Assembly (NCBI GenBank): GCA_963791675.1
Contig: CAWBTD010000002.1
Span: forward strand, 120 to 64,119
Direction of reading: 5' to 3'
DNA from: Bryobacterales bacterium
Lineage (GTDB): Bacteria > Acidobacteriota > Terriglobia > Bryobacterales > Bryobacteraceae
Length of the DNA stretch: 64,000 nt
Shown: one piece after another, positions 1 to 64,000 of the stretch
Position numbering within the stretch: position 1 is the first letter of the stretch
How the letters are laid out: each line of letters opens with the position of its first letter
The notes under the pieces: model-generated
Told to the model about the DNA's origin: nothing
Seen by the model: the letters and a program-made list of their open reading frames with translations, nothing else
Database searches by the model: none
Translations under genes and position numbers: made by a program

Positions 1-341
1 CGCTCTTGCATGCTTCGAAGTGTGTCATCTTTGGAAAGCACCTCGATGCAGAGCAGGGGAGGCTGAGTAAAAACAGCTTCGATCTCCTGGTCTCTTGAGA
101 TGACACTGACATCTGGAACGCGAAAACGATGTGGTGCCACCTGAATCCGTTGCTCTGGAAGAACTCGAATGTGCCAATCGCGTTGACGAGCGCGCATGCA
201 CATCACTAAAGCACCCTGTAAGTTGCTGTGCTCGTATTCCCCCATGTTCCGTTCCACAAGTTGCCCATTGACCCACTCACGGTCTGGTCGATAGCCGGTT
301 TCCAAGTATTCTTGGATAGAAACAAGGGCTGTGGTAGACAT
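1..341 (-). CDS. Uma2-family (DUF820) putative endonuclease, C-terminus cut by window edge
   Basis: Absent from the ORF track because it runs off the window. My translation of the minus strand from the ATG at 341-339 gives MSTTALVSIQEYLETGYRPDREWVNGQLVERNMGEYEHSNLQGALV...HRFRVPDVSVISRDQ...PPLLCIEVLSKDD. This is the usual Uma2 pattern (E..G, PDvsV, iEVlS). Confidence 0.6.
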   Translation of the reverse strand, partial: MSTTALVSIQEYLETGYRPDREWVNGQLVERNMGEYEHSNLQGALVMCMRARQRDWHIRVLPEQRIQVAPHRFRVPDVSVISRDQEIEAVFTQPPLLCIEVLSKDDTLRSMQE

Positions 342-434
342 TAGGTGCCGTTTTCATTATGGCGGGAAATTCTTGAAGTATGTACAGTCCTAGCAGTTAG
401 CTTAGCTCTATGCCAGTCGCTACAATGACGAATA

Positions 435-1592
435 ATGCTTCTGCGCTGGATGAAATTGCAGAATATTTTGTCTTTCCGGGAAACAACACTGGATCTACAA
501 AATCTCAACGTCCTGATTGGCGCAAATGGCTCGGGCAAAACAAATTTGATCGACTGTGTTGGCCTTCTAAATGCCGCACCATCAAATTTCGCCCGATTTA
601 TTTATCAAGGTGGCGGAGCAAACGTGTGGCTTTGGAAAGGATCTGCTTCTCCTGCCGATTCAGCAGAGATAGCTTGTCGCTTTTTCGTTGGCCCGGATAA
701 TTTCGAATATAGCCTTAAATTTAGAACTATTCAAGATCGTCCTCTTATTGAGGATGAGCGATGTTCTTGGGGGCTGGGGTTCAAAAATTCACGGCTCCTG
801 TTTGAACGAAAAGCGGATGGCAGTATCCTGCTTGGAAAAGGTGTTGTAAACGAACATAATGAATCTCGTTTACTTAATTTAATTGGCTCTGATGAATCTT
901 ATTGGGCAAGTTCCAAGAATCCTCTGGATTCAACACCCCTCAACCAACTTGGCCAGCTATTAGGTCAGATTCGGATTTTTAAGCAATTCCAAACAGGTGC
1001 TACTTCACCTTTACGGGTTGGAATTTCAAGCGCCGCGCCAAATGACTACCTAGAACCAGATGGTTCTAACTTGGTTCCAGTAATCGCTAAATTAGAGTTT
1101 GAAAATTTACTTGAACCTATTTATTCCTATTTAAGAAGGCTCTACAGCGGTTTTGAAGAATTAAAAGTATCACCGGGTCAGACGGCGTTGCTGTATTGGA
1201 AAGAGGAGAACCTGAATCGCATTCCGGCACTTCGGATGTCCGAGGGAACTCTTAAGTTTCTTTGTCTTCTTACCATATTGCTCCACCCCCAAGCACCACC
1301 CCTTGTGTGTCTTGAAGAGCCAGAAATAGGTCTCCATCCGGACGCCGTTACCATTCTTGCTGAAGTTTTGAAGGAAGCCTCGCAACGTATGCAGTTGATT
1401 GTTACCACGCATTCCGAGGCTCTCATCAGCGCGCTTTCGGACACACCGGACAGCGTTGTTGTTTGCGAACGGGACTTTGATGGAGGAACGCAGTTTCGCC
1501 GTCTTTCCAGCGAGAAGCTGAAGGAATGGCTCGAAGATTACTCCCTGGGCGAGCTTTGGCGCCGGGGTGAAATCGGTGCGAATCGTTGGTAA
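435..1592 (+). CDS. ABC/AAA_21-type (SMC/RecF-like) ATPase
   Basis: Walker A is LIGANGSGKTN. An ABC-signature-like MSEGTLKFL, Walker B LVCLEEPEIGLHPD and H-loop VTTHS follow. The true start may be the ATG at 450 (MKLQNILSF). Confidence 0.8.
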   Translation: MLLRWMKLQNILSFRETTLDLQNLNVLIGANGSGKTNLIDCVGLLNAAPSNFARFIYQGGGANVWLWKGSASPADSAEIACRFFVGPDNFEYSLKFRTIQDRPLIEDERCSWGLGFKNSRLLFERKADGSILLGKGVVNEHNESRLLNLIGSDESYWASSKNPLDSTPLNQLGQLLGQIRIFKQFQTGATSPLRVGISSAAPNDYLEPDGSNLVPVIAKLEFENLLEPIYSYLRRLYSGFEELKVSPGQTALLYWKEENLNRIPALRMSEGTLKFLCLLTILLHPQAPPLVCLEEPEIGLHPDAVTILAEVLKEASQRMQLIVTTHSEALISALSDTPDSVVVCERDFDGGTQFRRLSSEKLKEWLEDYSLGELWRRGEIGANRW

Positions 1593-2164
1593 GGGAACTT
1601 CGGTTATATTTCGAGGGAGATCCAAGACTTCGGGAAGGCTTTCATTCCTTTTTAAAGGAAATCGTGGAAGCAGCTAAACAACGGTGCTCTTTTGCTTTGA
1701 TTGCAACAAAAGGTACACCGGTTCGCGATTACTTAAAAGGAGTGAAAAGCCATCCTGATGCCCTGAACCTTCTCTTGCTCGACAGCGACCGTCCGCCGGA
1801 ATCAAGAACTCTGGAAGCACTTTGTCAAGCTAAGGGAATCGGTCTTGAGCATAAGGAGCGAGTGTTCTGGATGGTGGAGGTCATGGAGACTTGGTTTCTG
1901 TCCGACCGTGAAGCACTTTCCGAGTATTATGGACAAAACTTTCATGAAGGCGCACTCCCGCGTAATTCAAAATTAGAACTCATTTCAAAACAAGACGTTC
2001 TTGATGGCTTGAAATCTGCGACTCTCTCTACAGGGAAAGGCGCATACCACAAAACGAAACATGCTCCGGCACTGCTTCGATCTCTGGATGCACGCAAAGT
2101 GGAGGCAGGCTGCCCGCATTGCAAACGCTTGTTTGAAGCATTGAGACGGCAACTCGCCAGCTAA
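1586..2164 (+). CDS. Small Toprim-like protein (DUF4276/DUF4435/RloB-type partner of the ATPase)
   Basis: The TTG start overlaps the ATPase stop by 7 nt. The N-terminal LRLYFEGD (acidic Glu) and later LLLLDSD (DxD) fit a Toprim-like layout. The exact family cannot be assigned by eye. Confidence 0.55.
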   Translation: MVRELRLYFEGDPRLREGFHSFLKEIVEAAKQRCSFALIATKGTPVRDYLKGVKSHPDALNLLLLDSDRPPESRTLEALCQAKGIGLEHKERVFWMVEVMETWFLSDREALSEYYGQNFHEGALPRNSKLELISKQDVLDGLKSATLSTGKGAYHKTKHAPALLRSLDARKVEAGCPHCKRLFEALRRQLAS

Positions 2165-2415
2165 CGCTTGGCCGCGAGTTCCTGCATCACACTGGCGATT
2201 AATTCCTTGGCATCCGCAATCGATTTGGTGATAAGTTGAATATCCATCGCGGGCTTACCTGGCTGCCGAATGCTTTGGCAATATACGCCATGTTGACCGG
2301 TGAGCACTAAGGCGTCAGTCAAGATATCCAGCGTTACGGCTAACCGTCCGCGAGGAACGCCCATCATAAACTCGTGCTGTTCTAGTTCGTCTTTATGATC
2401 CTGGTAAACGCTCAC
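2161..2415 (-). CDS. hypothetical protein (84 aa)
   Basis: ORF only, with a GTG start and no motif I recognise. Its 3' end overlaps the stop of the preceding gene by 4 nt. Its start is only 19 nt from the divergent DegT start. Confidence 0.3.
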   Translation of the reverse strand: MSVYQDHKDELEQHEFMMGVPRGRLAVTLDILTDALVLTGQHGVYCQSIRQPGKPAMDIQLITKSIADAKELIASVMQELAAKR

Positions 2416-2434
2416 CGTCCTTTATTCTAACGTT

Positions 2435-3553
2435 ATGGATATTCCTCAATGGCCAGTGATGGGCGAGCGGGAGTTGGAACTGCTTGGGCAGGTGCTGGCC
2501 AGTGATCGCTGGGGCGGGTTTCACGAGTTTGTTAGCCGATTTGAACGTGAGTTTGCAGCTTTTCAACACTGCTCTTATGGTGTGAGCGCCATGAACGGCA
2601 CTGTAACCCTGGAAATGGTCTTAGAAGCTCTTGGCATAGGTTCCGATGCTGAAGTGATTGTACCTGCCATCTCTTTCATTTCCACGGCAACAGCAGTTTC
2701 CCGGGTAGGCGCCATTCCAGTTTTTGTAGACATTGAATCGGATACTTTTGCGATTGATCCAAAGCGAGTAGCAGCCGCGGTTACCAAAAAGACGCGAGCC
2801 ATCATGGCCGTGCATTTTGGTGGACCTATGGCAAATATGGATTCATTGTGCGCTCTTGCGCAACAACACTCTCTAGCATTAATAGAAGATGCTGCTCACT
2901 CTCAAGGAGCAGAGTGGCGGGGCAAGCGAGCAGGCAGCTTTGGAATTGCAGGTTCCTTCAGCTTCCAGAACTCAAAAGTGATGACTGCCGGAGAAGGAGG
3001 CATTCTGACTTCTAATGATGAGGAACTAAGTGAACAAGTTCGCAGTATCGCGAATCAGGGGCGCAGCAGAGCAGGGAACTGGTTTCAGCATGATTCCCTC
3101 GGCACAAATTACCGAATGACGGCTTTTCAAGCGGCCATTCTCCTAGCTCAACTGGAGCGCCTGCCTGAACAGAACGTTCGACGGGAGCGCAATGCCGCCA
3201 TACTTCGAAAATCGTTGGGCGGAGTTCCGGGACTGCGTTTACAACGGATTCGGCCAGATGCGCAGGTGCATACCAATTACCTGTTTCTGGGGAGAATAGA
3301 GGAAGCACAACTGGGCAAATCGCGGGACGACTTTCACCAAATCGTTACCAGAGCCGGAATTCCTTGCACCGCTTTCTACCCTCATACGCTGTATCGAAAT
3401 CCCGTTTACCAGAAGTTACCGTGTCGAGTAGAACCATGTCCTGTTTCAGAAGAATGCATCCAGGATGCATTCTGGCTTCCTCACCGCGTATTACTTGGAT
3501 CTGAGGAAGAAACAAAAGAATTGGCCAACATACTTCGTCAGGCGTGCGAATAG
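2435..3553 (+). CDS. DegT/DnrJ/EryC1/StrS-family PLP-dependent sugar aminotransferase
   Basis: Family-typical blocks are present: NGTVTLEMVLEALGIG, VPAISFISTA, EDAAHSQGA and the PLP-lysine region FSFQNSKVMTAGEGG. Confidence 0.9.
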   Translation: MDIPQWPVMGERELELLGQVLASDRWGGFHEFVSRFEREFAAFQHCSYGVSAMNGTVTLEMVLEALGIGSDAEVIVPAISFISTATAVSRVGAIPVFVDIESDTFAIDPKRVAAAVTKKTRAIMAVHFGGPMANMDSLCALAQQHSLALIEDAAHSQGAEWRGKRAGSFGIAGSFSFQNSKVMTAGEGGILTSNDEELSEQVRSIANQGRSRAGNWFQHDSLGTNYRMTAFQAAILLAQLERLPEQNVRRERNAAILRKSLGGVPGLRLQRIRPDAQVHTNYLFLGRIEEAQLGKSRDDFHQIVTRAGIPCTAFYPHTLYRNPVYQKLPCRVEPCPVSEECIQDAFWLPHRVLLGSEEETKELANILRQACE

Positions 3554-3595
3554 ACCGCCGGGAACTTTCTGCCGAAAAATTCGTATTTTTAATAG

Positions 3596-3796
3596 ATGAT
3601 GAGCTTTCTCGTTTGGTGCCTGCTCTTTGTGGTGTGCTGGCCTGTGGCAATACTGGCTCTTATTCTGTATCCCATCGTCTGGATATTTTTACTGCCGTTC
3701 CGAATTGTTGGAATCGCGGTAGGAGGTGTACTGGAATTAATTTGGTCTTTGATCACACTCCCGGTAAGAGTTCTTCACCCGTCGCGGCGTGCGTAG
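3596..3796 (+). CDS. small hydrophobic protein (66 aa, about 2 TM helices)
   Basis: Strongly hydrophobic ORF ([35 protein letters not shown]...). Its end overlaps the start of the LuxR-type gene by 8 nt. Confidence 0.35.
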
Positions 3797-4043
3797 CATC
3801 GCTATGGTTCCTTCTCAGAATGAGCCCGAGAAAATAACTGCTAAGCCTGTGCTTACCGCAAGAGAAACAGAAACTCTTCAGCTATTAGCGGCAGGAAAGA
3901 CCAATAAGGAAATCGCAACTCATCTGAATCTAAGTGTTCGCACGGTGGAAACACACCGTGCGAACATCAGGACGAAATTGAACCTTCATTCCCTAGGAGA
4001 ATTGATCCATTATGCAATTTGCAACAAGATCCTCTCCCGCTAG
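3789..4043 (+). CDS. stand-alone LuxR/GerE-type helix-turn-helix protein
   Basis: [43 protein letters not shown] is the canonical GerE HTH. There is no receiver or sensor domain. The start could instead be the ATG at 3804. Confidence 0.75.
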
Positions 4044-4051
4044 GAATCTAA

Positions 4052-5029
4052 TCACTGACTGAGTAGGGCACCACAACGCGCAGCACCACGCAAACCAGTG
4101 CGGTCATTCATGATTACGTGTACAGGAATGCCTTCCAACAGTTTTTCTAAACGCCCTTTTGCGGTGAAAGCACGCTGAAAGATACCTTCCTTTAACTTAC
4201 CGATGAGCCGGGGAGCAATGCCGCCTCCCAGGTACATGCCGGAAAGCGCCATGGTTTTCAGTGCCAAATTTCCTGCTTCAGAGCCATAAAGGGAAACAAA
4301 CATATTTAAAGTCTTCTCACAAAGCTCGGATTGGCCCTGCAAAGCTGCCTTGGAGATAGCTGCGGAAGGGTCACCCTCCCGAATTTGCTCTGCTAACCAA
4401 CTCGGCTCTGATCCCTTCCCCGTATCGCGGAAGAATTGATAAATATTGAACAGACCAGGACCCGAAAGAACCCGCTCCCAGCTCACGTGTTCCCACTTTT
4501 TCCATAGAAACTCGAGCAGTTCCCTTTCTTCTTGATTACAAGGACTGAATGAGCAATGGCCTCCCTCGCACGCCCAAGGGAGATGCGTCTTCCCATTCCA
4601 GAACAAGCCGGCTTCTCCCAGACCCGTACCCGCAGCAATCACTCCCCCGTTTCCATAATTTCTAGGGTCACCGGACTGCAAAGTGGCCAAATCTTCTAAG
4701 CCCAGAGTTGCAACTCCGTACGCATTTGCTTCCAGGTCGTTGATCAGGATGACCCGAACATTAAACTTTGCTTCTAATTGAGCTTGATCCAGCACCCAAG
4801 GCAAGTTGGTAGGACGTGCCACCCCGTTGGTGACAGGGCCAGCCACGCCGAAACAAAACACGCGTACAGGTTCTGGCGTTTTGGACAGAAACTCGTAAAT
4901 CACCTGATCTAAACTCGTGTAGTTTCGGCTTGGATACTCTTCTATGCGAATGGTAACGGGATTTGATGCATCTTCCGTGAAGATTCCCAAGCGCGCATTT
5001 GTGCCACCGATATCTCCGGCCAGAATCAC
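4052..5029 (-). CDS. glk: glucokinase
   Basis: N-terminal ILAGDIGGTNARLGIF, length of about 325 aa, and a 4-nt overlap with the upstream zwf gene. Confidence 0.9.
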   Translation of the reverse strand: MILAGDIGGTNARLGIFTEDASNPVTIRIEEYPSRNYTSLDQVIYEFLSKTPEPVRVFCFGVAGPVTNGVARPTNLPWVLDQAQLEAKFNVRVILINDLEANAYGVATLGLEDLATLQSGDPRNYGNGGVIAAGTGLGEAGLFWNGKTHLPWACEGGHCSFSPCNQEERELLEFLWKKWEHVSWERVLSGPGLFNIYQFFRDTGKGSEPSWLAEQIREGDPSAAISKAALQGQSELCEKTLNMFVSLYGSEAGNLALKTMALSGMYLGGGIAPRLIGKLKEGIFQRAFTAKGRLEKLLEGIPVHVIMNDRTGLRGAARCGALLSQ

Positions 5030-6612
5030 TGTTTATTCGTTTCCTTTCGCCAATGTCGTCCATCCTTGGCCAACAATTCATCAGAACAGGAAGGCCCCCA
5101 AGAGCCCGCAGAGTAATTGGGGAAGCCGGAAGGCTTTTTCGCCCCCCATAACTGCATCACTGGTTCCACAATCGCCCACCCTTCTTCTACGGCCTCGGCT
5201 GTTTTGAACAGAGTAGGGTCACCAATCATGCAATCAAAAATTAGGGTCTCATACCCGGTACGGCTGGATTTCCCAAAGTAATCAGCATATGAAAATTTCA
5301 TCTCCACCGGCTTCAGCAATATCTCTGGTCCTGGTTCTTTGGCTTCAATTTCCAGGGAAATGCCTTCGTTGGGCTGTAGCTGTAATACCAGACGATTCGA
5401 AATGAGCTGCTCCACGGGAGTATCGCGAAACAGCACAAACGGAGCTTGGCGGAACTGAACCGTCATTTCCGTAGTGCGTTCCGTCATCCGTTTTCCCGTG
5501 CGGAAGTAGAAGGGAACCCCGGACCAGCGCCAGTTATCCACCATCAGCTTCATGGCAACAAAGGTTTCCACGGAAGAGTCTTTGGCCACGCGATCTTCAT
5601 CTCGGTAAGCAGGCGCGGGCTTGCCGCCGGAAGTTCCGGCTCCATATTGCCCTCGCACGGCTTGGCTGCTCACTTCTTCCGGACTCAACCTTTGGACGGC
5701 CTGAAGCACCTTTGACTGTTCTTCCCGCACCGCATTCGCGCTGAATGAGTTGGGTGGCTCCATGGCAGCCAAGGCCAACAACTGCATAATGTGGTTGGGA
5801 ACCATGTCTCGCAACGCACCAGCAGTTTCGTAGTAGCCGCCGCGTGTTTCCACGCCCACTGTTTCGGCCACAGTGATCTGGATATGGTCAATATAGCGGC
5901 GGTTCCAGATCGGCTCGAAAATCCCATTCCCGAACCGGAGCACCATGATATTCTGAACAGTTTCCTTGCCCAGGTAGTGATCGATCCGGTAGATCTGGCT
6001 TTGCTGGAGGATAGCGCCAAGATCCTGATTCAGTTGTTTCGCGGATGGAAGATCTCGCCCAAATGGCTTCTCAATAATCAAGCGGCGCCAGTACCCCTCT
6101 GACTCCTTGGTTAATCCGGCAACGTCCAACTGTTTTGGCACTTCGGCAAAAAACTCCGGAGCGGTGGCCAGGTAGAAAAGGTAATTTCCTCCGGTACCGT
6201 GCTGCGCATCGACATCTTCCAGCTTTTTGCGGAGTTCTCCGTAGCCGGGCTGGTTATCGAAAGCGGAGCGAACATAGAAGAAACGCTCTTCCAGCCAGGA
6301 AGCTGTGGCAGTGTCGAAATCCGGTGATACAAATTCTTTCAGTGCTTCTTGTACTTTTTGCCGGAATCCTTCCTCGCCTCCCACATCGGTACGAGCAAAG
6401 CCAACTACAGCAAATTGATCGGGAAGCCGCTTGTCGCGACGGAGGTTATAAAGGGTGGGGATGAGAAGGCGTTTGGTAAGGTCGCCTCCTGCTCCAAAAA
6501 TCACAAGCACGCATGGACCGGCTGAAGCACTACGCATGAATCGACTCGCTTTCGGGTGTTCCGCTTGCAAGCCGGTATCCAGAAACGAGGAGGCCGCCCG
6601 GGGAGCAGGCAC
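5026..6612 (-). CDS. zwf: glucose-6-phosphate 1-dehydrogenase
   Basis: NADP site VIFGAGGDLTKRLL and active-site motif RIDHYLGKETVQN. Confidence 0.95.
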   Translation of the reverse strand: MPAPRAASSFLDTGLQAEHPKASRFMRSASAGPCVLVIFGAGGDLTKRLLIPTLYNLRRDKRLPDQFAVVGFARTDVGGEEGFRQKVQEALKEFVSPDFDTATASWLEERFFYVRSAFDNQPGYGELRKKLEDVDAQHGTGGNYLFYLATAPEFFAEVPKQLDVAGLTKESEGYWRRLIIEKPFGRDLPSAKQLNQDLGAILQQSQIYRIDHYLGKETVQNIMVLRFGNGIFEPIWNRRYIDHIQITVAETVGVETRGGYYETAGALRDMVPNHIMQLLALAAMEPPNSFSANAVREEQSKVLQAVQRLSPEEVSSQAVRGQYGAGTSGGKPAPAYRDEDRVAKDSSVETFVAMKLMVDNWRWSGVPFYFRTGKRMTERTTEMTVQFRQAPFVLFRDTPVEQLISNRLVLQLQPNEGISLEIEAKEPGPEILLKPVEMKFSYADYFGKSSRTGYETLIFDCMIGDPTLFKTAEAVEEGWAIVEPVMQLWGAKKPSGFPNYSAGSWGPSCSDELLAKDGRHWRKETNKQ

Positions 6613-6685
6613 ATTGATCCTTACCCTGGGAATATGGTAAGTTCTTTATTTAACAGCTACTTTGCTATTTCCTGTTTGAAAATCA

Positions 6686-7138
6686 ATGGACTCTACGCTT
6701 CACGCGCTAGGCCAAATCGTGCTGAATGGCCTGCCGACCTTCTTCTTAATTATCCTCTTGCAGTTTTATTTGAAGCGCGTTTTTTTTCGTCCATTAGAAA
6801 AGACGCTGCAACAGAGGTACGAAGTTACAGAGGGCGCACAAAAGAATGCGGATGAAGCGTTACGGAACGCTGACCGCCGCATTGCCGAGTACGAAGCAGC
6901 CTTGGATAAAGCGCGCGGCGAGATGTATGCGGAGCAGGAAAAGGTATATAAGCGCATTCATGAGGAGCAAGGGATTGCTCTGGAAGCTGCCCGGCGCAAA
7001 GCCGAAGAGATCCTTCTGCGTGCCAAGACCGATTTAGCTGCAGAGAAACAAGCGGCTTTTGAAGGCCTTGCCGCCCAAAGTGACGATTTGGCGAACCGGA
7101 TTGCGGACTCTATCCTGATTAAGGGTAAAGCTGCTTGA
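6686..7138 (+). CDS. F-type ATP synthase Fo subunit b/b' (first copy)
   Basis: One N-terminal TM helix followed by a long charged coiled coil. It is the first gene of the atp operon. Confidence 0.8.
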   Translation: MDSTLHALGQIVLNGLPTFFLIILLQFYLKRVFFRPLEKTLQQRYEVTEGAQKNADEALRNADRRIAEYEAALDKARGEMYAEQEKVYKRIHEEQGIALEAARRKAEEILLRAKTDLAAEKQAAFEGLAAQSDDLANRIADSILIKGKAA

Positions 7139-7665
7139 GTCGCTATTTTTCATTTTTTGTTTTGGCAATGCCTCTTGCCGCTGCCGAAGAAGCGGCTGAG
7201 AAGGATATGACGCCTTGGCTTTGGGCGAATTTCATCATTTTAGTGATTGCTCTGGGGTATCTGACCAAAAAGTACGGCGGTCCTTTTTTGGCGGCCCGCT
7301 CTGCCAACATTCAGCAGGGGATCGCGGCGGCAAATGCCCGGAAAGCGGAAGCTGACCGTCGCGTGGCAGATGTGGAAGCGCGGCTGGCGAATCTAGGTGG
7401 AGAGATCGAGAAGCTGAAAACGGAGATTCGCGCCGAGCAGGGCAGGGAAGCCGATCGGATTGCTGCCCGGAATGCCGTCGATATTGCACGAATTCACCAG
7501 CAGGCCGAACAGGAAATAGATGCTTTAACAAAAGCAGCCCGCTTGGAATTGCAGGAACATGCCGGCAATCTGGCCCTGCAATTGGCTGAACAAAAAATCC
7601 GCGCTCGCATGAACCCTGAGACGCAGCGCAAACTGAACCGCGACTTCCTCAATAGCATTTCGTAG
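7135..7665 (+). CDS. atpF: F-type ATP synthase Fo subunit b/b' (second copy)
   Basis: The TTG start overlaps the previous stop. It has a TM helix plus an A/E/R/K-rich coiled coil, and lies directly upstream of delta. Confidence 0.8.
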   Translation: MSRYFSFFVLAMPLAAAEEAAEKDMTPWLWANFIILVIALGYLTKKYGGPFLAARSANIQQGIAAANARKAEADRRVADVEARLANLGGEIEKLKTEIRAEQGREADRIAARNAVDIARIHQQAEQEIDALTKAARLELQEHAGNLALQLAEQKIRARMNPETQRKLNRDFLNSIS

Positions 7666-7671
7666 TTTTTC

Positions 7672-8220
7672 ATGACCACCTCTGCTTTAGCTACCCGATA
7701 CGCGAGCGCCCTCGTGGATGTAGTAACCAGCCCCAATTCCGGCGTTGATCCAAAGGAGGCTTTAGATCAATTGCGTAGTTTTCGTGATCTAATGCAACAG
7801 TCCGCCGATCTCCGGAATAGCTTGGCAACTCCTGCCGTGTCTCTTCCCCGAAAGCGGGCGGTGGTGGATCGTATGGTGACGGCGCTCGGGATCTCCCGTG
7901 TGATCCGGAATTTTTTACTGGTTCTTACCGATAAACGGCGTTTGGATGTTTTGAACGAAATTACGGAAGCTTTCGACATCCTGCTGGATGAGCGGTTAGG
8001 TTTTCTTCGCGCGGATGTTACGTCGGCTGTCGAGATGGATGAATCGGAGCGGGCCGCTGTGACGGAGCAGCTTTCGCGGGTGACGGGCAAGCACGTGCGT
8101 ACGCGTTTTGAGATAGACAAAGAACTGATCGGCGGCGTTGTCGCACGAGTCGGATCGACGGTATACGATGGTTCCGTTCGCGGCCAGCTTGCCCAAATGG
8201 CACGGCGTTTCATGGTGTAA
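7672..8220 (+). CDS. atpH: F-type ATP synthase subunit delta (OSCP)
   Basis: Position between b and alpha, about 180 aa, with ATRYASALVDV near the N-terminus and C-terminal IGGVVARVGSTVYDGSVRGQL. Confidence 0.9.
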   Translation: MTTSALATRYASALVDVVTSPNSGVDPKEALDQLRSFRDLMQQSADLRNSLATPAVSLPRKRAVVDRMVTALGISRVIRNFLLVLTDKRRLDVLNEITEAFDILLDERLGFLRADVTSAVEMDESERAAVTEQLSRVTGKHVRTRFEIDKELIGGVVARVGSTVYDGSVRGQLAQMARRFMV

Positions 8221-8235
8221 AGCAAGGAACGAATT

Positions 8236-9783
8236 ATGGCTCATATTCGAGCAGATGAAATTACAAACATTCTCCGGCAGGAGATTGAGAATTACGAACG
8301 CGCTGTAGATGTTACCGAAGTGGGTTCGGTGATGTCGGTCGGCGATGGAATTGCGCGCATTCATGGCTTACAGCGCGTCATGGCTGGTGAGTTGATCGAG
8401 TTTCCTCATGGCGTTTCGGGCATTGCCATGAACCTGGAAGAAGACCAGGTGGGCGCAGTGCTGCTGGGCGAGCCAACACTGATTCGCGAAGGCGATGAGG
8501 TGAAGAGGACCAATCGAATCATGTCCGTTCCGGTTGGGGAAGCCATGATTGGGCGGGTAGTGGACGCGTTAGGCCGTCCCATTGACGGCAAAGGCCCGAT
8601 TCACACAGATCAGTTCAACCCGATTGAGCGCCTTGCTCCGGGCGTGGTAGACCGCCAACCCGTAAAACAGCCGATGCAGACGGGCATCAAGGCCGTGGAC
8701 GCCATGATTCCGATTGGCCGTGGGCAGCGTGAATTGATTATTGGCGACCGGCAAACTGGAAAGACAGCGATTGCGATCGACACTATTCTGAATCAAAAAG
8801 GCGGCGACATGATCTGCATCTATGTCGCTGTGGGGCAGAAGAAATCCACGGTTCGGCAGTTGGTGAAAACGCTGGAAGACTTCGGCGCCATGGAATATTC
8901 CATTGTGGTTTCGGCCAGTGCTTCTGAGGCGGCTCCCATGCAGTACCTGGCTCCTTATGCCGGATGCGCTATGGGCGAATACTTCCGCGATAGCGGACGC
9001 CACGCGCTGACCATCTACGACGATCTTTCCAAACACGCCGCCGCGTACCGCGAGATTTCTTTGCTGCTGCGGCGTCCCCCAGGGCGGGAAGCCTTCCCGG
9101 GAGACGTGTTTTATCTCCATAGCCGCCTCTTGGAACGTGCCGCTAAGCTGTCAGACAAGTTAGGCGGTGGTTCGCTCACTTCCCTGCCATTTATTGAAAC
9201 TCAGGCAGGCGACGTTTCCGCGTATATTCCTACCAACGTCATCTCCATTACGGATGGCCAGATTTACCTGGAAGCGGATTTGTTCAATTCCAATATCCGG
9301 CCAGCGATCAACGTCGGTCTTTCCGTGAGCCGCGTCGGTGGTTCCGCGCAAATTGGCGCCATGAAGAAGGTTGCCGGAACACTGCGCCTGGACTTGGCCC
9401 AATATCGCGAACTGGCTGCTTTCGCCCAATTTGGCAGCGACTTGGATAAGTCTTCGCAAGCTCAATTGAATCGCGGAAAACGCCTGATTGAGATTTTGAA
9501 GCAAAAGCAATACGCTCCCCTGCCGGTAGAAAAGCAGGTGGCGATTGTGTTTGCCGGCACTACCGGCATGGTGGATGACCTTCCGGTGGAGCAGATCCGT
9601 GAGTTCGAAGAAGGGCTGTACAGTTTCTTCGACAATGCTCGTCCTGGTGTTCTGGAAGCGATTCGCACGCAAAAGAAACTTGACGATCCGATCCGCAAAG
9701 ACCTGACGGACGCCATCAACGAATACAAGAAGAGATTCGTTTCGGAGCGGCAAGGCGCGAAAGCGCAGCCCGCCCATGCCTAG
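8236..9783 (+). CDS. atpA: F-type ATP synthase subunit alpha
   Basis: Walker [16 protein letters not shown], and the whole protein looks like a typical AtpA. Confidence 0.97.
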
Positions 9784-10636
9784 CTTAATTGACATCCGGC
9801 GGCGTATCCGCTCGGTCAAGAACACGCAGCAGATTACCAAGGCCATGAAGATGGTCTCGGCGGCAAAGTTGCGCCGGGCACAGGATCGCGTGATTGCAGC
9901 AAGGCCCTATTCGGCTTTGCTGAAACAAATTATGTCCGATTTGGCGGCCGGGGCAGGTTCCGATGACGATGTGATTTCCAGCCCTCTCTTGGCAGTGCGG
10001 GAAGAAAAGCGCATCCAGTTGGTATTGGTCACCAGTGACAAAGGGTTGGCGGGAGCATTCAATTCCAACCTGATTAAAGGTGCTGCAAAGTTTCTGGCAG
10101 ATAAGCAAGGGGCGCAAGTGGAAATGGTGCTGGCAGGGCGCAAAGGGCGTGATGCCTTTCGGAAGCGCGGCGTCACCATCACTGGCGAGCACATCAATCT
10201 CCTCCAAAAAGTACAATACTCCGATGCTGCTGCGATTGCTAAAGCTATCTTGCAGCGTTACCGGAACGGCGAGATCGATTCGGTTTACCTCTTGAATAAT
10301 GAATTCAAGAGCGTGATGTCGCAAACGCTTTCCGTCATGCGTCTTCTTCCGGTGGAGATTCCGGAACAAAAGGAGCCGAAGGATTATATCTTCGAGCAGC
10401 CTCCCTTGGAAATGCTGGAGCGTTTGCTGCCGCGATACCTGGAAGTGGAAATTTACCGGGGATTGCTGGAAACTTCCGCGGCGGAGCACGCCGCCCGTAT
10501 GACCGCTATGGATGCAGCGTCATCCAATGCCAGCGATGTAATTCAAAGCTTGACGCTGAATATGAATCGTGTCCGGCAAGCGGCCATTACCAGAGAGATT
10601 ATTGAAGTTGTGAGCGGGGCGTCAGCCTCGGAGTAA
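9776..10636 (+). CDS. atpG: F-type ATP synthase subunit gamma
   Basis: N-terminal [29 protein letters not shown] and C-terminal [12 protein letters not shown]. Confidence 0.95.
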
Positions 10637-12484
<1,848 letters not shown>

Positions 12485-12488
<4 letters not shown>

Positions 12489-13192
12489 GGCCGCTCTGCG
12501 AACTGGACACCACTTTTCTTTTTCCACCACTTGAGCCCTTCCCTTGCAGAGGATGTTACCTGCGGCGGGCTGGCTTCCATCCACATGGCAGTGCGGAAGC
12601 GAATCATATCTCCGGCAAGTAATGTCCGTTCCCCTGTGTTCATCACTCCTGCAATTGCCAGGGCAGTGTCTCCATTCAGCTTTCCACCGCTGGTGGCAGT
12701 ATTGAAAATCTGAAAACCGGTGAACAAGTCTTTGATTCGCTGCTGCCGGTTCCATTCTGAGATAGTAAGCCCAGATGTGAACTCGTCCAAAGTGGTGTCA
12801 TTTTTGGGATCGTCTACACGATACTTTGGTCCTTCCACAATATTCCAGGAAGGCCATGCTAATTTATGATCCAGTTCTTGCTGCTGAGGAAAAGAGAGGG
12901 TGCCGCTTTCCATCTGTTTCACCCACTCGCGTGGGGTGTCCACACGTAGCAGGCGCATGTAACTCTGGAGCGCCACTTGGCATTTGGCTAGATCCTGATT
13001 TTCTGCCAGTGCGCGCCAGACGTTTCGCATCATGGCGCAAGGAATCATGTGGTGCCAGTCTAGGTTGATGCCAGTTTCCGACTTCCTCCAAGGAGCCGGA
13101 GGCCGGTCCGCAGTGTTCTGGTAACGTCCTTTTGCGTCGATTGACATAATCAGCTTCCGCCTTTGTTGCTCTAGTGACTGGAGATGTTTCAA
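12485..13192 (-). CDS. hypothetical protein (235 aa)
   Basis: Long ORF with protein-like composition, lying 10 nt downstream of the preceding minus-strand gene. I recognise no family. It contains a LDWHHMIP motif (see rejected notes). Confidence 0.5.
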
Positions 13193-13201
13193 CGTTTCGA
13201 G

Positions 13202-14416
13202 TTAGATGCGAAGGAATAGCTTTCGTCGAAACATCCAAAACAGAATCAGCCAATAGGTAAGGAGAATTGCCAAGCCTCTTAGCAGTGGTTCCAGCCCTTG
13301 CCCGAATCCCTGAAAAATATGGGGACCAAGATGAATCTGGAAGGAATCAGCAATGAAACGCTCAAATAAGTGTGCGATCAGGTAGGCCGCAATCGAATTT
13401 GTTCCGATCACCATGAGCGGAAAAGTCCAGCGGTGATAGCCTTTCACGTCAATCATCCAACTGAATAGCGCAAGCAGCAGGAAACATGCGCCGCCGCTGA
13501 ACAACGTCCAAGCGGGTGTCCAGATGCGTTTCACCACGGGACAAATGCCCAATGCGTGGAGCAATAAGCCAAGAGCAATACCGATGATCCCGGTGAGTAC
13601 GAAGCGTTTTAGCGGCACAGATTTGGATCGCAGCCAACGGCCTGCAATCAGCCCCAGAATCATGGTCCCAAGCGTAGGAATAAAGCTGAGTGTTAAGTAG
13701 CCGCCATTATTGGCAATAAACGGCTTCTCGCGCGGAAGGAGATTCAGAAACCAGCGGTCAAACGAAGCACCTAAGTTCGCGTTCTTGTTCCAGTGCGCCA
13801 GGAATCCGGTGAAGTTATAGGGCCAGTTCGCAGGGACGTGGGTCAATGCAGTGTCGGGAAAAAAGGGAACAGGATACAAGGCCCATAGGAGCCAATAACC
13901 GGTCAAAAGAAGGCTGAACGCGATCCACTGCTGCTTAGGGGAACGGAATCCAAGCAGAAACAGAAAAGGATAGCCAAGGCCAATTTGTGTCAAAGTGTCT
14001 TCAAAGGTGAAGTTGGTCTGCGTGCTGTGGAGGGATCGCAAAAAAATACCTAGGGCGATCAAGAGCACTGAGCGCCAGAGGGTATGCAGGAACATATTTC
14101 CGAACGTTGCCCCTTTTGCCAAGCGGCTGGCGAGGGAGTACGGGAGAACTGCACCTACCAGAAACGAAAAGGAAGGCTGAATTAAGTCATGGAGCGAACA
14201 GCCTGCCCACTCCACATGAGTTTGGTTGTAGGCAAGAAAGCTCCAAAACCAGTTATTGGGGAAAGCGCGAGCAACTTTCGCTAGCTCCAGCACTTCGGCC
14301 ATCATCAAGAGCATGACGAAGCCCCGGTACGTATCTAGCGCTAGATTGCGGGTAGAGGATTTTGCAGCAGGCGCGAAAATCTTTAGTTGCGCCGGAGTTC
14401 CCAGGGCTGTTGGCAT
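13202..14416 (-). CDS. polytopic membrane protein, HGSNAT/DUF5009-like acyltransferase family
   Basis: The N-terminal [16 protein letters not shown] block is typical of the heparan-alpha-glucosaminide N-acetyltransferase-like family. About 10 or more hydrophobic segments. Confidence 0.6.
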
Positions 14417-14463
14417 CAGAAAGCCTCTGGGTGAATTCTACACGGAATAGGGGAGGGGAAAAC

Positions 14464-14541
<78 letters not shown>

Positions 14542-14617
14542 AAGCTTCTATTTTACACGGTTCTTTCCCATTCGCTTTTGTCTTTTCTGTCCACCCGGTT
14601 TGGGAAAATAAGCAGCA

Positions 14618-15256
14618 GTGTCTAAACGCGGTACGTTCATCACGTTCGAAGGAGTAGATGGGTCCGGGAAAACAACGCAGTTACGAATGCTTGCCAAGCA
14701 TCTTCGCTCGCTTGGCCGCGAAGTGGTAGAAGCAGTGGAGCCGGGCGGCACGGAAATTGGGCAACAAATTCGTACCATTCTGCTGGACCCCCGCAACAGC
14801 GTCCTGAATGCCCGGACGGAACTGCTGTTGTATTTCGCCAGCCGGGCACAGAATGTTGAGGAGGTAATTCAGCCTGCTCTTGCGAATGGCGCAGTGGTGC
14901 TTTGTGACCGCTTTACGGATTCCACGCTGGTTTACCAGGGATTTGGCCGTGGGTTGGACCCGGAGCCGATTTTGCAACTGAACCGGATTGCTTGTGCCGG
15001 ATTGGAACCACACTTGACTCTGCTGGTGGATGTTGACCTGGAGGTCAGCATAGCTCGCTCGCGGAAGCGAAATGAACGGATTCGGAGCAAGGAAACGCGC
15101 ATCGATGATGAACCCGCTTCCTTTCACCGGAAGGTGCGCGATGGTTACCATGTTCTGGCAGAACGCCATCCGGAACGCATTCGTGTAGTAGACGGCAAGG
15201 CAAACATGGATGTGGTAGCGCAGCGGATCTGGGAAATCGTGAGTTCGTATGTTTGA
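14618..15256 (+). CDS. tmk: thymidylate kinase
   Basis: P-loop FITFEGVDGSGKTTQ and the DRF motif (LCDRFTDST). Confidence 0.93.
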   Translation: MSKRGTFITFEGVDGSGKTTQLRMLAKHLRSLGREVVEAVEPGGTEIGQQIRTILLDPRNSVLNARTELLLYFASRAQNVEEVIQPALANGAVVLCDRFTDSTLVYQGFGRGLDPEPILQLNRIACAGLEPHLTLLVDVDLEVSIARSRKRNERIRSKETRIDDEPASFHRKVRDGYHVLAERHPERIRVVDGKANMDVVAQRIWEIVSSYV

Positions 15257-16283
15257 AAAGTTCTGGGGAAACCAACATGCCGTTCGCGCTTTGGAGCAGA
15301 TGGCGGCGCGGGAGCGCATTCCGCAAACCCTGATGTTTGCCGGGCCGGAAGGCGTGGGAAAGGCAACACTGGCAAGGCGTTTTGCAGCGAGTTTACTAGG
15401 CCACCCGGAAAGAATCGAGCAAGATGATCTCAGCCTGCCGGATAATATGGCCCTGGTGCAAGCGCGGGAAAAGTGGCCTGCGGAAAAGCGCAATGAAGAC
15501 CCGCTGTTATTTGGATCGCACCCGGATTTTCTCACCTTTGCTCCGGATGGACCTTTACGCCAGCTCACCATTCCACAAATGCGCCTGCTGAAAGAGCGGG
15601 CCCCATTTAAGCCTCTGCATGGCCAACGTCGGGTGTTCCTGATTGACCATGTGGACCGTGCGGGAGACAACGTCACGAATTCGCTCTTGAAGGTTTTAGA
15701 AGAACCGCCCGAGCATCTGATTCTGATCATGACCGCAGAAAACGCCTATGATTTGCTTCCCACGATTCGCTCGCGGTCGGTGATTCTGTCGCTTTCCCCT
15801 TTGAGCAATAGCGATATGCAGTGCTTTGCTGCTGCCCATCATCTGCAACAAACAGAACGACGCATTGCGCTTTCGGCAGGTAGTCCCGGCGTTGCATTGG
15901 CGTTGGACTTGGCACTGTATGAAAAGCGGCGTACTGCCATGCATATTCTGCTGAAAGTAGCGGCTGGCATGAGCCCTTTTGGGGATTGGATGCCCCACTC
16001 TGAAACCATTTCCCGCAGCAAAAATGAAAAGCTGGAACTTTATCTTCGGCTGCTCTATGAGTTACTGCGCGATGTGATGATCTTACGGGAATCAGGCGGA
16101 GAAATCAGGAACGGAGATCTCCGGCGGGAGCTGGAAGTGCTCGCCGCACGTGTTTCCCGGAAGTGGATTACGGGTGCTGTGCAGCAACTGGATCAGATTT
16201 CCATGCTGGTCCGGCGCAATATCCAGAAGACAATTGCACTGGATGATTTTATTCTCGGGATGCGAGCGCGGGTAAAGGCGTAA
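15249..16283 (+). CDS. holB: DNA polymerase III subunit delta'
   Basis: FAGPEGVGKATLARRFA, NSLLKVLEEPP and TIRSRS motifs. The conserved tmk-holB pairing also supports the call. Confidence 0.88.
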   Translation: MFEKFWGNQHAVRALEQMAARERIPQTLMFAGPEGVGKATLARRFAASLLGHPERIEQDDLSLPDNMALVQAREKWPAEKRNEDPLLFGSHPDFLTFAPDGPLRQLTIPQMRLLKERAPFKPLHGQRRVFLIDHVDRAGDNVTNSLLKVLEEPPEHLILIMTAENAYDLLPTIRSRSVILSLSPLSNSDMQCFAAAHHLQQTERRIALSAGSPGVALALDLALYEKRRTAMHILLKVAAGMSPFGDWMPHSETISRSKNEKLELYLRLLYELLRDVMILRESGGEIRNGDLRRELEVLAARVSRKWITGAVQQLDQISMLVRRNIQKTIALDDFILGMRARVKA

Positions 16284-16292
16284 AACAAGCTG

Positions 16293-17588
16293 TTATTTCA
16301 CCACGGTGCTGAGTAACTGATAAAACGTCGGAAACGAAACACTGGCAGCTTCTGCCCCTTCGATGCGACATTCCCCGTCCGCGCGCAAGGCGGCAACGGC
16401 GAAGGCCATGGCAATGCGGTGATCTCCGAAAGAATCAAACGTAGCTGCCCGGAATGTCTGCCTGCCTGGAATCTGCATTCCATCCGGGGATTCTTCCGCG
16501 ACAACACCCATACGGCGAAGGTTATCTACTACCGTTTTGATGCGATCGGTTTCTTTTACGCGCAGTTCTCCGGCATCGCGAATGGTTAATCCTTCTTCGC
16601 TGGCAGCGCCCAGCACAGCCAGCACGGGGATTTCATCAATCAAGCTAGCTGCGAGATCGCCTTCAATCACTCCGCCGCGAATGGGCGCGGAACGAACCAT
16701 GATGTCTCCCACTAACTCACCGTTGACTTGTTGCAAATCCACTACTTTGATGTAAGCTCCTGCGGAAAGCAGAAAGTCCAACAGGCTGGAGCGGGTCGGG
16801 TTCAGGCCCACGCCACGGATCATCAGGTCCGAGCCAGGAACCAGAAGAGCCGCAACCAGGAAAAACGCGGCAGAGGAAAGGTCGGCAGGCACAAAGAGTT
16901 CACGGCCTTGTAATGATGGACGGCCCTGGATGGTGATTACTTTTTGCCTGGTTTCCACGGAAGCCCCGAATTCATTCAATGCAATTTCGCTATGGTCTCG
17001 GGAGCGCACCGGTTCGCGAACCGTAGTGATACCTTCGGTAAACATTCCCGCGAACAGGACGCATGTTTTCACCTGAGCACTAGCTACCGGCAACGTGTAG
17101 TCAATAGAGTGCAAGTTGGTGCCATGAATGGTTAAAGGGGGGAATCGGTCTTCCCGTGCTTCGATGCGGGCGCCCATTTCCGCCAGCGGTGCCATGATGC
17201 GTCGCATCGGCCGGCCGGAAAGTGATTCATCGCCGAAGATGCGGCTGGTAAAGGGCTGCGCCGCCAATGGTCCAGCCATCATGCGGATCAGCGAACCGGA
17301 GTTGCCCGCATCCAGGTCGCTCGCCGGTTTCTGCCAACCGTTAAGACCTTTGCCGTGGATGGTTACGGTAGTGCCGTCTTCTTCTACCTCTACCGGAATC
17401 CCAAGGGCGCGTACAGCTCCCAGTGTGGAGTGGCAATCCGCACCAGTGGAATAGTGATGGATTTTCGACTTGCCTTCTGCCAGGGAGGCCAGAATGGCAT
17501 AACGGTGAGAAATGGATTTATCGCCGGGCAATACCAGCGTGCCAGATACGGAACTGGCAGGTTGCACAATCATGTAGGGACTCTTCAA
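16293..17588 (-). CDS. aroA: 3-phosphoshikimate 1-carboxyvinyltransferase (EPSP synthase)
   Basis: LPGDKSISHR, LDAGNSGS and RVKETDRI motifs. Confidence 0.95.
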   Translation of the reverse strand: MKSPYMIVQPASSVSGTLVLPGDKSISHRYAILASLAEGKSKIHHYSTGADCHSTLGAVRALGIPVEVEEDGTTVTIHGKGLNGWQKPASDLDAGNSGSLIRMMAGPLAAQPFTSRIFGDESLSGRPMRRIMAPLAEMGARIEAREDRFPPLTIHGTNLHSIDYTLPVASAQVKTCVLFAGMFTEGITTVREPVRSRDHSEIALNEFGASVETRQKVITIQGRPSLQGRELFVPADLSSAAFFLVAALLVPGSDLMIRGVGLNPTRSSLLDFLLSAGAYIKVVDLQQVNGELVGDIMVRSAPIRGGVIEGDLAASLIDEIPVLAVLGAASEEGLTIRDAGELRVKETDRIKTVVDNLRRMGVVAEESPDGMQIPGRQTFRAATFDSFGDHRIAMAFAVAALRADGECRIEGAEAASVSFPTFYQLLSTVVK

Positions 17589-17595
17589 GTCTACC

Positions 17596-18681
17596 TTGCG
17601 CTACAGTGTGTCATTGGGCCAGCAAAGACGAATTGCTATTTCCAGCCAGAATGGAGTAGGTGCCTGCAAGCGTGCCGTAGAAGTCATGGCCGCAGGCGGC
17701 GATACGCTGGAAGCAGCGATTGCCGGAGTAAATCTGGTGGAAGATGATCCCACAGACCATACCGTCGGCTATGGCGGCCTTCCCAATGAAGACGGGGTAG
17801 TCGAATTGGACGCATCCGTCATGCACGGACCTACCCGGCGCGCCGGAGCAGTGGCCGCGCTACGAGGCATTCGTTATCCATCCCGCGTAGCAAAGTTGGT
17901 GATGGAACACACAGACCACGTCATGCTGGTGGGGGAAGGCGCGCTAAGGTTTGCGAAAGCACATGGCTTCCAGGAGGAAGATCTGCTTACGCCTCAGACG
18001 CGCTTAGCGTGGTTAGTTTGGAAGAAATCTTTGCGAGACGCTGCCGGGCATACGAACTGGGCAAGCTGGACTCATCCCATGGCTCTTCCAGAAAGCAATT
18101 CCACAGATTCCACGGTAGATGATGACTTGCAAGGATGGGCCAAGGATGTAGCTGCTCATCCTCCCACGGGAACCATTACTTGCCTGACTCTGAACGAGCG
18201 CGGAGAAATGTCCGGCACTACCACTACCAGCGGGTTAGGATGGAAAATTCCCGGGCGGGTGGGCGATTCCCCCGTGATCGGTGCTGGTTTGTACGTGGAC
18301 CAGGACATTGGCGCTGCCGGCTCTACCGGGCGTGGCGAGGAAAACCTTCGGATTGCCGGTGCTCATCTGGTGGTGGAAGGCATGGGACGAGGACTGTCAC
18401 CGGAAGAAGCCTGCCTGGAGGCGCTACGCCGCGTGGTGCGAAATTTTCACGGAAGCGAAGCAAAACTGTTGGAATTCGACCTGAACTACTACGCTTTACG
18501 AAAAGATGGCGAGTATGCAGGAACGTCTTTATGGGACCATGTGATGCGGCGCGGAGTGGTTTCCCGGAAACGGTTTGCTGTGTGTGACAACAATGGCAGC
18601 AGGCAGGAAGATTCCGCCTATTTGAGGACGCGCCAGAGTGAAAATAAACCCGAATTGCAGCGGCAGCCATCGGAAAGGTAA
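17596..18681 (+). CDS. Ntn-hydrolase asparaginase (glycosylasparaginase / isoaspartyl peptidase family)
   Basis: VGYGGLPNEDG is present, and the autoprocessing/nucleophile region is GTITCLTLN...GTTTTSGLGWKIPGRVGDSPVIGAG. The TTG start lies only 7 nt from the divergent aroA start. Confidence 0.85.
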   Translation: MRYSVSLGQQRRIAISSQNGVGACKRAVEVMAAGGDTLEAAIAGVNLVEDDPTDHTVGYGGLPNEDGVVELDASVMHGPTRRAGAVAALRGIRYPSRVAKLVMEHTDHVMLVGEGALRFAKAHGFQEEDLLTPQTRLAWLVWKKSLRDAAGHTNWASWTHPMALPESNSTDSTVDDDLQGWAKDVAAHPPTGTITCLTLNERGEMSGTTTTSGLGWKIPGRVGDSPVIGAGLYVDQDIGAAGSTGRGEENLRIAGAHLVVEGMGRGLSPEEACLEALRRVVRNFHGSEAKLLEFDLNYYALRKDGEYAGTSLWDHVMRRGVVSRKRFAVCDNNGSRQEDSAYLRTRQSENKPELQRQPSER

Positions 18682-18789
18682 AAGCAAGTTTGGGAATCCC
18701 AGAAAAAATAAGCAATAATACTCACTTGGCTTGGGCTTATCCTCTACTACGTTTCACAAAGAGGGAGGTTCGCGCCTCTAGAACAGTAA

Positions 18790-19443
18790 ATGCCCCAGAT
18801 CTTTAGCTACAGCTCAAATAGTTACACCAGAGTCGGGATCATTGTTGCCATTTTTACGTTGGTTGGCGCTGGCGGAATGTTATTTCAACTCGGGGCCGAC
18901 TCCTCATATGCAACAAATCAGGGTGTGGCCAGGGTGCAACCAGTTCAGTTCAGCCATTCGCACCATGTGAGTTCCATGGGCATTGACTGCCGGTACTGCC
19001 ATACGTCGGTAGAAAATTCTTCATTTGCGAACATTCCGCCGACCAAGACTTGTATGAATTGCCACTCTCAGATCTGGACAGGAAGTCCGGAGCTGGAGAT
19101 GGTTCGCACCAGCTATCAAACAGATAAGTCCATTCCCTGGGTCCGCGTGCATGACCTGCCGGAGTTTGTGTATTTCAATCACAGCATCCATGTCAAAAAG
19201 GGAATCGGGTGTGAAAGTTGCCATGGCCGTGTGGACATGATGCCATTGGTATACCAGAAGAATTCTTTAGAGATGCGCTGGTGCCTGGATTGCCATCGCA
19301 ACCCGCAAAAATATGTGCGGCCCCGCAACGAAATTTTTACGATGGGGTATAAATATCCAGCGAATCAGGAAGAAGTTGGGCTGCAACTCATCAAGGAATA
19401 CAAAATCCAGCGTTTGGAGACGTGCAACACTTGCCACCGCTAG
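18790..19443 (+). CDS. actA: Alternative Complex III subunit ActA, pentaheme cytochrome c
   Basis: One N-terminal TM helix and five CxxCH motifs (CRYCH, CMNCH, CESCH, CLDCH, CNTCH). It is the first gene of the act cluster. Confidence 0.9.
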   Translation: MPQIFSYSSNSYTRVGIIVAIFTLVGAGGMLFQLGADSSYATNQGVARVQPVQFSHSHHVSSMGIDCRYCHTSVENSSFANIPPTKTCMNCHSQIWTGSPELEMVRTSYQTDKSIPWVRVHDLPEFVYFNHSIHVKKGIGCESCHGRVDMMPLVYQKNSLEMRWCLDCHRNPQKYVRPRNEIFTMGYKYPANQEEVGLQLIKEYKIQRLETCNTCHR

Positions 19444-19449
19444 AAAAGG

Positions 19450-22400
19450 TTGGTGAATGTGGGCGCTGAAAGAGTTTTCCCAGATAAGCAAAGTGAAAGA
19501 ATGCCGAGCGAACAAGAACATTTAGATCTGGCCACAGCAAAAGAGAGGCTGGATAAAGCAAAGGGTCGCCATTACTGGAGAAGCCTGGAAGAATTGGCGG
19601 CTTCCCCCGGCTTTGAGCAGCTACTGCATAAAGAATTTCCACGCCAGGCCTCCGAATGGGACGGCGGCGAGGAAGGGCGACGTAACTTTCTGAAGCTCAT
19701 GGGCGCCTCCTTGGCGCTTGGCGGGCTGAGCGCCTGTACCCGTCAACCGGAAGAGCGGATTTATCCGTATGTGAATGCCCCGGAAGCCATCATTCCGGGC
19801 AAGCCTTTGTATTTCGCTACTGCCTTCACCATGAGCGGTGTTTCCACTGGCGTGCTGATGGAAAGCCACATGGGTCGGCCCACGAAAGTGGAAGGAAATC
19901 CCCTTCACCCGGCCAGTTTGGGCAGTACGGATGTGATGACGCAAGCGTCCGTATTAAATCTGTACGACCCGGATCGCTCACAGACGGTAAATTTTTTAGG
20001 GGAAATTCGTACCTACTCTTCTTTTTTGACCATGGTGCGGGATGCGCTGGCGATACAGCAATCGAGCCGTGGGCGCGGAGTTCGGATTTTAACGGAAACC
20101 ATCGGGTCGCCTACCCTGGCCGACCAGATGAAAACCGTTCTCAGCCTTTACCCGGAAGCCAAGTGGTGTCAGTGGGAGCCGCTAGGCGCACAAAATGCGC
20201 GGCTTGGCTCGCAGATGGCTTTTGGGCAGTTTGTAAACACGGTTTATAAATTTGACGCTGCCGATGTGGTGCTGACGGTTGATTCCGATTTTCTGTGCGT
20301 CGGCCCCGCCAGTTCGCGTTATGCCCGCGACTTTATCAGCCGTCGCCGGGTCCGGGGCGAACAGCAGGTTTCCATGAACCGGATGTATTCCATTGAGAGT
20401 ACGCCGACCGCCACAGGAGCCAAAGCCGACCACCGGTACCCCTTGAAGCCTTCCGAGATTCCGGGGTTTGTGCGTGCGTTAGCAGGTGCCACTGGCGTGA
20501 ACGGAGCAGGAAGTGGTGCTGGCCCTGCGGGAAATTGGTTCAATGCGCTGGTGAAGGACCTGCAGGCACATCGCGGGTCCAGCATTGTGATTGCGGGCGA
20601 TGAGCAGTCGCCGGAAGTGCATGCACTGGTTCATGCCATCAATGGCGCACTTGGAAATGCCGGAAAAACAGTCCTCTACATCGATTCCCTGGAAGGAACC
20701 CCGGTCGATCAGCTATCGCAGTTGAGGCAGCTAGCAGCGGACCTGGATGCCGGAGCCGTGGAGATGCTGTTCATTATCGGCGGCAATCCGGTTTACAACG
20801 CTCCTGCTGATCTCCAGCTTGGGGAAAAGATTGCGAAAGCAAAACTGCGAATGCGTTTTGGCCAGTATCAGGATGAAACCTCGGCCTTATGCCAATGGCA
20901 TATTCCGGAATCCCATCCGTTGGAATATTGGAGTGATGGACGCGCTTTCGATGGCACTGTGACCATTTGCCAGCCTTTGATTGCTCCGCTCTATGAGAGC
21001 CACTCGCCGCATGAATTTCTCGCCATGTTTACTGGCAATCCGCAACAATCCAGCTATGAAGCGGTGCGGGCGTACTGGCAAGCACAGCATAAGGGTGGTG
21101 ACTTTGAAAGCTGGTGGCGTAAGTCCATTCATGATGGGTTGGTTGCGGGAAGCGCTCTGCCGCCCAAAACAGTCACGGTAGGCAACCTTCCGGCCAGCCG
21201 GAACACTGCTGCTTCCGGGGTAGGCTTGGAAGTTTCCTTCCATCCTGATCCTTATATTTACGATGGCCGTTTCGCCAATAACGGATGGCTTCAGGAATTG
21301 CCTCGCCCCATGAGCCGTTTGACATGGGACAACGCCGTAATGGTGAGTCCTGCCACGGCCAAGCGCTTGGCATTGGAAAACGAAGACTACGTTGAGTTGA
21401 AATACAACGGCCGCACTGCCTGGGGGGGCGTCTGGATCACGCCTGGCCAGCCGGATGAATCCATTGCGGTGAACCTGGGTTTTGGCCGTACTCATTCCGG
21501 CCGTGCTGGAAACGGAGCAGGGTTCAACGCTTATCCGCTTCGCACGTCCGAAGGAATGACATATGTAAGCGGCGTGGAACTGCGGAAGCTGAATAAAAAA
21601 TTCACGCTTGCCACTACGCAGCACCAGAACATGATGGAAGGCCGCGCGGTGGCCCGTCAGGGAACGCTGGAAGAATACCGGAAGAACTCAGAGTTCGCCC
21701 GGGAAATGGGCGAAGAACTCCCTGGAAAAGGATTGACGATTTACCCGGAAACCTGGAAGTACGAAGGGTATGCCTGGGGAATGTCGATCGATCTGAACGC
21801 CTGTGTCGGCTGCAATGCCTGCGTGGTAGCCTGCCAATCGGAAAACAACATTCCGGTAGTCGGGAAAGACCAGGTAAACCGGGAACGCGCTATGCACTGG
21901 TTGCGGATTGACCGTTACTATGAAGGCAACGTTGAGAATCCGAAGACCCTGTTCCAGCCGGTAGCCTGCGTCCATTGTGAGAATGCCCCGTGCGAAATTG
22001 TATGTCCGGTGGAAGCGACGCTCCATGACCAGGATGGCCTGAACAACATGATTTACAACCGCTGCGTCGGCACGCGGTATTGCTCCAACAACTGCCCTTA
22101 TAAAGTACGTCGCTTCAATTTCTATCTTTATAACGACTGGGAAACGGAGAGCGTGAAGCTGCAACGAAATCCTGATGTGACGGTTCGGAGCCGGGGCGTA
22201 ATGGAGAAGTGCTCCTACTGTGTGCAGCGGATCAATCATGCCAAAATCACAGCGGAAAAAGAAGACCGTAAGGTGCGGGATGGCGAGATTGTTACCGCTT
22301 GTGAAGCGGCTTGCCCAACCCAAGCGATTCTCTTCGGGGATCTGAATGATCCCACCAGTCGTGTACGAAAAGAAAAGCATGAAGGGCTTACCTATAACCT

Positions 22401-22482
22401 TCTGGGTGAACTGAATACCCGTCCCCGGACTACCCATATGGCATCCCTTCGTAACCCGAACCCGGAGATTGAGGCAAGTTAG
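19450..22482 (+). CDS. actB: Alternative Complex III subunit ActB (molybdopterin-oxidoreductase-like domain fused to a 4Fe-4S domain)
   Basis: Tat motif RRNFLKLMGASLALGG, and C-terminal ferredoxin clusters CVGCNACVVAC, CVHCENAPC and CVGTRYCSNNC. About 1000 aa. The start is uncertain (TTG at 19450 or ATG at 19501). Confidence 0.9.
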   Translation: MVNVGAERVFPDKQSERMPSEQEHLDLATAKERLDKAKGRHYWRSLEELAASPGFEQLLHKEFPRQASEWDGGEEGRRNFLKLMGASLALGGLSACTRQPEERIYPYVNAPEAIIPGKPLYFATAFTMSGVSTGVLMESHMGRPTKVEGNPLHPASLGSTDVMTQASVLNLYDPDRSQTVNFLGEIRTYSSFLTMVRDALAIQQSSRGRGVRILTETIGSPTLADQMKTVLSLYPEAKWCQWEPLGAQNARLGSQMAFGQFVNTVYKFDAADVVLTVDSDFLCVGPASSRYARDFISRRRVRGEQQVSMNRMYSIESTPTATGAKADHRYPLKPSEIPGFVRALAGATGVNGAGSGAGPAGNWFNALVKDLQAHRGSSIVIAGDEQSPEVHALVHAINGALGNAGKTVLYIDSLEGTPVDQLSQLRQLAADLDAGAVEMLFIIGGNPVYNAPADLQLGEKIAKAKLRMRFGQYQDETSALCQWHIPESHPLEYWSDGRAFDGTVTICQPLIAPLYESHSPHEFLAMFTGNPQQSSYEAVRAYWQAQHKGGDFESWWRKSIHDGLVAGSALPPKTVTVGNLPASRNTAASGVGLEVSFHPDPYIYDGRFANNGWLQELPRPMSRLTWDNAVMVSPATAKRLALENEDYVELKYNGRTAWGGVWITPGQPDESIAVNLGFGRTHSGRAGNGAGFNAYPLRTSEGMTYVSGVELRKLNKKFTLATTQHQNMMEGRAVARQGTLEEYRKNSEFAREMGEELPGKGLTIYPETWKYEGYAWGMSIDLNACVGCNACVVACQSENNIPVVGKDQVNRERAMHWLRIDRYYEGNVENPKTLFQPVACVHCENAPCEIVCPVEATLHDQDGLNNMIYNRCVGTRYCSNNCPYKVRRFNFYLYNDWETESVKLQRNPDVTVRSRGVMEKCSYCVQRINHAKITAEKEDRKVRDGEIVTACEAACPTQAILFGDLNDPTSRVRKEKHEGLTYNLLGELNTRPRTTHMASLRNPNPEIEAS

Positions 22483-22485
22483 TCC

Positions 22486-23886
22486 ATGTCAGCTCCTCTG
22501 CAACCAGTAGAACTTCCTGATAAAGTCAGGGTCGGTCCGATCATCGGCCCTGAAGAAAATCTCACCACTGTTACCGATACGCTGGCGGGGATCGTTCTTC
22601 GACGAAAAACGACCTATGGCTGGCTGATCGGCTTTGCTGTTTCGTTTTCCGTCATGATGGTGCTCCTGATGGCGATGACGTACCTTTTCCTGAAAGGTGT
22701 CGGCATCTGGGGTATTAATATGCCCGTGGCCTGGGGATTCGCCATTGTGAACTTTGTGTGGTGGATCGGTATCGGACACGCTGGAACTCTGATCTCGGCC
22801 ATTCTGCTGTTATTGAATCAGTCTTGGCGGAATGCGATTAACCGTTATGCCGAAGCAATGACGCTGTTCGCCGTGGCCTGCGCGGGCTTGTTCCCGATCA
22901 TGCACATGGGCCGCCCTTGGCTGGGTTACTGGCTCTTGCCTTATCCAAATACCATGTGGCTCTGGCCGCAGTTCCGCAGTCCGCTGGATTGGGACGTGTT
23001 CGCGGTTTCCACTTATGCCACCATTTCGCTAGTGTTCTGGTATGTGGGATTGATACCCGACGCAGCTTCCCTGCGGGATCAGGCGCACCATCGCTGGCAG
23101 CAGGTGATCTACGGAGTTTTAGCTTTAGGATGGCGTGGTTCTGCCCGGCACTGGCAGCGATACGAAAAAGCTTCCTTGTTGCTGGCTGGTTTGGCGACAC
23201 CTCTGGTGCTTTCCGTTCACACCGTGGTTAGCTTTGACTTTGCCGTGGCAATTCTGCCCGGCTGGCATACCACGATTTTTCCACCGTACTTTGTGGCAGG
23301 TGCCGTGTACTCCGGCTTTGCCATGGTGCTGACGCTGATGATTCCCGTGCGCAAGGTGTACAAGCTGGAAAGCCTGGTCACCATGCGCCATATCAACAAC
23401 ATGGCGAAAGTGATGTTGACCACGGGCTTGATTGTGGGTTACGGCTACATGATGGAGGCATTTTACGCTCAGTACAGCGCTAACATCTATGAAGGGTTCA
23501 TGATCAAGAACCGGATGACCGGCCCGTATGCTCCCTATTACTGGTGCTTGATTTTCTGCAACATCATTACTCCGCAGTTCCTGTGGATTAAGCGCGTCCG
23601 GAACAACTTAGTCATTCTTTGGATTGTCAGCATCATCGTTAACATCGGCATGTGGCTGGAGCGGTTTGTGATCGTAATCACCAGCTTGCACCGGGACTTT
23701 CTGCCGTCCTCCTGGGGCATGTACTATCCAACGGCGTGGGATTGGGCCATTTACATCGGAACAATGGGTCTGTTTATGACGCTCATCTACTTGTTTATGC
23801 GCGCCATCCCAATGATTACGATTCATGAATTACGGCTGCTGGTGCCTTCCGGCGCTAAGGTGAAGGAGGCTGTAAAACAGCCATGA
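22486..23886 (+). CDS. actC: Alternative Complex III subunit ActC (NrfD/PsrC-like quinol-interacting membrane subunit)
   Basis: Polytopic NrfD-like protein in the canonical position after ActB. Confidence 0.88.
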   Translation: MSAPLQPVELPDKVRVGPIIGPEENLTTVTDTLAGIVLRRKTTYGWLIGFAVSFSVMMVLLMAMTYLFLKGVGIWGINMPVAWGFAIVNFVWWIGIGHAGTLISAILLLLNQSWRNAINRYAEAMTLFAVACAGLFPIMHMGRPWLGYWLLPYPNTMWLWPQFRSPLDWDVFAVSTYATISLVFWYVGLIPDAASLRDQAHHRWQQVIYGVLALGWRGSARHWQRYEKASLLLAGLATPLVLSVHTVVSFDFAVAILPGWHTTIFPPYFVAGAVYSGFAMVLTLMIPVRKVYKLESLVTMRHINNMAKVMLTTGLIVGYGYMMEAFYAQYSANIYEGFMIKNRMTGPYAPYYWCLIFCNIITPQFLWIKRVRNNLVILWIVSIIVNIGMWLERFVIVITSLHRDFLPSSWGMYYPTAWDWAIYIGTMGLFMTLIYLFMRAIPMITIHELRLLVPSGAKVKEAVKQP

Positions 23887-24437
23887 GTCATTCCGGTTTA
23901 ATTGAAACAACTCCCATCTACGGCATCATGGCGGAGTTTCGGGATTCCACAAATCTTGTGGAAGCGGCTACCAGGGCGAAATCGGCTGGATACCGCAAAA
24001 TGGACGCCTATACGCCTTACCCGGTGGAAGATCTGGAAGAATCTCTGGATCTTCACGATAACCGCATTTCCTTATATGTGCTGTTAGCGGGGATTTGCGG
24101 AGCGACATTCGGATTTGGGTTCTTGTCTTGGGTGAACACGGTTTCGTATCCCCTGAACATCGGCGGACGCCCCATGATTAGCACTCCCATGTTTATTCCG
24201 ATTACGTTTGAATGCACCATTCTGGCAGCAGGTCTTACTTCTGCCATTGGAATGCTGTTATTGAACGGGCTGCCGATGCCTTACCATCCCGTATTCAATG
24301 TTCCTCGGTTTGCGCGTGCTTCTCAGGACGGATTTTTTCTGTGCATTGAAGCCACAGATCCGAAGTTTGACCGTAAAGGCACGGCGGAGTTTCTGGAAAG
24401 TTTAGGCGCGGAAGAGGTATCGGAAGTTGCGAACTAA
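23883..24437 (+). CDS. actD: Alternative Complex III subunit ActD (DUF3341)
   Basis: IYGIMAEF near the N-terminus, a soluble domain plus two TM helices, about 180 aa, in the canonical position. Confidence 0.85.
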   Translation: MSHSGLIETTPIYGIMAEFRDSTNLVEAATRAKSAGYRKMDAYTPYPVEDLEESLDLHDNRISLYVLLAGICGATFGFGFLSWVNTVSYPLNIGGRPMISTPMFIPITFECTILAAGLTSAIGMLLLNGLPMPYHPVFNVPRFARASQDGFFLCIEATDPKFDRKGTAEFLESLGAEEVSEVAN

Positions 24438-25206
24438 GTTGCCATCAGGAAGTGCTGGAAAACTGATTCTTGCTGCGGTGGCGGTGTGTGCGCTTTCCGC
24501 CTGCCGCCAGGACATGCACAACCAGCCCCGCTATAAACCGCTAGGAGAAACCCAGTTTTTCCCTGATAACCGGCAGTCCCGTCCCTTGCTCGCAGGGGTA
24601 GTGGCTCGTGGTGAATTGCGGGAGGCTAGTGAGTTCTACACCGGTAAATCAACTGTTCTAGGAAAAGATGGAAAACCACTGGATCTGGATTACTTTCCTT
24701 TACCTGTCACCAGAGAGTTAGTGGAGCGTGGCCATCAGCGGTTTGATGTGTTCTGCTCGCCTTGCCATGGCCGGATCGGGAATGGGTTAGGAATGATTGT
24801 GCAGCGTGGCATGAAGCAGCCGCCTTCTTACCATATTGATCGGCTGCGAAATGCACCTCCTGGCCATTTCTTTGATGTGATCACCAATGGGTATGGCGCA
24901 ATGTACAACTACGCGGCGCAAATTGGCCCGCGTGACCGGTGGGCCATTATCTCTTACCTCCGAGCTTTGCAATATAGCGAAAATGTGAATGCATCGGAAT
25001 TGACGGCGGATGCGCGCGCCAAGCTTCCTGTTCCCGGTGCTCATCCGCAGCAAGGGGAAGCCGGAGAAGGCCAGACGATAGATCTTCCTTTGGTGCCCTC
25101 CACGCCAGACCGTGTAAATTCTCCAGAGAGTGCGCCTCTTCCTCCTGGAACGCCTGCGACTCCCATGAGTCCGTCGCCCGGCAAAGCAGGGGCTGAAAAC
25201 AAATGA
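24427..25206 (+). CDS. actE: Alternative Complex III subunit ActE (monoheme cytochrome c lipoprotein)
   Basis: Lipobox ALSAC and a single heme motif CSPCHG. In the canonical position. Confidence 0.85.
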   Translation: MRTKLPSGSAGKLILAAVAVCALSACRQDMHNQPRYKPLGETQFFPDNRQSRPLLAGVVARGELREASEFYTGKSTVLGKDGKPLDLDYFPLPVTRELVERGHQRFDVFCSPCHGRIGNGLGMIVQRGMKQPPSYHIDRLRNAPPGHFFDVITNGYGAMYNYAAQIGPRDRWAIISYLRALQYSENVNASELTADARAKLPVPGAHPQQGEAGEGQTIDLPLVPSTPDRVNSPESAPLPPGTPATPMSPSPGKAGAENK

Positions 25207-26408
25207 TGATTGAAAACCAATACACGCTCGCACCTGCCTTGGGCGTGGATTTGAAACGGTATCAGAACGTAGCAGCCATTGTCGGAATCATTGGAGTTCT
25301 GCTGTTGGCGGTCGGTTTCTTTACCACTACGCCTCAACAGTTTTTACGGTCCTATTTGATCGGCTTCCTGTTTTGGAATGGCATGGCTCTGGGATGCTTC
25401 GGCTTAGTGATGATCCAATATATGACGGGCGGCGCTTGGGGAATGATGATTCGTCGTCCCCTGGAGGCCGGAACCCGAACGTGGCTGTTGGGTGCTGTTG
25501 CCGTTCTGCCGATTTTATTTGGAGTTCATTCGCTTTACATCTGGGCGCAACCAAGCGTAGTTGCGCATGACAAGGTAATTCAGGGTAAGCAGTTCTACCT
25601 GAACGTCCCTTTTTTCTATATCCGTGCGGTAATTTATTTCGTGATCTGGGGCGGCCTGATTACCCTGCTGAACCGATGGTCTCTGGAGCAGGACCGGACG
25701 GGCGACATCAATATCGCGAAAAAACTGGAAAAACTAAGTGGCCCAGGCATTGTGATCTATACCTTCACCATGACTTTTGCGGCAACGGACTGGATCATGT
25801 CTTTAGATCCGCATTGGTTTTCCACGATCTATGGCCTATTGATCTGTGTAGGGCAGACTCTTTCCGCCATGGCGCTTATTGTTGCCACTTTGGTGTTGAT
25901 GGGGAACTATGCGCCCTTAAAAGGCTTAATCACCAAGAGGCATCTTCATGATCTAGGCAAACTCCTGCTTGCCCTGACCATGCTTTGGGCATATCTTTCC
26001 TTTTCACAGTTAATTCTGATCTGGTCCGGCAATCTTCCGGAAGAAATTAGCTGGTATATCAATCGGTTGAATGGCGGATGGCAATATGTGGGAGCAATTC
26101 TTCTTTTGTTTCACTTTGCTTTCCCCTTCTTGATGCTGCTTTCCCAGGCATTGAAAAAGAACCCTCGCACCATTCAGAAGATCGCAATCTATGTTGTGGT
26201 CATCCGACTTGTGGATATCTTCTGGCTGGTGGAGCCTAACTTCACTGGTTCCCACTTTCAACTGCATTGGCTGGATGTTGTGGCTCCTGTGGCAATTGGC
26301 GGCCTATGGATGGCTTACTTTTTCTACAACTTGCGGCAGCGGCCGCTTCTGCCGATCAACGCCCCTGATTTACAAAAGGCACTGAACCATGGACGACATC
26401 ACCACTAG
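25203..26408 (+). CDS. actF: Alternative Complex III subunit ActF (second NrfD-like membrane subunit)
   Basis: Polytopic membrane protein that follows ActE with a 4-nt overlap. Confidence 0.85.
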   Translation: MMIENQYTLAPALGVDLKRYQNVAAIVGIIGVLLLAVGFFTTTPQQFLRSYLIGFLFWNGMALGCFGLVMIQYMTGGAWGMMIRRPLEAGTRTWLLGAVAVLPILFGVHSLYIWAQPSVVAHDKVIQGKQFYLNVPFFYIRAVIYFVIWGGLITLLNRWSLEQDRTGDINIAKKLEKLSGPGIVIYTFTMTFAATDWIMSLDPHWFSTIYGLLICVGQTLSAMALIVATLVLMGNYAPLKGLITKRHLHDLGKLLLALTMLWAYLSFSQLILIWSGNLPEEISWYINRLNGGWQYVGAILLLFHFAFPFLMLLSQALKKNPRTIQKIAIYVVVIRLVDIFWLVEPNFTGSHFQLHWLDVVAPVAIGGLWMAYFFYNLRQRPLLPINAPDLQKALNHGRHHH

Positions 26409-26898
26409 ACATAATCCAAGTGATCCCGACGATTTGGCGGAAAATCCACGTGTTGCTTATGAACATGGCGACGCGGACGTATTCACGATTTCGAAGTATG
26501 GCATTGGTCTGGCATTTGGCGTTCTGATCGCGGCTTCGGCCATGTGGGGCCTGTTCTCCTGGTTCCAGGCGCAGGACCGGGCGGAAGTGAATAACGTGCC
26601 AAAAACAATTTTGGATGAGCGGCCCAAACTGCCGCCATCGCCCCGGCTGCAAGCCACGCCGAAGCTCGACCTGCGGGAGTTCCGTGCGGCAGAAGATCAT
26701 ATGTTGGGTAGCTATGGCTGGGTGGACCCGGCACGTCAGATTGTCCGGATTCCGATTGATCAAGCAATTACCGCTGTGGTGAAAAAAGGGCTGCCCTCGA
26801 AACCGGTGCAAGAAGGTGAAGGGTTGGATCGAGATGGGTTCCGTCTGCTTCCTGAGTATTCCAGCAGCGGAAGAACCTCTGAAAAAGTAGCGCAATGA
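26389..26898 (+). CDS. ACIII/oxidase-associated single-TM protein (possible ActG-like), function unknown
   Basis: One TM helix (GIGLAFGVLIAASAMWGLFSWF). It is translationally coupled on both sides, overlapping actF by 20 nt and SCO by 4 nt. Confidence 0.55.
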   Translation: MDDITTRHNPSDPDDLAENPRVAYEHGDADVFTISKYGIGLAFGVLIAASAMWGLFSWFQAQDRAEVNNVPKTILDERPKLPPSPRLQATPKLDLREFRAAEDHMLGSYGWVDPARQIVRIPIDQAITAVVKKGLPSKPVQEGEGLDRDGFRLLPEYSSSGRTSEKVAQ

Positions 26899-27710
26899 CC
26901 AAGTGGGTTTCCATTGCAATTCTGCTGGCAGGCTCTCATGCCTTTGCCCAGCAGGATTTGCTGAACATGAAAGGTGTTGACCGGCCTGCTCCGTTGAAAA
27001 ACGTGGGCATCGACCAAAAGCTCAACGCACAAGTACCGCTGGACCTCCCTTTCCGTGATGAAGCGGGGCGGGATGTTCGGTTGGGGGATTATTTTGGAAA
27101 GCGTCCGGTGTTGCTGGCTCCGGTGTATTACTCCTGCCCGATGCTATGCACCCAGATTCTGAATGGTTTAACAAGCAGCTTGAAAGCAGTTGCCTTTAAT
27201 CCTGGCCAGGAGTTTGAAGTGGTAGTGGTCAGCTTCGATGCGCGGGAAAAACCGCCTTTAGCCGCGGAAAAGAAAGCGTCCATGATGAATTTCTACCATC
27301 GTCCGCAAACCGCGAATGGATGGCATCTGCTGACGGGTGACTTGGCTTCGATTAAAGCTCTTACCGATGCGATTGGTTTCCATTACAAATACGACGTCCA
27401 TACGAATCAGTTTGCTCATGCCAGCGGCATCATGCTGCTTACTCCTCAGGGAAAGCTGTCTCGATACTTTTATGGGGTGGAGTACGCGCCCAAGGACATT
27501 CGTCTGGGGTTAATCGAAGCCTCTCAAAATAAGATTGGGAATCCTGTGGATCAGGTTCTGCTGTTTTGCTATCACTATGATCCGACCACGGGGAAATATA
27601 CTCCGATCGCTTTTGGCGTGTTGCGGCTGGCCGGTGTTGCCACGCTTCTGCTGTTGGGCGGTTTTGTTTTTATTAGTTTCCGGCGTGACTCGAAGGAGCG
27701 CGGCCGTTAG
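26895..27710 (+). CDS. SCO1/SenC-family copper chaperone
   Basis: Thioredoxin-like CxxxC motif YYSCPMLC, a signal peptide, and position immediately upstream of oxidase subunit II. Confidence 0.85.
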   Translation: MTKWVSIAILLAGSHAFAQQDLLNMKGVDRPAPLKNVGIDQKLNAQVPLDLPFRDEAGRDVRLGDYFGKRPVLLAPVYYSCPMLCTQILNGLTSSLKAVAFNPGQEFEVVVVSFDAREKPPLAAEKKASMMNFYHRPQTANGWHLLTGDLASIKALTDAIGFHYKYDVHTNQFAHASGIMLLTPQGKLSRYFYGVEYAPKDIRLGLIEASQNKIGNPVDQVLLFCYHYDPTTGKYTPIAFGVLRLAGVATLLLLGGFVFISFRRDSKERGR

Positions 27711-27728
27711 ACCGTAGTCAGACAACTC

Positions 27729-28725
27729 ATGGATACGAATTCAATTCCGTTGTTCCCAGAACAAGCCTCTTCTATCGCAGGCAATGTGGACGCGCTCTAC
27801 GCCTTTCTGGTTCTGGTGACGGCGTTTTTCTCTTTACTGATTGCCGTGCTGATTGTGTACTTTGCGATCAAGTACAGACGCCGGTCAGAGGACTTTGTGC
27901 CCGGTCCGGTACACGGAGGACTTGCGCTTGAAATTACCTGGTCCGTGATTCCGCTCGGCCTTTCCATGGTGATGTTTGCCTGGGGAGCCAAGCTGTTTTT
28001 TGAAGAATCACGGCCTCCCGCCGATGCCATGGAAATCTATGTCACCGGCAAGCAGTGGATGTGGAAGCTTCAGCATATGGAAGGGCAGCGGGAAATGAAC
28101 GAGTTGCACGTTCCCGTGAATCGAAATATCAAGCTCACCATGACGTCTGAAGACGTGATTCACGACTTCTTTATCCCGGCGTTCCGTTCGAAGTCAGACG
28201 TGGTGCCGGGTAAGTATACTACCGAATGGTTTCGTCCAACAAAGGTAGGGACGTTACCATATCTTCTGCGCCGAGTATTGCGGTACACGGCACTCCAACA
28301 TGATCGGCACTGTTTACGTAATGGAACCTGCCCAATATCAGGAGTGGCTGACCAGCGGAGGCGCGCAGGGAAGTCTTGCCCAGAGGGGCGGAGCCTTGTT
28401 CCAAACGCTTGGTTGTAGCAACTGCCATGTTTCGGATGGGCAAGGTCGCTGTCCAAATCTGGTTGGTGTCTTTGGCAAACCAGTACGTACCAATACAGGC
28501 GTAGTCACCGCAGATGCCTCCTATATTCGGGAATCCATTCTGGACCCTTCGGCAAAGGTTGTCACAGGTTATGAAAACATCATGCCTACATTCAAGGGAC
28601 AGGTAAGCGAAGATGGCATTCAACAACTGATTGAATATGTCAGGTCGATTGGCCCCACTGCCGGGGATACCTCCCGCGTGCAAACAGGTGGCAGTGCCGA
28701 ATGGCAGCAATGCACAGCCTCCTAG
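27729..28725 (+). pseudogene. coxB: caa3-type cytochrome c oxidase subunit II (CuA domain plus C-terminal cytochrome c), reading frame broken by one extra nt at about 28249-28251
   Basis: The first frame reads ...DVIHDFFIPAFRSKSDVVPGKYTTEWFRPTKVG and then becomes nonsense. The +1 frame continues RYHIFCAEYCGTRHSNMIGTVYVMEP...GCSNCH... to the stop at 28725. The +1 frame is closed by TAG at 28246-28248, so the shift is pinned to GGG-A. Confidence 0.85.
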
Positions 28726-28811
28726 CAGGGTGGACAGCAATCCGAAGGGCGGCACCTCGCCCGCAGCGAAATAGTTGATGCAACAATGGGAATAACAGAG
28801 AAGCGAGTAAT

Positions 28812-30450
28812 ATGATTATCACCGCACCTCCCGAGGTCGAAACTCCGAAAAATTATATCAACGCGGAACTCGGGTTAAAGAGCTGGCTTTTCACGCAAGA
28901 TCATAAGCGAATTGCCATTCTTTACCTGATTACAGTTACCTTTTTCTTTTTGTTGGGTGGAATTTTTGCCACGCTGATTCGTTTTGAATTAGCAACGCCG
29001 GGCGCAAATCTTGTAGAGTCGGACGTCTACAATAGATTGTTCACAATGCATGGCATTGTGATGATCTTTCTGTTCTTAGTGCCCTCCATTCCTGCCACAT
29101 TAGGGAATTTTTTAATTCCGCCCATGATTGGGGCAAAAGATCTTGCCTTTCCAAGAATTAATCTCCTGAGCTGGTATTTGCTGGTAGCAGGCGGATTGCT
29201 GACTTTGTACGTCATGGTCACCGGTGGAGTGGATACCGGATGGACGTTCTACACGCCCTTGAGTTCTTCCTATGCAAACGGATATGTGATCGCCACTGCT
29301 ACGGCTATCTTTATCGCTGGCTTTAGCTCGATCCTAACCGGACTGAATTTCGTTGTTACTATTCACCGGATGCGTGCGCCCGGCATGACGTGGTTTCGCC
29401 TGCCGCTTTTCGTGTGGGCCCATTATGCCACGAGCCTGCTCCAGATTCTGGGTACGCCGGTTCTGGCTGTGACCATCCTGCTGCTTGCTTTAGAGCGAGG
29501 ATTGCACATCGGTATTTTCGATCCCGCATTGGGCGGTGATCCCGTGTTGTTTCAGCATCTGTTCTGGTTCTACTCCCATCCTGCCGTTTACATCATGATT
29601 TTGCCGGCCATGGGTGTGATCAGTGAAGTGGTTTCCACCTTTTCCCGCCGTCAACCAATGGGATATACATTTATTGCATTCTCCAGTGTGGCGATTGCGG
29701 TGTTCGGCTTTTTGGTGTGGGGACATCATCTTTTCGTCAGCAGCCAATCCGTATATGCAGGCATGGTTTTCTCCGTACTCAGTTATCTGGTGGCTATTCC
29801 CTCCGCTATCAAAGTTTTTAACTGGACCGCGACCATGTATAAGGGGTCGGTAGATCTTTCCACCCCCATGCTGTACGCCATCGGTTTCATTGGGCTGTTC
29901 ACCATTGGTGGTTTGACCGGATTGTTCCTGGCCTCCATGGGAATGGATGTCCACTTGACCGATACCTACTTTGTGATTGCTCACTTCCACTACATCATGG
30001 TGGGAGGAGCCATTCTGGGTTATCTGGCTGGCATTCATTTCTGGTGGCCTAAGATGACGGGGCGCATGTACTCAGAAGGATGGTCAAAGATTTCCGCTGT
30101 GATTGTGTTCCTGGGGTTCAATCTTACCTTTTTCCCCCAGTTCATCTTAGGTTATCTGGGTATGCCGCGCCGGTATCATGTGTACCCGCCAGAATTCCAG
30201 GTATATAACGTGCTTTCCTCGGCGGGTGCCAGTATTCTTGGAATTGGGCTGATTTTGCCGGTTTTTTACCTTACTTACTCTTTGTATAAAGGTAAGCATT
30301 GCTGGTCCGAATCCCTGGGGTGCTACCGGTTTGGAGTGGCAGACTGCCTCGCCTCCAATCACGGAAAATTTTGTCGTCACTCCTGTAGTGACAGTAGAAG
30401 CATACGATTACGCAGCCAGCGACGGAGCGAAAACAGTTGTCAGCGCATAG
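28812..30450 (+). pseudogene. coxA: cytochrome c oxidase subunit I, reading frame broken by one extra nt at about 30294-30300
   Basis: All heme/CuB motifs are present ([20 protein letters not shown]). After ...[11 protein letters not shown] the annotated frame turns to nonsense. The +1 frame gives [37 protein letters not shown]... with a stop at 30448-30450. Confidence 0.88.
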
Positions 30451-31091
30451 CGGTACGGTTGCCGTACGGCATCATTTTGAAACAGCCGGGCAGCAGAAGG
30501 AAGCCTCTACCCTGGGGATGTGGGTCTTTCTGGTGACGGAAGTGATGTTTTTTGGAGGCATGTTCATGGCATATATCGCCTACAGACATGCCTATCCCCT
30601 GGCCTTTGCGGCTGCCAGCCACAAGTTGAACATTCCGTTGGGCGCGCATCAATACGGGCGTCCTGATTTGCAGCAGCTTGACCATGGCTATGGCTGTTCA
30701 TTCGGCAGCGATGGGCAGCAAAAAGCTTCTGATTGCATTTCTGATTTCTACGCTTTTGTTAGGCGGAGTGTTTTTAGGAATCAAGGCAACAGAGTATGCG
30801 GACAAGATCGAACACCACGAAGTGCCGGGACCAAACTTTCATTTTGAAGGCCCGGACCCGCAACACGCCCCCTTATTCTTTTCCCTGTATTTCGGCCTGA
30901 CCGGGCTTCATGCCACTCACATGATCGTAGGGGCGGTAATCCTGATTGTGCTGATTGTGCAGGCTTCCAAAGGCCGCTACACCGCGGCTTGGCATACCCC
31001 GATTGAAATGTTCGGGCTATACTGGCATTTTGTCGATATTATCTGGATCTTCTTGTTCCCATTGCTGTATTTGATTGATCCACGAGGTTAG
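30437..31091 (+). pseudogene. coxC: cytochrome c oxidase subunit III, reading frame broken by one extra nt at about 30647
   Basis: The N-terminal part reads [30 protein letters not shown]...HKLNIPLGA. The +1 frame continues INTGVLICSSLTMAMAVHSA...GLYWHFVDIIWIFLFPLLYL to the stop at 31091. Confidence 0.85.
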
Positions 31092-31099
31092 CCGAAACT

Positions 31100-31399
31100 A
31101 TGTCTTCTGAGCACATTGTTCCTACTCGCGTGTATTACATGGTATTCGCGGCCCTTTTGGTCCTTACGGGAGTCACAACCGCGATTGCGTATGTGGACTT
31201 AGGGCGGTTCAACATTGTCGTGGCGCTTGCGATCGCCATCTTTAAAGCCAGCTTGGTCGTGTTGTTTTTTATGCATATCAAATACAGCACAACGCTGACT
31301 AAGGCGATCGTATGCAGTGGTGTGATCTTCCTGATCATCATGGTGTTCTTCACCATGTCTGATTTGCTGACGCGCAATATCGCAGCGCCAGGACGGTAG
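31100..31399 (+). CDS. caa3-type cytochrome c oxidase subunit IV
   Basis: 99 aa with three hydrophobic helices, located directly after subunit III. Confidence 0.75.
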   Translation: MSSEHIVPTRVYYMVFAALLVLTGVTTAIAYVDLGRFNIVVALAIAIFKASLVVLFFMHIKYSTTLTKAIVCSGVIFLIIMVFFTMSDLLTRNIAAPGR

Positions 31400-31416
31400 A
31401 ATTAACCGGCTCTCCT

Positions 31417-32061
31417 TTAGCGCTCCTGCTTTTCCCCTAAACTGGTCATAATTCTTTGCACATAACTAGTTGTTTCCGCAAGGGGTGGAATGCCTCCGGC
31501 ATCATCCACCTTGCTTGCTCCCGCGTTATAAGCACTCAAGGCAAGGCTGACATCACCCGCATAACGTGTTAATAGCTGCTTCAAAAGCTTGGCACCGGCG
31601 GTGATGTTCTGGTCCGGGTCGAAGGGATCGGAAACGCCAAACTGCTCTGCAGTGGCAGGCATCAACTGCATCAGTCCCATTGCACCTTTCGCGGAAACCG
31701 CACAAGGCCGAAATGCGGATTCCTGTTGAATCACTGCCTGGAGAAGTTCGGCGCGCAAACCATGTGTGCGAGCTGTTTTCTCCACCATATCTTTTGCCCT
31801 TGCAGGAGCAAGTGCAGGACACGTTGCTGTCGCAACCGTCTGCGGAACTGGCGACTCCATAGTGACAAAAAAGTCAGAAGCGACAGGCATACTTAGCTTT
31901 GCCTGCTTCCGAACAGAAGCAACCTGGGCCGCAAGGGAAGGTTGCATGGCTTGCTCAACTGCCATGCGTTGAGCCGCTGCTGCGGCTTCCTGCTGATCTG
32001 CAGATGCTTTCACCCCAGGGAGCAGACCGGAAAAGAGAATCACAAGGGTGAAGCGCCTCAT
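31417..32061 (-). CDS. secreted lytic transglycosylase (SLT domain)
   Basis: Signal peptide, with the catalytic region QQESAFRPCAVSAKGAMGLMQLMPATA and YNAG. Confidence 0.88.
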   Translation of the reverse strand: MRRFTLVILFSGLLPGVKASADQQEAAAAAQRMAVEQAMQPSLAAQVASVRKQAKLSMPVASDFFVTMESPVPQTVATATCPALAPARAKDMVEKTARTHGLRAELLQAVIQQESAFRPCAVSAKGAMGLMQLMPATAEQFGVSDPFDPDQNITAGAKLLKQLLTRYAGDVSLALSAYNAGASKVDDAGGIPPLAETTSYVQRIMTSLGEKQER

Positions 32062-32120
32062 CTGCTGATCTCATCGGCTTCCCGTTATGGAACTTTACGG
32101 CTCTAACCCTAGAATTTGCT

Positions 32121-32146
32121 CAAACTCCTGATGATGGAGTCGATAA
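32121..32146 (+). promoter_or_regulatory. candidate sigma-28 (FliA) promoter upstream of fliS
   Basis: CAAA-N15-GTCGATAA compared with the consensus TAAA-N15-GCCGATAA. It lies 20 nt upstream of the fliS ATG. Confidence 0.5.
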
Positions 32147-32165
32147 GCCTTTATCGGACAAAAAG

Positions 32166-32612
32166 ATGAGCAATGCACTTAGCACCTACTTCGAACAAGA
32201 GATTCTTTCCGCAGATCCCATGAAACTGGTCTGCTTGCTTTATCAAGGGGCAATCACAGACGTGCGCGAAGCTCGCAGGCAATTACAAGCAAGCAATGTT
32301 TCCGCTCGATGCGCCGCAGTCACCAAGGCATGTGACATTCTTGGTGAACTAACACAGTCCCTTGATCTGAAGCAAGGAGGCGAATTGGCCGCCCGACTTC
32401 GGCAACTTTACACTTACATGTTGAATCGAATGGTGGAAGCGAACCTTCAGAAGCGAGATGAACCATTAGCGGAAGTGCTCTCATTGCTGTGTACGCTTCA
32501 AGAAGGCTGGCAAGAGATATCGAAGCAGCAAGCTACAACATCACGAGTGTATGGCAATGCCTTTATGGCAGCACAAAACCTGGAATCAGCTTCTCACTCC
32601 TGGAGTTTTTGA
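32166..32612 (+). CDS. fliS: flagellar export chaperone FliS
   Basis: Typical FliS four-helix sequence (ILSADPMKLVCLLYQGAI...ACDILGEL..SLD...GGELAARLRQLYTYM). Confidence 0.88.
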   Translation: MSNALSTYFEQEILSADPMKLVCLLYQGAITDVREARRQLQASNVSARCAAVTKACDILGELTQSLDLKQGGELAARLRQLYTYMLNRMVEANLQKRDEPLAEVLSLLCTLQEGWQEISKQQATTSRVYGNAFMAAQNLESASHSWSF

Positions 32613-32899
32613 GGAGTGGAATTCTGATCAAGGCTTTGTTGAATCATGTGGGCAATGCCGAAGCCACCGCTGGCGCTTAAGGAAGCAGCTAAGTGTTCCT
32701 CGGCCATGCCCATAGCTGATTCACCAGCCTTGTCTTCACCCGTGCCAAGCCATCCCGAGCCGCTTTCCCGCATCGATTTCAACATTTGCGTGATCAACAA
32801 AGCCTCGAACTGCTGTGCGGCATTAGCCGATTTAGAGGAAGGAACATTGGCGCCATCCGTCAGTGCTACAGCAGGGCCTTTAATCGACAAATCCGTCAT
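32594..32899 (-). CDS. flgJ: rod-binding protein (FlgJ N-terminal domain only)
   Basis: AAQQFEALLITQMLKSMRES is the Rod-binding motif. At 101 aa it has no muramidase domain. Confidence 0.8.
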   Translation of the reverse strand: MTDLSIKGPAVALTDGANVPSSKSANAAQQFEALLITQMLKSMRESGSGWLGTGEDKAGESAMGMAEEHLAASLSASGGFGIAHMIQQSLDQNSTPQKLQE

Positions 32900-32901
32900 G
32901 T

Positions 32902-34002
32902 TTACAACACCTCCAACTCGGCTTCCAAAGCACCTGCTGCCCGCAAACTTTGGAGAATCGCAATTACATCGCGTGAAGAAGAACCAATTGCCGTAAGCGC
33001 CTGCACTAACTCTTCAATGGTGGCACCCTTTTTTAAAACCACGTTCCGGGCCTTTTCTTCCTTGGCATCGACTGCCGTTTGAGGAATTACTTCGGTGGTC
33101 CCGTTCTTGGAAAGCGGTGCTGGTTGTGAAACGTCATACGTGGTTCTGATTTCCACCGTGAGATTTCCTTGCAGAATTGCCACAGGCGCAATTCGGACAT
33201 CTTTGCCCATCACAATTGTTCCGGTACGTTCATTCACTACTACACGCGCAGGGCGATCCATTTCCACGGTTAAGTTTTCTAGTTCTGAAACAAATTCAAT
33301 CGAGCGGTCCTGAAACTTTGCCGGAACAGCTACGCTCACCAGTGCCGAATTTTCTGCTTTCGCCAGCGATCCATTTCCCTCAAAGTGCTGATTGATCACT
33401 GATGCAATCCGGGCCGCCGTTGTGAAATCGGCTTCCTTGACTTGCAACCGTATCTGCGCGCCCGGAGCAACAGAAGGAGCTGCTCTTTCGATGATGGCTC
33501 CATTGGGAACACGTCCTACTGTGGGATGATTTACACTCTGGCTATTTCCAGCACGGCCCGCTACAAAACCACCTGTGACCACTGGGCCTTGTGCCACTGC
33601 GTAGACCTGCCCATTGGGGGCGCGAAGGCTGGTCATCACCAGAAGTCCGCCTTGCAAGTTGGCAGCGTCGCCTACAGCAGCAGCGGTGACATCCAGATGC
33701 GTTCCTGGTTGGGCAAAGGGTGGCAACGTCGCTGTTACTAAAACAGCGGCAGTGTTCTTTACGGTGAGCGTTGTCGGATCTACTGTAACGCCCATTCGTT
33801 GCAGCAGGTTCGTCAGGCTTTGAGTAGAAAAAGCAGCTTGTCTGCGATCGCCTGTGCCTGCCAAGCCTACCACCAAGCCGTAACCAATTAACTGGTTATC
33901 GCGCATTCCCTCCAACGACGCCACGTCTTTTAACCGCGTGGCTGCTGGTGCGGGGATTGCAGCGGCCACCAGGAAAGCTAGTGTTTTTAAATGCAATTTC
34001 AT
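32902..34002 (-). CDS. flgI: flagellar P-ring protein FlgI
   Basis: RLKDVASLEGMRDNQLIGYGLVVGLAGTGD and a C-terminal ...ILQSLRAAGAL.AELEV. Confidence 0.95.
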   Translation of the reverse strand: MKLHLKTLAFLVAAAIPAPAATRLKDVASLEGMRDNQLIGYGLVVGLAGTGDRRQAAFSTQSLTNLLQRMGVTVDPTTLTVKNTAAVLVTATLPPFAQPGTHLDVTAAAVGDAANLQGGLLVMTSLRAPNGQVYAVAQGPVVTGGFVAGRAGNSQSVNHPTVGRVPNGAIIERAAPSVAPGAQIRLQVKEADFTTAARIASVINQHFEGNGSLAKAENSALVSVAVPAKFQDRSIEFVSELENLTVEMDRPARVVVNERTGTIVMGKDVRIAPVAILQGNLTVEIRTTYDVSQPAPLSKNGTTEVIPQTAVDAKEEKARNVVLKKGATIEELVQALTAIGSSSRDVIAILQSLRAAGALEAELEVL

Positions 34003-34004
34003 GA

Positions 34005-34703
34005 TCAGAAAGGCAAAAGGCCAGTAAGGAGACGGTATAAAAAGAAGGGCCGGTGCGTAGCATCTGAAATTACGCCTTTGCCATTGATGCGTACTTCCAT
34101 TTCCGCCAAACGGTTTGAGGCAATGGTGTTCGCCGTGGTGATGTCATCGGGCCGGATTACACCGAGCACGGTGATGACCTGATGCTCGGAATCCACTTGA
34201 ATCTGCTTAGTGCCTTCCACGACTAAGTAGCCATTCGGCAGAACATGAACGACCCTGGCAGTTAAAGTGGTGGTTAGCGTGGTGCCGCGCGTGGTGGTGC
34301 CTTGCCCATCTAATTGCGTTTGGCCGGAAAGATCAGCCAAGCTTGCCAAGGCACTGGTAGGTTTCTTAGGACCAAACAGCGAGTTTACAGACGCTTTTGC
34401 ACTGGAAGAACGTGATGTTTTGGTAGTGCCACTCGCTACTGCCGTCGCTTGTTCCGCGACCAGAATTGTCACTACATCATCTAGCTGGCTGGCTCGGCGA
34501 TCTCGTGCCAAATCTGCCAAGCCAGCAGCAGGATTCCACAAGGAACCTGCAGAGCCTTCGCGTAAAGCAGGATCTTTGGCACGAAGCGTTGCTTCTTTGG
34601 TGTAGGTTTCCAACGCCGAGGGTTGTTCCACCTTGGCTTTCTTTTTTGAAGCAGCCAACACAGAACAGGAACATACCAGCAAGGTGATTCCAAGCCGCTT
34701 CAT
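34005..34703 (-). CDS. flgH: flagellar L-ring lipoprotein FlgH
   Basis: Signal/lipobox sequence, GSLW, DDVVTILV and LVVEGTKQIQV motifs. Confidence 0.92.
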   Translation of the reverse strand: MKRLGITLLVCSCSVLAASKKKAKVEQPSALETYTKEATLRAKDPALREGSAGSLWNPAAGLADLARDRRASQLDDVVTILVAEQATAVASGTTKTSRSSSAKASVNSLFGPKKPTSALASLADLSGQTQLDGQGTTTRGTTLTTTLTARVVHVLPNGYLVVEGTKQIQVDSEHQVITVLGVIRPDDITTANTIASNRLAEMEVRINGKGVISDATHRPFFLYRLLTGLLPF

Positions 34704-35620
34704 GCTCCTGTTTCTCCTGGTTTTACAATCACTTTGCCTTTTCCTATTACTTGAGCGGGAAATGTTTTACCGGATTTTGGGTTGCGCAAGGTCACGGTCT
34801 CTCCTGTTGATCCACTGGACTCCGCACGTGCTCCGAGCTTCAGATGTGCAGCACCCACTTCCACATTGACTTCCACCAAATCACCGCGCATCACTTCGCC
34901 TTTGGTTGCCCCATCAGTCGACATCTCTATGGCGTCTATGGGAATGGGTGTGCCTACCTTCACGGAACGCTTCAGAGATAAACCCGCAACCTGAGAAATG
35001 GCTGTCGCTACTTTTAGCGAGGAAGGGAAGCCCACGATTGTTTTAGTCTCGACTTGAGATGCATTCACCATCTGGCCAGCCGGAAGGTCTTGCCTGGCTA
35101 CGACGCTTTCTTGCGACACCGTGATACGAACTTTTCCCCAGATGGTGAACTTACGGTCGTTGCCATATTGCACGTAGCCGCGCCACACCACTGGTTCTTG
35201 CTCATGGGAAAGGGAAGGCCGTGGCAAAGAAGAGAGAGGAAAAAAAACCTTGCCTGCAGGAGCTGGAAACATGCTGAACTCCTTCAACTCTATTTCTGCT
35301 TTTTCCATCCCTAGACTTTCTTTCATTGCTTCCCGAATTTCCCCCGGTTCTAGTTTTCGTACTGGATAAGTGAAGCAAAGCTCATGAAATTCTCCCGGGA
35401 TACCATAGCGTTGGGCAATGCGAAGCAATTCACCACCGGAAAAGATTCGGTGTGAGCCAGGCGCTGGTGCAAAAGAGATCTGCGTTTCTGGCGGAATGGA
35501 ACGAAATGCCGAATCTGCGGCTGCCAAGTCTCGTCCCAGAATTGTGTTTCCTTGCACGCTTTGGCATGTGGATGACGGTTCAGAAGCAACCGTAAGCAGA
35601 AACAAAAGAAGAAGCGTCAT
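34700..35620 (-). CDS. flgA: flagellar basal-body P-ring formation chaperone FlgA
   Basis: Signal peptide, a SAF-like segment (VVARQDLPAGQMV), a C-terminal GETVTLRNPKSGKTFPAQV block, and position upstream of flgH. Confidence 0.8.
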   Translation of the reverse strand: MTLLLLFLLTVASEPSSTCQSVQGNTILGRDLAAADSAFRSIPPETQISFAPAPGSHRIFSGGELLRIAQRYGIPGEFHELCFTYPVRKLEPGEIREAMKESLGMEKAEIELKEFSMFPAPAGKVFFPLSSLPRPSLSHEQEPVVWRGYVQYGNDRKFTIWGKVRITVSQESVVARQDLPAGQMVNASQVETKTIVGFPSSLKVATAISQVAGLSLKRSVKVGTPIPIDAIEMSTDGATKGEVMRGDLVEVNVEVGAAHLKLGARAESSGSTGETVTLRNPKSGKTFPAQVIGKGKVIVKPGETGA

Positions 35621-36408
35621 CGCGTAAGGTTGTTGACGTTTTGGTACATCTGATCCGCAGCCGTCACCACTTTGGAGTTTGCTTCATAGGTACGTTGCGC
35701 CACGATGAGGTTGATGAACTCATCCGTCACGCTTACGTTGGATTGCTCTGTGTAGCCCTGCAAAATACTTCCTAAGCCTTCCGTGCCACCTGGATTTGCT
35801 ACTTTCGCGTCGCCGGAAGCATCCGTCGGCGCATATAGATTGCGGCCTAAGCTATTGAGGCCAGCAGGATTCTGAAAGTCAGCAAGCTGAATTTGGCCTG
35901 CCTGTTGCGCGGCGCTCTGCCCTTGCAGCGCGTAGCTCACTGTGCCATCTCCAGCGATAGTGACTGATTGCGCACCTGGGGGAATCGTAATGGCTGGTTC
36001 GATAGGATCGCCATCTTGTGTCACCACGTTGCCGTCTTTGTTCAACTGAAAAGAGCCTGCACGCGTGTAGGCAATTTCTCCCGAAGGACGACGCACCTGA
36101 AAGAAGCCGCGCCCCTGAATCACAAGATCCAGAGGATTATCCGTGTTTTGAAAGTTGCCTTGCGTGAAGATAATTTCATTCGAGGCTGTGCGAGTGCCCA
36201 AACCTACCTGTAGCCCGGTGGGAATCGTGGTCTGTTGCCCGGCAGCAGCGCCGGGAGTCACCATAGTCTGATACAGCAGATCCTGAAACTGCGCACGACG
36301 GGCTTTGTAACCCATGGTGTTCGCATTCGCTAAGTTGTTCGCGATATTATCAACGTTGGTTTGTTGCGCCGTCATCCCGCTAGCGGCGCTATAGAGTGCT
36401 CTCATCAT
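35617..36408 (-). CDS. flgG: flagellar distal rod protein FlgG
   Basis: N-terminal MRALYSAASGM.AQQ..VD.IANNLANANT and C-terminal SNVSVTDEFINLIVAQRTYEANSKV. Confidence 0.95.
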   Translation of the reverse strand: MMRALYSAASGMTAQQTNVDNIANNLANANTMGYKARRAQFQDLLYQTMVTPGAAAGQQTTIPTGLQVGLGTRTASNEIIFTQGNFQNTDNPLDLVIQGRGFFQVRRPSGEIAYTRAGSFQLNKDGNVVTQDGDPIEPAITIPPGAQSVTIAGDGTVSYALQGQSAAQQAGQIQLADFQNPAGLNSLGRNLYAPTDASGDAKVANPGGTEGLGSILQGYTEQSNVSVTDEFINLIVAQRTYEANSKVVTAADQMYQNVNNLTR

Positions 36409-36423
36409 ACTTTTCCATCCCCT

Positions 36424-36975
36424 TTATGTAATGATTCCTGGCGTAGCGGACATCGGATCACGTCCTAGATCGCGATTGATAATCTGCCATGCCTGACTGC
36501 CTGGAGCCGTGCCATAGCGTGCAAATAAGTTTGCTGCTAAGCCAGCGTTGATGGCGTTTGCTGAGCCTGGCACCATAATGTTGCGCTGAGATTCCGACCA
36601 AGCGAAATCACTGCCTCCCATGGCATCTTCCCGTACCGTGCCGCCCAATAACGCTGCGATTTGTTTCGCGGTGCCTGCTGAAGCAAGCTCAGCAGGATTG
36701 AGTGCTGTTGGGGACCCAACCGGATTTGCAGCAGTTGCACCTTGCACATATACAGGCTGCACTACAGCAGGCGTACTCGGGGTGATTACAGGCTTGGTTG
36801 TCACAGGGATGCTCGCCTGTGTTGCGTTTGCGCTTGTTGACGTACTGCTATTAGGGGTTGCGGCATTGCTGAACAAGCTCGCGAATGACTGCGTTTGTGC
36901 TGGTTTGGCTGCTGCCCGGGTCGTAGTGTGCGCGGCAACATGCAACTGATGATTACTGGTGACATTTCGGATCAT
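36424..36975 (-). CDS. hypothetical protein embedded between flgF and flgG (183 aa)
   Basis: The N-terminal half is S/T/A/P-rich and low in complexity, followed by a C-terminal region of about 90 aa that looks globular. I recognise no flagellar family. The gene is tightly packed, 15 nt from flgG and 24 nt from flgF. Confidence 0.55.
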   Translation of the reverse strand: MIRNVTSNHQLHVAAHTTTRAAAKPAQTQSFASLFSNAATPNSSTSTSANATQASIPVTTKPVITPSTPAVVQPVYVQGATAANPVGSPTALNPAELASAGTAKQIAALLGGTVREDAMGGSDFAWSESQRNIMVPGSANAINAGLAANLFARYGTAPGSQAWQIINRDLGRDPMSATPGIIT

Positions 36976-36999
36976 CTTCTCTCCTGAAAGGTGGTTTCA

Positions 37000-37743
37000 T
37001 CAAACTTTGGCAACTTCTTCCACTGCGAGCCGGTTCATCTCCGCTCCTATGTTCATTGCTTTCTGTAACATCTCAAACTGACGCATCACGCTAACCAGAC
37101 GCACCGCGCTTTCCGCTGAGCCCACGTTTGAGGTTTCCAGCTTTCCTTGATATACCTCTGCGGTAGATACTTGCGGCTTAGTAGTTGTGTCGGATGTATA
37201 GAAGTAGTTCAAACCCTGTTTACTCAATTCCTTCGGCTCATTAAAGGAATCCACTTCTAATTGGCCAATCGTTTGCCCGTCCTGCTGCACCGTTCCATCG
37301 CGCAAGATGTTTAAGGGGCTGGAGGAAACTGTTTGTATGGTGCCGCCGCTCCGGCTGCGTACAGCCATTCCATCTGCTGTGGTGAGTGTCCCGCCTGCTG
37401 AAAGCTTAAGATTTCCATTGCGGGTATACAACACTCCGGATGGACCATTTACAGCAAGAAAGCCTTTCCCGGAAAGAGCCACATCAAGGGGATTATCCGT
37501 AACGTGCAAAACACCTTGAGAAAAATCAGTCCATGGTTTTTCTACAACAGGTAACGTATCGGGTGAAGCTCCATTGCCTTGCTCTGCTGAATCCGCAGCA
37601 TCTTGCGATACATAGAGGCTATAAAACTCGTGGTCTACCTTGTAACCACCCGTAGAAGAGTTAGCCAGATTGTTTGCCAACATATCCAGCGACTCCATGC
37701 GAGCACGCATGCCGCTGGCGGCGGAAATGGAAAGAGCATCCAT
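37000..37743 (-). CDS. flgF: flagellar proximal rod protein FlgF
   Basis: N-terminal MDALSISAASGMRARMESLDMLANNLANSST and C-terminal rod-family block SNVGSAESAVRLVSVMRQFE. Confidence 0.9.
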   Translation of the reverse strand: MDALSISAASGMRARMESLDMLANNLANSSTGGYKVDHEFYSLYVSQDAADSAEQGNGASPDTLPVVEKPWTDFSQGVLHVTDNPLDVALSGKGFLAVNGPSGVLYTRNGNLKLSAGGTLTTADGMAVRSRSGGTIQTVSSSPLNILRDGTVQQDGQTIGQLEVDSFNEPKELSKQGLNYFYTSDTTTKPQVSTAEVYQGKLETSNVGSAESAVRLVSVMRQFEMLQKAMNIGAEMNRLAVEEVAKV

Positions 37744-37766
37744 AGGGGTTCGTCAAAAATGTAGTG

Positions 37767-37782
37767 TGCAACCACAAAACCA
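37767..37782 (-). promoter_or_regulatory. weak candidate sigma-54 promoter upstream of flgF
   Basis: The minus strand reads TGGTTTTGTGGTTGCA. GG and TTGCA sit at the canonical GG-N10-GC spacing, but the CAC of the -24 box is missing and the implied 5' UTR is very short. Confidence 0.25.
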
Positions 37783-37859
37783 ATCGCAAAAAAGTTCTAA
37801 ATGGCTCAAACTAGTTGATTATTGTTCGACAAGTACTACAGCGCTGGTACTGATCATGC

Positions 37860-37902
37860 GACAAAGTTTTGCCACGAGCCCAAATAACGGCAAAATTTTG
37901 TC
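37860..37902. promoter_or_regulatory. 14-bp inverted repeat (13/14) with a 15-nt spacer in the flgF/fliK divergent intergenic region
   Basis: GACAAAGTTTTGCC-N15-GGCAAAATTTTGTC. It may be an operator or an activator-binding site. Confidence 0.45.
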
Positions 37903-37971
37903 ACTTGCTCTTTGCTAACAGATTGATTTTTCATGCCGTTCATTTGGTGAACAGCATGCCACTTCTCTGGT

Positions 37972-39537
37972 GTGACGGTTTCACCGCCAAGTTCATTTCC
38001 GTTTCCTCAACCTGCTCCTTCCGCAGCGTCTTTCAGCAATGCACCTGTTGCTTCTCTGAAGGGCAGCAAGACCGCTTCCACACATGATGCTGCCGCTTTT
38101 GGCACATTTCGAGGTTTATTACATTCCTTAAAAGACGAAGATACACAGACAACAGAAGACAGCCAAACCTCGGATGTTCATTCTGCTCCAACTGCCCCTA
38201 TCACAGTAGATACTGCTGCACCAAGTCAGCGTCCGTTGCCTTTTCCCCTCCACTTAGAAATCCCTAGAGAGCAACTGCCTGTTGACGACACAAGCTCATT
38301 AACTTCTGCTTATGATGCGAATCACTCCCCTTCACAATTCGTTTCCTGGGAAGAGCCTGGCGATAGCAAATCCCAATCTCAAGCGCGCTCTACAGCGTTA
38401 CCTGGTGATTCTTCAGGGCTGTTCCAGGATATCGAGAATGATACGCCAGGAAGTCGGAAAGAGCCTTCGGGAAGCAGCGCTGCAGTATCCGGTTTATTAC
38501 AACAGCAGATTGCCAATGTAAATGGAAGTATGGGAGCCTTGCCACAGGGTACACCTCAACCAGAAAAGGCAACAGACAAAAGCTCCTCTTCCCTTTCACT
38601 CGCAACCAAACCTGATTCATTCGCAGCTTCCACTGAACAATTACTTCCTACAGCAGGGGGCCTTCCTCCCGCATGGAAAGTATCGTCCGATCGGCCTAGT
38701 AATGGCAAGATTGCGTTTACCGCAAAACTGACTCCTGGTGGTTTCTCTCAACAGATGAAGACGGAGAATGCTGGTCAGGGGAAATCATTCTCTTCAGTGA
38801 GCCAAGAACCAGCCGCAGTTGCTGAAGCGTCTGGAAACACAATCGATCCACAAACAGAATCTTCTCCTAAAAATCGTGTTCGGAAGGGTGAGCAAGAACA
38901 TGCTGTCTCCCAGCCAATAGAAGTAGCTCAAGAGGGGTCGAAGGAAAAGGAATCAGAACAGAAAACAAATTCCTTTTCGGAGCAAACGATTGCGAACCCT
39001 ATGATTGCTGGGGAGGCTTCACACGTTTCCACTGCCGCTACAACTCAGACGCATAGTGCGGAAAAGCAACCGCCCTCCACATCCTCCGTTGCAGAACTGG
39101 AAGTTCCTTCAGAACCCCAAACACAACCAGTTCACACTCTTTCCTTTCGCCTAGATTCAGATCCTCAGAATCGAGTGGAAGTGAAAGTGGCAGACCGAGG
39201 CGGGGAGGTGCATGTGGCAGTACGATCCACAGATCCGGCTCTTACTGCTTCACTTCAGCAAGGAATTGGTGAGCTAACAGGGAAATTGGAAAGCCATGGT
39301 TACCGAATGGAAACCTGGCAGCCTTCCAGTAACAGCACGGCAACGCTCAGCACTCTGCAGAGTGCGGATGCACAGAGCAACAATCAGCAATACACAGACG
39401 GCGATTCACAAGGGCGCAACCGTCGGGAACAGCAAGAGGTTCCCTTTCGGCAACGCAAAACGAAATCATCTGACTGGGCTAAAGAAATCCATTCCCACTT
39501 TGGCTCACTTTCTTCCACCACAAGGACAACTCTATGA
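37972..39537 (+). CDS. fliK: flagellar hook-length control protein FliK
   Basis: Long S/T/P/Q-rich region followed by a C-terminal Flg_hook domain (FRLDSDPQNRVEVKVADRGGEVHVAVRSTDPALTASLQQGIGELTGKLESHGY). The start codon is uncertain (GTG). Confidence 0.8.
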   Translation: MTVSPPSSFPFPQPAPSAASFSNAPVASLKGSKTASTHDAAAFGTFRGLLHSLKDEDTQTTEDSQTSDVHSAPTAPITVDTAAPSQRPLPFPLHLEIPREQLPVDDTSSLTSAYDANHSPSQFVSWEEPGDSKSQSQARSTALPGDSSGLFQDIENDTPGSRKEPSGSSAAVSGLLQQQIANVNGSMGALPQGTPQPEKATDKSSSSLSLATKPDSFAASTEQLLPTAGGLPPAWKVSSDRPSNGKIAFTAKLTPGGFSQQMKTENAGQGKSFSSVSQEPAAVAEASGNTIDPQTESSPKNRVRKGEQEHAVSQPIEVAQEGSKEKESEQKTNSFSEQTIANPMIAGEASHVSTAATTQTHSAEKQPPSTSSVAELEVPSEPQTQPVHTLSFRLDSDPQNRVEVKVADRGGEVHVAVRSTDPALTASLQQGIGELTGKLESHGYRMETWQPSSNSTATLSTLQSADAQSNNQQYTDGDSQGRNRREQQEVPFRQRKTKSSDWAKEIHSHFGSLSSTTRTTL

Positions 39538-39854
39538 GCAGCATTTCCAATAGCTTAGTAAGCCAAACAGCTACCAGCACCAACACCCAATCCAGCAGCA
39601 CCGCTTCCAGCAGCAGTTCAGACCAGCTCACCAGCAAGGACACGTTTCTGAAACTGCTGGTGGCTCAGATCAAGAATCAAGATCCGACCAATCCTACGGA
39701 TAGCACGCAGTTTGTAGGGCAGTTGACTCAATACAGCGAACTGGAACAATTGATCGGTATTCGGACGGGCATCACGCAACTGAATCAACCAACTTCTACG
39801 AGTTCCACAACAACAGGTACCAGCGAGACGGCTAACACTTCTAAAACGAACTAA
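39534..39854 (+). CDS. flgD: hook capping protein FlgD, short form (N-terminal FlgD domain only)
   Basis: KDTFLKLLVAQIKNQDPTNPTDSTQFVGQLTQYSELEQL. Only 106 aa. Confidence 0.8.
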   Translation: MSSISNSLVSQTATSTNTQSSSTASSSSSDQLTSKDTFLKLLVAQIKNQDPTNPTDSTQFVGQLTQYSELEQLIGIRTGITQLNQPTSTSSTTTGTSETANTSKTN

Positions 39855-39863
39855 CTAACGCAT

Positions 39864-41129
39864 ATGTTTACCACTTTCCAAACAGCACTTTCGGCGATGG
39901 ATGCCACTTCCAAAGCTTTGGACGTCACGGGAAATAATCTGGCTAACCTAAATACCACCGGGTTCAAACAGTCCAGCGTTTCCTTTTTTGACATGATGAC
40001 GCAGACTATGGGCGCGTCTGGTCATACTCAGGTGGGCATGGGCGTGAATACGCCTTATACGATTCGCAACTTCACGCAGGGTGGAACACAGAGTACCAGC
40101 AATTCTTTGGACGCAGCTATTCAAGGGGATGGATTTTTTGTTCTCCAAGGTGCTAACAATTCGCAGCTGCTGACTCGTTCGGGAAGTTTTCACCAGGATG
40201 CAAGCGGAACATTGATGACTTTGACGGGAGAAAAAGTTCAAGGCTGGACACAACTAAATGCAGACGGAACTGTGAATACCAGCGGTGTCGCCAGCAACAT
40301 TCAGATCCCTACTGGGAATGTGCGGAACCCTGTTGCTACGAAGAATTTTACTTTAGATATGAATCTGGATGCCACAGCAACTGTTGGTGATAGCACCGGA
40401 AGTTACACCACTCCGATCACAGTAGTGGATTCACTGGGGAATAGCCAAACCTTGACGATGACCTTCACCAAAACGGATGCAAACAAATGGACCTATGATG
40501 TCACGCTTCCGGATAGCGCTCTTTCTTCTCCATCTTCCACGCCCCTTGCTACCGGCACACTAGAATTCGATTCCCATGGCGTACTCACAAGCCCAGCAGC
40601 CAGTTCGGACTCCACAGACAACTCAGTTGCGATTAAGATCACAGGACTAGCAGATGGAGCGGCGGACATGGACATTAACTGGAACCTGAACAACGCAAAC
40701 GGAACCCCACGCCTGCAGCAAGTTTCACAAGCTTCCAACGTTTCCGGCAGTTCACAGGATGGCACGGCGGCCACACAATTAACCAGCATCGCAATTGGCG
40801 ATGGGGGAGCTATCTATGCTAAGTATTCCAACGGAGAACAACAGATAGTTGGCCAGTTGGCTATGGCGTCCGTTCGCAATCCGGATTCCCTTTTGGATGT
40901 AGGAAACAACAACTTCGCCACAACGATCAACAGTGCCACACCAGTGGTCGGACAGCCACAAACCGGCGGACGCGGAAACATAATGGGTAATTCCTTAGAG
41001 TCTTCTACGGTGGATGTAGCCAAGGAATTCACCAATCTCATCATCTATCAGCGCAGCTATCAGGCAAACGCAAAAGTGATCAACACTGAAGATCAATTGA
41101 GCCAGGATACACTCAGCATCAAACAATAA
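39864..41129 (+). CDS. flgE: flagellar hook protein FlgE
   Basis: N-terminal LSAMDATSKALDVTGNNLANLNTTGFK and C-terminal LESSTVDVAKEFTNLIIYQRSYQANAKV. Confidence 0.93.
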   Translation: MFTTFQTALSAMDATSKALDVTGNNLANLNTTGFKQSSVSFFDMMTQTMGASGHTQVGMGVNTPYTIRNFTQGGTQSTSNSLDAAIQGDGFFVLQGANNSQLLTRSGSFHQDASGTLMTLTGEKVQGWTQLNADGTVNTSGVASNIQIPTGNVRNPVATKNFTLDMNLDATATVGDSTGSYTTPITVVDSLGNSQTLTMTFTKTDANKWTYDVTLPDSALSSPSSTPLATGTLEFDSHGVLTSPAASSDSTDNSVAIKITGLADGAADMDINWNLNNANGTPRLQQVSQASNVSGSSQDGTAATQLTSIAIGDGGAIYAKYSNGEQQIVGQLAMASVRNPDSLLDVGNNNFATTINSATPVVGQPQTGGRGNIMGNSLESSTVDVAKEFTNLIIYQRSYQANAKVINTEDQLSQDTLSIKQ

Positions 41130-41132
41130 CTT

Positions 41133-41381
41133 ATGACGGCAATGCAGGAAGTGGCATCCATTCAGGATGTTCCTCTGGAAATCAGCGTGGATCTGGACCG
41201 GCGGATGTTGAAGATCAGCGAGATTCTTGATCTTCAGGCGGGCAGCATCATCGAACTGAACCGATCTGCCGGAGAAAACATTGATATCTACGTGGGAAAA
41301 AAACTGGTGGCTTCCGGCGAGATTGTGATTATTGAACACAACATGGGAGTTCGGATCACGGATTTCCAGGTGGAATTATAA
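41133..41381 (+). CDS. small FliN-family (SpoA domain) protein, 82 aa
   Basis: LEISVDLDRRMLKISEILDLQAGSIIELNRSAGENIDIYVGKKLVASGEIVIIEHNMGVRITD is a SpoA/FliN fold sequence. It sits where fliN normally precedes fliO. Confidence 0.8.
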   Translation: MTAMQEVASIQDVPLEISVDLDRRMLKISEILDLQAGSIIELNRSAGENIDIYVGKKLVASGEIVIIEHNMGVRITDFQVEL

Positions 41382-41384
41382 CGA

Positions 41385-41666
41385 ATGGATCTTCTTCCCC
41401 AACTTGCCGCGGTGCTAATGGTGTTTGCGCTGTTAGGGGCCTGTCTCTTTGTATTACGAAAAAAACAACTAGCAGCAGGCTTTGGCGTTTGGTGGAAGCG
41501 GGATCTTCGTTCTGGTAATGGTCGCCGTATGGAAGTACTGGAGCGGGTCGCACTTACACCTCAACATACATTGTGCCTGGTGCAGGTGGATGAGGAAACC
41601 ATCTTGGTTGCTACGGCACCCGGAAATTGCCAGATACTTCAGACCAAAGGAGGAGCCGCATCGTGA
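41385..41666 (+). CDS. fliO: flagellar biosynthesis protein FliO
   Basis: Single N-terminal TM helix, about 90 aa, upstream of fliP, with the motif LERVALTPQHTLCLVQVDEETILVA. Confidence 0.7.
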   Translation: MDLLPQLAAVLMVFALLGACLFVLRKKQLAAGFGVWWKRDLRSGNGRRMEVLERVALTPQHTLCLVQVDEETILVATAPGNCQILQTKGGAAS

Positions 41667-42340
41667 TGTTGGCTGCTGCCGTACCGAACGCGCTTCCGGG
41701 ATTTAACAACCCAACCTTGAGCGCACCAATGCAGATTGTTCTGCTGCTCACGGCGCTTACCGTGCTTCCTGCCATTGTGATGTGCGTTACTCCATTTCTG
41801 CGCATTGTAGTGGTATTGCATTTTTTGCGTCAGGCACTGGGAACACAAAATACGCCATCCAACCAAGTATTGATTGGTCTCTCTCTGTTTCTGGCGACTT
41901 TGATTATGCAGCCCGTGGCAGCGGAAATTTACCACAACGGCTGGCAACCCGTGGAAAAAGGGCAAATCAGTTGGGAGAAAGGCTTTGAAGCAGGATCTCA
42001 ACCCCTTGCCCATTTTTTGGTGAAATTCGCACGGGAACGGGACGTGAAATTATTTCTGGAGATCTCGCATCAACCTCCACCCAGAACACCGGCTGACCTT
42101 GGGCTGAGCGTTTTGATTCCCTCTTATATTCTGTCTGAGTTGAAAGCTGGATTTCAGATTGGCGCTGTTCTTTATTTGCCTTTTCTGATTATTGATGTGG
42201 TGGTGGCCTCGGTTACCTTGTCCATCGGTATGGTACAACTGCCGCCAGCCATGGTGTCGGCCCCTTTTAAGATCTTGCTGTTTGTTCTGGTGGATGGCTG
42301 GAATTTGGTTGTTGGTTCGCTAATGAAGAGCTTCGCATGA
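41666..42340 (+). CDS. fliP: flagellar type III export apparatus protein FliP
   Basis: [36 protein letters not shown]. I chose the ATG at 41666 because it is preceded by AAAGGAGG. The track ORF begins at 41627. Confidence 0.93.
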   Translation: [224 protein letters not shown]

Positions 42341-42606
42341 CGCCTGATTCTGCCGTTCAGATAGTAAGAGAGATGTTTTTAGCTGCTTTCTGGCTAAGTG
42401 CCCCTTTGCTGGCAATCGGATTCGTGGCAGGCATCATCGTGAGTCTGCTTCAGATTGTGACTTCCATTCAGGACTCCGGATTCAACGCCATTCCCCGTTT
42501 AGTCGCCTTTCTTACCGGCTTTATTTTTCTGATGCCCTGGATGCTGAAGAAGATGATGGCTTACACCATATCGATTCTGGGTGATCTAGGCCGCTACGCC
42601 AAATAG
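42337..42606 (+). CDS. fliQ: flagellar export apparatus protein FliQ
   Basis: 89 aa with two TM helices, and SIQDSGFNAIPRLVA matches the FliQ loop. Confidence 0.92.
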   Translation: MTPDSAVQIVREMFLAAFWLSAPLLAIGFVAGIIVSLLQIVTSIQDSGFNAIPRLVAFLTGFIFLMPWMLKKMMAYTISILGDLGRYAK

Positions 42607-42618
42607 GGAGACCACGCC

Positions 42619-43395
42619 ATGCAGACGCTTCCTCTGCTGACACCGGGTGCTCTGTTCGGGTTCCTGTTTGTGTTAGCGCGCATCGCCGGTATTTTTGTGT
42701 TCGCGCCTATTCCTGGAATGAGCAATAGCCCTGCCGTGGTTCGCACCGTATTGACATTGGCGATTACGGTTGCGCTGTTTCCCCTATGGCCGCGTATGGA
42801 TGGGCTGGAGCAAAACTTTGCCCGCGTTACGGTGTGTCTGTTTTCCGAAGCAGCACTGGGCTTAACCATTGGTTTGGGTGTTGCCTTTATTACGGAAGTG
42901 CTGCAGATGGCGGCACAGATTGCGGCTTTGCAAGCGGGCTATGGGTATGCTTCCACCATTGACCCCAGTACACAAGCTGATTCCACTGTGCTGATGGTGT
43001 TTGCCCAACTCTTTGCAGGCTTGCTGTTTTTTGCCACAGGGCTGGACCGGGAAGTGGTACGCGCTTGTGCCATGAGTCTCCATACTTTTCCACCCGGCAA
43101 GTTTCTGATCACCGCTGGCATTGCCGAAAGCACCATTCGCCTGAGCACGGGCATTTTCTCGATGGGCTTGCGACTCGCTTTTCCCCTCATCACGCTGCTT
43201 GGCTTGATCGACTTATCTCTGGCTTTGCTAGGCCGGTTGAACGCGCAGCTTCAACTAGTTACATTGGCATTTCCCGCAAAAATGTTGACTGCACTAGCAT
43301 TGCTAGCCTTTACTGCCATTCTGTTTCAACGCGTTTTCCAGTCCTATGCCGGGCAAGTGATGGCTGTGCTGCAACATTTCATGAACGGCGTATAG
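42619..43395 (+). CDS. fliR: flagellar export apparatus protein FliR
   Basis: Polytopic, 258 aa, FVLARIAGIFVFAPI near the N-terminus, positioned after fliQ. Confidence 0.9.
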   Translation: MQTLPLLTPGALFGFLFVLARIAGIFVFAPIPGMSNSPAVVRTVLTLAITVALFPLWPRMDGLEQNFARVTVCLFSEAALGLTIGLGVAFITEVLQMAAQIAALQAGYGYASTIDPSTQADSTVLMVFAQLFAGLLFFATGLDREVVRACAMSLHTFPPGKFLITAGIAESTIRLSTGIFSMGLRLAFPLITLLGLIDLSLALLGRLNAQLQLVTLAFPAKMLTALALLAFTAILFQRVFQSYAGQVMAVLQHFMNGV

Positions 43396-43399
43396 CGGG

Positions 43400-44464
43400 A
43401 TGTCTGATAAGAGCCAGCAAACAGAGAAGGCAACTCCACGCCGCCTTCAGAAAGCCCGCGAAGACGGTCGATTTCCTACTGCAAAAGATCTAGTCAGCTC
43501 AGTGCAATTTCTGGTGTTTGTGGCATTGTTCTGTGGGGGTGCTTCCACATGGATTTCGCAATACCAGACGATGATGCGCGTGCTGCTGGAGCGTGCTTTT
43601 CACTCGGAATTGACCGCTGCTTCGCTTGTCAGCATTGCCTGGTGGATTGTGGCACACCATTTAGTTCCGTTAGGCATGTTGGGAGCGGCTTTACTGCTTA
43701 CCACAGTTGCCATGCAGGTTGTGGTCACAGGGTTTGGAGTCAGCCTCAAAAAACTATCACCTGATCTCGGAAGACTCAACCCTGCGGGAAAACTACGCGA
43801 CCTCCCCAAACAAAATGGCCCTGCTTTGGTGCAAGCACTGGTGATGCTGCCGGTGTTTGGATACGGAGTTTGGTATATCGTCCGGGAAAAAGCAAACGAA
43901 TCGCTTCTGTTGCCGCTCAACAGCGTGGAAGGCGGCGCTGCTTTTGTAGGGAGTTCCTTGCGTCAACTGCTTTGGCGAGGAGCAAGCCTGTTTGTGCTTT
44001 TCGGCTTGGTCCACTTTGTGCGCCAGCGGCGTCGATTTGCGAACGAACTGAAGATGAGCAAGCAGGAAATTCGCGACGAATCCAAGGAGTCCGAAGGCAA
44101 CCCGCAGATGAAGCAGAAAGTGCGCCGTATGCAGCGGGATATGCGCCGGCGTAACATGATGCGGGAAATTCCCACGGCTACTGCCGTGATTGTGAATCCC
44201 ACTCACTTCGCCATTGCCATTAAGTACTCCATGGATGGCATGGCTGCACCTACCGTGGTGGCGAAAGGAAAAAACTACCTGGCTTTGCGCATTCGGCAGC
44301 GTGCCATTGAAAACCAAGTACCGATAATTGAGAATCCGCCCCTGGCACGCGCACTTTACAAGTCAGTTGATGTAGGCCAGGAAATTCCTGCACATCTTTA
44401 TCGTGCTGTAGCGGAGATTCTGGCGTACGTTTACAAGCTGATGAACGGGCGAATGCCCGGCTAA
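43400..44464 (+). CDS. flhB: flagellar export switch protein FlhB
   Basis: N-terminal KTEKATPRRLQKAREDG, with the NPTH autocleavage site (VIVNPTHFAIAIKY). Confidence 0.95.
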   Translation: MSDKSQQTEKATPRRLQKAREDGRFPTAKDLVSSVQFLVFVALFCGGASTWISQYQTMMRVLLERAFHSELTAASLVSIAWWIVAHHLVPLGMLGAALLLTTVAMQVVVTGFGVSLKKLSPDLGRLNPAGKLRDLPKQNGPALVQALVMLPVFGYGVWYIVREKANESLLLPLNSVEGGAAFVGSSLRQLLWRGASLFVLFGLVHFVRQRRRFANELKMSKQEIRDESKESEGNPQMKQKVRRMQRDMRRRNMMREIPTATAVIVNPTHFAIAIKYSMDGMAAPTVVAKGKNYLALRIRQRAIENQVPIIENPPLARALYKSVDVGQEIPAHLYRAVAEILAYVYKLMNGRMPG

Positions 44465-44470
44465 CCAGGC

Positions 44471-46573
44471 ATGGCCGAATCGAAAACAGTCGCAATCCCC
44501 CTTACCTCTTCCGGCGCTGCGCCAGAGAAGTTGTTTGCCGGGATTTCCCTTAGTGCACTAGGCGAGCTAGGCGTACCGATCGCTGTGCTTGCCATTGTGA
44601 TCGCGTTGATTACTCCGCTACCCGGCTTTGTGTTGGACCTTCTAATCGTTCTGGACATCATGATGTCCGTGATCGTGATGATGGTGTCCATGTACATCAC
44701 CAAGCCTACGGAATTCAATGTATTTCCCACGACACTGCTGCTTTTGACGTTGTTTCGTCTGGCTCTGAATATCTCCTCTTCCCGCTTAATTCTGCTGAAT
44801 GGGAATTCCGGTACATCGGCCGCTGGTGACGTGATTGAAGCTTTCGGCAACTTTGTGGTGGGCGGCAATTACGTGATCGGAATCGTGATTTTTCTCGTCT
44901 TAATTGCGATTCAGTATGTGGTGATCAACCATGGTGCTGTCCGTATTTCTGAGGTGACCGCCCGATTCACTTTGGATGCCATGCCTGGAAAGCAGATGTC
45001 CATTGACTCTGACTTGAATGCAGGGTTAATTGATGAAAACGAAGCAAGGCAGCGCAGAAAGCAGCTTTCTGCGGAAGCTGAATTCTATGGAGCTATGGAT
45101 GGAGCATCCCGCTTTACGCAACGAGATGCAGTGGCAAGCATTCTGATCACGGGAATCAACATTGTTGCGGGGTTGGCGATTGGCATTTTTCAACACGGCA
45201 CAGATATCATGCGTGCCTTGCAGACCTACACCACTCTGACGATTGGGGATGGCTTGGTCACTGTGATTCCAGCGCTGATGATTTCTGTTTCGGGCGGCTT
45301 GATTGTGACGCGAGCTAGTTCCGAGGCTAAGCTCGGTGCGGAATTTCGCAAGCAGGTATTTGGGGCATCTCAACCATTGATGCTGGCGAGTGGCGTTTTA
45401 ATGGCATTAGCTCTGTTTCCGGGCTTGCCCAAAATTCCCTTCATCGTGTTGGGCGCGGGGTTAGGAATGGCAAGCTGGAAGATGCAAAAGGCGCAAAAGG
45501 TGGTGGAAACACAAACTGCCGCTGCCACGGCGCCTTCGCCTGCAAAAGAGAATCTGGAAACGTTGCTACGTGTAGAGCCGCTGAGCGTGGAAGTTGGCTT
45601 GGGATTGGTTTCCTTAGTGGAAGGCGGCCAAAATTCTCCGCTACTTCGGCGGATTTCCGGTATCCGGAAGCAGCTTGCTCGTGATCTTGGCTACTTATTG
45701 CCACCCGTGCGAGTTACAGACAACCTTTCTTTGCGAGGAAGAGAGTACACCATTCTTTTGAAAGGTGTTGAGCTTTCCCGTTTTGAATTGCCCCAGGGCT
45801 GTGAAATGGCCATTCCAGCGGGCCGGGTGGAAGCCGCTATTGAGGGGCAGAAAACCAAAGACCCTGCCTTTGGCATGAACGCGATTTGGGTGCCGATGGA
45901 GCGCAGCGAACATGCAAGATCGCTGGGCTACACCGTTGTGGATGGCGTCAGTATTCTGGGAACGCATCTTTCCGAACTGATTCGCCGCCATGCCAGCGAA
46001 TTATTTACCCGACAAGACACTAAGAAGCTATTGGACCGTGTCGCCGTGGAGCATCCGAAGGTAGTGGAAGATTTAGTGCCGAAGTCCCTTTCGCTTGCTG
46101 TTGTGCAGAAGGTGCTGCAGAATCTGCTTCGAGAGCGCGTATCGATTCGGGATGCTGTTTCCATTCTGGAAGCGCTGGGGGAAGCAGCCGGTTCTACGCG
46201 GAACAGCATTCTGCTGACAGAGTATGTTCGCCAGTCCATTCGTCGTGTCGTGGTGCAGCCTTACCTGAATGCATCCGGCGACCTTCCCGCTTGGTTTATG
46301 GACGCTTCCTTAGAACAAATGGTGGAGAAGGCCGTGGAACACGGAGAACATAGCAGCCACGTAGCCTTGGCTCCGCAACACTTGAGAGAAATTCTTGGGA
46401 AATGCAACCGCACAGTGGGTACGCCAGAAGCGCCAGTGGTTGTGATCACCAGCTCTGCTGCTCGCTTTTTTCTGCGGCAACTAGCCGAGCCTTCTTTATG
46501 GAATCTGTTCTTTGTTTCCCATAATGAGGTGCCTGCCGGCATCAGAGTGCAATCTTTGGGGGTGATTCAATGA
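44471..46573 (+). CDS. flhA: flagellar export gate protein FlhA
   Basis: 700 aa, with the FHIPEP region (VFPTTLLLLTLFRLALNISSSRLIL, FTLDAMPGKQMSID). Confidence 0.96.
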   Translation: MAESKTVAIPLTSSGAAPEKLFAGISLSALGELGVPIAVLAIVIALITPLPGFVLDLLIVLDIMMSVIVMMVSMYITKPTEFNVFPTTLLLLTLFRLALNISSSRLILLNGNSGTSAAGDVIEAFGNFVVGGNYVIGIVIFLVLIAIQYVVINHGAVRISEVTARFTLDAMPGKQMSIDSDLNAGLIDENEARQRRKQLSAEAEFYGAMDGASRFTQRDAVASILITGINIVAGLAIGIFQHGTDIMRALQTYTTLTIGDGLVTVIPALMISVSGGLIVTRASSEAKLGAEFRKQVFGASQPLMLASGVLMALALFPGLPKIPFIVLGAGLGMASWKMQKAQKVVETQTAAATAPSPAKENLETLLRVEPLSVEVGLGLVSLVEGGQNSPLLRRISGIRKQLARDLGYLLPPVRVTDNLSLRGREYTILLKGVELSRFELPQGCEMAIPAGRVEAAIEGQKTKDPAFGMNAIWVPMERSEHARSLGYTVVDGVSILGTHLSELIRRHASELFTRQDTKKLLDRVAVEHPKVVEDLVPKSLSLAVVQKVLQNLLRERVSIRDAVSILEALGEAAGSTRNSILLTEYVRQSIRRVVVQPYLNASGDLPAWFMDASLEQMVEKAVEHGEHSSHVALAPQHLREILGKCNRTVGTPEAPVVVITSSAARFFLRQLAEPSLWNLFFVSHNEVPAGIRVQSLGVIQ

Positions 46574-47616
46574 CGGCATCAGGTCTTCACATCAAAACTT
46601 ACTTTTCCAGCACAGTGGAAGCCGCTTTTACCTTGGCGCGGCGGGAACTCGGCCCGGAAGCCATGCTGCTGAATTCTCGTCTGGCCCCGGAAGAAGCTCG
46701 CCACTTGGGTCGTTATGAAGTGGTGTTTGCCACTGTGCCTGAGAAGGAAGAAGAAATTTCTCACCCTGCTCCTAGCTGTGCGGCAACTCCGCAGGAGGCT
46801 TCCTCTTTGCCGCAACAATTGGAACAGAATGGCGTGGAGCCAACGCTGGTTCGGGAGATTGCGCAGGCAGCGCAGGCAAACTCAACACAAACTTCAGGTA
46901 CTGCGGATTCAGAACTGTTTCGAAAAGCAGTGCTGGCAGAGATGGAAGCGCGGCTCAAGGTGGACCCTTCCGTGGGAGTGGGTGGGAAGCACCGCGTTGC
47001 AGCCTTGATTGGTCCTCCAGGCCGAGGGAAAACCACAACGCTGGTGAAACTGGCAATTGCACACGGGCTTGCGATGCAGCTACCTGTGCGCATTCTAGCC
47101 GCCGGTCATTTCGAAGTGGGCGGCGTGGATCAACTACGCACTTATGCGAAAATCCTGAAAGCAGACTTCGAGTCGGTAGAGAATACTCCGGCATTAGAAC
47201 GTGCTTTGTCGGCTCCGCCTAACTTGCCGAATCCTTTTGCTCCTTCCCTGACGCTGATCGATACACCGGGGTATGGAGCAAAACAGATGGATGCTGCGAG
47301 CGGATTAGCACGATGCTTGGAAGCTAACCCGGAAGTAGATATACATCTGGTGTTGCGGGCCGATGCAAGAGCTGCTGATTTGCTTCGCACGGTGGAACGC
47401 TTCCGCATGTTCCAGCCTCGTAAATTAATCTTTACCGGATTGGATGAAGTGGAATCCCTGGGGAATCTTTTCTCCGTAGCAGCACAAACAAGATTGCCTA
47501 TTTCTTTTTTGGGAACCGGGCAGGAAATTCCGGAAGATCTCCAGTTTGCTAAGCATCGCCAGATAACGGGCTATGCAACTGAGAATCGGAGGTTAGCATC
47601 TCGCGCTGCTGCTTAA
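46570..47616 (+). CDS. flhF: flagellar SRP-type GTPase FlhF
   Basis: G1 LIGPPGRGKTTTLVKLA, G3 LIDTPG, and position after flhA. Confidence 0.85.
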   Translation: MTASGLHIKTYFSSTVEAAFTLARRELGPEAMLLNSRLAPEEARHLGRYEVVFATVPEKEEEISHPAPSCAATPQEASSLPQQLEQNGVEPTLVREIAQAAQANSTQTSGTADSELFRKAVLAEMEARLKVDPSVGVGGKHRVAALIGPPGRGKTTTLVKLAIAHGLAMQLPVRILAAGHFEVGGVDQLRTYAKILKADFESVENTPALERALSAPPNLPNPFAPSLTLIDTPGYGAKQMDAASGLARCLEANPEVDIHLVLRADARAADLLRTVERFRMFQPRKLIFTGLDEVESLGNLFSVAAQTRLPISFLGTGQEIPEDLQFAKHRQITGYATENRRLASRAAA

Positions 47617-47644
47617 TGCAGCAGCGAATCAGTGCTTTTTTAGT

Positions 47645-48391
47645 ATGTATTCTTGTCAGTTCGAGGAACAGACACGGGAAGACAGAGAACGGCTGATTTT
47701 GGAGCATTTGCCGCAAGTACGCATTATTGCGCGCCGAATTCATGAACGTTTGCCGGAAAACGTCAGCATTGATGACTTAATTTCCAATGGCACCATTGGC
47801 TTGATTGCCGCGATTGATAATTTCGATCCCGCTCAGAACGTAAAACTGAAGACTTATGCGGAATACCGGATTCGTGGCGCTATTCTGGATGGGCTTCGCA
47901 GCGTCGATTGGGCTCCCCGGCAGAAGCGGAGAATGGGAAAGCAGATTGAAGCAGCTATTGCCAAGCTGGAACAACGCTTAGGGAAAGCGCCTTCCGAAGC
48001 AGAAATTGCAGCAGAGCTTGGTATCTCCCTGGACGAGTATCACGAGTGGCTGGTGGAAACGGAAGCACTGCAACTAGGCGAACTAGAGCAGGGCGGCTCC
48101 GGTGAAGAAGGATATAGCTTACTTAAATTTGTTTCTTCCGATGACTCTAATCTTCCCTCACGCATATTGGAGCGGCAGGAACTGGAGCGCTTAGTAACAG
48201 AAGCGATTGAGAAAATGCCGAAGATTGAGCGCACTGTTCTCAGCCTTTACTATTTTGAAGAACTAAACCTCCGCGAAATTGCCCAGGTAATGGATCTCCA
48301 TCTTTCTCGCATTTCGCAACTAAAGACACAAGCAATTCTGCGGCTCCGCTCTGTTTTACAGAAGCGATGGCCAAGCACACGAGGCATGTAA
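47645..48391 (+). CDS. fliA: flagellar sigma factor FliA (sigma-28), copy 1
   Basis: Region 2 is DDLISNGTIGLIAAIDNFDP...KTYAEYRIRGAILDGLR, and region 4 is LSLYYFEELNLREIAQVMDLHLSRISQLK. Confidence 0.9.
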   Translation: MYSCQFEEQTREDRERLILEHLPQVRIIARRIHERLPENVSIDDLISNGTIGLIAAIDNFDPAQNVKLKTYAEYRIRGAILDGLRSVDWAPRQKRRMGKQIEAAIAKLEQRLGKAPSEAEIAAELGISLDEYHEWLVETEALQLGELEQGGSGEEGYSLLKFVSSDDSNLPSRILERQELERLVTEAIEKMPKIERTVLSLYYFEELNLREIAQVMDLHLSRISQLKTQAILRLRSVLQKRWPSTRGM

Positions 48392-49269
48392 TGAATTTTG
48401 ACAGCGACACTCTCAGTCCGGCCTACACATGGATGCTGGAACAATGGCTGGAAAAGTTTAGCCAAAGTTTAGAAGCCATGTCGGATGTGCGCCCGAGTTT
48501 AGGCTGGCAAACGGAGAAGAAAGCGGAATTGGGAACTAATGCCATTCTTCATGAGGAAAAACTAGGCGAGAACGCTGCTATTTGGTTCGGCGTGCCGGAA
48601 CAGGTCTGGCAGGAACTAGGAAGTGATGTTCTGAATCTAGCCGGAGTGGAAGAAGTTTCCGAACTGGAAAGCCGTAATACGTTCTTGGAAATTATTCAAC
48701 AATCGGTGAGCGGCTTGGTGCAGGCGATGAGCCGGCATCTACAGCGGGAAATCCCTCAGAGCAGTTCTCAAAAGCCTTCTCACTTTCCAGAAGGGCAGAC
48801 TTACGTGAAAGTGTTTTTTCACGACAAAGAAAGTCTTCCTCCTTTTTTTATCGCTTTTGCTCCCACATTGGAGGAGTGGTTTGCTCCCCGTGTTAGCAGC
48901 AATGAAGAAGAGGTGCAGGGGACGGGAGAAGCAGGAGCAAGAGGAGAAAAAACAAAACCTTTGTCGCCTTCCTCCAAAACGTTTGATGTGTTGTTGGATG
49001 TAGCTCTGCCGGTCAGTGTTTCCTTTGGACGCACTGAACTAGCCGTGAAAGAAGTATTGAAGCTTACCACTGGTTCCATTGTGGAGTTGAACCGGTCTGT
49101 TACGGAACCTGTTGAGATTATCGTGAATAACTGCGTAATCGCTCGTGGCGAGGTAGTGGTGGTAGATGGCAATTATGGAGTACGAATTCACCAGATCATT
49201 AGTCGTCAGGAGCGGCTTCGCACAGGAACTCTTGCAGGTATGGAACCGGGAAACAGCCGCATCGCATAG
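48391..49269 (+). CDS. fliN: flagellar motor switch protein FliN/FliY-type (long N-terminal extension plus C-terminal SpoA domain)
   Basis: C-terminal LDVALPVSVSFGRTELAVKEVLKLTTGSIVELNRSVTEPVEIIVNNCVIARGEVVVVDGNYGVRI. The ATG at 48391 overlaps the fliA TAA. The track ORF starts at 48367. Confidence 0.85.
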   Translation: MNFDSDTLSPAYTWMLEQWLEKFSQSLEAMSDVRPSLGWQTEKKAELGTNAILHEEKLGENAAIWFGVPEQVWQELGSDVLNLAGVEEVSELESRNTFLEIIQQSVSGLVQAMSRHLQREIPQSSSQKPSHFPEGQTYVKVFFHDKESLPPFFIAFAPTLEEWFAPRVSSNEEEVQGTGEAGARGEKTKPLSPSSKTFDVLLDVALPVSVSFGRTELAVKEVLKLTTGSIVELNRSVTEPVEIIVNNCVIARGEVVVVDGNYGVRIHQIISRQERLRTGTLAGMEPGNSRIA

Positions 49270-49286
49270 GACGGAAATAAATATTT

Positions 49287-49580
49287 ATGAATGAATTCGT
49301 ATTGGTAGGCTGCGCGGCAGCGGCATGCTTCAGTGTGGCCAGCTTGGGAGTGCTCTTTTTTCTGTGGCGTGCCTTGCAAACCACACAGCAGAATCAAGAA
49401 AAGTGTTTTGAGCAAATGCTTGCCACGCTGAAGGATATTCAAGAACAGGTTGGGTACATCCAAGCGAAGTTGCAGGAACAGGAACCCTTAGCCGAACCAG
49501 TGGTTGTGGAACGAAAGACATCCAAAGCGGAAGAGTCACTCCGCATAAAACTTGCCGATCTGCTGAAAAGCTCAAACTGA
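49287..49580 (+). CDS. hypothetical single-TM coiled-coil protein (97 aa)
   Basis: N-terminal TM helix (LVGCAAAACFSVASLGVLFFLW) followed by a Q/E-rich helix. It is the last gene of the fliK...fliN transcription unit. Confidence 0.45.
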   Translation: MNEFVLVGCAAAACFSVASLGVLFFLWRALQTTQQNQEKCFEQMLATLKDIQEQVGYIQAKLQEQEPLAEPVVVERKTSKAEESLRIKLADLLKSSN

Positions 49581-49641
49581 GCAGGGGAAAGAATCAGAAT
49601 TTTCCCTCCTTTCCTCCATTTCTTCTAAACTTCTTTCCTTC

Positions 49642-51063
49642 TTAAACCAGCGCATAACCAGCTTCTGCTTCCAGAAGTCTCACTTTTGCAGAAAGCGTAG
49701 TTCGTTTCAGATGCAACATATCTGCCGCTAACTTTTTGTTGCCTCCTGTTTTCCGCAGCGCTTGCGAAAGAATGCTCCTCTCGAATTGTGAAATCGTTTC
49801 CTGAAAGTTCAGGCCGTGATCTGGAAGGGCGACAGGGAGGGATGAGGTTGGGTGCGAGTCAGCAATCTCAGATTCCGGCAACGAGAAATGAATTGGGAGT
49901 AACGTTTCACAATTGCCGCTCAAAACTACAGCCATTTCCACAAGGTTTTCCAACTGCCTGACATTTCCTGGCCAAGAGTAAGATTGCAGTTTGCGGACGG
50001 CATCCATGCTGATCGTTTTCTTGGGCAAGCCCTCGCTGTGGCAAATCTTCTTGACGAAATGTTCTGCAAGCTCCCAAACATCATGGGGACGGGCGCGCAG
50101 AGGTGGCATCTGCAAGGGAACTACATTCAACCGGTAATACAAATCTTCCCGAAACAATCCTGCTCTTACTTTGGCAACAAGGTCCGCATTGGAAGCAGCT
50201 ACGATTCGCACATCCACCTTGATGGTTTCAGAACTGCCCAAACGCTGTATTTCGCGCTCCTGTAGGACTCGGAGCAGCTTCGCCTGTAAATCCAGCGGCA
50301 TATCGCCAATCTCATCCAGAAACAAGGTGCTTCCGTGTGCCTGCTCAAAACGACCGATTCGGAGTTGCTGCGCTCCGGTGAAAGCCCCTCTCACATAGCC
50401 GAACAATTCGGCTTCCAGAAGATGTTCGGGGATGGCGCTGCAATTAATCGCAACCATCGGCACATGGGCACGCGGGCTAGCCATATGAATTGCTTTTGCC
50501 ACTACTTCTTTTCCTGTGCCGGTTTCTCCTGAAATCAAAATGGTGCAGCGCCGTGCAGCAACCAATTGAACTAATTCTCCAATTTTTTGCATCGGCTTGC
50601 TGCTTCCGATTAAGAATTGTTTCCAGGAAGGCTGTTTCTGCTGTGTTGCTGCTTCCATTCGCGTTTTTGCCTGGAAGTCTTCCACCGCTAACTCGACTTG
50701 GAATAGGGCATCTTCTATATCGATTGAGCTAGTAAATAACTGCATGAGGCCCATTTTGGTCAGCGTGACTGCTGTGGAAACTTCTGCTTCCCGCTGTCGA
50801 ATAAAAATGGGGATCTGAATGCCGGCTTCCACAATAGCCCCCATCAATTCCAAAGGACCCTGCTCGTCTTTTGCAGAGAAGTTTCCCCACACAGCATCAA
50901 CTGTTGTTGTTTCCAGGGTTTTCAACGCTTCAGAAAGGCTATGCGTTATAACCACTTCATAACGGCTTAAGCCATGGAGCAGTTGACTCTCATCAAAATC
51001 CGGTACCAGGGAAGAAAGCCACAATAAAGATGATGGTTTGGACATTAGGGACTGCTCATCCAT
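49642..51063 (-). CDS. sigma-54-dependent transcriptional activator (FleQ/FlrA-like) with an atypical N-terminal receiver-like domain
   Basis: AAA+ core GETGTGKEVVAKAIH, the sigma-54 contact GAFTGA, a C-terminal Fis-type HTH (GGNKKLAADMLHLKRTTL), and an N-terminal domain of about 130 aa. Confidence 0.88.
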   Translation of the reverse strand: MDEQSLMSKPSSLLWLSSLVPDFDESQLLHGLSRYEVVITHSLSEALKTLETTTVDAVWGNFSAKDEQGPLELMGAIVEAGIQIPIFIRQREAEVSTAVTLTKMGLMQLFTSSIDIEDALFQVELAVEDFQAKTRMEAATQQKQPSWKQFLIGSSKPMQKIGELVQLVAARRCTILISGETGTGKEVVAKAIHMASPRAHVPMVAINCSAIPEHLLEAELFGYVRGAFTGAQQLRIGRFEQAHGSTLFLDEIGDMPLDLQAKLLRVLQEREIQRLGSSETIKVDVRIVAASNADLVAKVRAGLFREDLYYRLNVVPLQMPPLRARPHDVWELAEHFVKKICHSEGLPKKTISMDAVRKLQSYSWPGNVRQLENLVEMAVVLSGNCETLLPIHFSLPESEIADSHPTSSLPVALPDHGLNFQETISQFERSILSQALRKTGGNKKLAADMLHLKRTTLSAKVRLLEAEAGYALV

Positions 51064-51075
51064 CGGACAAAAAAT

Positions 51076-51098
51076 AGAAAACTTTAGAAAAGTTTTCT
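51076..51098. promoter_or_regulatory. perfect 10-bp palindrome with a 3-nt spacer, between the sigma-54 activator gene and the second fliA-like gene
   Basis: AGAAAACTTT-AGA-AAAGTTTTCT, 13 nt from the activator start codon. Confidence 0.45.
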
Positions 51099-51163
51099 GC
51101 GTTGTCTAAGGAGAAGGGCTTTCCCTGAGAGGAATAGGAAATGGACTGAACCATACAAATAGA

Positions 51164-51955
51164 ATGGCAATCAAGCAGACTGAGACTGAAACAAGAACTG
51201 CCCGACAATCATGTCAAAAAGGCTTCACCACACCCGAACAAAGAAATTCGGCAAATGATTTGGCCCTGGAGTACTTGCCGTTGGTAAAAGTGATTGCTTG
51301 GCAAGTGTATGCCAGCCTCCCTGCGCATGCTGCTGTGGAGATGAATGACATTATTCAAGCAGGTCATCTAGGGCTGATCAGTGCCACTCATTCTTATCGA
51401 GCGGATACCAAAGTTCCTTTTGCGAGCTACGCACGGTTTCGCATTCGCGGTGAAATTTTAGATAGCCTTCGTCGGTTGGATAATGCGTCCCGAAGTCTTC
51501 GCCGCTGGCAGCGCCGCTTCGAAGCGGAATCCCAATCTCTTTCTGCCACTCTTCAACGGGAGCCTACTGAAGAAGAGATCGGCAATAGCCTGGGAGTGGA
51601 GATGTCACAGCTTCGGAAAAAGCGCTTAGCTGTTTGGTATTCCTCTTCTTGCGCCATGCCAAACATTGATGAGCAAGTGTTACATTCCGTTTGCACTGTG
51701 GCGCGTGACGAAATGCCGGATGCCATTCAACAGAAGAACGAAATGGTGTCTCTGTTGTCCAAATCCCTGCAGAGCTTACCCGCTCGATCGCGGCAAATCA
51801 TTACCCATTACTACTTGGAGAATATGACCATGAAACAAATTGGCCAAGCTCTCCACATTAATGAAAGCCGTGTTTCCCAAATTCACAAATCGGCATTGCA
51901 GATTCTGGCTCGCAGCCTGCGCGATTCAGGAGTTCATTCTGCAACCATCAAATAA
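51164..51955 (+). CDS. second FliA/WhiG-family sigma factor (sigma-28 paralog)
   Basis: Region 2 is NDIIQAGHLGLISATHSYRAD..VPFASYARFRIRGEILDSLR, and region 4 is ITHYYLENMTMKQIGQALHINESRVSQIHK. Confidence 0.85.
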   Translation: MAIKQTETETRTARQSCQKGFTTPEQRNSANDLALEYLPLVKVIAWQVYASLPAHAAVEMNDIIQAGHLGLISATHSYRADTKVPFASYARFRIRGEILDSLRRLDNASRSLRRWQRRFEAESQSLSATLQREPTEEEIGNSLGVEMSQLRKKRLAVWYSSSCAMPNIDEQVLHSVCTVARDEMPDAIQQKNEMVSLLSKSLQSLPARSRQIITHYYLENMTMKQIGQALHINESRVSQIHKSALQILARSLRDSGVHSATIK

Positions 51956-51960
51956 TTTCT

Positions 51961-51988
51961 TAAAGAGTTTCTTTGGGAAACCGATACG
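51961..51988 (+). promoter_or_regulatory. candidate sigma-28 promoter upstream of flgM
   Basis: TAAA-N15-ACCGATAC (TAAAGAGTTTCTTTGGGAAACCGATAC) compared with TAAA-N15-GCCGATAA. It lies about 28 nt upstream of the flgM ATG. Confidence 0.6.
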
Positions 51989-52015
51989 ACTAACAGAGCT
52001 GACCGGTGTATTTAG

Positions 52016-52306
52016 ATGAAGATCGATAATTATGTCTCATCCGCCATTTCCAGCGGAAATCGTGCTGAAGAAATTGGCTCCGCAAACTCCGGGTTTGCTG
52101 CTTCCAAATCCGCCAAGAGTGGCAATGATGATCGCCTGGAACTTTCCGCCACTTCACGCGTACTGCAGTCTGCCTCTCAGGGGCGTGCTAGCCGCTTGGA
52201 GCAATTGTCTCAACTTGTTCGGAGCGGGCAATACTCTGTTCCTGCTCACCTGATCAGTCAAGCACTGGTGAAAGAAACTCTTGGAAACGGAACAACATCC
52301 TGGTGA
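52016..52306 (+). CDS. flgM: anti-sigma-28 factor FlgM
   Basis: 96 aa with the C-terminal block RLEQLSQLVRSGQYSVPAHLISQALV, typical of FlgM. Confidence 0.85.
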   Translation: MKIDNYVSSAISSGNRAEEIGSANSGFAASKSAKSGNDDRLELSATSRVLQSASQGRASRLEQLSQLVRSGQYSVPAHLISQALVKETLGNGTTSW

Positions 52307-52665
52307 GCAATCCTCTTGCGCTCGTAGAACAAACGAACAGAAGTCTTGATAGTGTGGCCGCTATGCTGGCCACCGCTGACCCTTTTCTGGTAGATAAATC
52401 GCAGTCTTTGTTGGAAGAAGCTGTTTTCCGCTTTCAGCAATTACAAACCATGCTGGAGGAAGGGGAACGCGCCTTTGTGGAACAGTTGCCTGATGCCTTA
52501 AGAAGCACTCAAAAAAAACTGAGGCACATTCAAAAACTGAGTGATTCCGCGACTTTTCTGATGGACGGATACCTTCGTTCCGCCGGACTTTCTCAGGAAA
52601 GTTATACGGCAGCAGGCCAGGTAAGCGACCCTGGCAGCACCGGCACGCTGATGGTAGAAGGTTGA
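52303..52665 (+). CDS. putative FlgN-like export chaperone
   Basis: 120 aa, helical, between flgM and flgK with start/stop overlap. The call rests on position only. Confidence 0.4.
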   Translation: MSNPLALVEQTNRSLDSVAAMLATADPFLVDKSQSLLEEAVFRFQQLQTMLEEGERAFVEQLPDALRSTQKKLRHIQKLSDSATFLMDGYLRSAGLSQESYTAAGQVSDPGSTGTLMVEG

Positions 52666-52678
52666 GAGAGAACTTGCC

Positions 52679-54112
52679 ATGGCGAATCTTATTAGTGCTC
52701 TTTCCGTTTCTGCTGGAGTACTAGATTCCTTTGGGCGAGCACTTGACGTCACACAAGCCAACGTAAGCAACTCTTCCACTACGGGCTATGCTACTCAGAT
52801 TGTAGATTTTGGATCTCTTTCCCAAGATGCCACATCCGGGCTCTCCAGTGGATTGAGCGTGAGCATTGTCAGCACGCGAGATTATTACGCGGAGGCCGCC
52901 ATTCGACGAGAAATTTCCTCACTTGGCACAGCGGAACAGTTAAAAGCCAACCTGAATGACCTGCAAAGCAATTTTGATATCACGGGAAATACCGGCATCT
53001 CCGGCAGCTTAAATCAACTCTTTACCAGTTTTTCCGCACTCTCTGTTACTCCCAATGATGCTGCCTCGCGACAAACCGTGATTCGAAACGCGCAATCAGT
53101 GGCTGCCAGCTTTAATCAGGTAGCAACACAATTATCCAACGCCTCAGCCAATGCGGAGAACCAGATTCGCTCCCAAGTTGACCAGATCAATACGTATGCT
53201 CAACAGATCCAGAGCTACAACAAAACGCGTCAACAAGAAGGGAACGCGGATGCTGGTTTGGATGCCAAGCTTACCGCTGCTTTAGAAAAGCTTTCCGAAA
53301 TTGCAAACATTTCCACGAGTACGGCAGCAGACGGTAGCACCAGCGTTCTGTTAGGCGGACAAATTCCGCTTGTGTTAGGTTCACACCAGTTTCCACTCCA
53401 CGCAGCGTACGCCACAACAGCTTCCCCCGTGACAAATCCTGGTGCCGCTCCTGCGATAGAAATTCAGGATGCCGCAGGCAAAGACATTACCACAAAAATA
53501 ACGCAAGGCAAACTAGCGGGATCGCTCCAGTTGCGGAATACAATTTTACCCAGCCTGCGAGGCGATACTTCCCAAACAGGTTCAGTAAATGCCTTAGCCT
53601 CATCTTTTGCAGATCGAGTCAACAGTCTACTCACCAGTGGCAACATCTCTGATGGACCGCCCGCCGTAAAAGGAATTCCGCTGTTTACATACGATTCCTC
53701 GAACGCCATAAATGCTGCTCAATCGCTTTCCGTAAATCCAAACATAGATGCTTCCAAAATTGCAGTGAGTGACCCCACGCCACCAGGCACCAGCAATGGC
53801 ATTGCCTTAAAACTGGCAGCCATGGCGCAAGGTACCAATGCGGCAGACCAGATCAACCAACTTAGCTTCACTGCGTTCTATGGACAAATTGCAGCTGGAG
53901 TAGGGCAGCAACTCTCCCAAGCCCAGGATCAGAACGATGTGCAAACTCAAGCTGTGGCACAGGCCAAAAGCTTGCGCGATCAAATTTCTGGTGTTTCCCT
54001 GGATACCGAAGCGGTGCGACTGCTTCAGTATCAGAAATCCTACCAAGCTACTTCCAAACTGGTCACAGTTCTGAATGACATTACACAAGCCACATTAGAT
54101 ATGGTGCGTTAG
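52679..54112 (+). CDS. flgK: flagellar hook-associated protein 1 FlgK
   Basis: N-terminal L.V...ANVSNSSTTGY and C-terminal SGVSLDTEAVRLLQYQKSYQATSKL. Confidence 0.92.
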   Translation: MANLISALSVSAGVLDSFGRALDVTQANVSNSSTTGYATQIVDFGSLSQDATSGLSSGLSVSIVSTRDYYAEAAIRREISSLGTAEQLKANLNDLQSNFDITGNTGISGSLNQLFTSFSALSVTPNDAASRQTVIRNAQSVAASFNQVATQLSNASANAENQIRSQVDQINTYAQQIQSYNKTRQQEGNADAGLDAKLTAALEKLSEIANISTSTAADGSTSVLLGGQIPLVLGSHQFPLHAAYATTASPVTNPGAAPAIEIQDAAGKDITTKITQGKLAGSLQLRNTILPSLRGDTSQTGSVNALASSFADRVNSLLTSGNISDGPPAVKGIPLFTYDSSNAINAAQSLSVNPNIDASKIAVSDPTPPGTSNGIALKLAAMAQGTNAADQINQLSFTAFYGQIAAGVGQQLSQAQDQNDVQTQAVAQAKSLRDQISGVSLDTEAVRLLQYQKSYQATSKLVTVLNDITQATLDMVR

Positions 54113-54115
54113 TTT

Positions 54116-55036
54116 ATGGTGATTAATTTAGATTCCGCATCCGAGCTTTTTCTTTCCAGCCTTTCTGTTATGCAAGCGCAAACTGCCCGAGCGCAGCAGC
54201 AGATTTCCAGCGGGTACAAAGTGCAATACGCTTCGGATTCACCTGACCAGATCAGCACTTTGCTGCAACGGGAAGCTGAGCTTGCCGCGAGTACGCAAAC
54301 GGCAACGAACCTGAGCAACGTAAAGGCAGAGGTGGATACAGGGGAGTCAACCGTGAGCAGCGGTTTGCAACTTCTGCAGAATGTAATCACCCTTGCCGCA
54401 CAAGGTGCAAACAGCACCTATTCTGCGCAAGACCGTTTGAACATAGCAGATCAGGTAGAAAGCCTGCAGCAGCAGCTTGTTGCTCTAACAAACACGACCG
54501 TACAGGGTCGCTACATCTTCAGTGGAAACGCTGACACGAACCCTACTTATCAACTGAATTTAAGCAGCATAACAGGAGTGGATCGATTGGCTACTGCTGC
54601 CGCTTCTCGACAGATTCAAGATTCCGCAGGTGCTTCGTTTCAGGTTTCTCTCACCGCGCAAGATATTTTTGACCATCGAAACGGAGACGATTCCGTTGCA
54701 GCAGATAATGTTTTCGTCGCCGTCAACAGTCTTCGTTTAGCATTAAAAGCCAACGACACTACGGCGATCAGTGCAGCCATTGATTCACTTCATGCCTCTT
54801 CCACATATCTCAATACGCAGCTTAGCTTCTATGGCACAGTGCAGGACAGAGTTCAAAATGCCATAGATGCTTCCAACAACAAAACCACCAGCTTAAAAGC
54901 AGAGATTTCTTCCATTCGAGACACGGATTATACCGAGGCTTCCCTGGCTCTTACAGCAGGAAATGCGGCACAGCAGGCTGCTATTGCGGCGAAAGCAAAA
55001 ATGCCGCACACCAGCCTGTTTGATCTCCTAGGGTAA
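54116..55036 (+). CDS. flgL: flagellar hook-associated protein 3 FlgL
   Basis: Flagellin-like N- and C-terminal helices (QQQISSGYKV...; SIRDTDYTEASLALT), located after flgK. Confidence 0.88.
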   Translation: MVINLDSASELFLSSLSVMQAQTARAQQQISSGYKVQYASDSPDQISTLLQREAELAASTQTATNLSNVKAEVDTGESTVSSGLQLLQNVITLAAQGANSTYSAQDRLNIADQVESLQQQLVALTNTTVQGRYIFSGNADTNPTYQLNLSSITGVDRLATAAASRQIQDSAGASFQVSLTAQDIFDHRNGDDSVAADNVFVAVNSLRLALKANDTTAISAAIDSLHASSTYLNTQLSFYGTVQDRVQNAIDASNNKTTSLKAEISSIRDTDYTEASLALTAGNAAQQAAIAAKAKMPHTSLFDLLG

Positions 55037-55054
55037 GTGCGAAAAGGAAAACAT

Positions 55055-56023
55055 ATGGCAGAACAGCTTTCACAACAGGATATGGATACGGTTTTTCAAT
55101 CGCTCCAGAAGCAAAAAAGCGTGGAGAACCGAGCAAAAAAGGCTGTGTTGTTCGATTTTCGTCGACCAGACCGGATTGCGAAATCCCAGCTTCGCGCGAT
55201 TCATCTCCTGCATGACAATTTCGTCCGCAATTTGGTTTCAAGCCTGTCTGCTTACCTTCGCTCTTACCTGATCGTGAATTTAGTCAGCGTAGAGCAGCTT
55301 TCCTATGCTGAGTTTCTGGAATGCTTGCCTTCGCCTACTTGCATTGCCTCCGTTGCCCTTCGCCCTTATGATGGCAATGCGGTTTTGGAGTTGAATTCTT
55401 CGCTCATTTTTCCCATTGTGGAAATGCTTTTGGGAGGAAACGGGAAAACTTCCGCTACCATTCATCGGGAACTAACGGAAATTGAGCAGAGTCTTTTAGA
55501 TGGACTGTTCCGCATTATCTTGAGAGATTTAAAGGAATCGTGGAAGGCTGTCACGGCCATTGATTTCGTAATCGAATCCATTGAAACAGAGCCGCAATTC
55601 CTGCAAGTGCTTGCTCCCAGCGAAGCCGTTGTCGCGATTGCCATTGAGATCCGCATCGGCGAAAGCATTGGCATGATGAATCTTGCCATTCCCTCCATTG
55701 TGATCAAGATGATGCGTCAGAAATTCAATCAGCAATGGTCGGTCCGGAAAACGGAATCGACGGACTCGGAGCAGGAACGCATTTTGGAACTGGTTCGCGG
55801 TTCCATGGTGGATGTGGATGTAAGGTTAAATGGACCAACACTTCGATTTGAAGACCTGATGAATCTCCAGGAAGGAGATGTATTAGGGTTTGATTACCCC
55901 GTGGAAAAGCCGCTGGAAATGCGAATCAACAAGGTCCTGAAGTTTCAGGGTCAAGTGGCTGCTTCCGGAAAAAAACTTGGCTTCGTGGTCCAGAATCGTG
56001 CCACAAGTCATGATGTGGCTTAA
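55055..56023 (+). CDS. fliM: flagellar motor switch protein FliM
   Basis: N-terminal LSQQDMD, LFDFRRPDRIAKSQLRAIHLLHDNF and a C-terminal SpoA-like domain. I chose the ATG at 55055 because it follows AAGGAAA. The track ORF starts at the GTG at 55037. Confidence 0.9.
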   Translation: MAEQLSQQDMDTVFQSLQKQKSVENRAKKAVLFDFRRPDRIAKSQLRAIHLLHDNFVRNLVSSLSAYLRSYLIVNLVSVEQLSYAEFLECLPSPTCIASVALRPYDGNAVLELNSSLIFPIVEMLLGGNGKTSATIHRELTEIEQSLLDGLFRIILRDLKESWKAVTAIDFVIESIETEPQFLQVLAPSEAVVAIAIEIRIGESIGMMNLAIPSIVIKMMRQKFNQQWSVRKTESTDSEQERILELVRGSMVDVDVRLNGPTLRFEDLMNLQEGDVLGFDYPVEKPLEMRINKVLKFQGQVAASGKKLGFVVQNRATSHDVA

Positions 56024-56046
56024 TGTACCAATTGGCTTAATGTTTG

Positions 56047-56334
56047 TTACCCAAATAGGCTTTGCTGCCCTTGGCCTAAATGGAGCAGTAACCCTCGCAC
56101 CGTGGCGCCATTTTGCGGTGTGGTTGCTGTGTGGTCTGCCCAGTGCTGCATCAAGTGTTCCGCAATTCCACTTAGCAGTTCCAATCGCTCTTTCTCAGCC
56201 GTATCTTGCGGAAACGCGACCAGATTTTCATTTACTGTTTGGAAACTCGCCTGTACTTCACTCAGGCAGCCTGCCTGAACTCCTGCCAGCATCCGCTTGG
56301 CTTGTTGCTCGGAAATTATTGGAAACATATTCAT
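56047..56334 (-). CDS. hypothetical protein (about 93-95 aa), antisense to the surrounding flagellar genes
   Basis: Hydrophilic, helical-looking ORF with GAAAGG upstream of the second ATG. It is the only plausible coding sequence in the 448-nt fliM-motA gap. Confidence 0.35.
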   Translation of the reverse strand: MNMFPIISEQQAKRMLAGVQAGCLSEVQASFQTVNENLVAFPQDTAEKERLELLSGIAEHLMQHWADHTATTPQNGATVRGLLLHLGQGQQSLFG

Positions 56335-56392
56335 TTACCTTTCAACATACGTTTCGGCTAAGTTTCTACTCATTTTAGTTTTTTAACTTGGC

Positions 56393-56420
56393 TAAAGAAT
56401 TTCTTTCTCCTGGACGATAC
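56393..56420 (+). promoter_or_regulatory. candidate sigma-28 promoter upstream of motA
   Basis: TAAA-N16-GACGATAC. The -35 flank TAAAGAATTTCTTT is nearly identical to that of the flgM promoter (TAAAGAGTTTCTTT). Confidence 0.5.
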
Positions 56421-56471
56421 TTTTCCGGAGCAGTGGGAACAAAGTAGTCAAACCGGCTCCTTATAGTTGAT

Positions 56472-57308
56472 ATGTCAGCAAACACTTCCAGAACTCCAAA
56501 AAAATCCACTCCGGATTTCGCTACCTTTGCTGGCCTGATTTTTGCTGTTCTTAGTCTTCTTGGCGGCCTTCTTTTGGAGGGAGGCAGAATAGGGGATGTT
56601 GCTCAATGGACAGCCGCTTTGATTGTGCTTGGCGGTACATTAGGGGCCGTCTTGGTCACCACTCCTCTTTCTGTTTTTTGGGATGCTGTCCGTAAACTTC
56701 CTTCTGTTTTTCTGGTTCCACCTCGGGAAGAAAGGGAAACAACAGAACTCCTGCTTGGCTTGGCTGCAAAGGCGCGCAAGGGAGGAATGGCTTCTCTGGA
56801 TGAGCATTCCCGCCATTTGTCAGACCGGTTTCTTCGAAAGTCTCTAGAAATAGTGGCCGATGGAGTCGGCGTTCCTGATATTCGGGAAATCATGGAACTT
56901 GAGATTGATCAGGAACAATTGCGGTGGGAAGCAGAGGTCAGAGTTTATGAGGCGGCTAGTGGATATGCCCCCACAGTAGGCATCATCGGAGCCGTCATGG
57001 GCCTGATTCAGGTAATGAAGCACCTGGACAATATGGAAGAAGTCGGGCGGGGCATTGCCGTTGCTTTTGTCGCCACGGTATACGGCGTTGCTCTTGCGAA
57101 TCTGTTCCTGTTACCGGCTGCAAACAAATTAAAAGCAGCGGCAACAAATACACTCCGGTTGCGCGAGTTGATGTTGGAAGGTGTAATTGGCATTGCGGAA
57201 GGAATTAATCCGCGCTTAATTCAGGTCAGGCTGGAAGCTTACCAGCCGCAAACAGCACTTTCTCGCAAAGCCCCTGTAGCGGCAAAAGAAACCAGAAATG
57301 CGGCGTAA
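56472..57308 (+). CDS. motA: flagellar stator protein MotA
   Basis: Four TM helices, with the C-terminal pore/plug region PTVGIIGAVMGLI...AFVATVYGVALANLFLLP. Confidence 0.9.
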   Translation: MSANTSRTPKKSTPDFATFAGLIFAVLSLLGGLLLEGGRIGDVAQWTAALIVLGGTLGAVLVTTPLSVFWDAVRKLPSVFLVPPREERETTELLLGLAAKARKGGMASLDEHSRHLSDRFLRKSLEIVADGVGVPDIREIMELEIDQEQLRWEAEVRVYEAASGYAPTVGIIGAVMGLIQVMKHLDNMEEVGRGIAVAFVATVYGVALANLFLLPAANKLKAAATNTLRLRELMLEGVIGIAEGINPRLIQVRLEAYQPQTALSRKAPVAAKETRNAA

Positions 57309-58020
57309 ACGCATAGCTGCCAGGTCTGTGAATCAAGAACGCTGGGTGCTTTCCTACGCTGATTTTGTCACTCTCCTGTTTGCTCTTTTTGTTGTAATGT
57401 TTGTTTCCGCAGAAACAAGTCACGACAAAGCACGCCAGATTTCTATGGCGGTGGATCAGGCTCTCCAGGGTAAACGGGCAAGCCATACCAAATCCAAATC
57501 AACAGAAACCAAAAAGCCGCCGGACTGGGTAAATGATCTGCTTCCCTCTTTTCACCTTCTCCAAAGGGAATTTGCCTCGGAGATACAAAGCAGCAAAATC
57601 AAAATCAGCCTGGAAAATCGCGGATTAGTGATTTCCATGAGGGAAGCTGCCTTCTTTCCTCCTGGCGATGATCAGATTAACTCGGAAACACTTCCAGCCT
57701 TTCAAAAGCTGGCAACCGTTCTTCAGGGTCTTCCGAATCCGGTCCGTATGGAAGGCCACACAGATTCTGTGCCAATTCACAACGGTCGTTACCGAAGCAA
57801 TTGGGAGCTTTCTACAGCACGTGCGCTGGCTGTGTTGAATTTGATGGAACAGTCATTTGCTATTTCTCGCCATCGTCTTTCAGCCGCGGGTTACGCAGAT
57901 ACTGCTCCCGCGGAATCGAATGAGAGCGATCTGGGGCGTTCCCGCAACCGCCGAGTAGACGTCGTGGTGCTCACCGGAAGCGGCGTTGCAGGGCAGCCTA
58001 CCGTGAAACTTGCTCAATAA
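57298..58020 (+). CDS. motB: flagellar stator protein MotB (OmpA-like C-terminal domain)
   Basis: N-terminal RWVLSYADFVTLLFALFVVMF with the conserved Asp, and the OmpA motifs GHTDS....NWELSTARA and RNRRVDV. Confidence 0.9.
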   Translation: MRRKRIAARSVNQERWVLSYADFVTLLFALFVVMFVSAETSHDKARQISMAVDQALQGKRASHTKSKSTETKKPPDWVNDLLPSFHLLQREFASEIQSSKIKISLENRGLVISMREAAFFPPGDDQINSETLPAFQKLATVLQGLPNPVRMEGHTDSVPIHNGRYRSNWELSTARALAVLNLMEQSFAISRHRLSAAGYADTAPAESNESDLGRSRNRRVDVVVLTGSGVAGQPTVKLAQ

Positions 58021-58174
58021 ACACGCAATTTTGTGTCTACTGACATTTTTGCAGCATCCCCCTTATAAGCAGAACGGGCTAGCTATGATGATGGGGAAAT
58101 GGCAAGCGGAGTAGCACTTTACTTATGACCATCCAGGACGGCCTAAGTACAGGAAAGCTTGTGAACGGATAACG

Positions 58175-60541
58175 GTGATAATCTTCTGGTTCCGGCAGGA
58201 TCTTAGGCTAGACGATAACCCCGGACTGCTGGTTGCGCTTAGCCAACAAGTGCCGGTATTGCCCGTTTTTATCTGGTCGCCAGAAGAAGAGAATGACTGG
58301 CCACCTTCAGATCCTGCAAAATGGTGGCTCTATTTCTCACTTCTTGATTTAGATCGTGAGTTGCGAAAATTGGGTTCCCGTCTGACGATTCGTCGTGGCA
58401 GGGCAGAGCAGGAACTGAATCACCTTTTTCAGCAAACAGGAGCACGGCGTATCATCTGGAATCGGCGGTATGAGCCGTCCATTGTACAGCGTGATCGCAG
58501 ACTGAAGCAGTACCTGGATAAAAACAACATTTCCTCACAGGATTTTAATTCGGCCTTGCTCTATGACCCTTCCGAAATCCCTTTGGCTGAGAACGGCCAT
58601 CCCTTTCAAGTGTTTTCTCAGTTCTGGAAAGCCTGTGCCAATATGGCCCAGCCAGAGCAGCCAGTGGATTGTCCGGCAAATTGGCAAGTGCCGGAATCGT
58701 GGCCGGAATCACTTCCCATTGAAGATTTGGCTTCATTGTTTAGCTTAAAAGACGGAAGGCATTTATTCCACAAATGGCAGCCTGGAGCAACACACGCTGC
58801 TGCCACTTTTCAACGTTTTCAGCAGGAAGCAGAAGCAACATACTCCACCGAACGGCACTTTCCGGACCGGACCAGCACCTCCTGTTTAGCTCCTCATATT
58901 CACTTTGGAGAAATCAGTCTCCGGCGTATATGGCACGCCTTATCCAAAAAAAGTGAGGCGTTTCGGAAACAGCTTGGATGGAGGGAATTTGGCTATTATC
59001 TGTTGCACCACTTTCCGACCACTCCTCACCGTTCGTTGCGTCCTGAGTTTGATCGTCTGCTCTGGAAAGATAACGATCGTTTGTTCGATGCATGGCGCTA
59101 CGGTCGCACTGGCTACCCGATTGTGGATGCGGGAATGCGCCAGTTACGGGCAACCGGCTGGATGCACAACAGAGTCCGTATGATCACAGCCTCTTTACTA
59201 GTGAAAGATTTGCAGCAACACTGGCAAAGGGGTGCCCGTTGGTTTTGGGACACCCTGGTAGATGCGGATTTAGCGAGTAATACGCTGAACTGGCAATGGA
59301 CGGCAGGCGCTGGCACAGATAAATTGCCGCTGCGCAGCTTTTATCCATTAGTGCAAGGCCATAAGTTTGATCCCGATGGTTCTTATGTGCGGCGTTGGGT
59401 GCCGGAACTAGCAGCGCTGCCTCCTGAATGGATTCACCAGCCTTTCCAAGCGCCGGAAGAAGTGTTGCGTGCTGCGGGAGTGGAAATGGAAGTGGATTAC
59501 CCTTACCCAGTGAACGTTGTAGTGCCGGAAAACTCTGCACCCATTCACAGCGAAACCCCACAAAAGAGTTGCCTCATTATTGGGGCAGGAATAGCCGGCT
59601 TGGCGGCTGGCCGGAAGTTGCAGAAAGAAGGCTGGGCCGTCACGATTCTGGATAAGGGCCGCAGTGCCGGAGGACGTTTAGCTACCCGGTTCATTGATGA
59701 AGCCGTGTTTGACCATGGAGCTCAATTCATCACCGTTCGGAGCCCTGCTTTTGAAGAACTGATGAACAGTCTGCAACAGGTTGGCATTGTGTACGAGTGG
59801 TGTCGCGGGTTTGGAACACCGAAACAACCCTATCGTTCTGATGGGCATCCTCGCTACCAGGGAACTGGAGGCATGGGTGCTATTGGCCGTTATCTGGCGC
59901 AAGGAATGGATGTGCGGGTTCGCCAGCGGGTAACTCAGTTGCGGTACTCCGGCAAGTCCTGGACGGCGGAACTGGAATCCGGGCAAAGCTTGTCGGCAAC
60001 CTCTTTGATTTCCACCATGCCGGTCCCACAAGCTTTGGATGTGCTTGATTTAGGTGGTTTTGAAATGCAGGATGGACATCGCCAAGCATTGGACCGGGTA
60101 AAGTATCACCCTTGTCTGGCTCTGATGGTCCTGTTAGAAGGTCCCAGTCAGCTTCCCGCACCGGGAGCTTTACAGTTTCCGGAAGGGCCGCTCTGGTTTG
60201 TGGCGGACAATCGTATGAAGGGCATTTCTCCGGATGCCACTGCCGTAACCATACATGCCAGTGTCACCTTCAGCCGTGAACATTGGAATGTGAGCGAGCC
60301 GGTTGTGCAGGAATGGCTTCTGAATCTTGCTTCGCCTTACCTGGGCAGTAAAATCCGCAGCACCACCCTTCATCGTTGGCGCTTTGCGCAACCCGTGGAG
60401 CAGCACCCGGAACGTTGCTTCTCCATTCCCCTGGAAGCGCCTCTGATTTTCGCCGGAGATGCTTTTGGTGAGCCGCGTGTGGAAGGTGCAGCGCTTTCCG
60501 GCATGGCGGCTGCGGAAGAGTTGTTACGATTTTCTTTATGA
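58175..60541 (+). CDS. fusion protein: class I CPD photolyase/cryptochrome-family domain (about aa 1-455) plus a renalase-like NAD(P)/FAD-dependent oxidoreductase domain (about aa 470-788)
   Basis: N-terminal part: IIFWFRQDLRLDDNP, LGWREFGYYLL, TGYPIVDAGMRQLRATGWMHNRVRMI and LNWQWTAG. A linker PENSAPIHSETPQKS follows. Then comes a Rossmann dinucleotide fold CLIIGAGIAGLAAGRKL....V.ILDKGRSAGGRLATR. The ORF is continuous (GTG start). Confidence 0.8.
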   Translation: MIIFWFRQDLRLDDNPGLLVALSQQVPVLPVFIWSPEEENDWPPSDPAKWWLYFSLLDLDRELRKLGSRLTIRRGRAEQELNHLFQQTGARRIIWNRRYEPSIVQRDRRLKQYLDKNNISSQDFNSALLYDPSEIPLAENGHPFQVFSQFWKACANMAQPEQPVDCPANWQVPESWPESLPIEDLASLFSLKDGRHLFHKWQPGATHAAATFQRFQQEAEATYSTERHFPDRTSTSCLAPHIHFGEISLRRIWHALSKKSEAFRKQLGWREFGYYLLHHFPTTPHRSLRPEFDRLLWKDNDRLFDAWRYGRTGYPIVDAGMRQLRATGWMHNRVRMITASLLVKDLQQHWQRGARWFWDTLVDADLASNTLNWQWTAGAGTDKLPLRSFYPLVQGHKFDPDGSYVRRWVPELAALPPEWIHQPFQAPEEVLRAAGVEMEVDYPYPVNVVVPENSAPIHSETPQKSCLIIGAGIAGLAAGRKLQKEGWAVTILDKGRSAGGRLATRFIDEAVFDHGAQFITVRSPAFEELMNSLQQVGIVYEWCRGFGTPKQPYRSDGHPRYQGTGGMGAIGRYLAQGMDVRVRQRVTQLRYSGKSWTAELESGQSLSATSLISTMPVPQALDVLDLGGFEMQDGHRQALDRVKYHPCLALMVLLEGPSQLPAPGALQFPEGPLWFVADNRMKGISPDATAVTIHASVTFSREHWNVSEPVVQEWLLNLASPYLGSKIRSTTLHRWRFAQPVEQHPERCFSIPLEAPLIFAGDAFGEPRVEGAALSGMAAAEELLRFSL

Positions 60542-60861
60542 GCGATCTTGATCCGATTGACCATATTGCCATTCCTGTGACTGACATTCGTTCGGCAGTG
60601 GATTGGTACACCAGCACATTCCAGTGCGAAGTGAAATATCAGGATGATACCTGGGCATTGCTTGGCTTTGCGAACATTCGTCTGGCCTTGGTGATTCCTA
60701 GTCAGCATCCGGCTCACCTGGGCCTTGTGAGTCCAGTGGCGGAAAGTTTCGGTGCTTTAAAAACACACCGCGATGGCACTCGCTCCTGCTATATTCAGGA
60801 CCCTGCTGGTAACCAGGTGGAAGTGTTGGCTGCTGATAGCATGCCGGATTACGGAAAGTGA
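60538..60861 (+). CDS. VOC-family (glyoxalase/bleomycin-resistance/dioxygenase fold) protein
   Basis: DHIAIPVTDIRSAVDWY near the N-terminus and C-terminal CYIQDPAGNQVEV. It shares 4-nt overlaps with both neighbouring genes. Confidence 0.75.
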   Translation: MSDLDPIDHIAIPVTDIRSAVDWYTSTFQCEVKYQDDTWALLGFANIRLALVIPSQHPAHLGLVSPVAESFGALKTHRDGTRSCYIQDPAGNQVEVLAADSMPDYGK

Positions 60862-62036
60862 TTACGATCATAGGAGCCGGGTTAGCCGGTCTTGTTTGTG
60901 CATGGGAACTGATGGCAAAAGGCGTTACTGTCCGCGTCTTGGAAGCTTCCCATACAGTGGGAGGCCGTGTAAGGACGGATTCTTACCAAGGCTTTTTGTT
61001 AGACCGGGGATTTCAGGTCCTGTTAACCGCCTACCCGGAGTGTAAGCGGTTATTACAGTACGAGGCATTAAACTTAAAATCCTTCTATCCGGGTGCCATG
61101 ATTTACTTAAATGGCAAATTTCACCGTTTTGCCGATCCGGCTAAGCATATCTTTGATGCAGTCGGTTCATTGAAGTCTCCAGTCGGCAGTTTCACCGATA
61201 AACTTCGTGTGGGTGCTCTCCGTACTGATGTGACCAGTGTTCCATTGGAAACCTTGTTCTCACGACCGGAAACAACCACGCTGGCTGCTCTGCAATCCCG
61301 GCATTTTAGCCAAAGCATGATTGACGGCTTTTTCCGCCCTTTTTTCGGCGGAATCTTTTTAGAACGAGAATTAACGACATCCAGCAGATTGTTTGAATTC
61401 CTTTTTCGTATGTTTGCGGAAGGCGATACAGTGATCCCTGCAACCGGAATGCAAGCCATCCCGCAACAATTGGCTGCTCACCTGCCGATTGAGTTTGGGG
61501 TCAAGGTCGATACGCTGGATTCGCTGGAAAGCGATGGTGTAGTAATCGCTACCGAAGAACCGGAAGCCGCAAGACTGTTAGGAACTGAACTTCCTAAGAA
61601 ATGGAAAAGCGTGCAATGCCACTATTTCGCGACAGATCACTCGCCAACGGATGAGCCGATTCTGATGCTGAATGGAGAATCGCGCGGACCCGTGAACAAC
61701 TTTTGCGTCGAAAGCAACGTGGCGCCTTTGTTCGCTCCGCCAGGAGCAGCATTGCTTTCCGCTACGGTGCTGGGAAATGCTTCGGAAAATGAGGTGAGGG
61801 AGCATCTCGCCGAATGGTTCGGTCCTCAGGTACAGCGCTGGGCCTTTCTCCGAACCTACGACATCAACTATGCGCAGCCGGACCAAAATCCACCTGCATT
61901 AGCAAGCCCGGAAAAGCCGGTACGCGTCCGGCAAGGTGTATATCGATGCGGCGATTACCTGGAGAATGCTTCCTTGCAAGGAGCAATGGCGTCAGGGCGA
62001 CGTGCTGCGGAAGCAATTCTGCAGGATCGCCAGTAA
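60858..62036 (+). CDS. NAD(P)/FAD-dependent oxidoreductase (amine-oxidase / phytoene-desaturase-like fold)
   Basis: N-terminal ITIIGAGLAGLVCAWEL...V.VLEASHTVGGRVRTD and a C-terminal FAD-binding tail YRCGDY....LQGAMASGRRAAE. Confidence 0.8.
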   Translation: MITIIGAGLAGLVCAWELMAKGVTVRVLEASHTVGGRVRTDSYQGFLLDRGFQVLLTAYPECKRLLQYEALNLKSFYPGAMIYLNGKFHRFADPAKHIFDAVGSLKSPVGSFTDKLRVGALRTDVTSVPLETLFSRPETTTLAALQSRHFSQSMIDGFFRPFFGGIFLERELTTSSRLFEFLFRMFAEGDTVIPATGMQAIPQQLAAHLPIEFGVKVDTLDSLESDGVVIATEEPEAARLLGTELPKKWKSVQCHYFATDHSPTDEPILMLNGESRGPVNNFCVESNVAPLFAPPGAALLSATVLGNASENEVREHLAEWFGPQVQRWAFLRTYDINYAQPDQNPPALASPEKPVRVRQGVYRCGDYLENASLQGAMASGRRAAEAILQDRQ

Positions 62037-62046
62037 ATACGCGTTT

Positions 62047-63207
62047 TTAACGTCCGCCGCATTTGCCTTGGAACGTAATGATCCAAGCGATCTTGGTAAA
62101 CTTCGGCCCCATGATGGTTGCCATGATCTGTGAGCCGTCGCCTATGAAGTTCGCTACGGCTGCAATGGTGCGGTTTTTCTGAGACTCTACATAACCAGGA
62201 ACATTGAAGTGCGTTAACTGTTGAAGATGGGTGCCATCCGCATCCATCAACATAAACTCTGTTTTCAAGGAAATGGTTTTGTAGGTATTTCCTTTGTCCT
62301 GATACGGGTATGAAGACATGAAAACAACTTTCCTCCCATTAGGGGAATACACGCCATGCTCATCCCAGACTTTTGGTGAGTTGGTCAACTGTTTTAATTG
62401 TCCGTTGGACACATCTAAGGTCCATTGGTCCTGACCTTGGGCATCTTTCAAGCCAAGATCAGTGCTAATCAGCAAATGTCTTCCATCCGGCGAAAAGTTG
62501 CCTGGCTCGACCCATTTCGCGCCGGGGGGCGTAATATCCCGCCTGTTTGCGAGCTGCGGAGTACCGCTGGCGTTGATAACAAAATCCGCCATATACAGCT
62601 TCCAGATTCCGAACTTATTCGCAAAGATATTGCCGTCAACAATTTCAGCCCACACCGCCTTTTTGCCATCGGGCGTAAAAGCCGTGCCGGAAAACCCATT
62701 GCTTGGTCCATTTTCGCGTCGATAGTCCGTCAAGGGATACCACCGGTCACCAGTCGGCGTAGTGGCCCAAATGTTCAGCCATATCCCGCTTTGCAATAAA
62801 CCTTGTTGCCAGGATTGCGGCATCCACATGTTGTCATGTTTGGTTTCTTCCACGCCCACAAACAGCCATTGGCCGGAAGGGTGCCAGGAAACCATCATCT
62901 TATGGCGGTCTACACGGGGCATTCCTCCACGAGAATCACAACTGATGCAGTGCTTTTCGTCCGTACCGGATTTGCCTATATAGACTTGAAAAATGCCCTT
63001 CTGATCCGCCTGATTGATTTCGTATAGATCGGAAGCCGGGGAAGGCAAATAGCTTTCGAATATCTGTGGGTACTTCTGGATGCTTTTGACCTGGCAAGCA
63101 GGCTCATCGGGATGAGAGGTAGCCGCTTGTTGCGATGCCCCAGAAACAAGGCCAGCAACCTCAATTGTCAGAAGCGCAAGAACAAACGCGTATACGGGTA
63201 ATATCAA
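62047..63207 (-). CDS. secreted TolB/PD40-like beta-propeller protein
   Basis: Signal-anchor N-terminus and repeated PD40-like segments (FTPDGKKAVWAE, FSPDGRHLLIST, YSPNGRKVVFMSS). Confidence 0.6.
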   Translation of the reverse strand: MILPVYAFVLALLTIEVAGLVSGASQQAATSHPDEPACQVKSIQKYPQIFESYLPSPASDLYEINQADQKGIFQVYIGKSGTDEKHCISCDSRGGMPRVDRHKMMVSWHPSGQWLFVGVEETKHDNMWMPQSWQQGLLQSGIWLNIWATTPTGDRWYPLTDYRRENGPSNGFSGTAFTPDGKKAVWAEIVDGNIFANKFGIWKLYMADFVINASGTPQLANRRDITPPGAKWVEPGNFSPDGRHLLISTDLGLKDAQGQDQWTLDVSNGQLKQLTNSPKVWDEHGVYSPNGRKVVFMSSYPYQDKGNTYKTISLKTEFMLMDADGTHLQQLTHFNVPGYVESQKNRTIAAVANFIGDGSQIMATIMGPKFTKIAWIITFQGKCGGR

Positions 63208-63307
63208 GATAATTTGAATGTGTTACTGTGCCGCAAGTTGAGAGGCATGGCGCATTAAGTTGCTTCTCACCTCGCCGGGCAAAGCTTGCAGTTGTGATTC
63301 TGTCAGG

Positions 63308-64000
63308 CTATTGACCATTGTGGCTGGCGAAGCTGCCATATTCTTGCCCAAGCATCACCAGAAAAGCCCACACAATATCACCGGCTTGAAAATTACAATG
63401 ACCATTCCGGAAGACGGGAATTTGCGAAAGATTTTGAAGGGAATTCGTCTGTAATGCCTTAACGTAGTAACCGGCTTCGTGAAGCCAAGGTACGATCGGG
63501 TCGGCAGTGGTGTGAAGCGTGACCAAAGGGATTTTATGTTGGCCGGTTGTTTCGTAGAGCTTCATGGTTTGTACGGCAGCAGAATCAGCCGTGTATCTCT
63601 TGATATTGGCGTTCAGTATGAAGTCGTTCGGAGAACCCAAATAAATGCGAGTGCGATTGTCAAAGGGTTGCCCTTTCAGCTTCGCGATCGCATCATTCGT
63701 CGCCATGGCGCTATATCGAAGAGCCTCCACAATGTTGTCGTCCGTTGTCGCTGCATCTGAGGCGGTGGGAATCATGCTCGCATTCAGAAAACTTTGCCGC
63801 TTACTGGCGCTTGTAGCTAACGCAGCCTTAATGGCTGGTACGTATACTTGTTTCCCAATTGGTCCAAAGCTGTGCCGGGACTGACACAACCGTTCCGGGA
63901 AGAACTCCTGGAAAGAAGTAGTCAAACAGAACACGAGCATCTCCCACGTAATTAATCTGGCCGCTAAAGCTGCCAATCGGCCCGCAAGCAGCGATCGCGG
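63308..64000 (-). CDS. probable alpha/beta-fold hydrolase, N-terminus beyond the window edge
   Basis: The frame stays open to position 64000. C-terminal LVTLHTTADPIVPW (acid residue) and FRNGHCNF (His) resemble the end of an alpha/beta hydrolase triad. Confidence 0.45.
   Translation of the reverse strand, partial: PRSLLAGRLAALAARLITWEMLVFCLTTSFQEFFPERLCQSRHSFGPIGKQVYVPAIKAALATSASKRQSFLNASMIPTASDAATTDDNIVEALRYSAMATNDAIAKLKGQPFDNRTRIYLGSPNDFILNANIKRYTADSAAVQTMKLYETTGQHKIPLVTLHTTADPIVPWLHEAGYYVKALQTNSLQNLSQIPVFRNGHCNFQAGDIVWAFLVMLGQEYGSFASHNGQ

Follow-up and report, generated by a model that had tools for sequence, protein, structure and literature searches.

A caa3 oxidase is encoded beside alternative complex III (ACIII) in Rhodothermus marinus and Flavobacterium johnsoniae. 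A similar arrangement is found in the window, the whole 64,000-nt stretch of DNA analysed here, whose host is a Bryobacterales-like acidobacterium. In the window, a respiratory cluster in the order actABCDEFG, sco, coxB-coxA-coxC-coxD encodes ACIII and an A2-type caa3 cytochrome c oxidase, an ordinary respiratory set. As in the R. marinus and F. johnsoniae clusters, the cox genes directly follow act and SCO. The oxidase also resembles the caa3 enzyme of Thermus thermophilus (PDB 2YEV): subunit II has the CuA ligands and bears a CxxCH cytochrome c domain at its C-terminus, the YSHPAV (tyrosine-serine) motif and all of the His ligands are present in subunit I, and the best matches among solved structures are 2YEV_A for CoxA and 2YEV_B for CoxB. 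The locus differs from that of Thermus in that (i) subunits I and III, which are fused in Thermus, are encoded by separate genes; and (ii) three genes are out of frame as deposited. The four extra bases responsible very probably arose locally as errors in the consensus of the metagenome assembly, and the organism itself would then have an intact A2-type caa3 oxidase.

The genes that surround the broken ones are intact, and all are read from the + strand. The ACIII genes (18790-26898) comprise actA (18790-19443), actB (19450-22482), actC (22486-23886), actD (23883-24437), actE (24427-25206), actF (25203-26408), and actG (26389-26898). ActD is matched across its full Pfam profile, NrfD, multihaem c, and 4Fe-4S matches are found among the other products, and tblastn with the orthologues of two related loci (L082 and L084) gives one match in one frame for each gene. 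The SCO1/SenC copper chaperone gene (26895-27710) covers Pfam SCO1-SenC profile positions 8-133 of 134, and its product is 83-84% identical to its orthologues in a single tblastn frame. Downstream of the broken genes, coxD (31100-31399) encodes the prokaryotic subunit IV (Pfam COX4_pro) in one frame relative to its orthologues; subunits III (COX3, from the restored coxC) and IV thus share one operon with coxB and coxA. About 60 further genes of the window are full-length Pfam profile matches, a frame track from codon usage (trained on the window) switches frame at gene borders only, and tblastn with orthologues matches each non-cox gene from 18.8 to 40.5 kb in a single frame. Short C-terminal tail shifts are possible in genes outside 18.8-40.5 kb, where no close orthologue served as a reference. 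No further interrupted gene was seen in the 64,000 nt by Pfam and the codon-usage track, or by tblastn for 18.8-40.5 kb, which agrees with an earlier, sequence-only reading that had described the other genes, including act and SCO, as unbroken. There is no composition shift over the cox region.

The coxB gene (27729-28774, + strand) encodes a caa3-type subunit II, whose C-terminus bears a cytochrome c domain, and contains two extra nucleotides. Orthologues follow it in tblastn through frame 3, then 1, then 2. The restored protein of 347 aa aligns end to end with 348-aa orthologues, has the Pfam domains COX2_TM, COX2, and Cytochrom_C, and over residues 22-307 aligns continuously with the T. thermophilus caa3 subunit II (2YEV_B). 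It keeps the CuA ligands (His145, Cys180, Cys184, His188, and Met191) and both haem c elements (CSNCH at 229-233 and Met285). Frame break 1 (+1) falls within 28249-28255, with its lower limit set by a destination-frame TAG at 28246-28248. At this point orthologues read KVG-T-YHIFC, with T-Y-H encoded by ACG/ACC TAT CAC, as against ACG T TAC in the window; therefore, the extra base is best placed as one T of the TT at 28254/28255. Frame break 4 (+1), near the 3' end of coxB, falls within 28631-28722. It is formally bounded by a stop at 28628 in the destination frame and by the TAG at 28723 in the source frame, and its best placement is GAA-T-GGC (~28699-28702). In tblastn, residues 331-351 of the L084 CoxB match frame 2 at 28703-28762, and correction of break 4 restores the conserved tail ...RVDSNPKGG..., whose motif RVDxxPKG is kept in orthologues, up to the TAG stop at 28772-28774.

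The coxA gene (28812-30450, + strand) encodes subunit I of an A2-type haem-copper oxidase and has one extra nucleotide. The restored protein of 545 aa covers Pfam COX1 profile positions 1-436 of 436, and its 120 nearest homologues are unbroken proteins of 539-548 aa, the closest with 89% identity. Ligand motifs are found at residues 79 (MHG), 254 (YSHPAV), 304 (GHH), and 391 (HFH). All six His ligands are present, and a YS motif takes the place of the helix-VI glutamate, which we take to place the enzyme in the A2 type of the classification of Pereira et al. (2001). Frame break 2 (+1) lies at 30294-30300, within AAGCATT: homologues read SLKxGxxAGPNPW, the source frame still supplies the conserved Gly (GGT, 30291-30293), and the +1 frame supplies IAGPNPW. 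The coxC gene (30518-31091, + strand), which encodes subunit III (Pfam COX3), also has one extra nucleotide. Its frame break 3 (+1) lies at 30644-30647, within the GCGC of GGC GCG C ATC, where orthologues have L-G-(G/A)-I-N-T encoded by GGC GGC ATC or GGT GCC ATC. With the frame restored, translation from the ATG at 30518 yields 190 aa, as against 190-191 aa in orthologues, with end-to-end alignment; a start at the TTG at 30437 is thereby replaced.

The sequence-only reading had proposed one extra base per gene at three sites. All three genes are indeed broken and are restored by a +1 shift, as is borne out by tblastn frames, Pfam, and orthologue alignment, but there are four sites, two of them in coxB, and coxB ends at 28774, after the fourth shift, rather than at 28725. 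For break 1, a three-nucleotide site at GGG-A had been named; the TAG at 28246-28248 stands as its lower limit, and the extra base itself is the T a few bases further downstream. Its statement that the ligand motifs are intact holds for the CuA, haem c, haem a/a3, and CuB ligands alike.

The breaks are already present in the assembly as deposited and do not stem from excision of the window, since the shifted coxA ORF (28812-30536, 574 aa) is identical, letter for letter, to a database protein (P0003). This protein has one member, from one unannotated 64,799-bp contig in NCBI and ENA, and its database signature is the same as that of a second protein (P0004) from a 3.39-Mb Flye-style record named 'contig_19467'. 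Removal of one base per site restores all of the four +1 breaks (two in coxB, one in coxA, and one in coxC), which together span 2,393 nt of the 64,000 nt (scan-statistic P ~2e-4). This clustering is beyond chance. The lesions are four 1-nt insertions, and no deletion, nonsense codon, or larger indel is found among them. The window contains 57 homopolymers of at least 6 nt, all without a frame error, and thus the breaks are not classical homopolymer slips, although sites 1 and 2 had been read as short homopolymers. The contig is otherwise clean; this rules out a generally high error rate as the cause and requires a local one to be assumed, a need that itself weighs against an artefact. A further point on that side is that all four breaks lie in the structural genes of one enzyme, as selection for, or tolerance of, its loss would give.

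Indel frameshifts are documented in the consensus of long-read (Nanopore) genomes and metagenome-assembled genomes (MAGs) (PMC9262707; proovframe, bioRxiv 10.1101/2021.08.23.457338; PMC12313526). The act/sco/cox genes were surveyed in 84 related loci, which are those of relatives and exclude the window itself: 30 from long-read assemblies (mostly Nanopore Flye+Medaka MAGs) and 54 from short-read assemblies. Nine of the 30 long-read loci have frame breaks, as against none of the 54 short-read ones (Fisher P = 4e-5). Of these nine, eight come from MFD MAGs, for which Nanopore reads alone were assembled by Flye and given a single round of Medaka polishing (PMC12313526). The contig of the window appears to come from this same type of long-read assembly. 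The surveyed breaks resemble those of the window in that they are single-base breaks in conserved genes, insertion-biased, clustered, and of similar density. Nineteen of the 23 surveyed transitions are +1; six fall within 2.4 kb in one locus (L061) and nine within 10 kb in another (L081), whose 9-kb flagellar part has zero transitions. The break density is 0.061 per kb in the surveyed loci without L081, as compared with 0.0625 per kb in the window. An outcome of four insertions has a probability of 0.83^4 = 0.47 under the long-read survey, versus 0.3^4 = 0.008 if insertions are the rarer class (a 30% share being assumed), as would follow from a deletion bias of bacterial mutation. Classical Nanopore errors occur in homopolymers; in contrast, the four breaks of the window, like those seen in base-level alignments of L081, L072, and L077, are single inserted bases outside homopolymers.

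The break cluster may mark a stretch for which the reads behind the consensus were heterogeneous or gave poor support, for instance through the collapse of micro-diverse strains. Cross-species read recruitment is an unlikely cause, as GC3 is 0.72-0.79 in the nearest relatives and 0.48-0.59 in the window. A consensus in which both alleles of a single-nucleotide polymorphism were kept side by side would suit each site, but it requires four transversions.

Next in strength to the consensus-error explanation, though itself improbable, is that the insertions are real and that the caa3 oxidase was very recently inactivated in this lineage, with later indels being neutral after the first break. ACIII and SCO would then have been retained, perhaps for another oxidase encoded elsewhere in the genome. 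Such a history would account for the restriction of the breaks to the structural genes of one enzyme, with the low scan-statistic probability given above, next to intact neighbours in a window whose other genes are all intact, and for contexts that are not long homopolymers on a contig otherwise without a frame error. However, the restored proteins show no sign of relaxed constraint. Near-invariant columns number 286 in CoxA (one change, K75R), 48 in CoxB (none), and 51 in CoxC (none), so that 1 of 385 near-invariant residues differs, conservatively, and the metal ligands are all kept. Neutral drift long enough for four independent indels would predict 5-20 changes at such columns; the probability of one change or fewer lies between 0.04 and 2e-8, according to which substitution:indel ratio is assumed. 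Similarly, the cox genes have a window-branch dN of 2.6-3.4 relative to sister branches, within the 1.2-4.7 of 13 neighbouring genes. The post-shift segments of coxB and coxC diverge from orthologues about twice as much as sister lineages do from one another, which is no evidence of decay because a ratio of about two is normal for the neighbouring genes.

The spectrum of lesions also argues against inactivation. Bacterial pseudogene decay is reportedly deletion-biased and favours homopolymers (Mira, Ochman & Moran 2001; Kuo & Ochman 2009), whereas the window has insertions only. In addition, clusters that look identical are seen in further MAG loci from long reads but in none of the surveyed loci from short reads, and the actB of L081 has four breaks yet is still 75-91% identical to its orthologue. 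The breaks are private to the lineage: none of the four is shared by any of ~200 orthologues (closest 82-89% identity), with coxA continuous in at least 80 GTDB loci and 119 database homologues, coxB unbroken in 78 loci, and coxC unbroken in 75. Both the alignment to orthologues and the test of constraint on the shifted genes had been proposed in the sequence-only reading as checks. Closer relatives were sought as well. Exact look-ups with proteins of the window and with P0003 gave no record of another assembly of the species. No CoxA nearer than the best non-self match, at 89% identity, was found among 5.8 billion proteins; a scan of JGI metagenomes with a fast-evolving SLT protein gave nothing above 60%; and in a scan of genome contigs the closest was 79% among the matches listed.

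The last explanation is that the insertions are real and that ribosomes shift by +1 (or decode quadruplets) at four sites of the mRNAs, dissimilar and non-canonical, and so make a functional oxidase. Programmed +1 frameshifting is known from bacterial prfB and, at multiple sites, from the mitochondrial cox1 of Perkinsus, which shifts at every AGG/CCC (PMC2952869; reviewed in PMC5009743). The window is alike in that several identical +1 corrections, one at each of the four breaks, are needed in oxidase genes whose downstream sequence is conserved as in relatives. Site 4 could also meet a 0-frame stop: its incoming frame ends in TCC TAG C (28720-28726), and this stop could serve as a slow A-site codon, although the position of the site is not fixed. 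Unlike Perkinsus, the window sites have no common codon, and unlike programmed sites in general they have no conserved site, slippery P-site codon, rare A-site codon, or clear stimulatory element. The four contexts (ACG-T-TAC, AAG-C-ATT, GCG-C-ATC, and GAA-T-GGC) share no in-register motif, in line with the absence of a shared slippery motif noted from the sequence alone. Re-pairing of the P-site tRNA is impossible at the best-supported positions (ACG TTA, AAG CAT, and GCG CAT). No rare or hungry codon occurs at the break sites, as the 0-frame A-site codons TTA, CAT, and TGG are used 13.4, 10.8, and 13.1 times per 1000. No Rfam recoding element scores above threshold (a SECIS_4 hit at 30061 was dismissed as sub-threshold, E = 0.17), and downstream folds are not more stable than shuffled sequence (z-scores -0.66 to +0.69). 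A suppressor-like tRNA was considered and rejected, the single tRNA of the window being an ordinary tRNA-Pro(GGG). A purine-rich AAAGGTA precedes sites 1 and 2; it is probably a chance occurrence, since four of its six + strand copies lie in intact sequence and its codon registers differ between the two sites. Together with ~200 orthologues unbroken at every site, these results make recoding extremely improbable.

Inactivation and recoding are therefore both disfavoured, because there is no relaxed constraint, no break is shared with relatives, no slippery or hungry codon, Rfam recoding element, or downstream structure is present, and comparable clusters are found in long-read loci only. The order of the three explanations given in the sequence-only reading, which put artefact first and recoding last and made no choice among them, is supported by this evidence.

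About one in three of the surveyed long-read MAG loci has clustered, insertion-biased act/sco/cox breaks, and none of the 54 short-read loci does. For this reason, metabolic inferences such as "no caa3 oxidase", as well as pseudogene counts, can mislead when they are drawn from such MAGs, whose annotation needs to be frame-aware or to be checked against the reads. If the breaks were accepted as they stand, they would describe a soil acidobacterium without its main aerobic terminal oxidase, or else an unprecedented multi-site recoding, which, if true, would make a bacterial respiratory enzyme dependent on multiple recoding events. With the extra bases read as consensus errors, this organism probably has unbroken cox genes and a working oxidase.

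By sequence, the oxidase genes are part of a standard alternative complex III (ACIII)-caa3 cluster, in which actA-G and SCO lie upstream of the cox genes, as they also do in relatives. Once one base is removed at each break, the restored CoxB has COX2 transmembrane and cupredoxin domains followed by a C-terminal cytochrome c domain, and it keeps the CuA ligands and CSNCH; the ligand motifs are intact, as the sequence-only reading had stated. Restored CoxA matches COX1 across the whole profile and contains YSHPAV, which is the signature of the A2 type. CoxC and coxD give COX3 and COX4_pro hits, respectively. Among solved structures, CoxA and CoxB match best to subunits 2YEV_A and 2YEV_B of the Thermus thermophilus caa3 oxidase, and the CoxB-2YEV_B alignment is unbroken across the first coxB junction. 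Beyond coxD, the window (31399-32166) continues with 17 nt, SLT, 104 nt and FliS, without the response-regulator and FlaG genes that both sit between coxD, SLT and FliS in the relatives L082-L084.

The ORF table and three-frame translations show that coxB (from 27729), coxA (from 28812) and coxC (start ATG at 30518) each lose their frame, and that the orthologous protein resumes in the +1 frame. The earlier count of one extra nucleotide per gene is correct as to the three broken genes and their +1 restoration, but coxB has two breaks. The second, near its 3' end, emerged from comparison with the closest syntenic relatives (L082 and L083 from JGI, and L084, GCA_025462965.1; Cox proteins 82-89% identical). 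With L084 CoxB as the tblastn query, coxB passes from frame 3 (27729-28253) to frame 1 (28231-28698) to frame 2 (28703-28762). The tail read in frame 2, ...PPSRVDSNPKGGTSPAAK, corresponds to ...GRVDPDPKG..., conserved at the end of the orthologues. This places the end of coxB at 28774 instead of 28725 and gives a restored protein of 347 aa vs. 348 aa in orthologues. The first coxB break, formerly assigned to GGG-A, also moves: orthologues read K-V-G-T-Y-H-I-F-C with codons ACG/ACC TAT where the window has ACG T TAC, so the extra base is one T at 28254/28255. The coxA break lies at 30294-30300 within AAGCATT, and the coxC break at 30644-30647 within GCGC. All four are single extra bases, and runs at the breaks never exceed 2. 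Four breaks in 2,393 nt out of 64,000 nt (scan statistic, P ~2e-4) require a local cause. The database protein P0003, a one-member entry from one unannotated 64,799-bp contig in NCBI and ENA, is identical to the shifted 574-aa coxA ORF (28812-30536), indicating that the breaks belong to the deposited assembly, a metagenome-derived contig.

The other window genes had been described as uninterrupted, and three lines of analysis agree. In Pfam scans, about 60 further genes matched their profiles at full length, including the ATP synthase operon, glucose-6-phosphate dehydrogenase, glucokinase, EPSP synthase, all act genes, SCO, coxD and about 30 flagellar genes. A frame track based on codon usage learned from the window switches frame at gene borders only, and the inter-gene gaps contain ordinary small flagellar genes. 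Finally, in tblastn with orthologue proteins, the non-cox genes from 18.8 to 40.5 kb, the span in which shifts in short C-terminal tails could be assessed, each matched in one frame.

Several other features of the window were recorded. An overlapping pair at 435-2164 (+), an AAA_21/AAA_15 ATPase and a DUF4276 protein, has an architecture reminiscent of two-gene defence modules. Two adjacent ORFs of 235 and 404 aa (12485-13192 and 13202-14416, -), share a frame, are separated by 9 nt and lack a Pfam match; they may represent either a gene pair or one gene split by an in-frame stop. Between flgG and flgF lies a 183-aa ORF (36424-36975, -) that likewise has no Pfam match and is in frame with flgF (37000-37743); flgG and flgF are adjacent in L081-L083 and separated by a 342-nt gap in L084. 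At 58175-60541 (+), one 788-aa ORF joins a photolyase in frame with a NAD_binding_8/Amino_oxidase flavoprotein. The photolyase part is complete (DNA_photolyase and FAD_binding_7, to profile position 187 of 203), and stops in both other frames at the junction (~59530-59580) argue against an obvious frameshift. The ORF could be a natural fusion or the result of a small deletion. Overall GC is 51% vs. 59-61% in the nearest relatives (L081, L082, L084), and GC3 0.48-0.59 vs. 0.72-0.79.

Colinear frame transitions were surveyed in the act, sco and cox genes of 84 related loci, and were present in 9/30 long-read loci vs. 0/54 short-read loci (Fisher P = 4e-5). Eight of the nine affected loci are MFD MAGs, which are Nanopore-only Flye assemblies from micro-diverse soils with one round of Medaka polishing (PMC12313526). 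Nineteen of the 23 transitions are +1, and the transitions cluster: in L061, six fall within 2.4 kb, followed by 5.7 kb that are free of them. Leaving out L081, transition density is 0.061 per kb vs. 0.0625 per kb in the window. L081 (CoxA 88% identical; a 3.39-Mb record, 'contig_19467') has its act and cox genes in many pieces, with at least nine frame transitions in 650-12279, nine of them within 10 kb; its intact flagellar genes in the neighbouring 9 kb (12300-21638) have none. In base-level alignment its breaks are mostly single inserted bases outside homopolymers. By this comparison the regional clustering in L081 is of the same kind as that in the window, and the database signature of the window contig (NCBI and ENA) is that of the L081 record. 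The window, with four +1 insertions clustered in conserved genes and outside homopolymers, thus follows the pattern of these assemblies. The searched collections contained no second assembly of the same species. Independent long-read assemblies also have coxC +1 breaks at nearly the same codons (L077:7824-7832, L072:7933-7935, L081:11968-11975): the L077 break (GGG|C|TTC) precedes the window's coxC site by one codon, and within FLGIKGVEY the breaks of L081 and L072 are separated by three codons, which suggests context-dependent error hot spots.

A very recent, real inactivation of the caa3 oxidase would fit the otherwise clean contig and the confinement of the breaks to one enzyme, but it is unlikely, as the 385 near-invariant columns are unchanged except for K75R. 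That change is the window's only difference at 286 CoxA columns among 120 sequences, 25 of which have at least one deviation, placing it within the normal range; no deviation was seen at the 48 CoxB and 51 CoxC columns, all those downstream of the breaks included. Had neutral evolution lasted long enough for four indels, the 385 columns should have gathered 5-20 changes; one or fewer would have a probability of 0.04 to 2e-8, according to the substitution:indel ratio assumed. Window-branch dN relative to sister branches is 2.6-3.4 for the cox genes vs. 1.2-4.7 in 13 neighbouring genes, and pre- vs. post-shift differences fall inside the neighbouring-gene spread. Alignments of the restored proteins with orthologues run over the full length and show no local nonsense stretches. 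The oxidase shows no sign of decay.

Recoding is highly improbable: no break occurs at the window sites among the 80 GTDB loci listed, 119 database CoxA homologues, 78 coxB and 75 coxC loci, so the extra bases are not shared with the relatives examined; the A-site codons are common, the window's only tRNA (tRNA-Pro) is ordinary, Rfam found no recoding element, and folding in the 80 nt 3' of each site is no stronger than in shuffled sequence. In Perkinsus cox1, as in other known multi-site +1 systems, every shift takes place at one defined codon (PMC2952869), whereas the four contexts here have no common motif in register. AAAGGTA occurs just 5' of the first coxB break (28241-28247) and of the coxA break (30288-30294); it was judged a chance occurrence because the two copies stand in different codon registers and four others on the + strand are in sequence that is intact.

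The sequence-only reading had placed assembly error first and recoding last, and that order holds. The errors may plausibly have clustered where reads from micro-diverse strains were collapsed, since Flye collapses close strains (PMC8302730); each site could putatively represent two alleles of one variable codon position, set side by side. The breaks are very probably a local consensus error in a long-read metagenome assembly, and the caa3 oxidase of the organism itself would then be intact.
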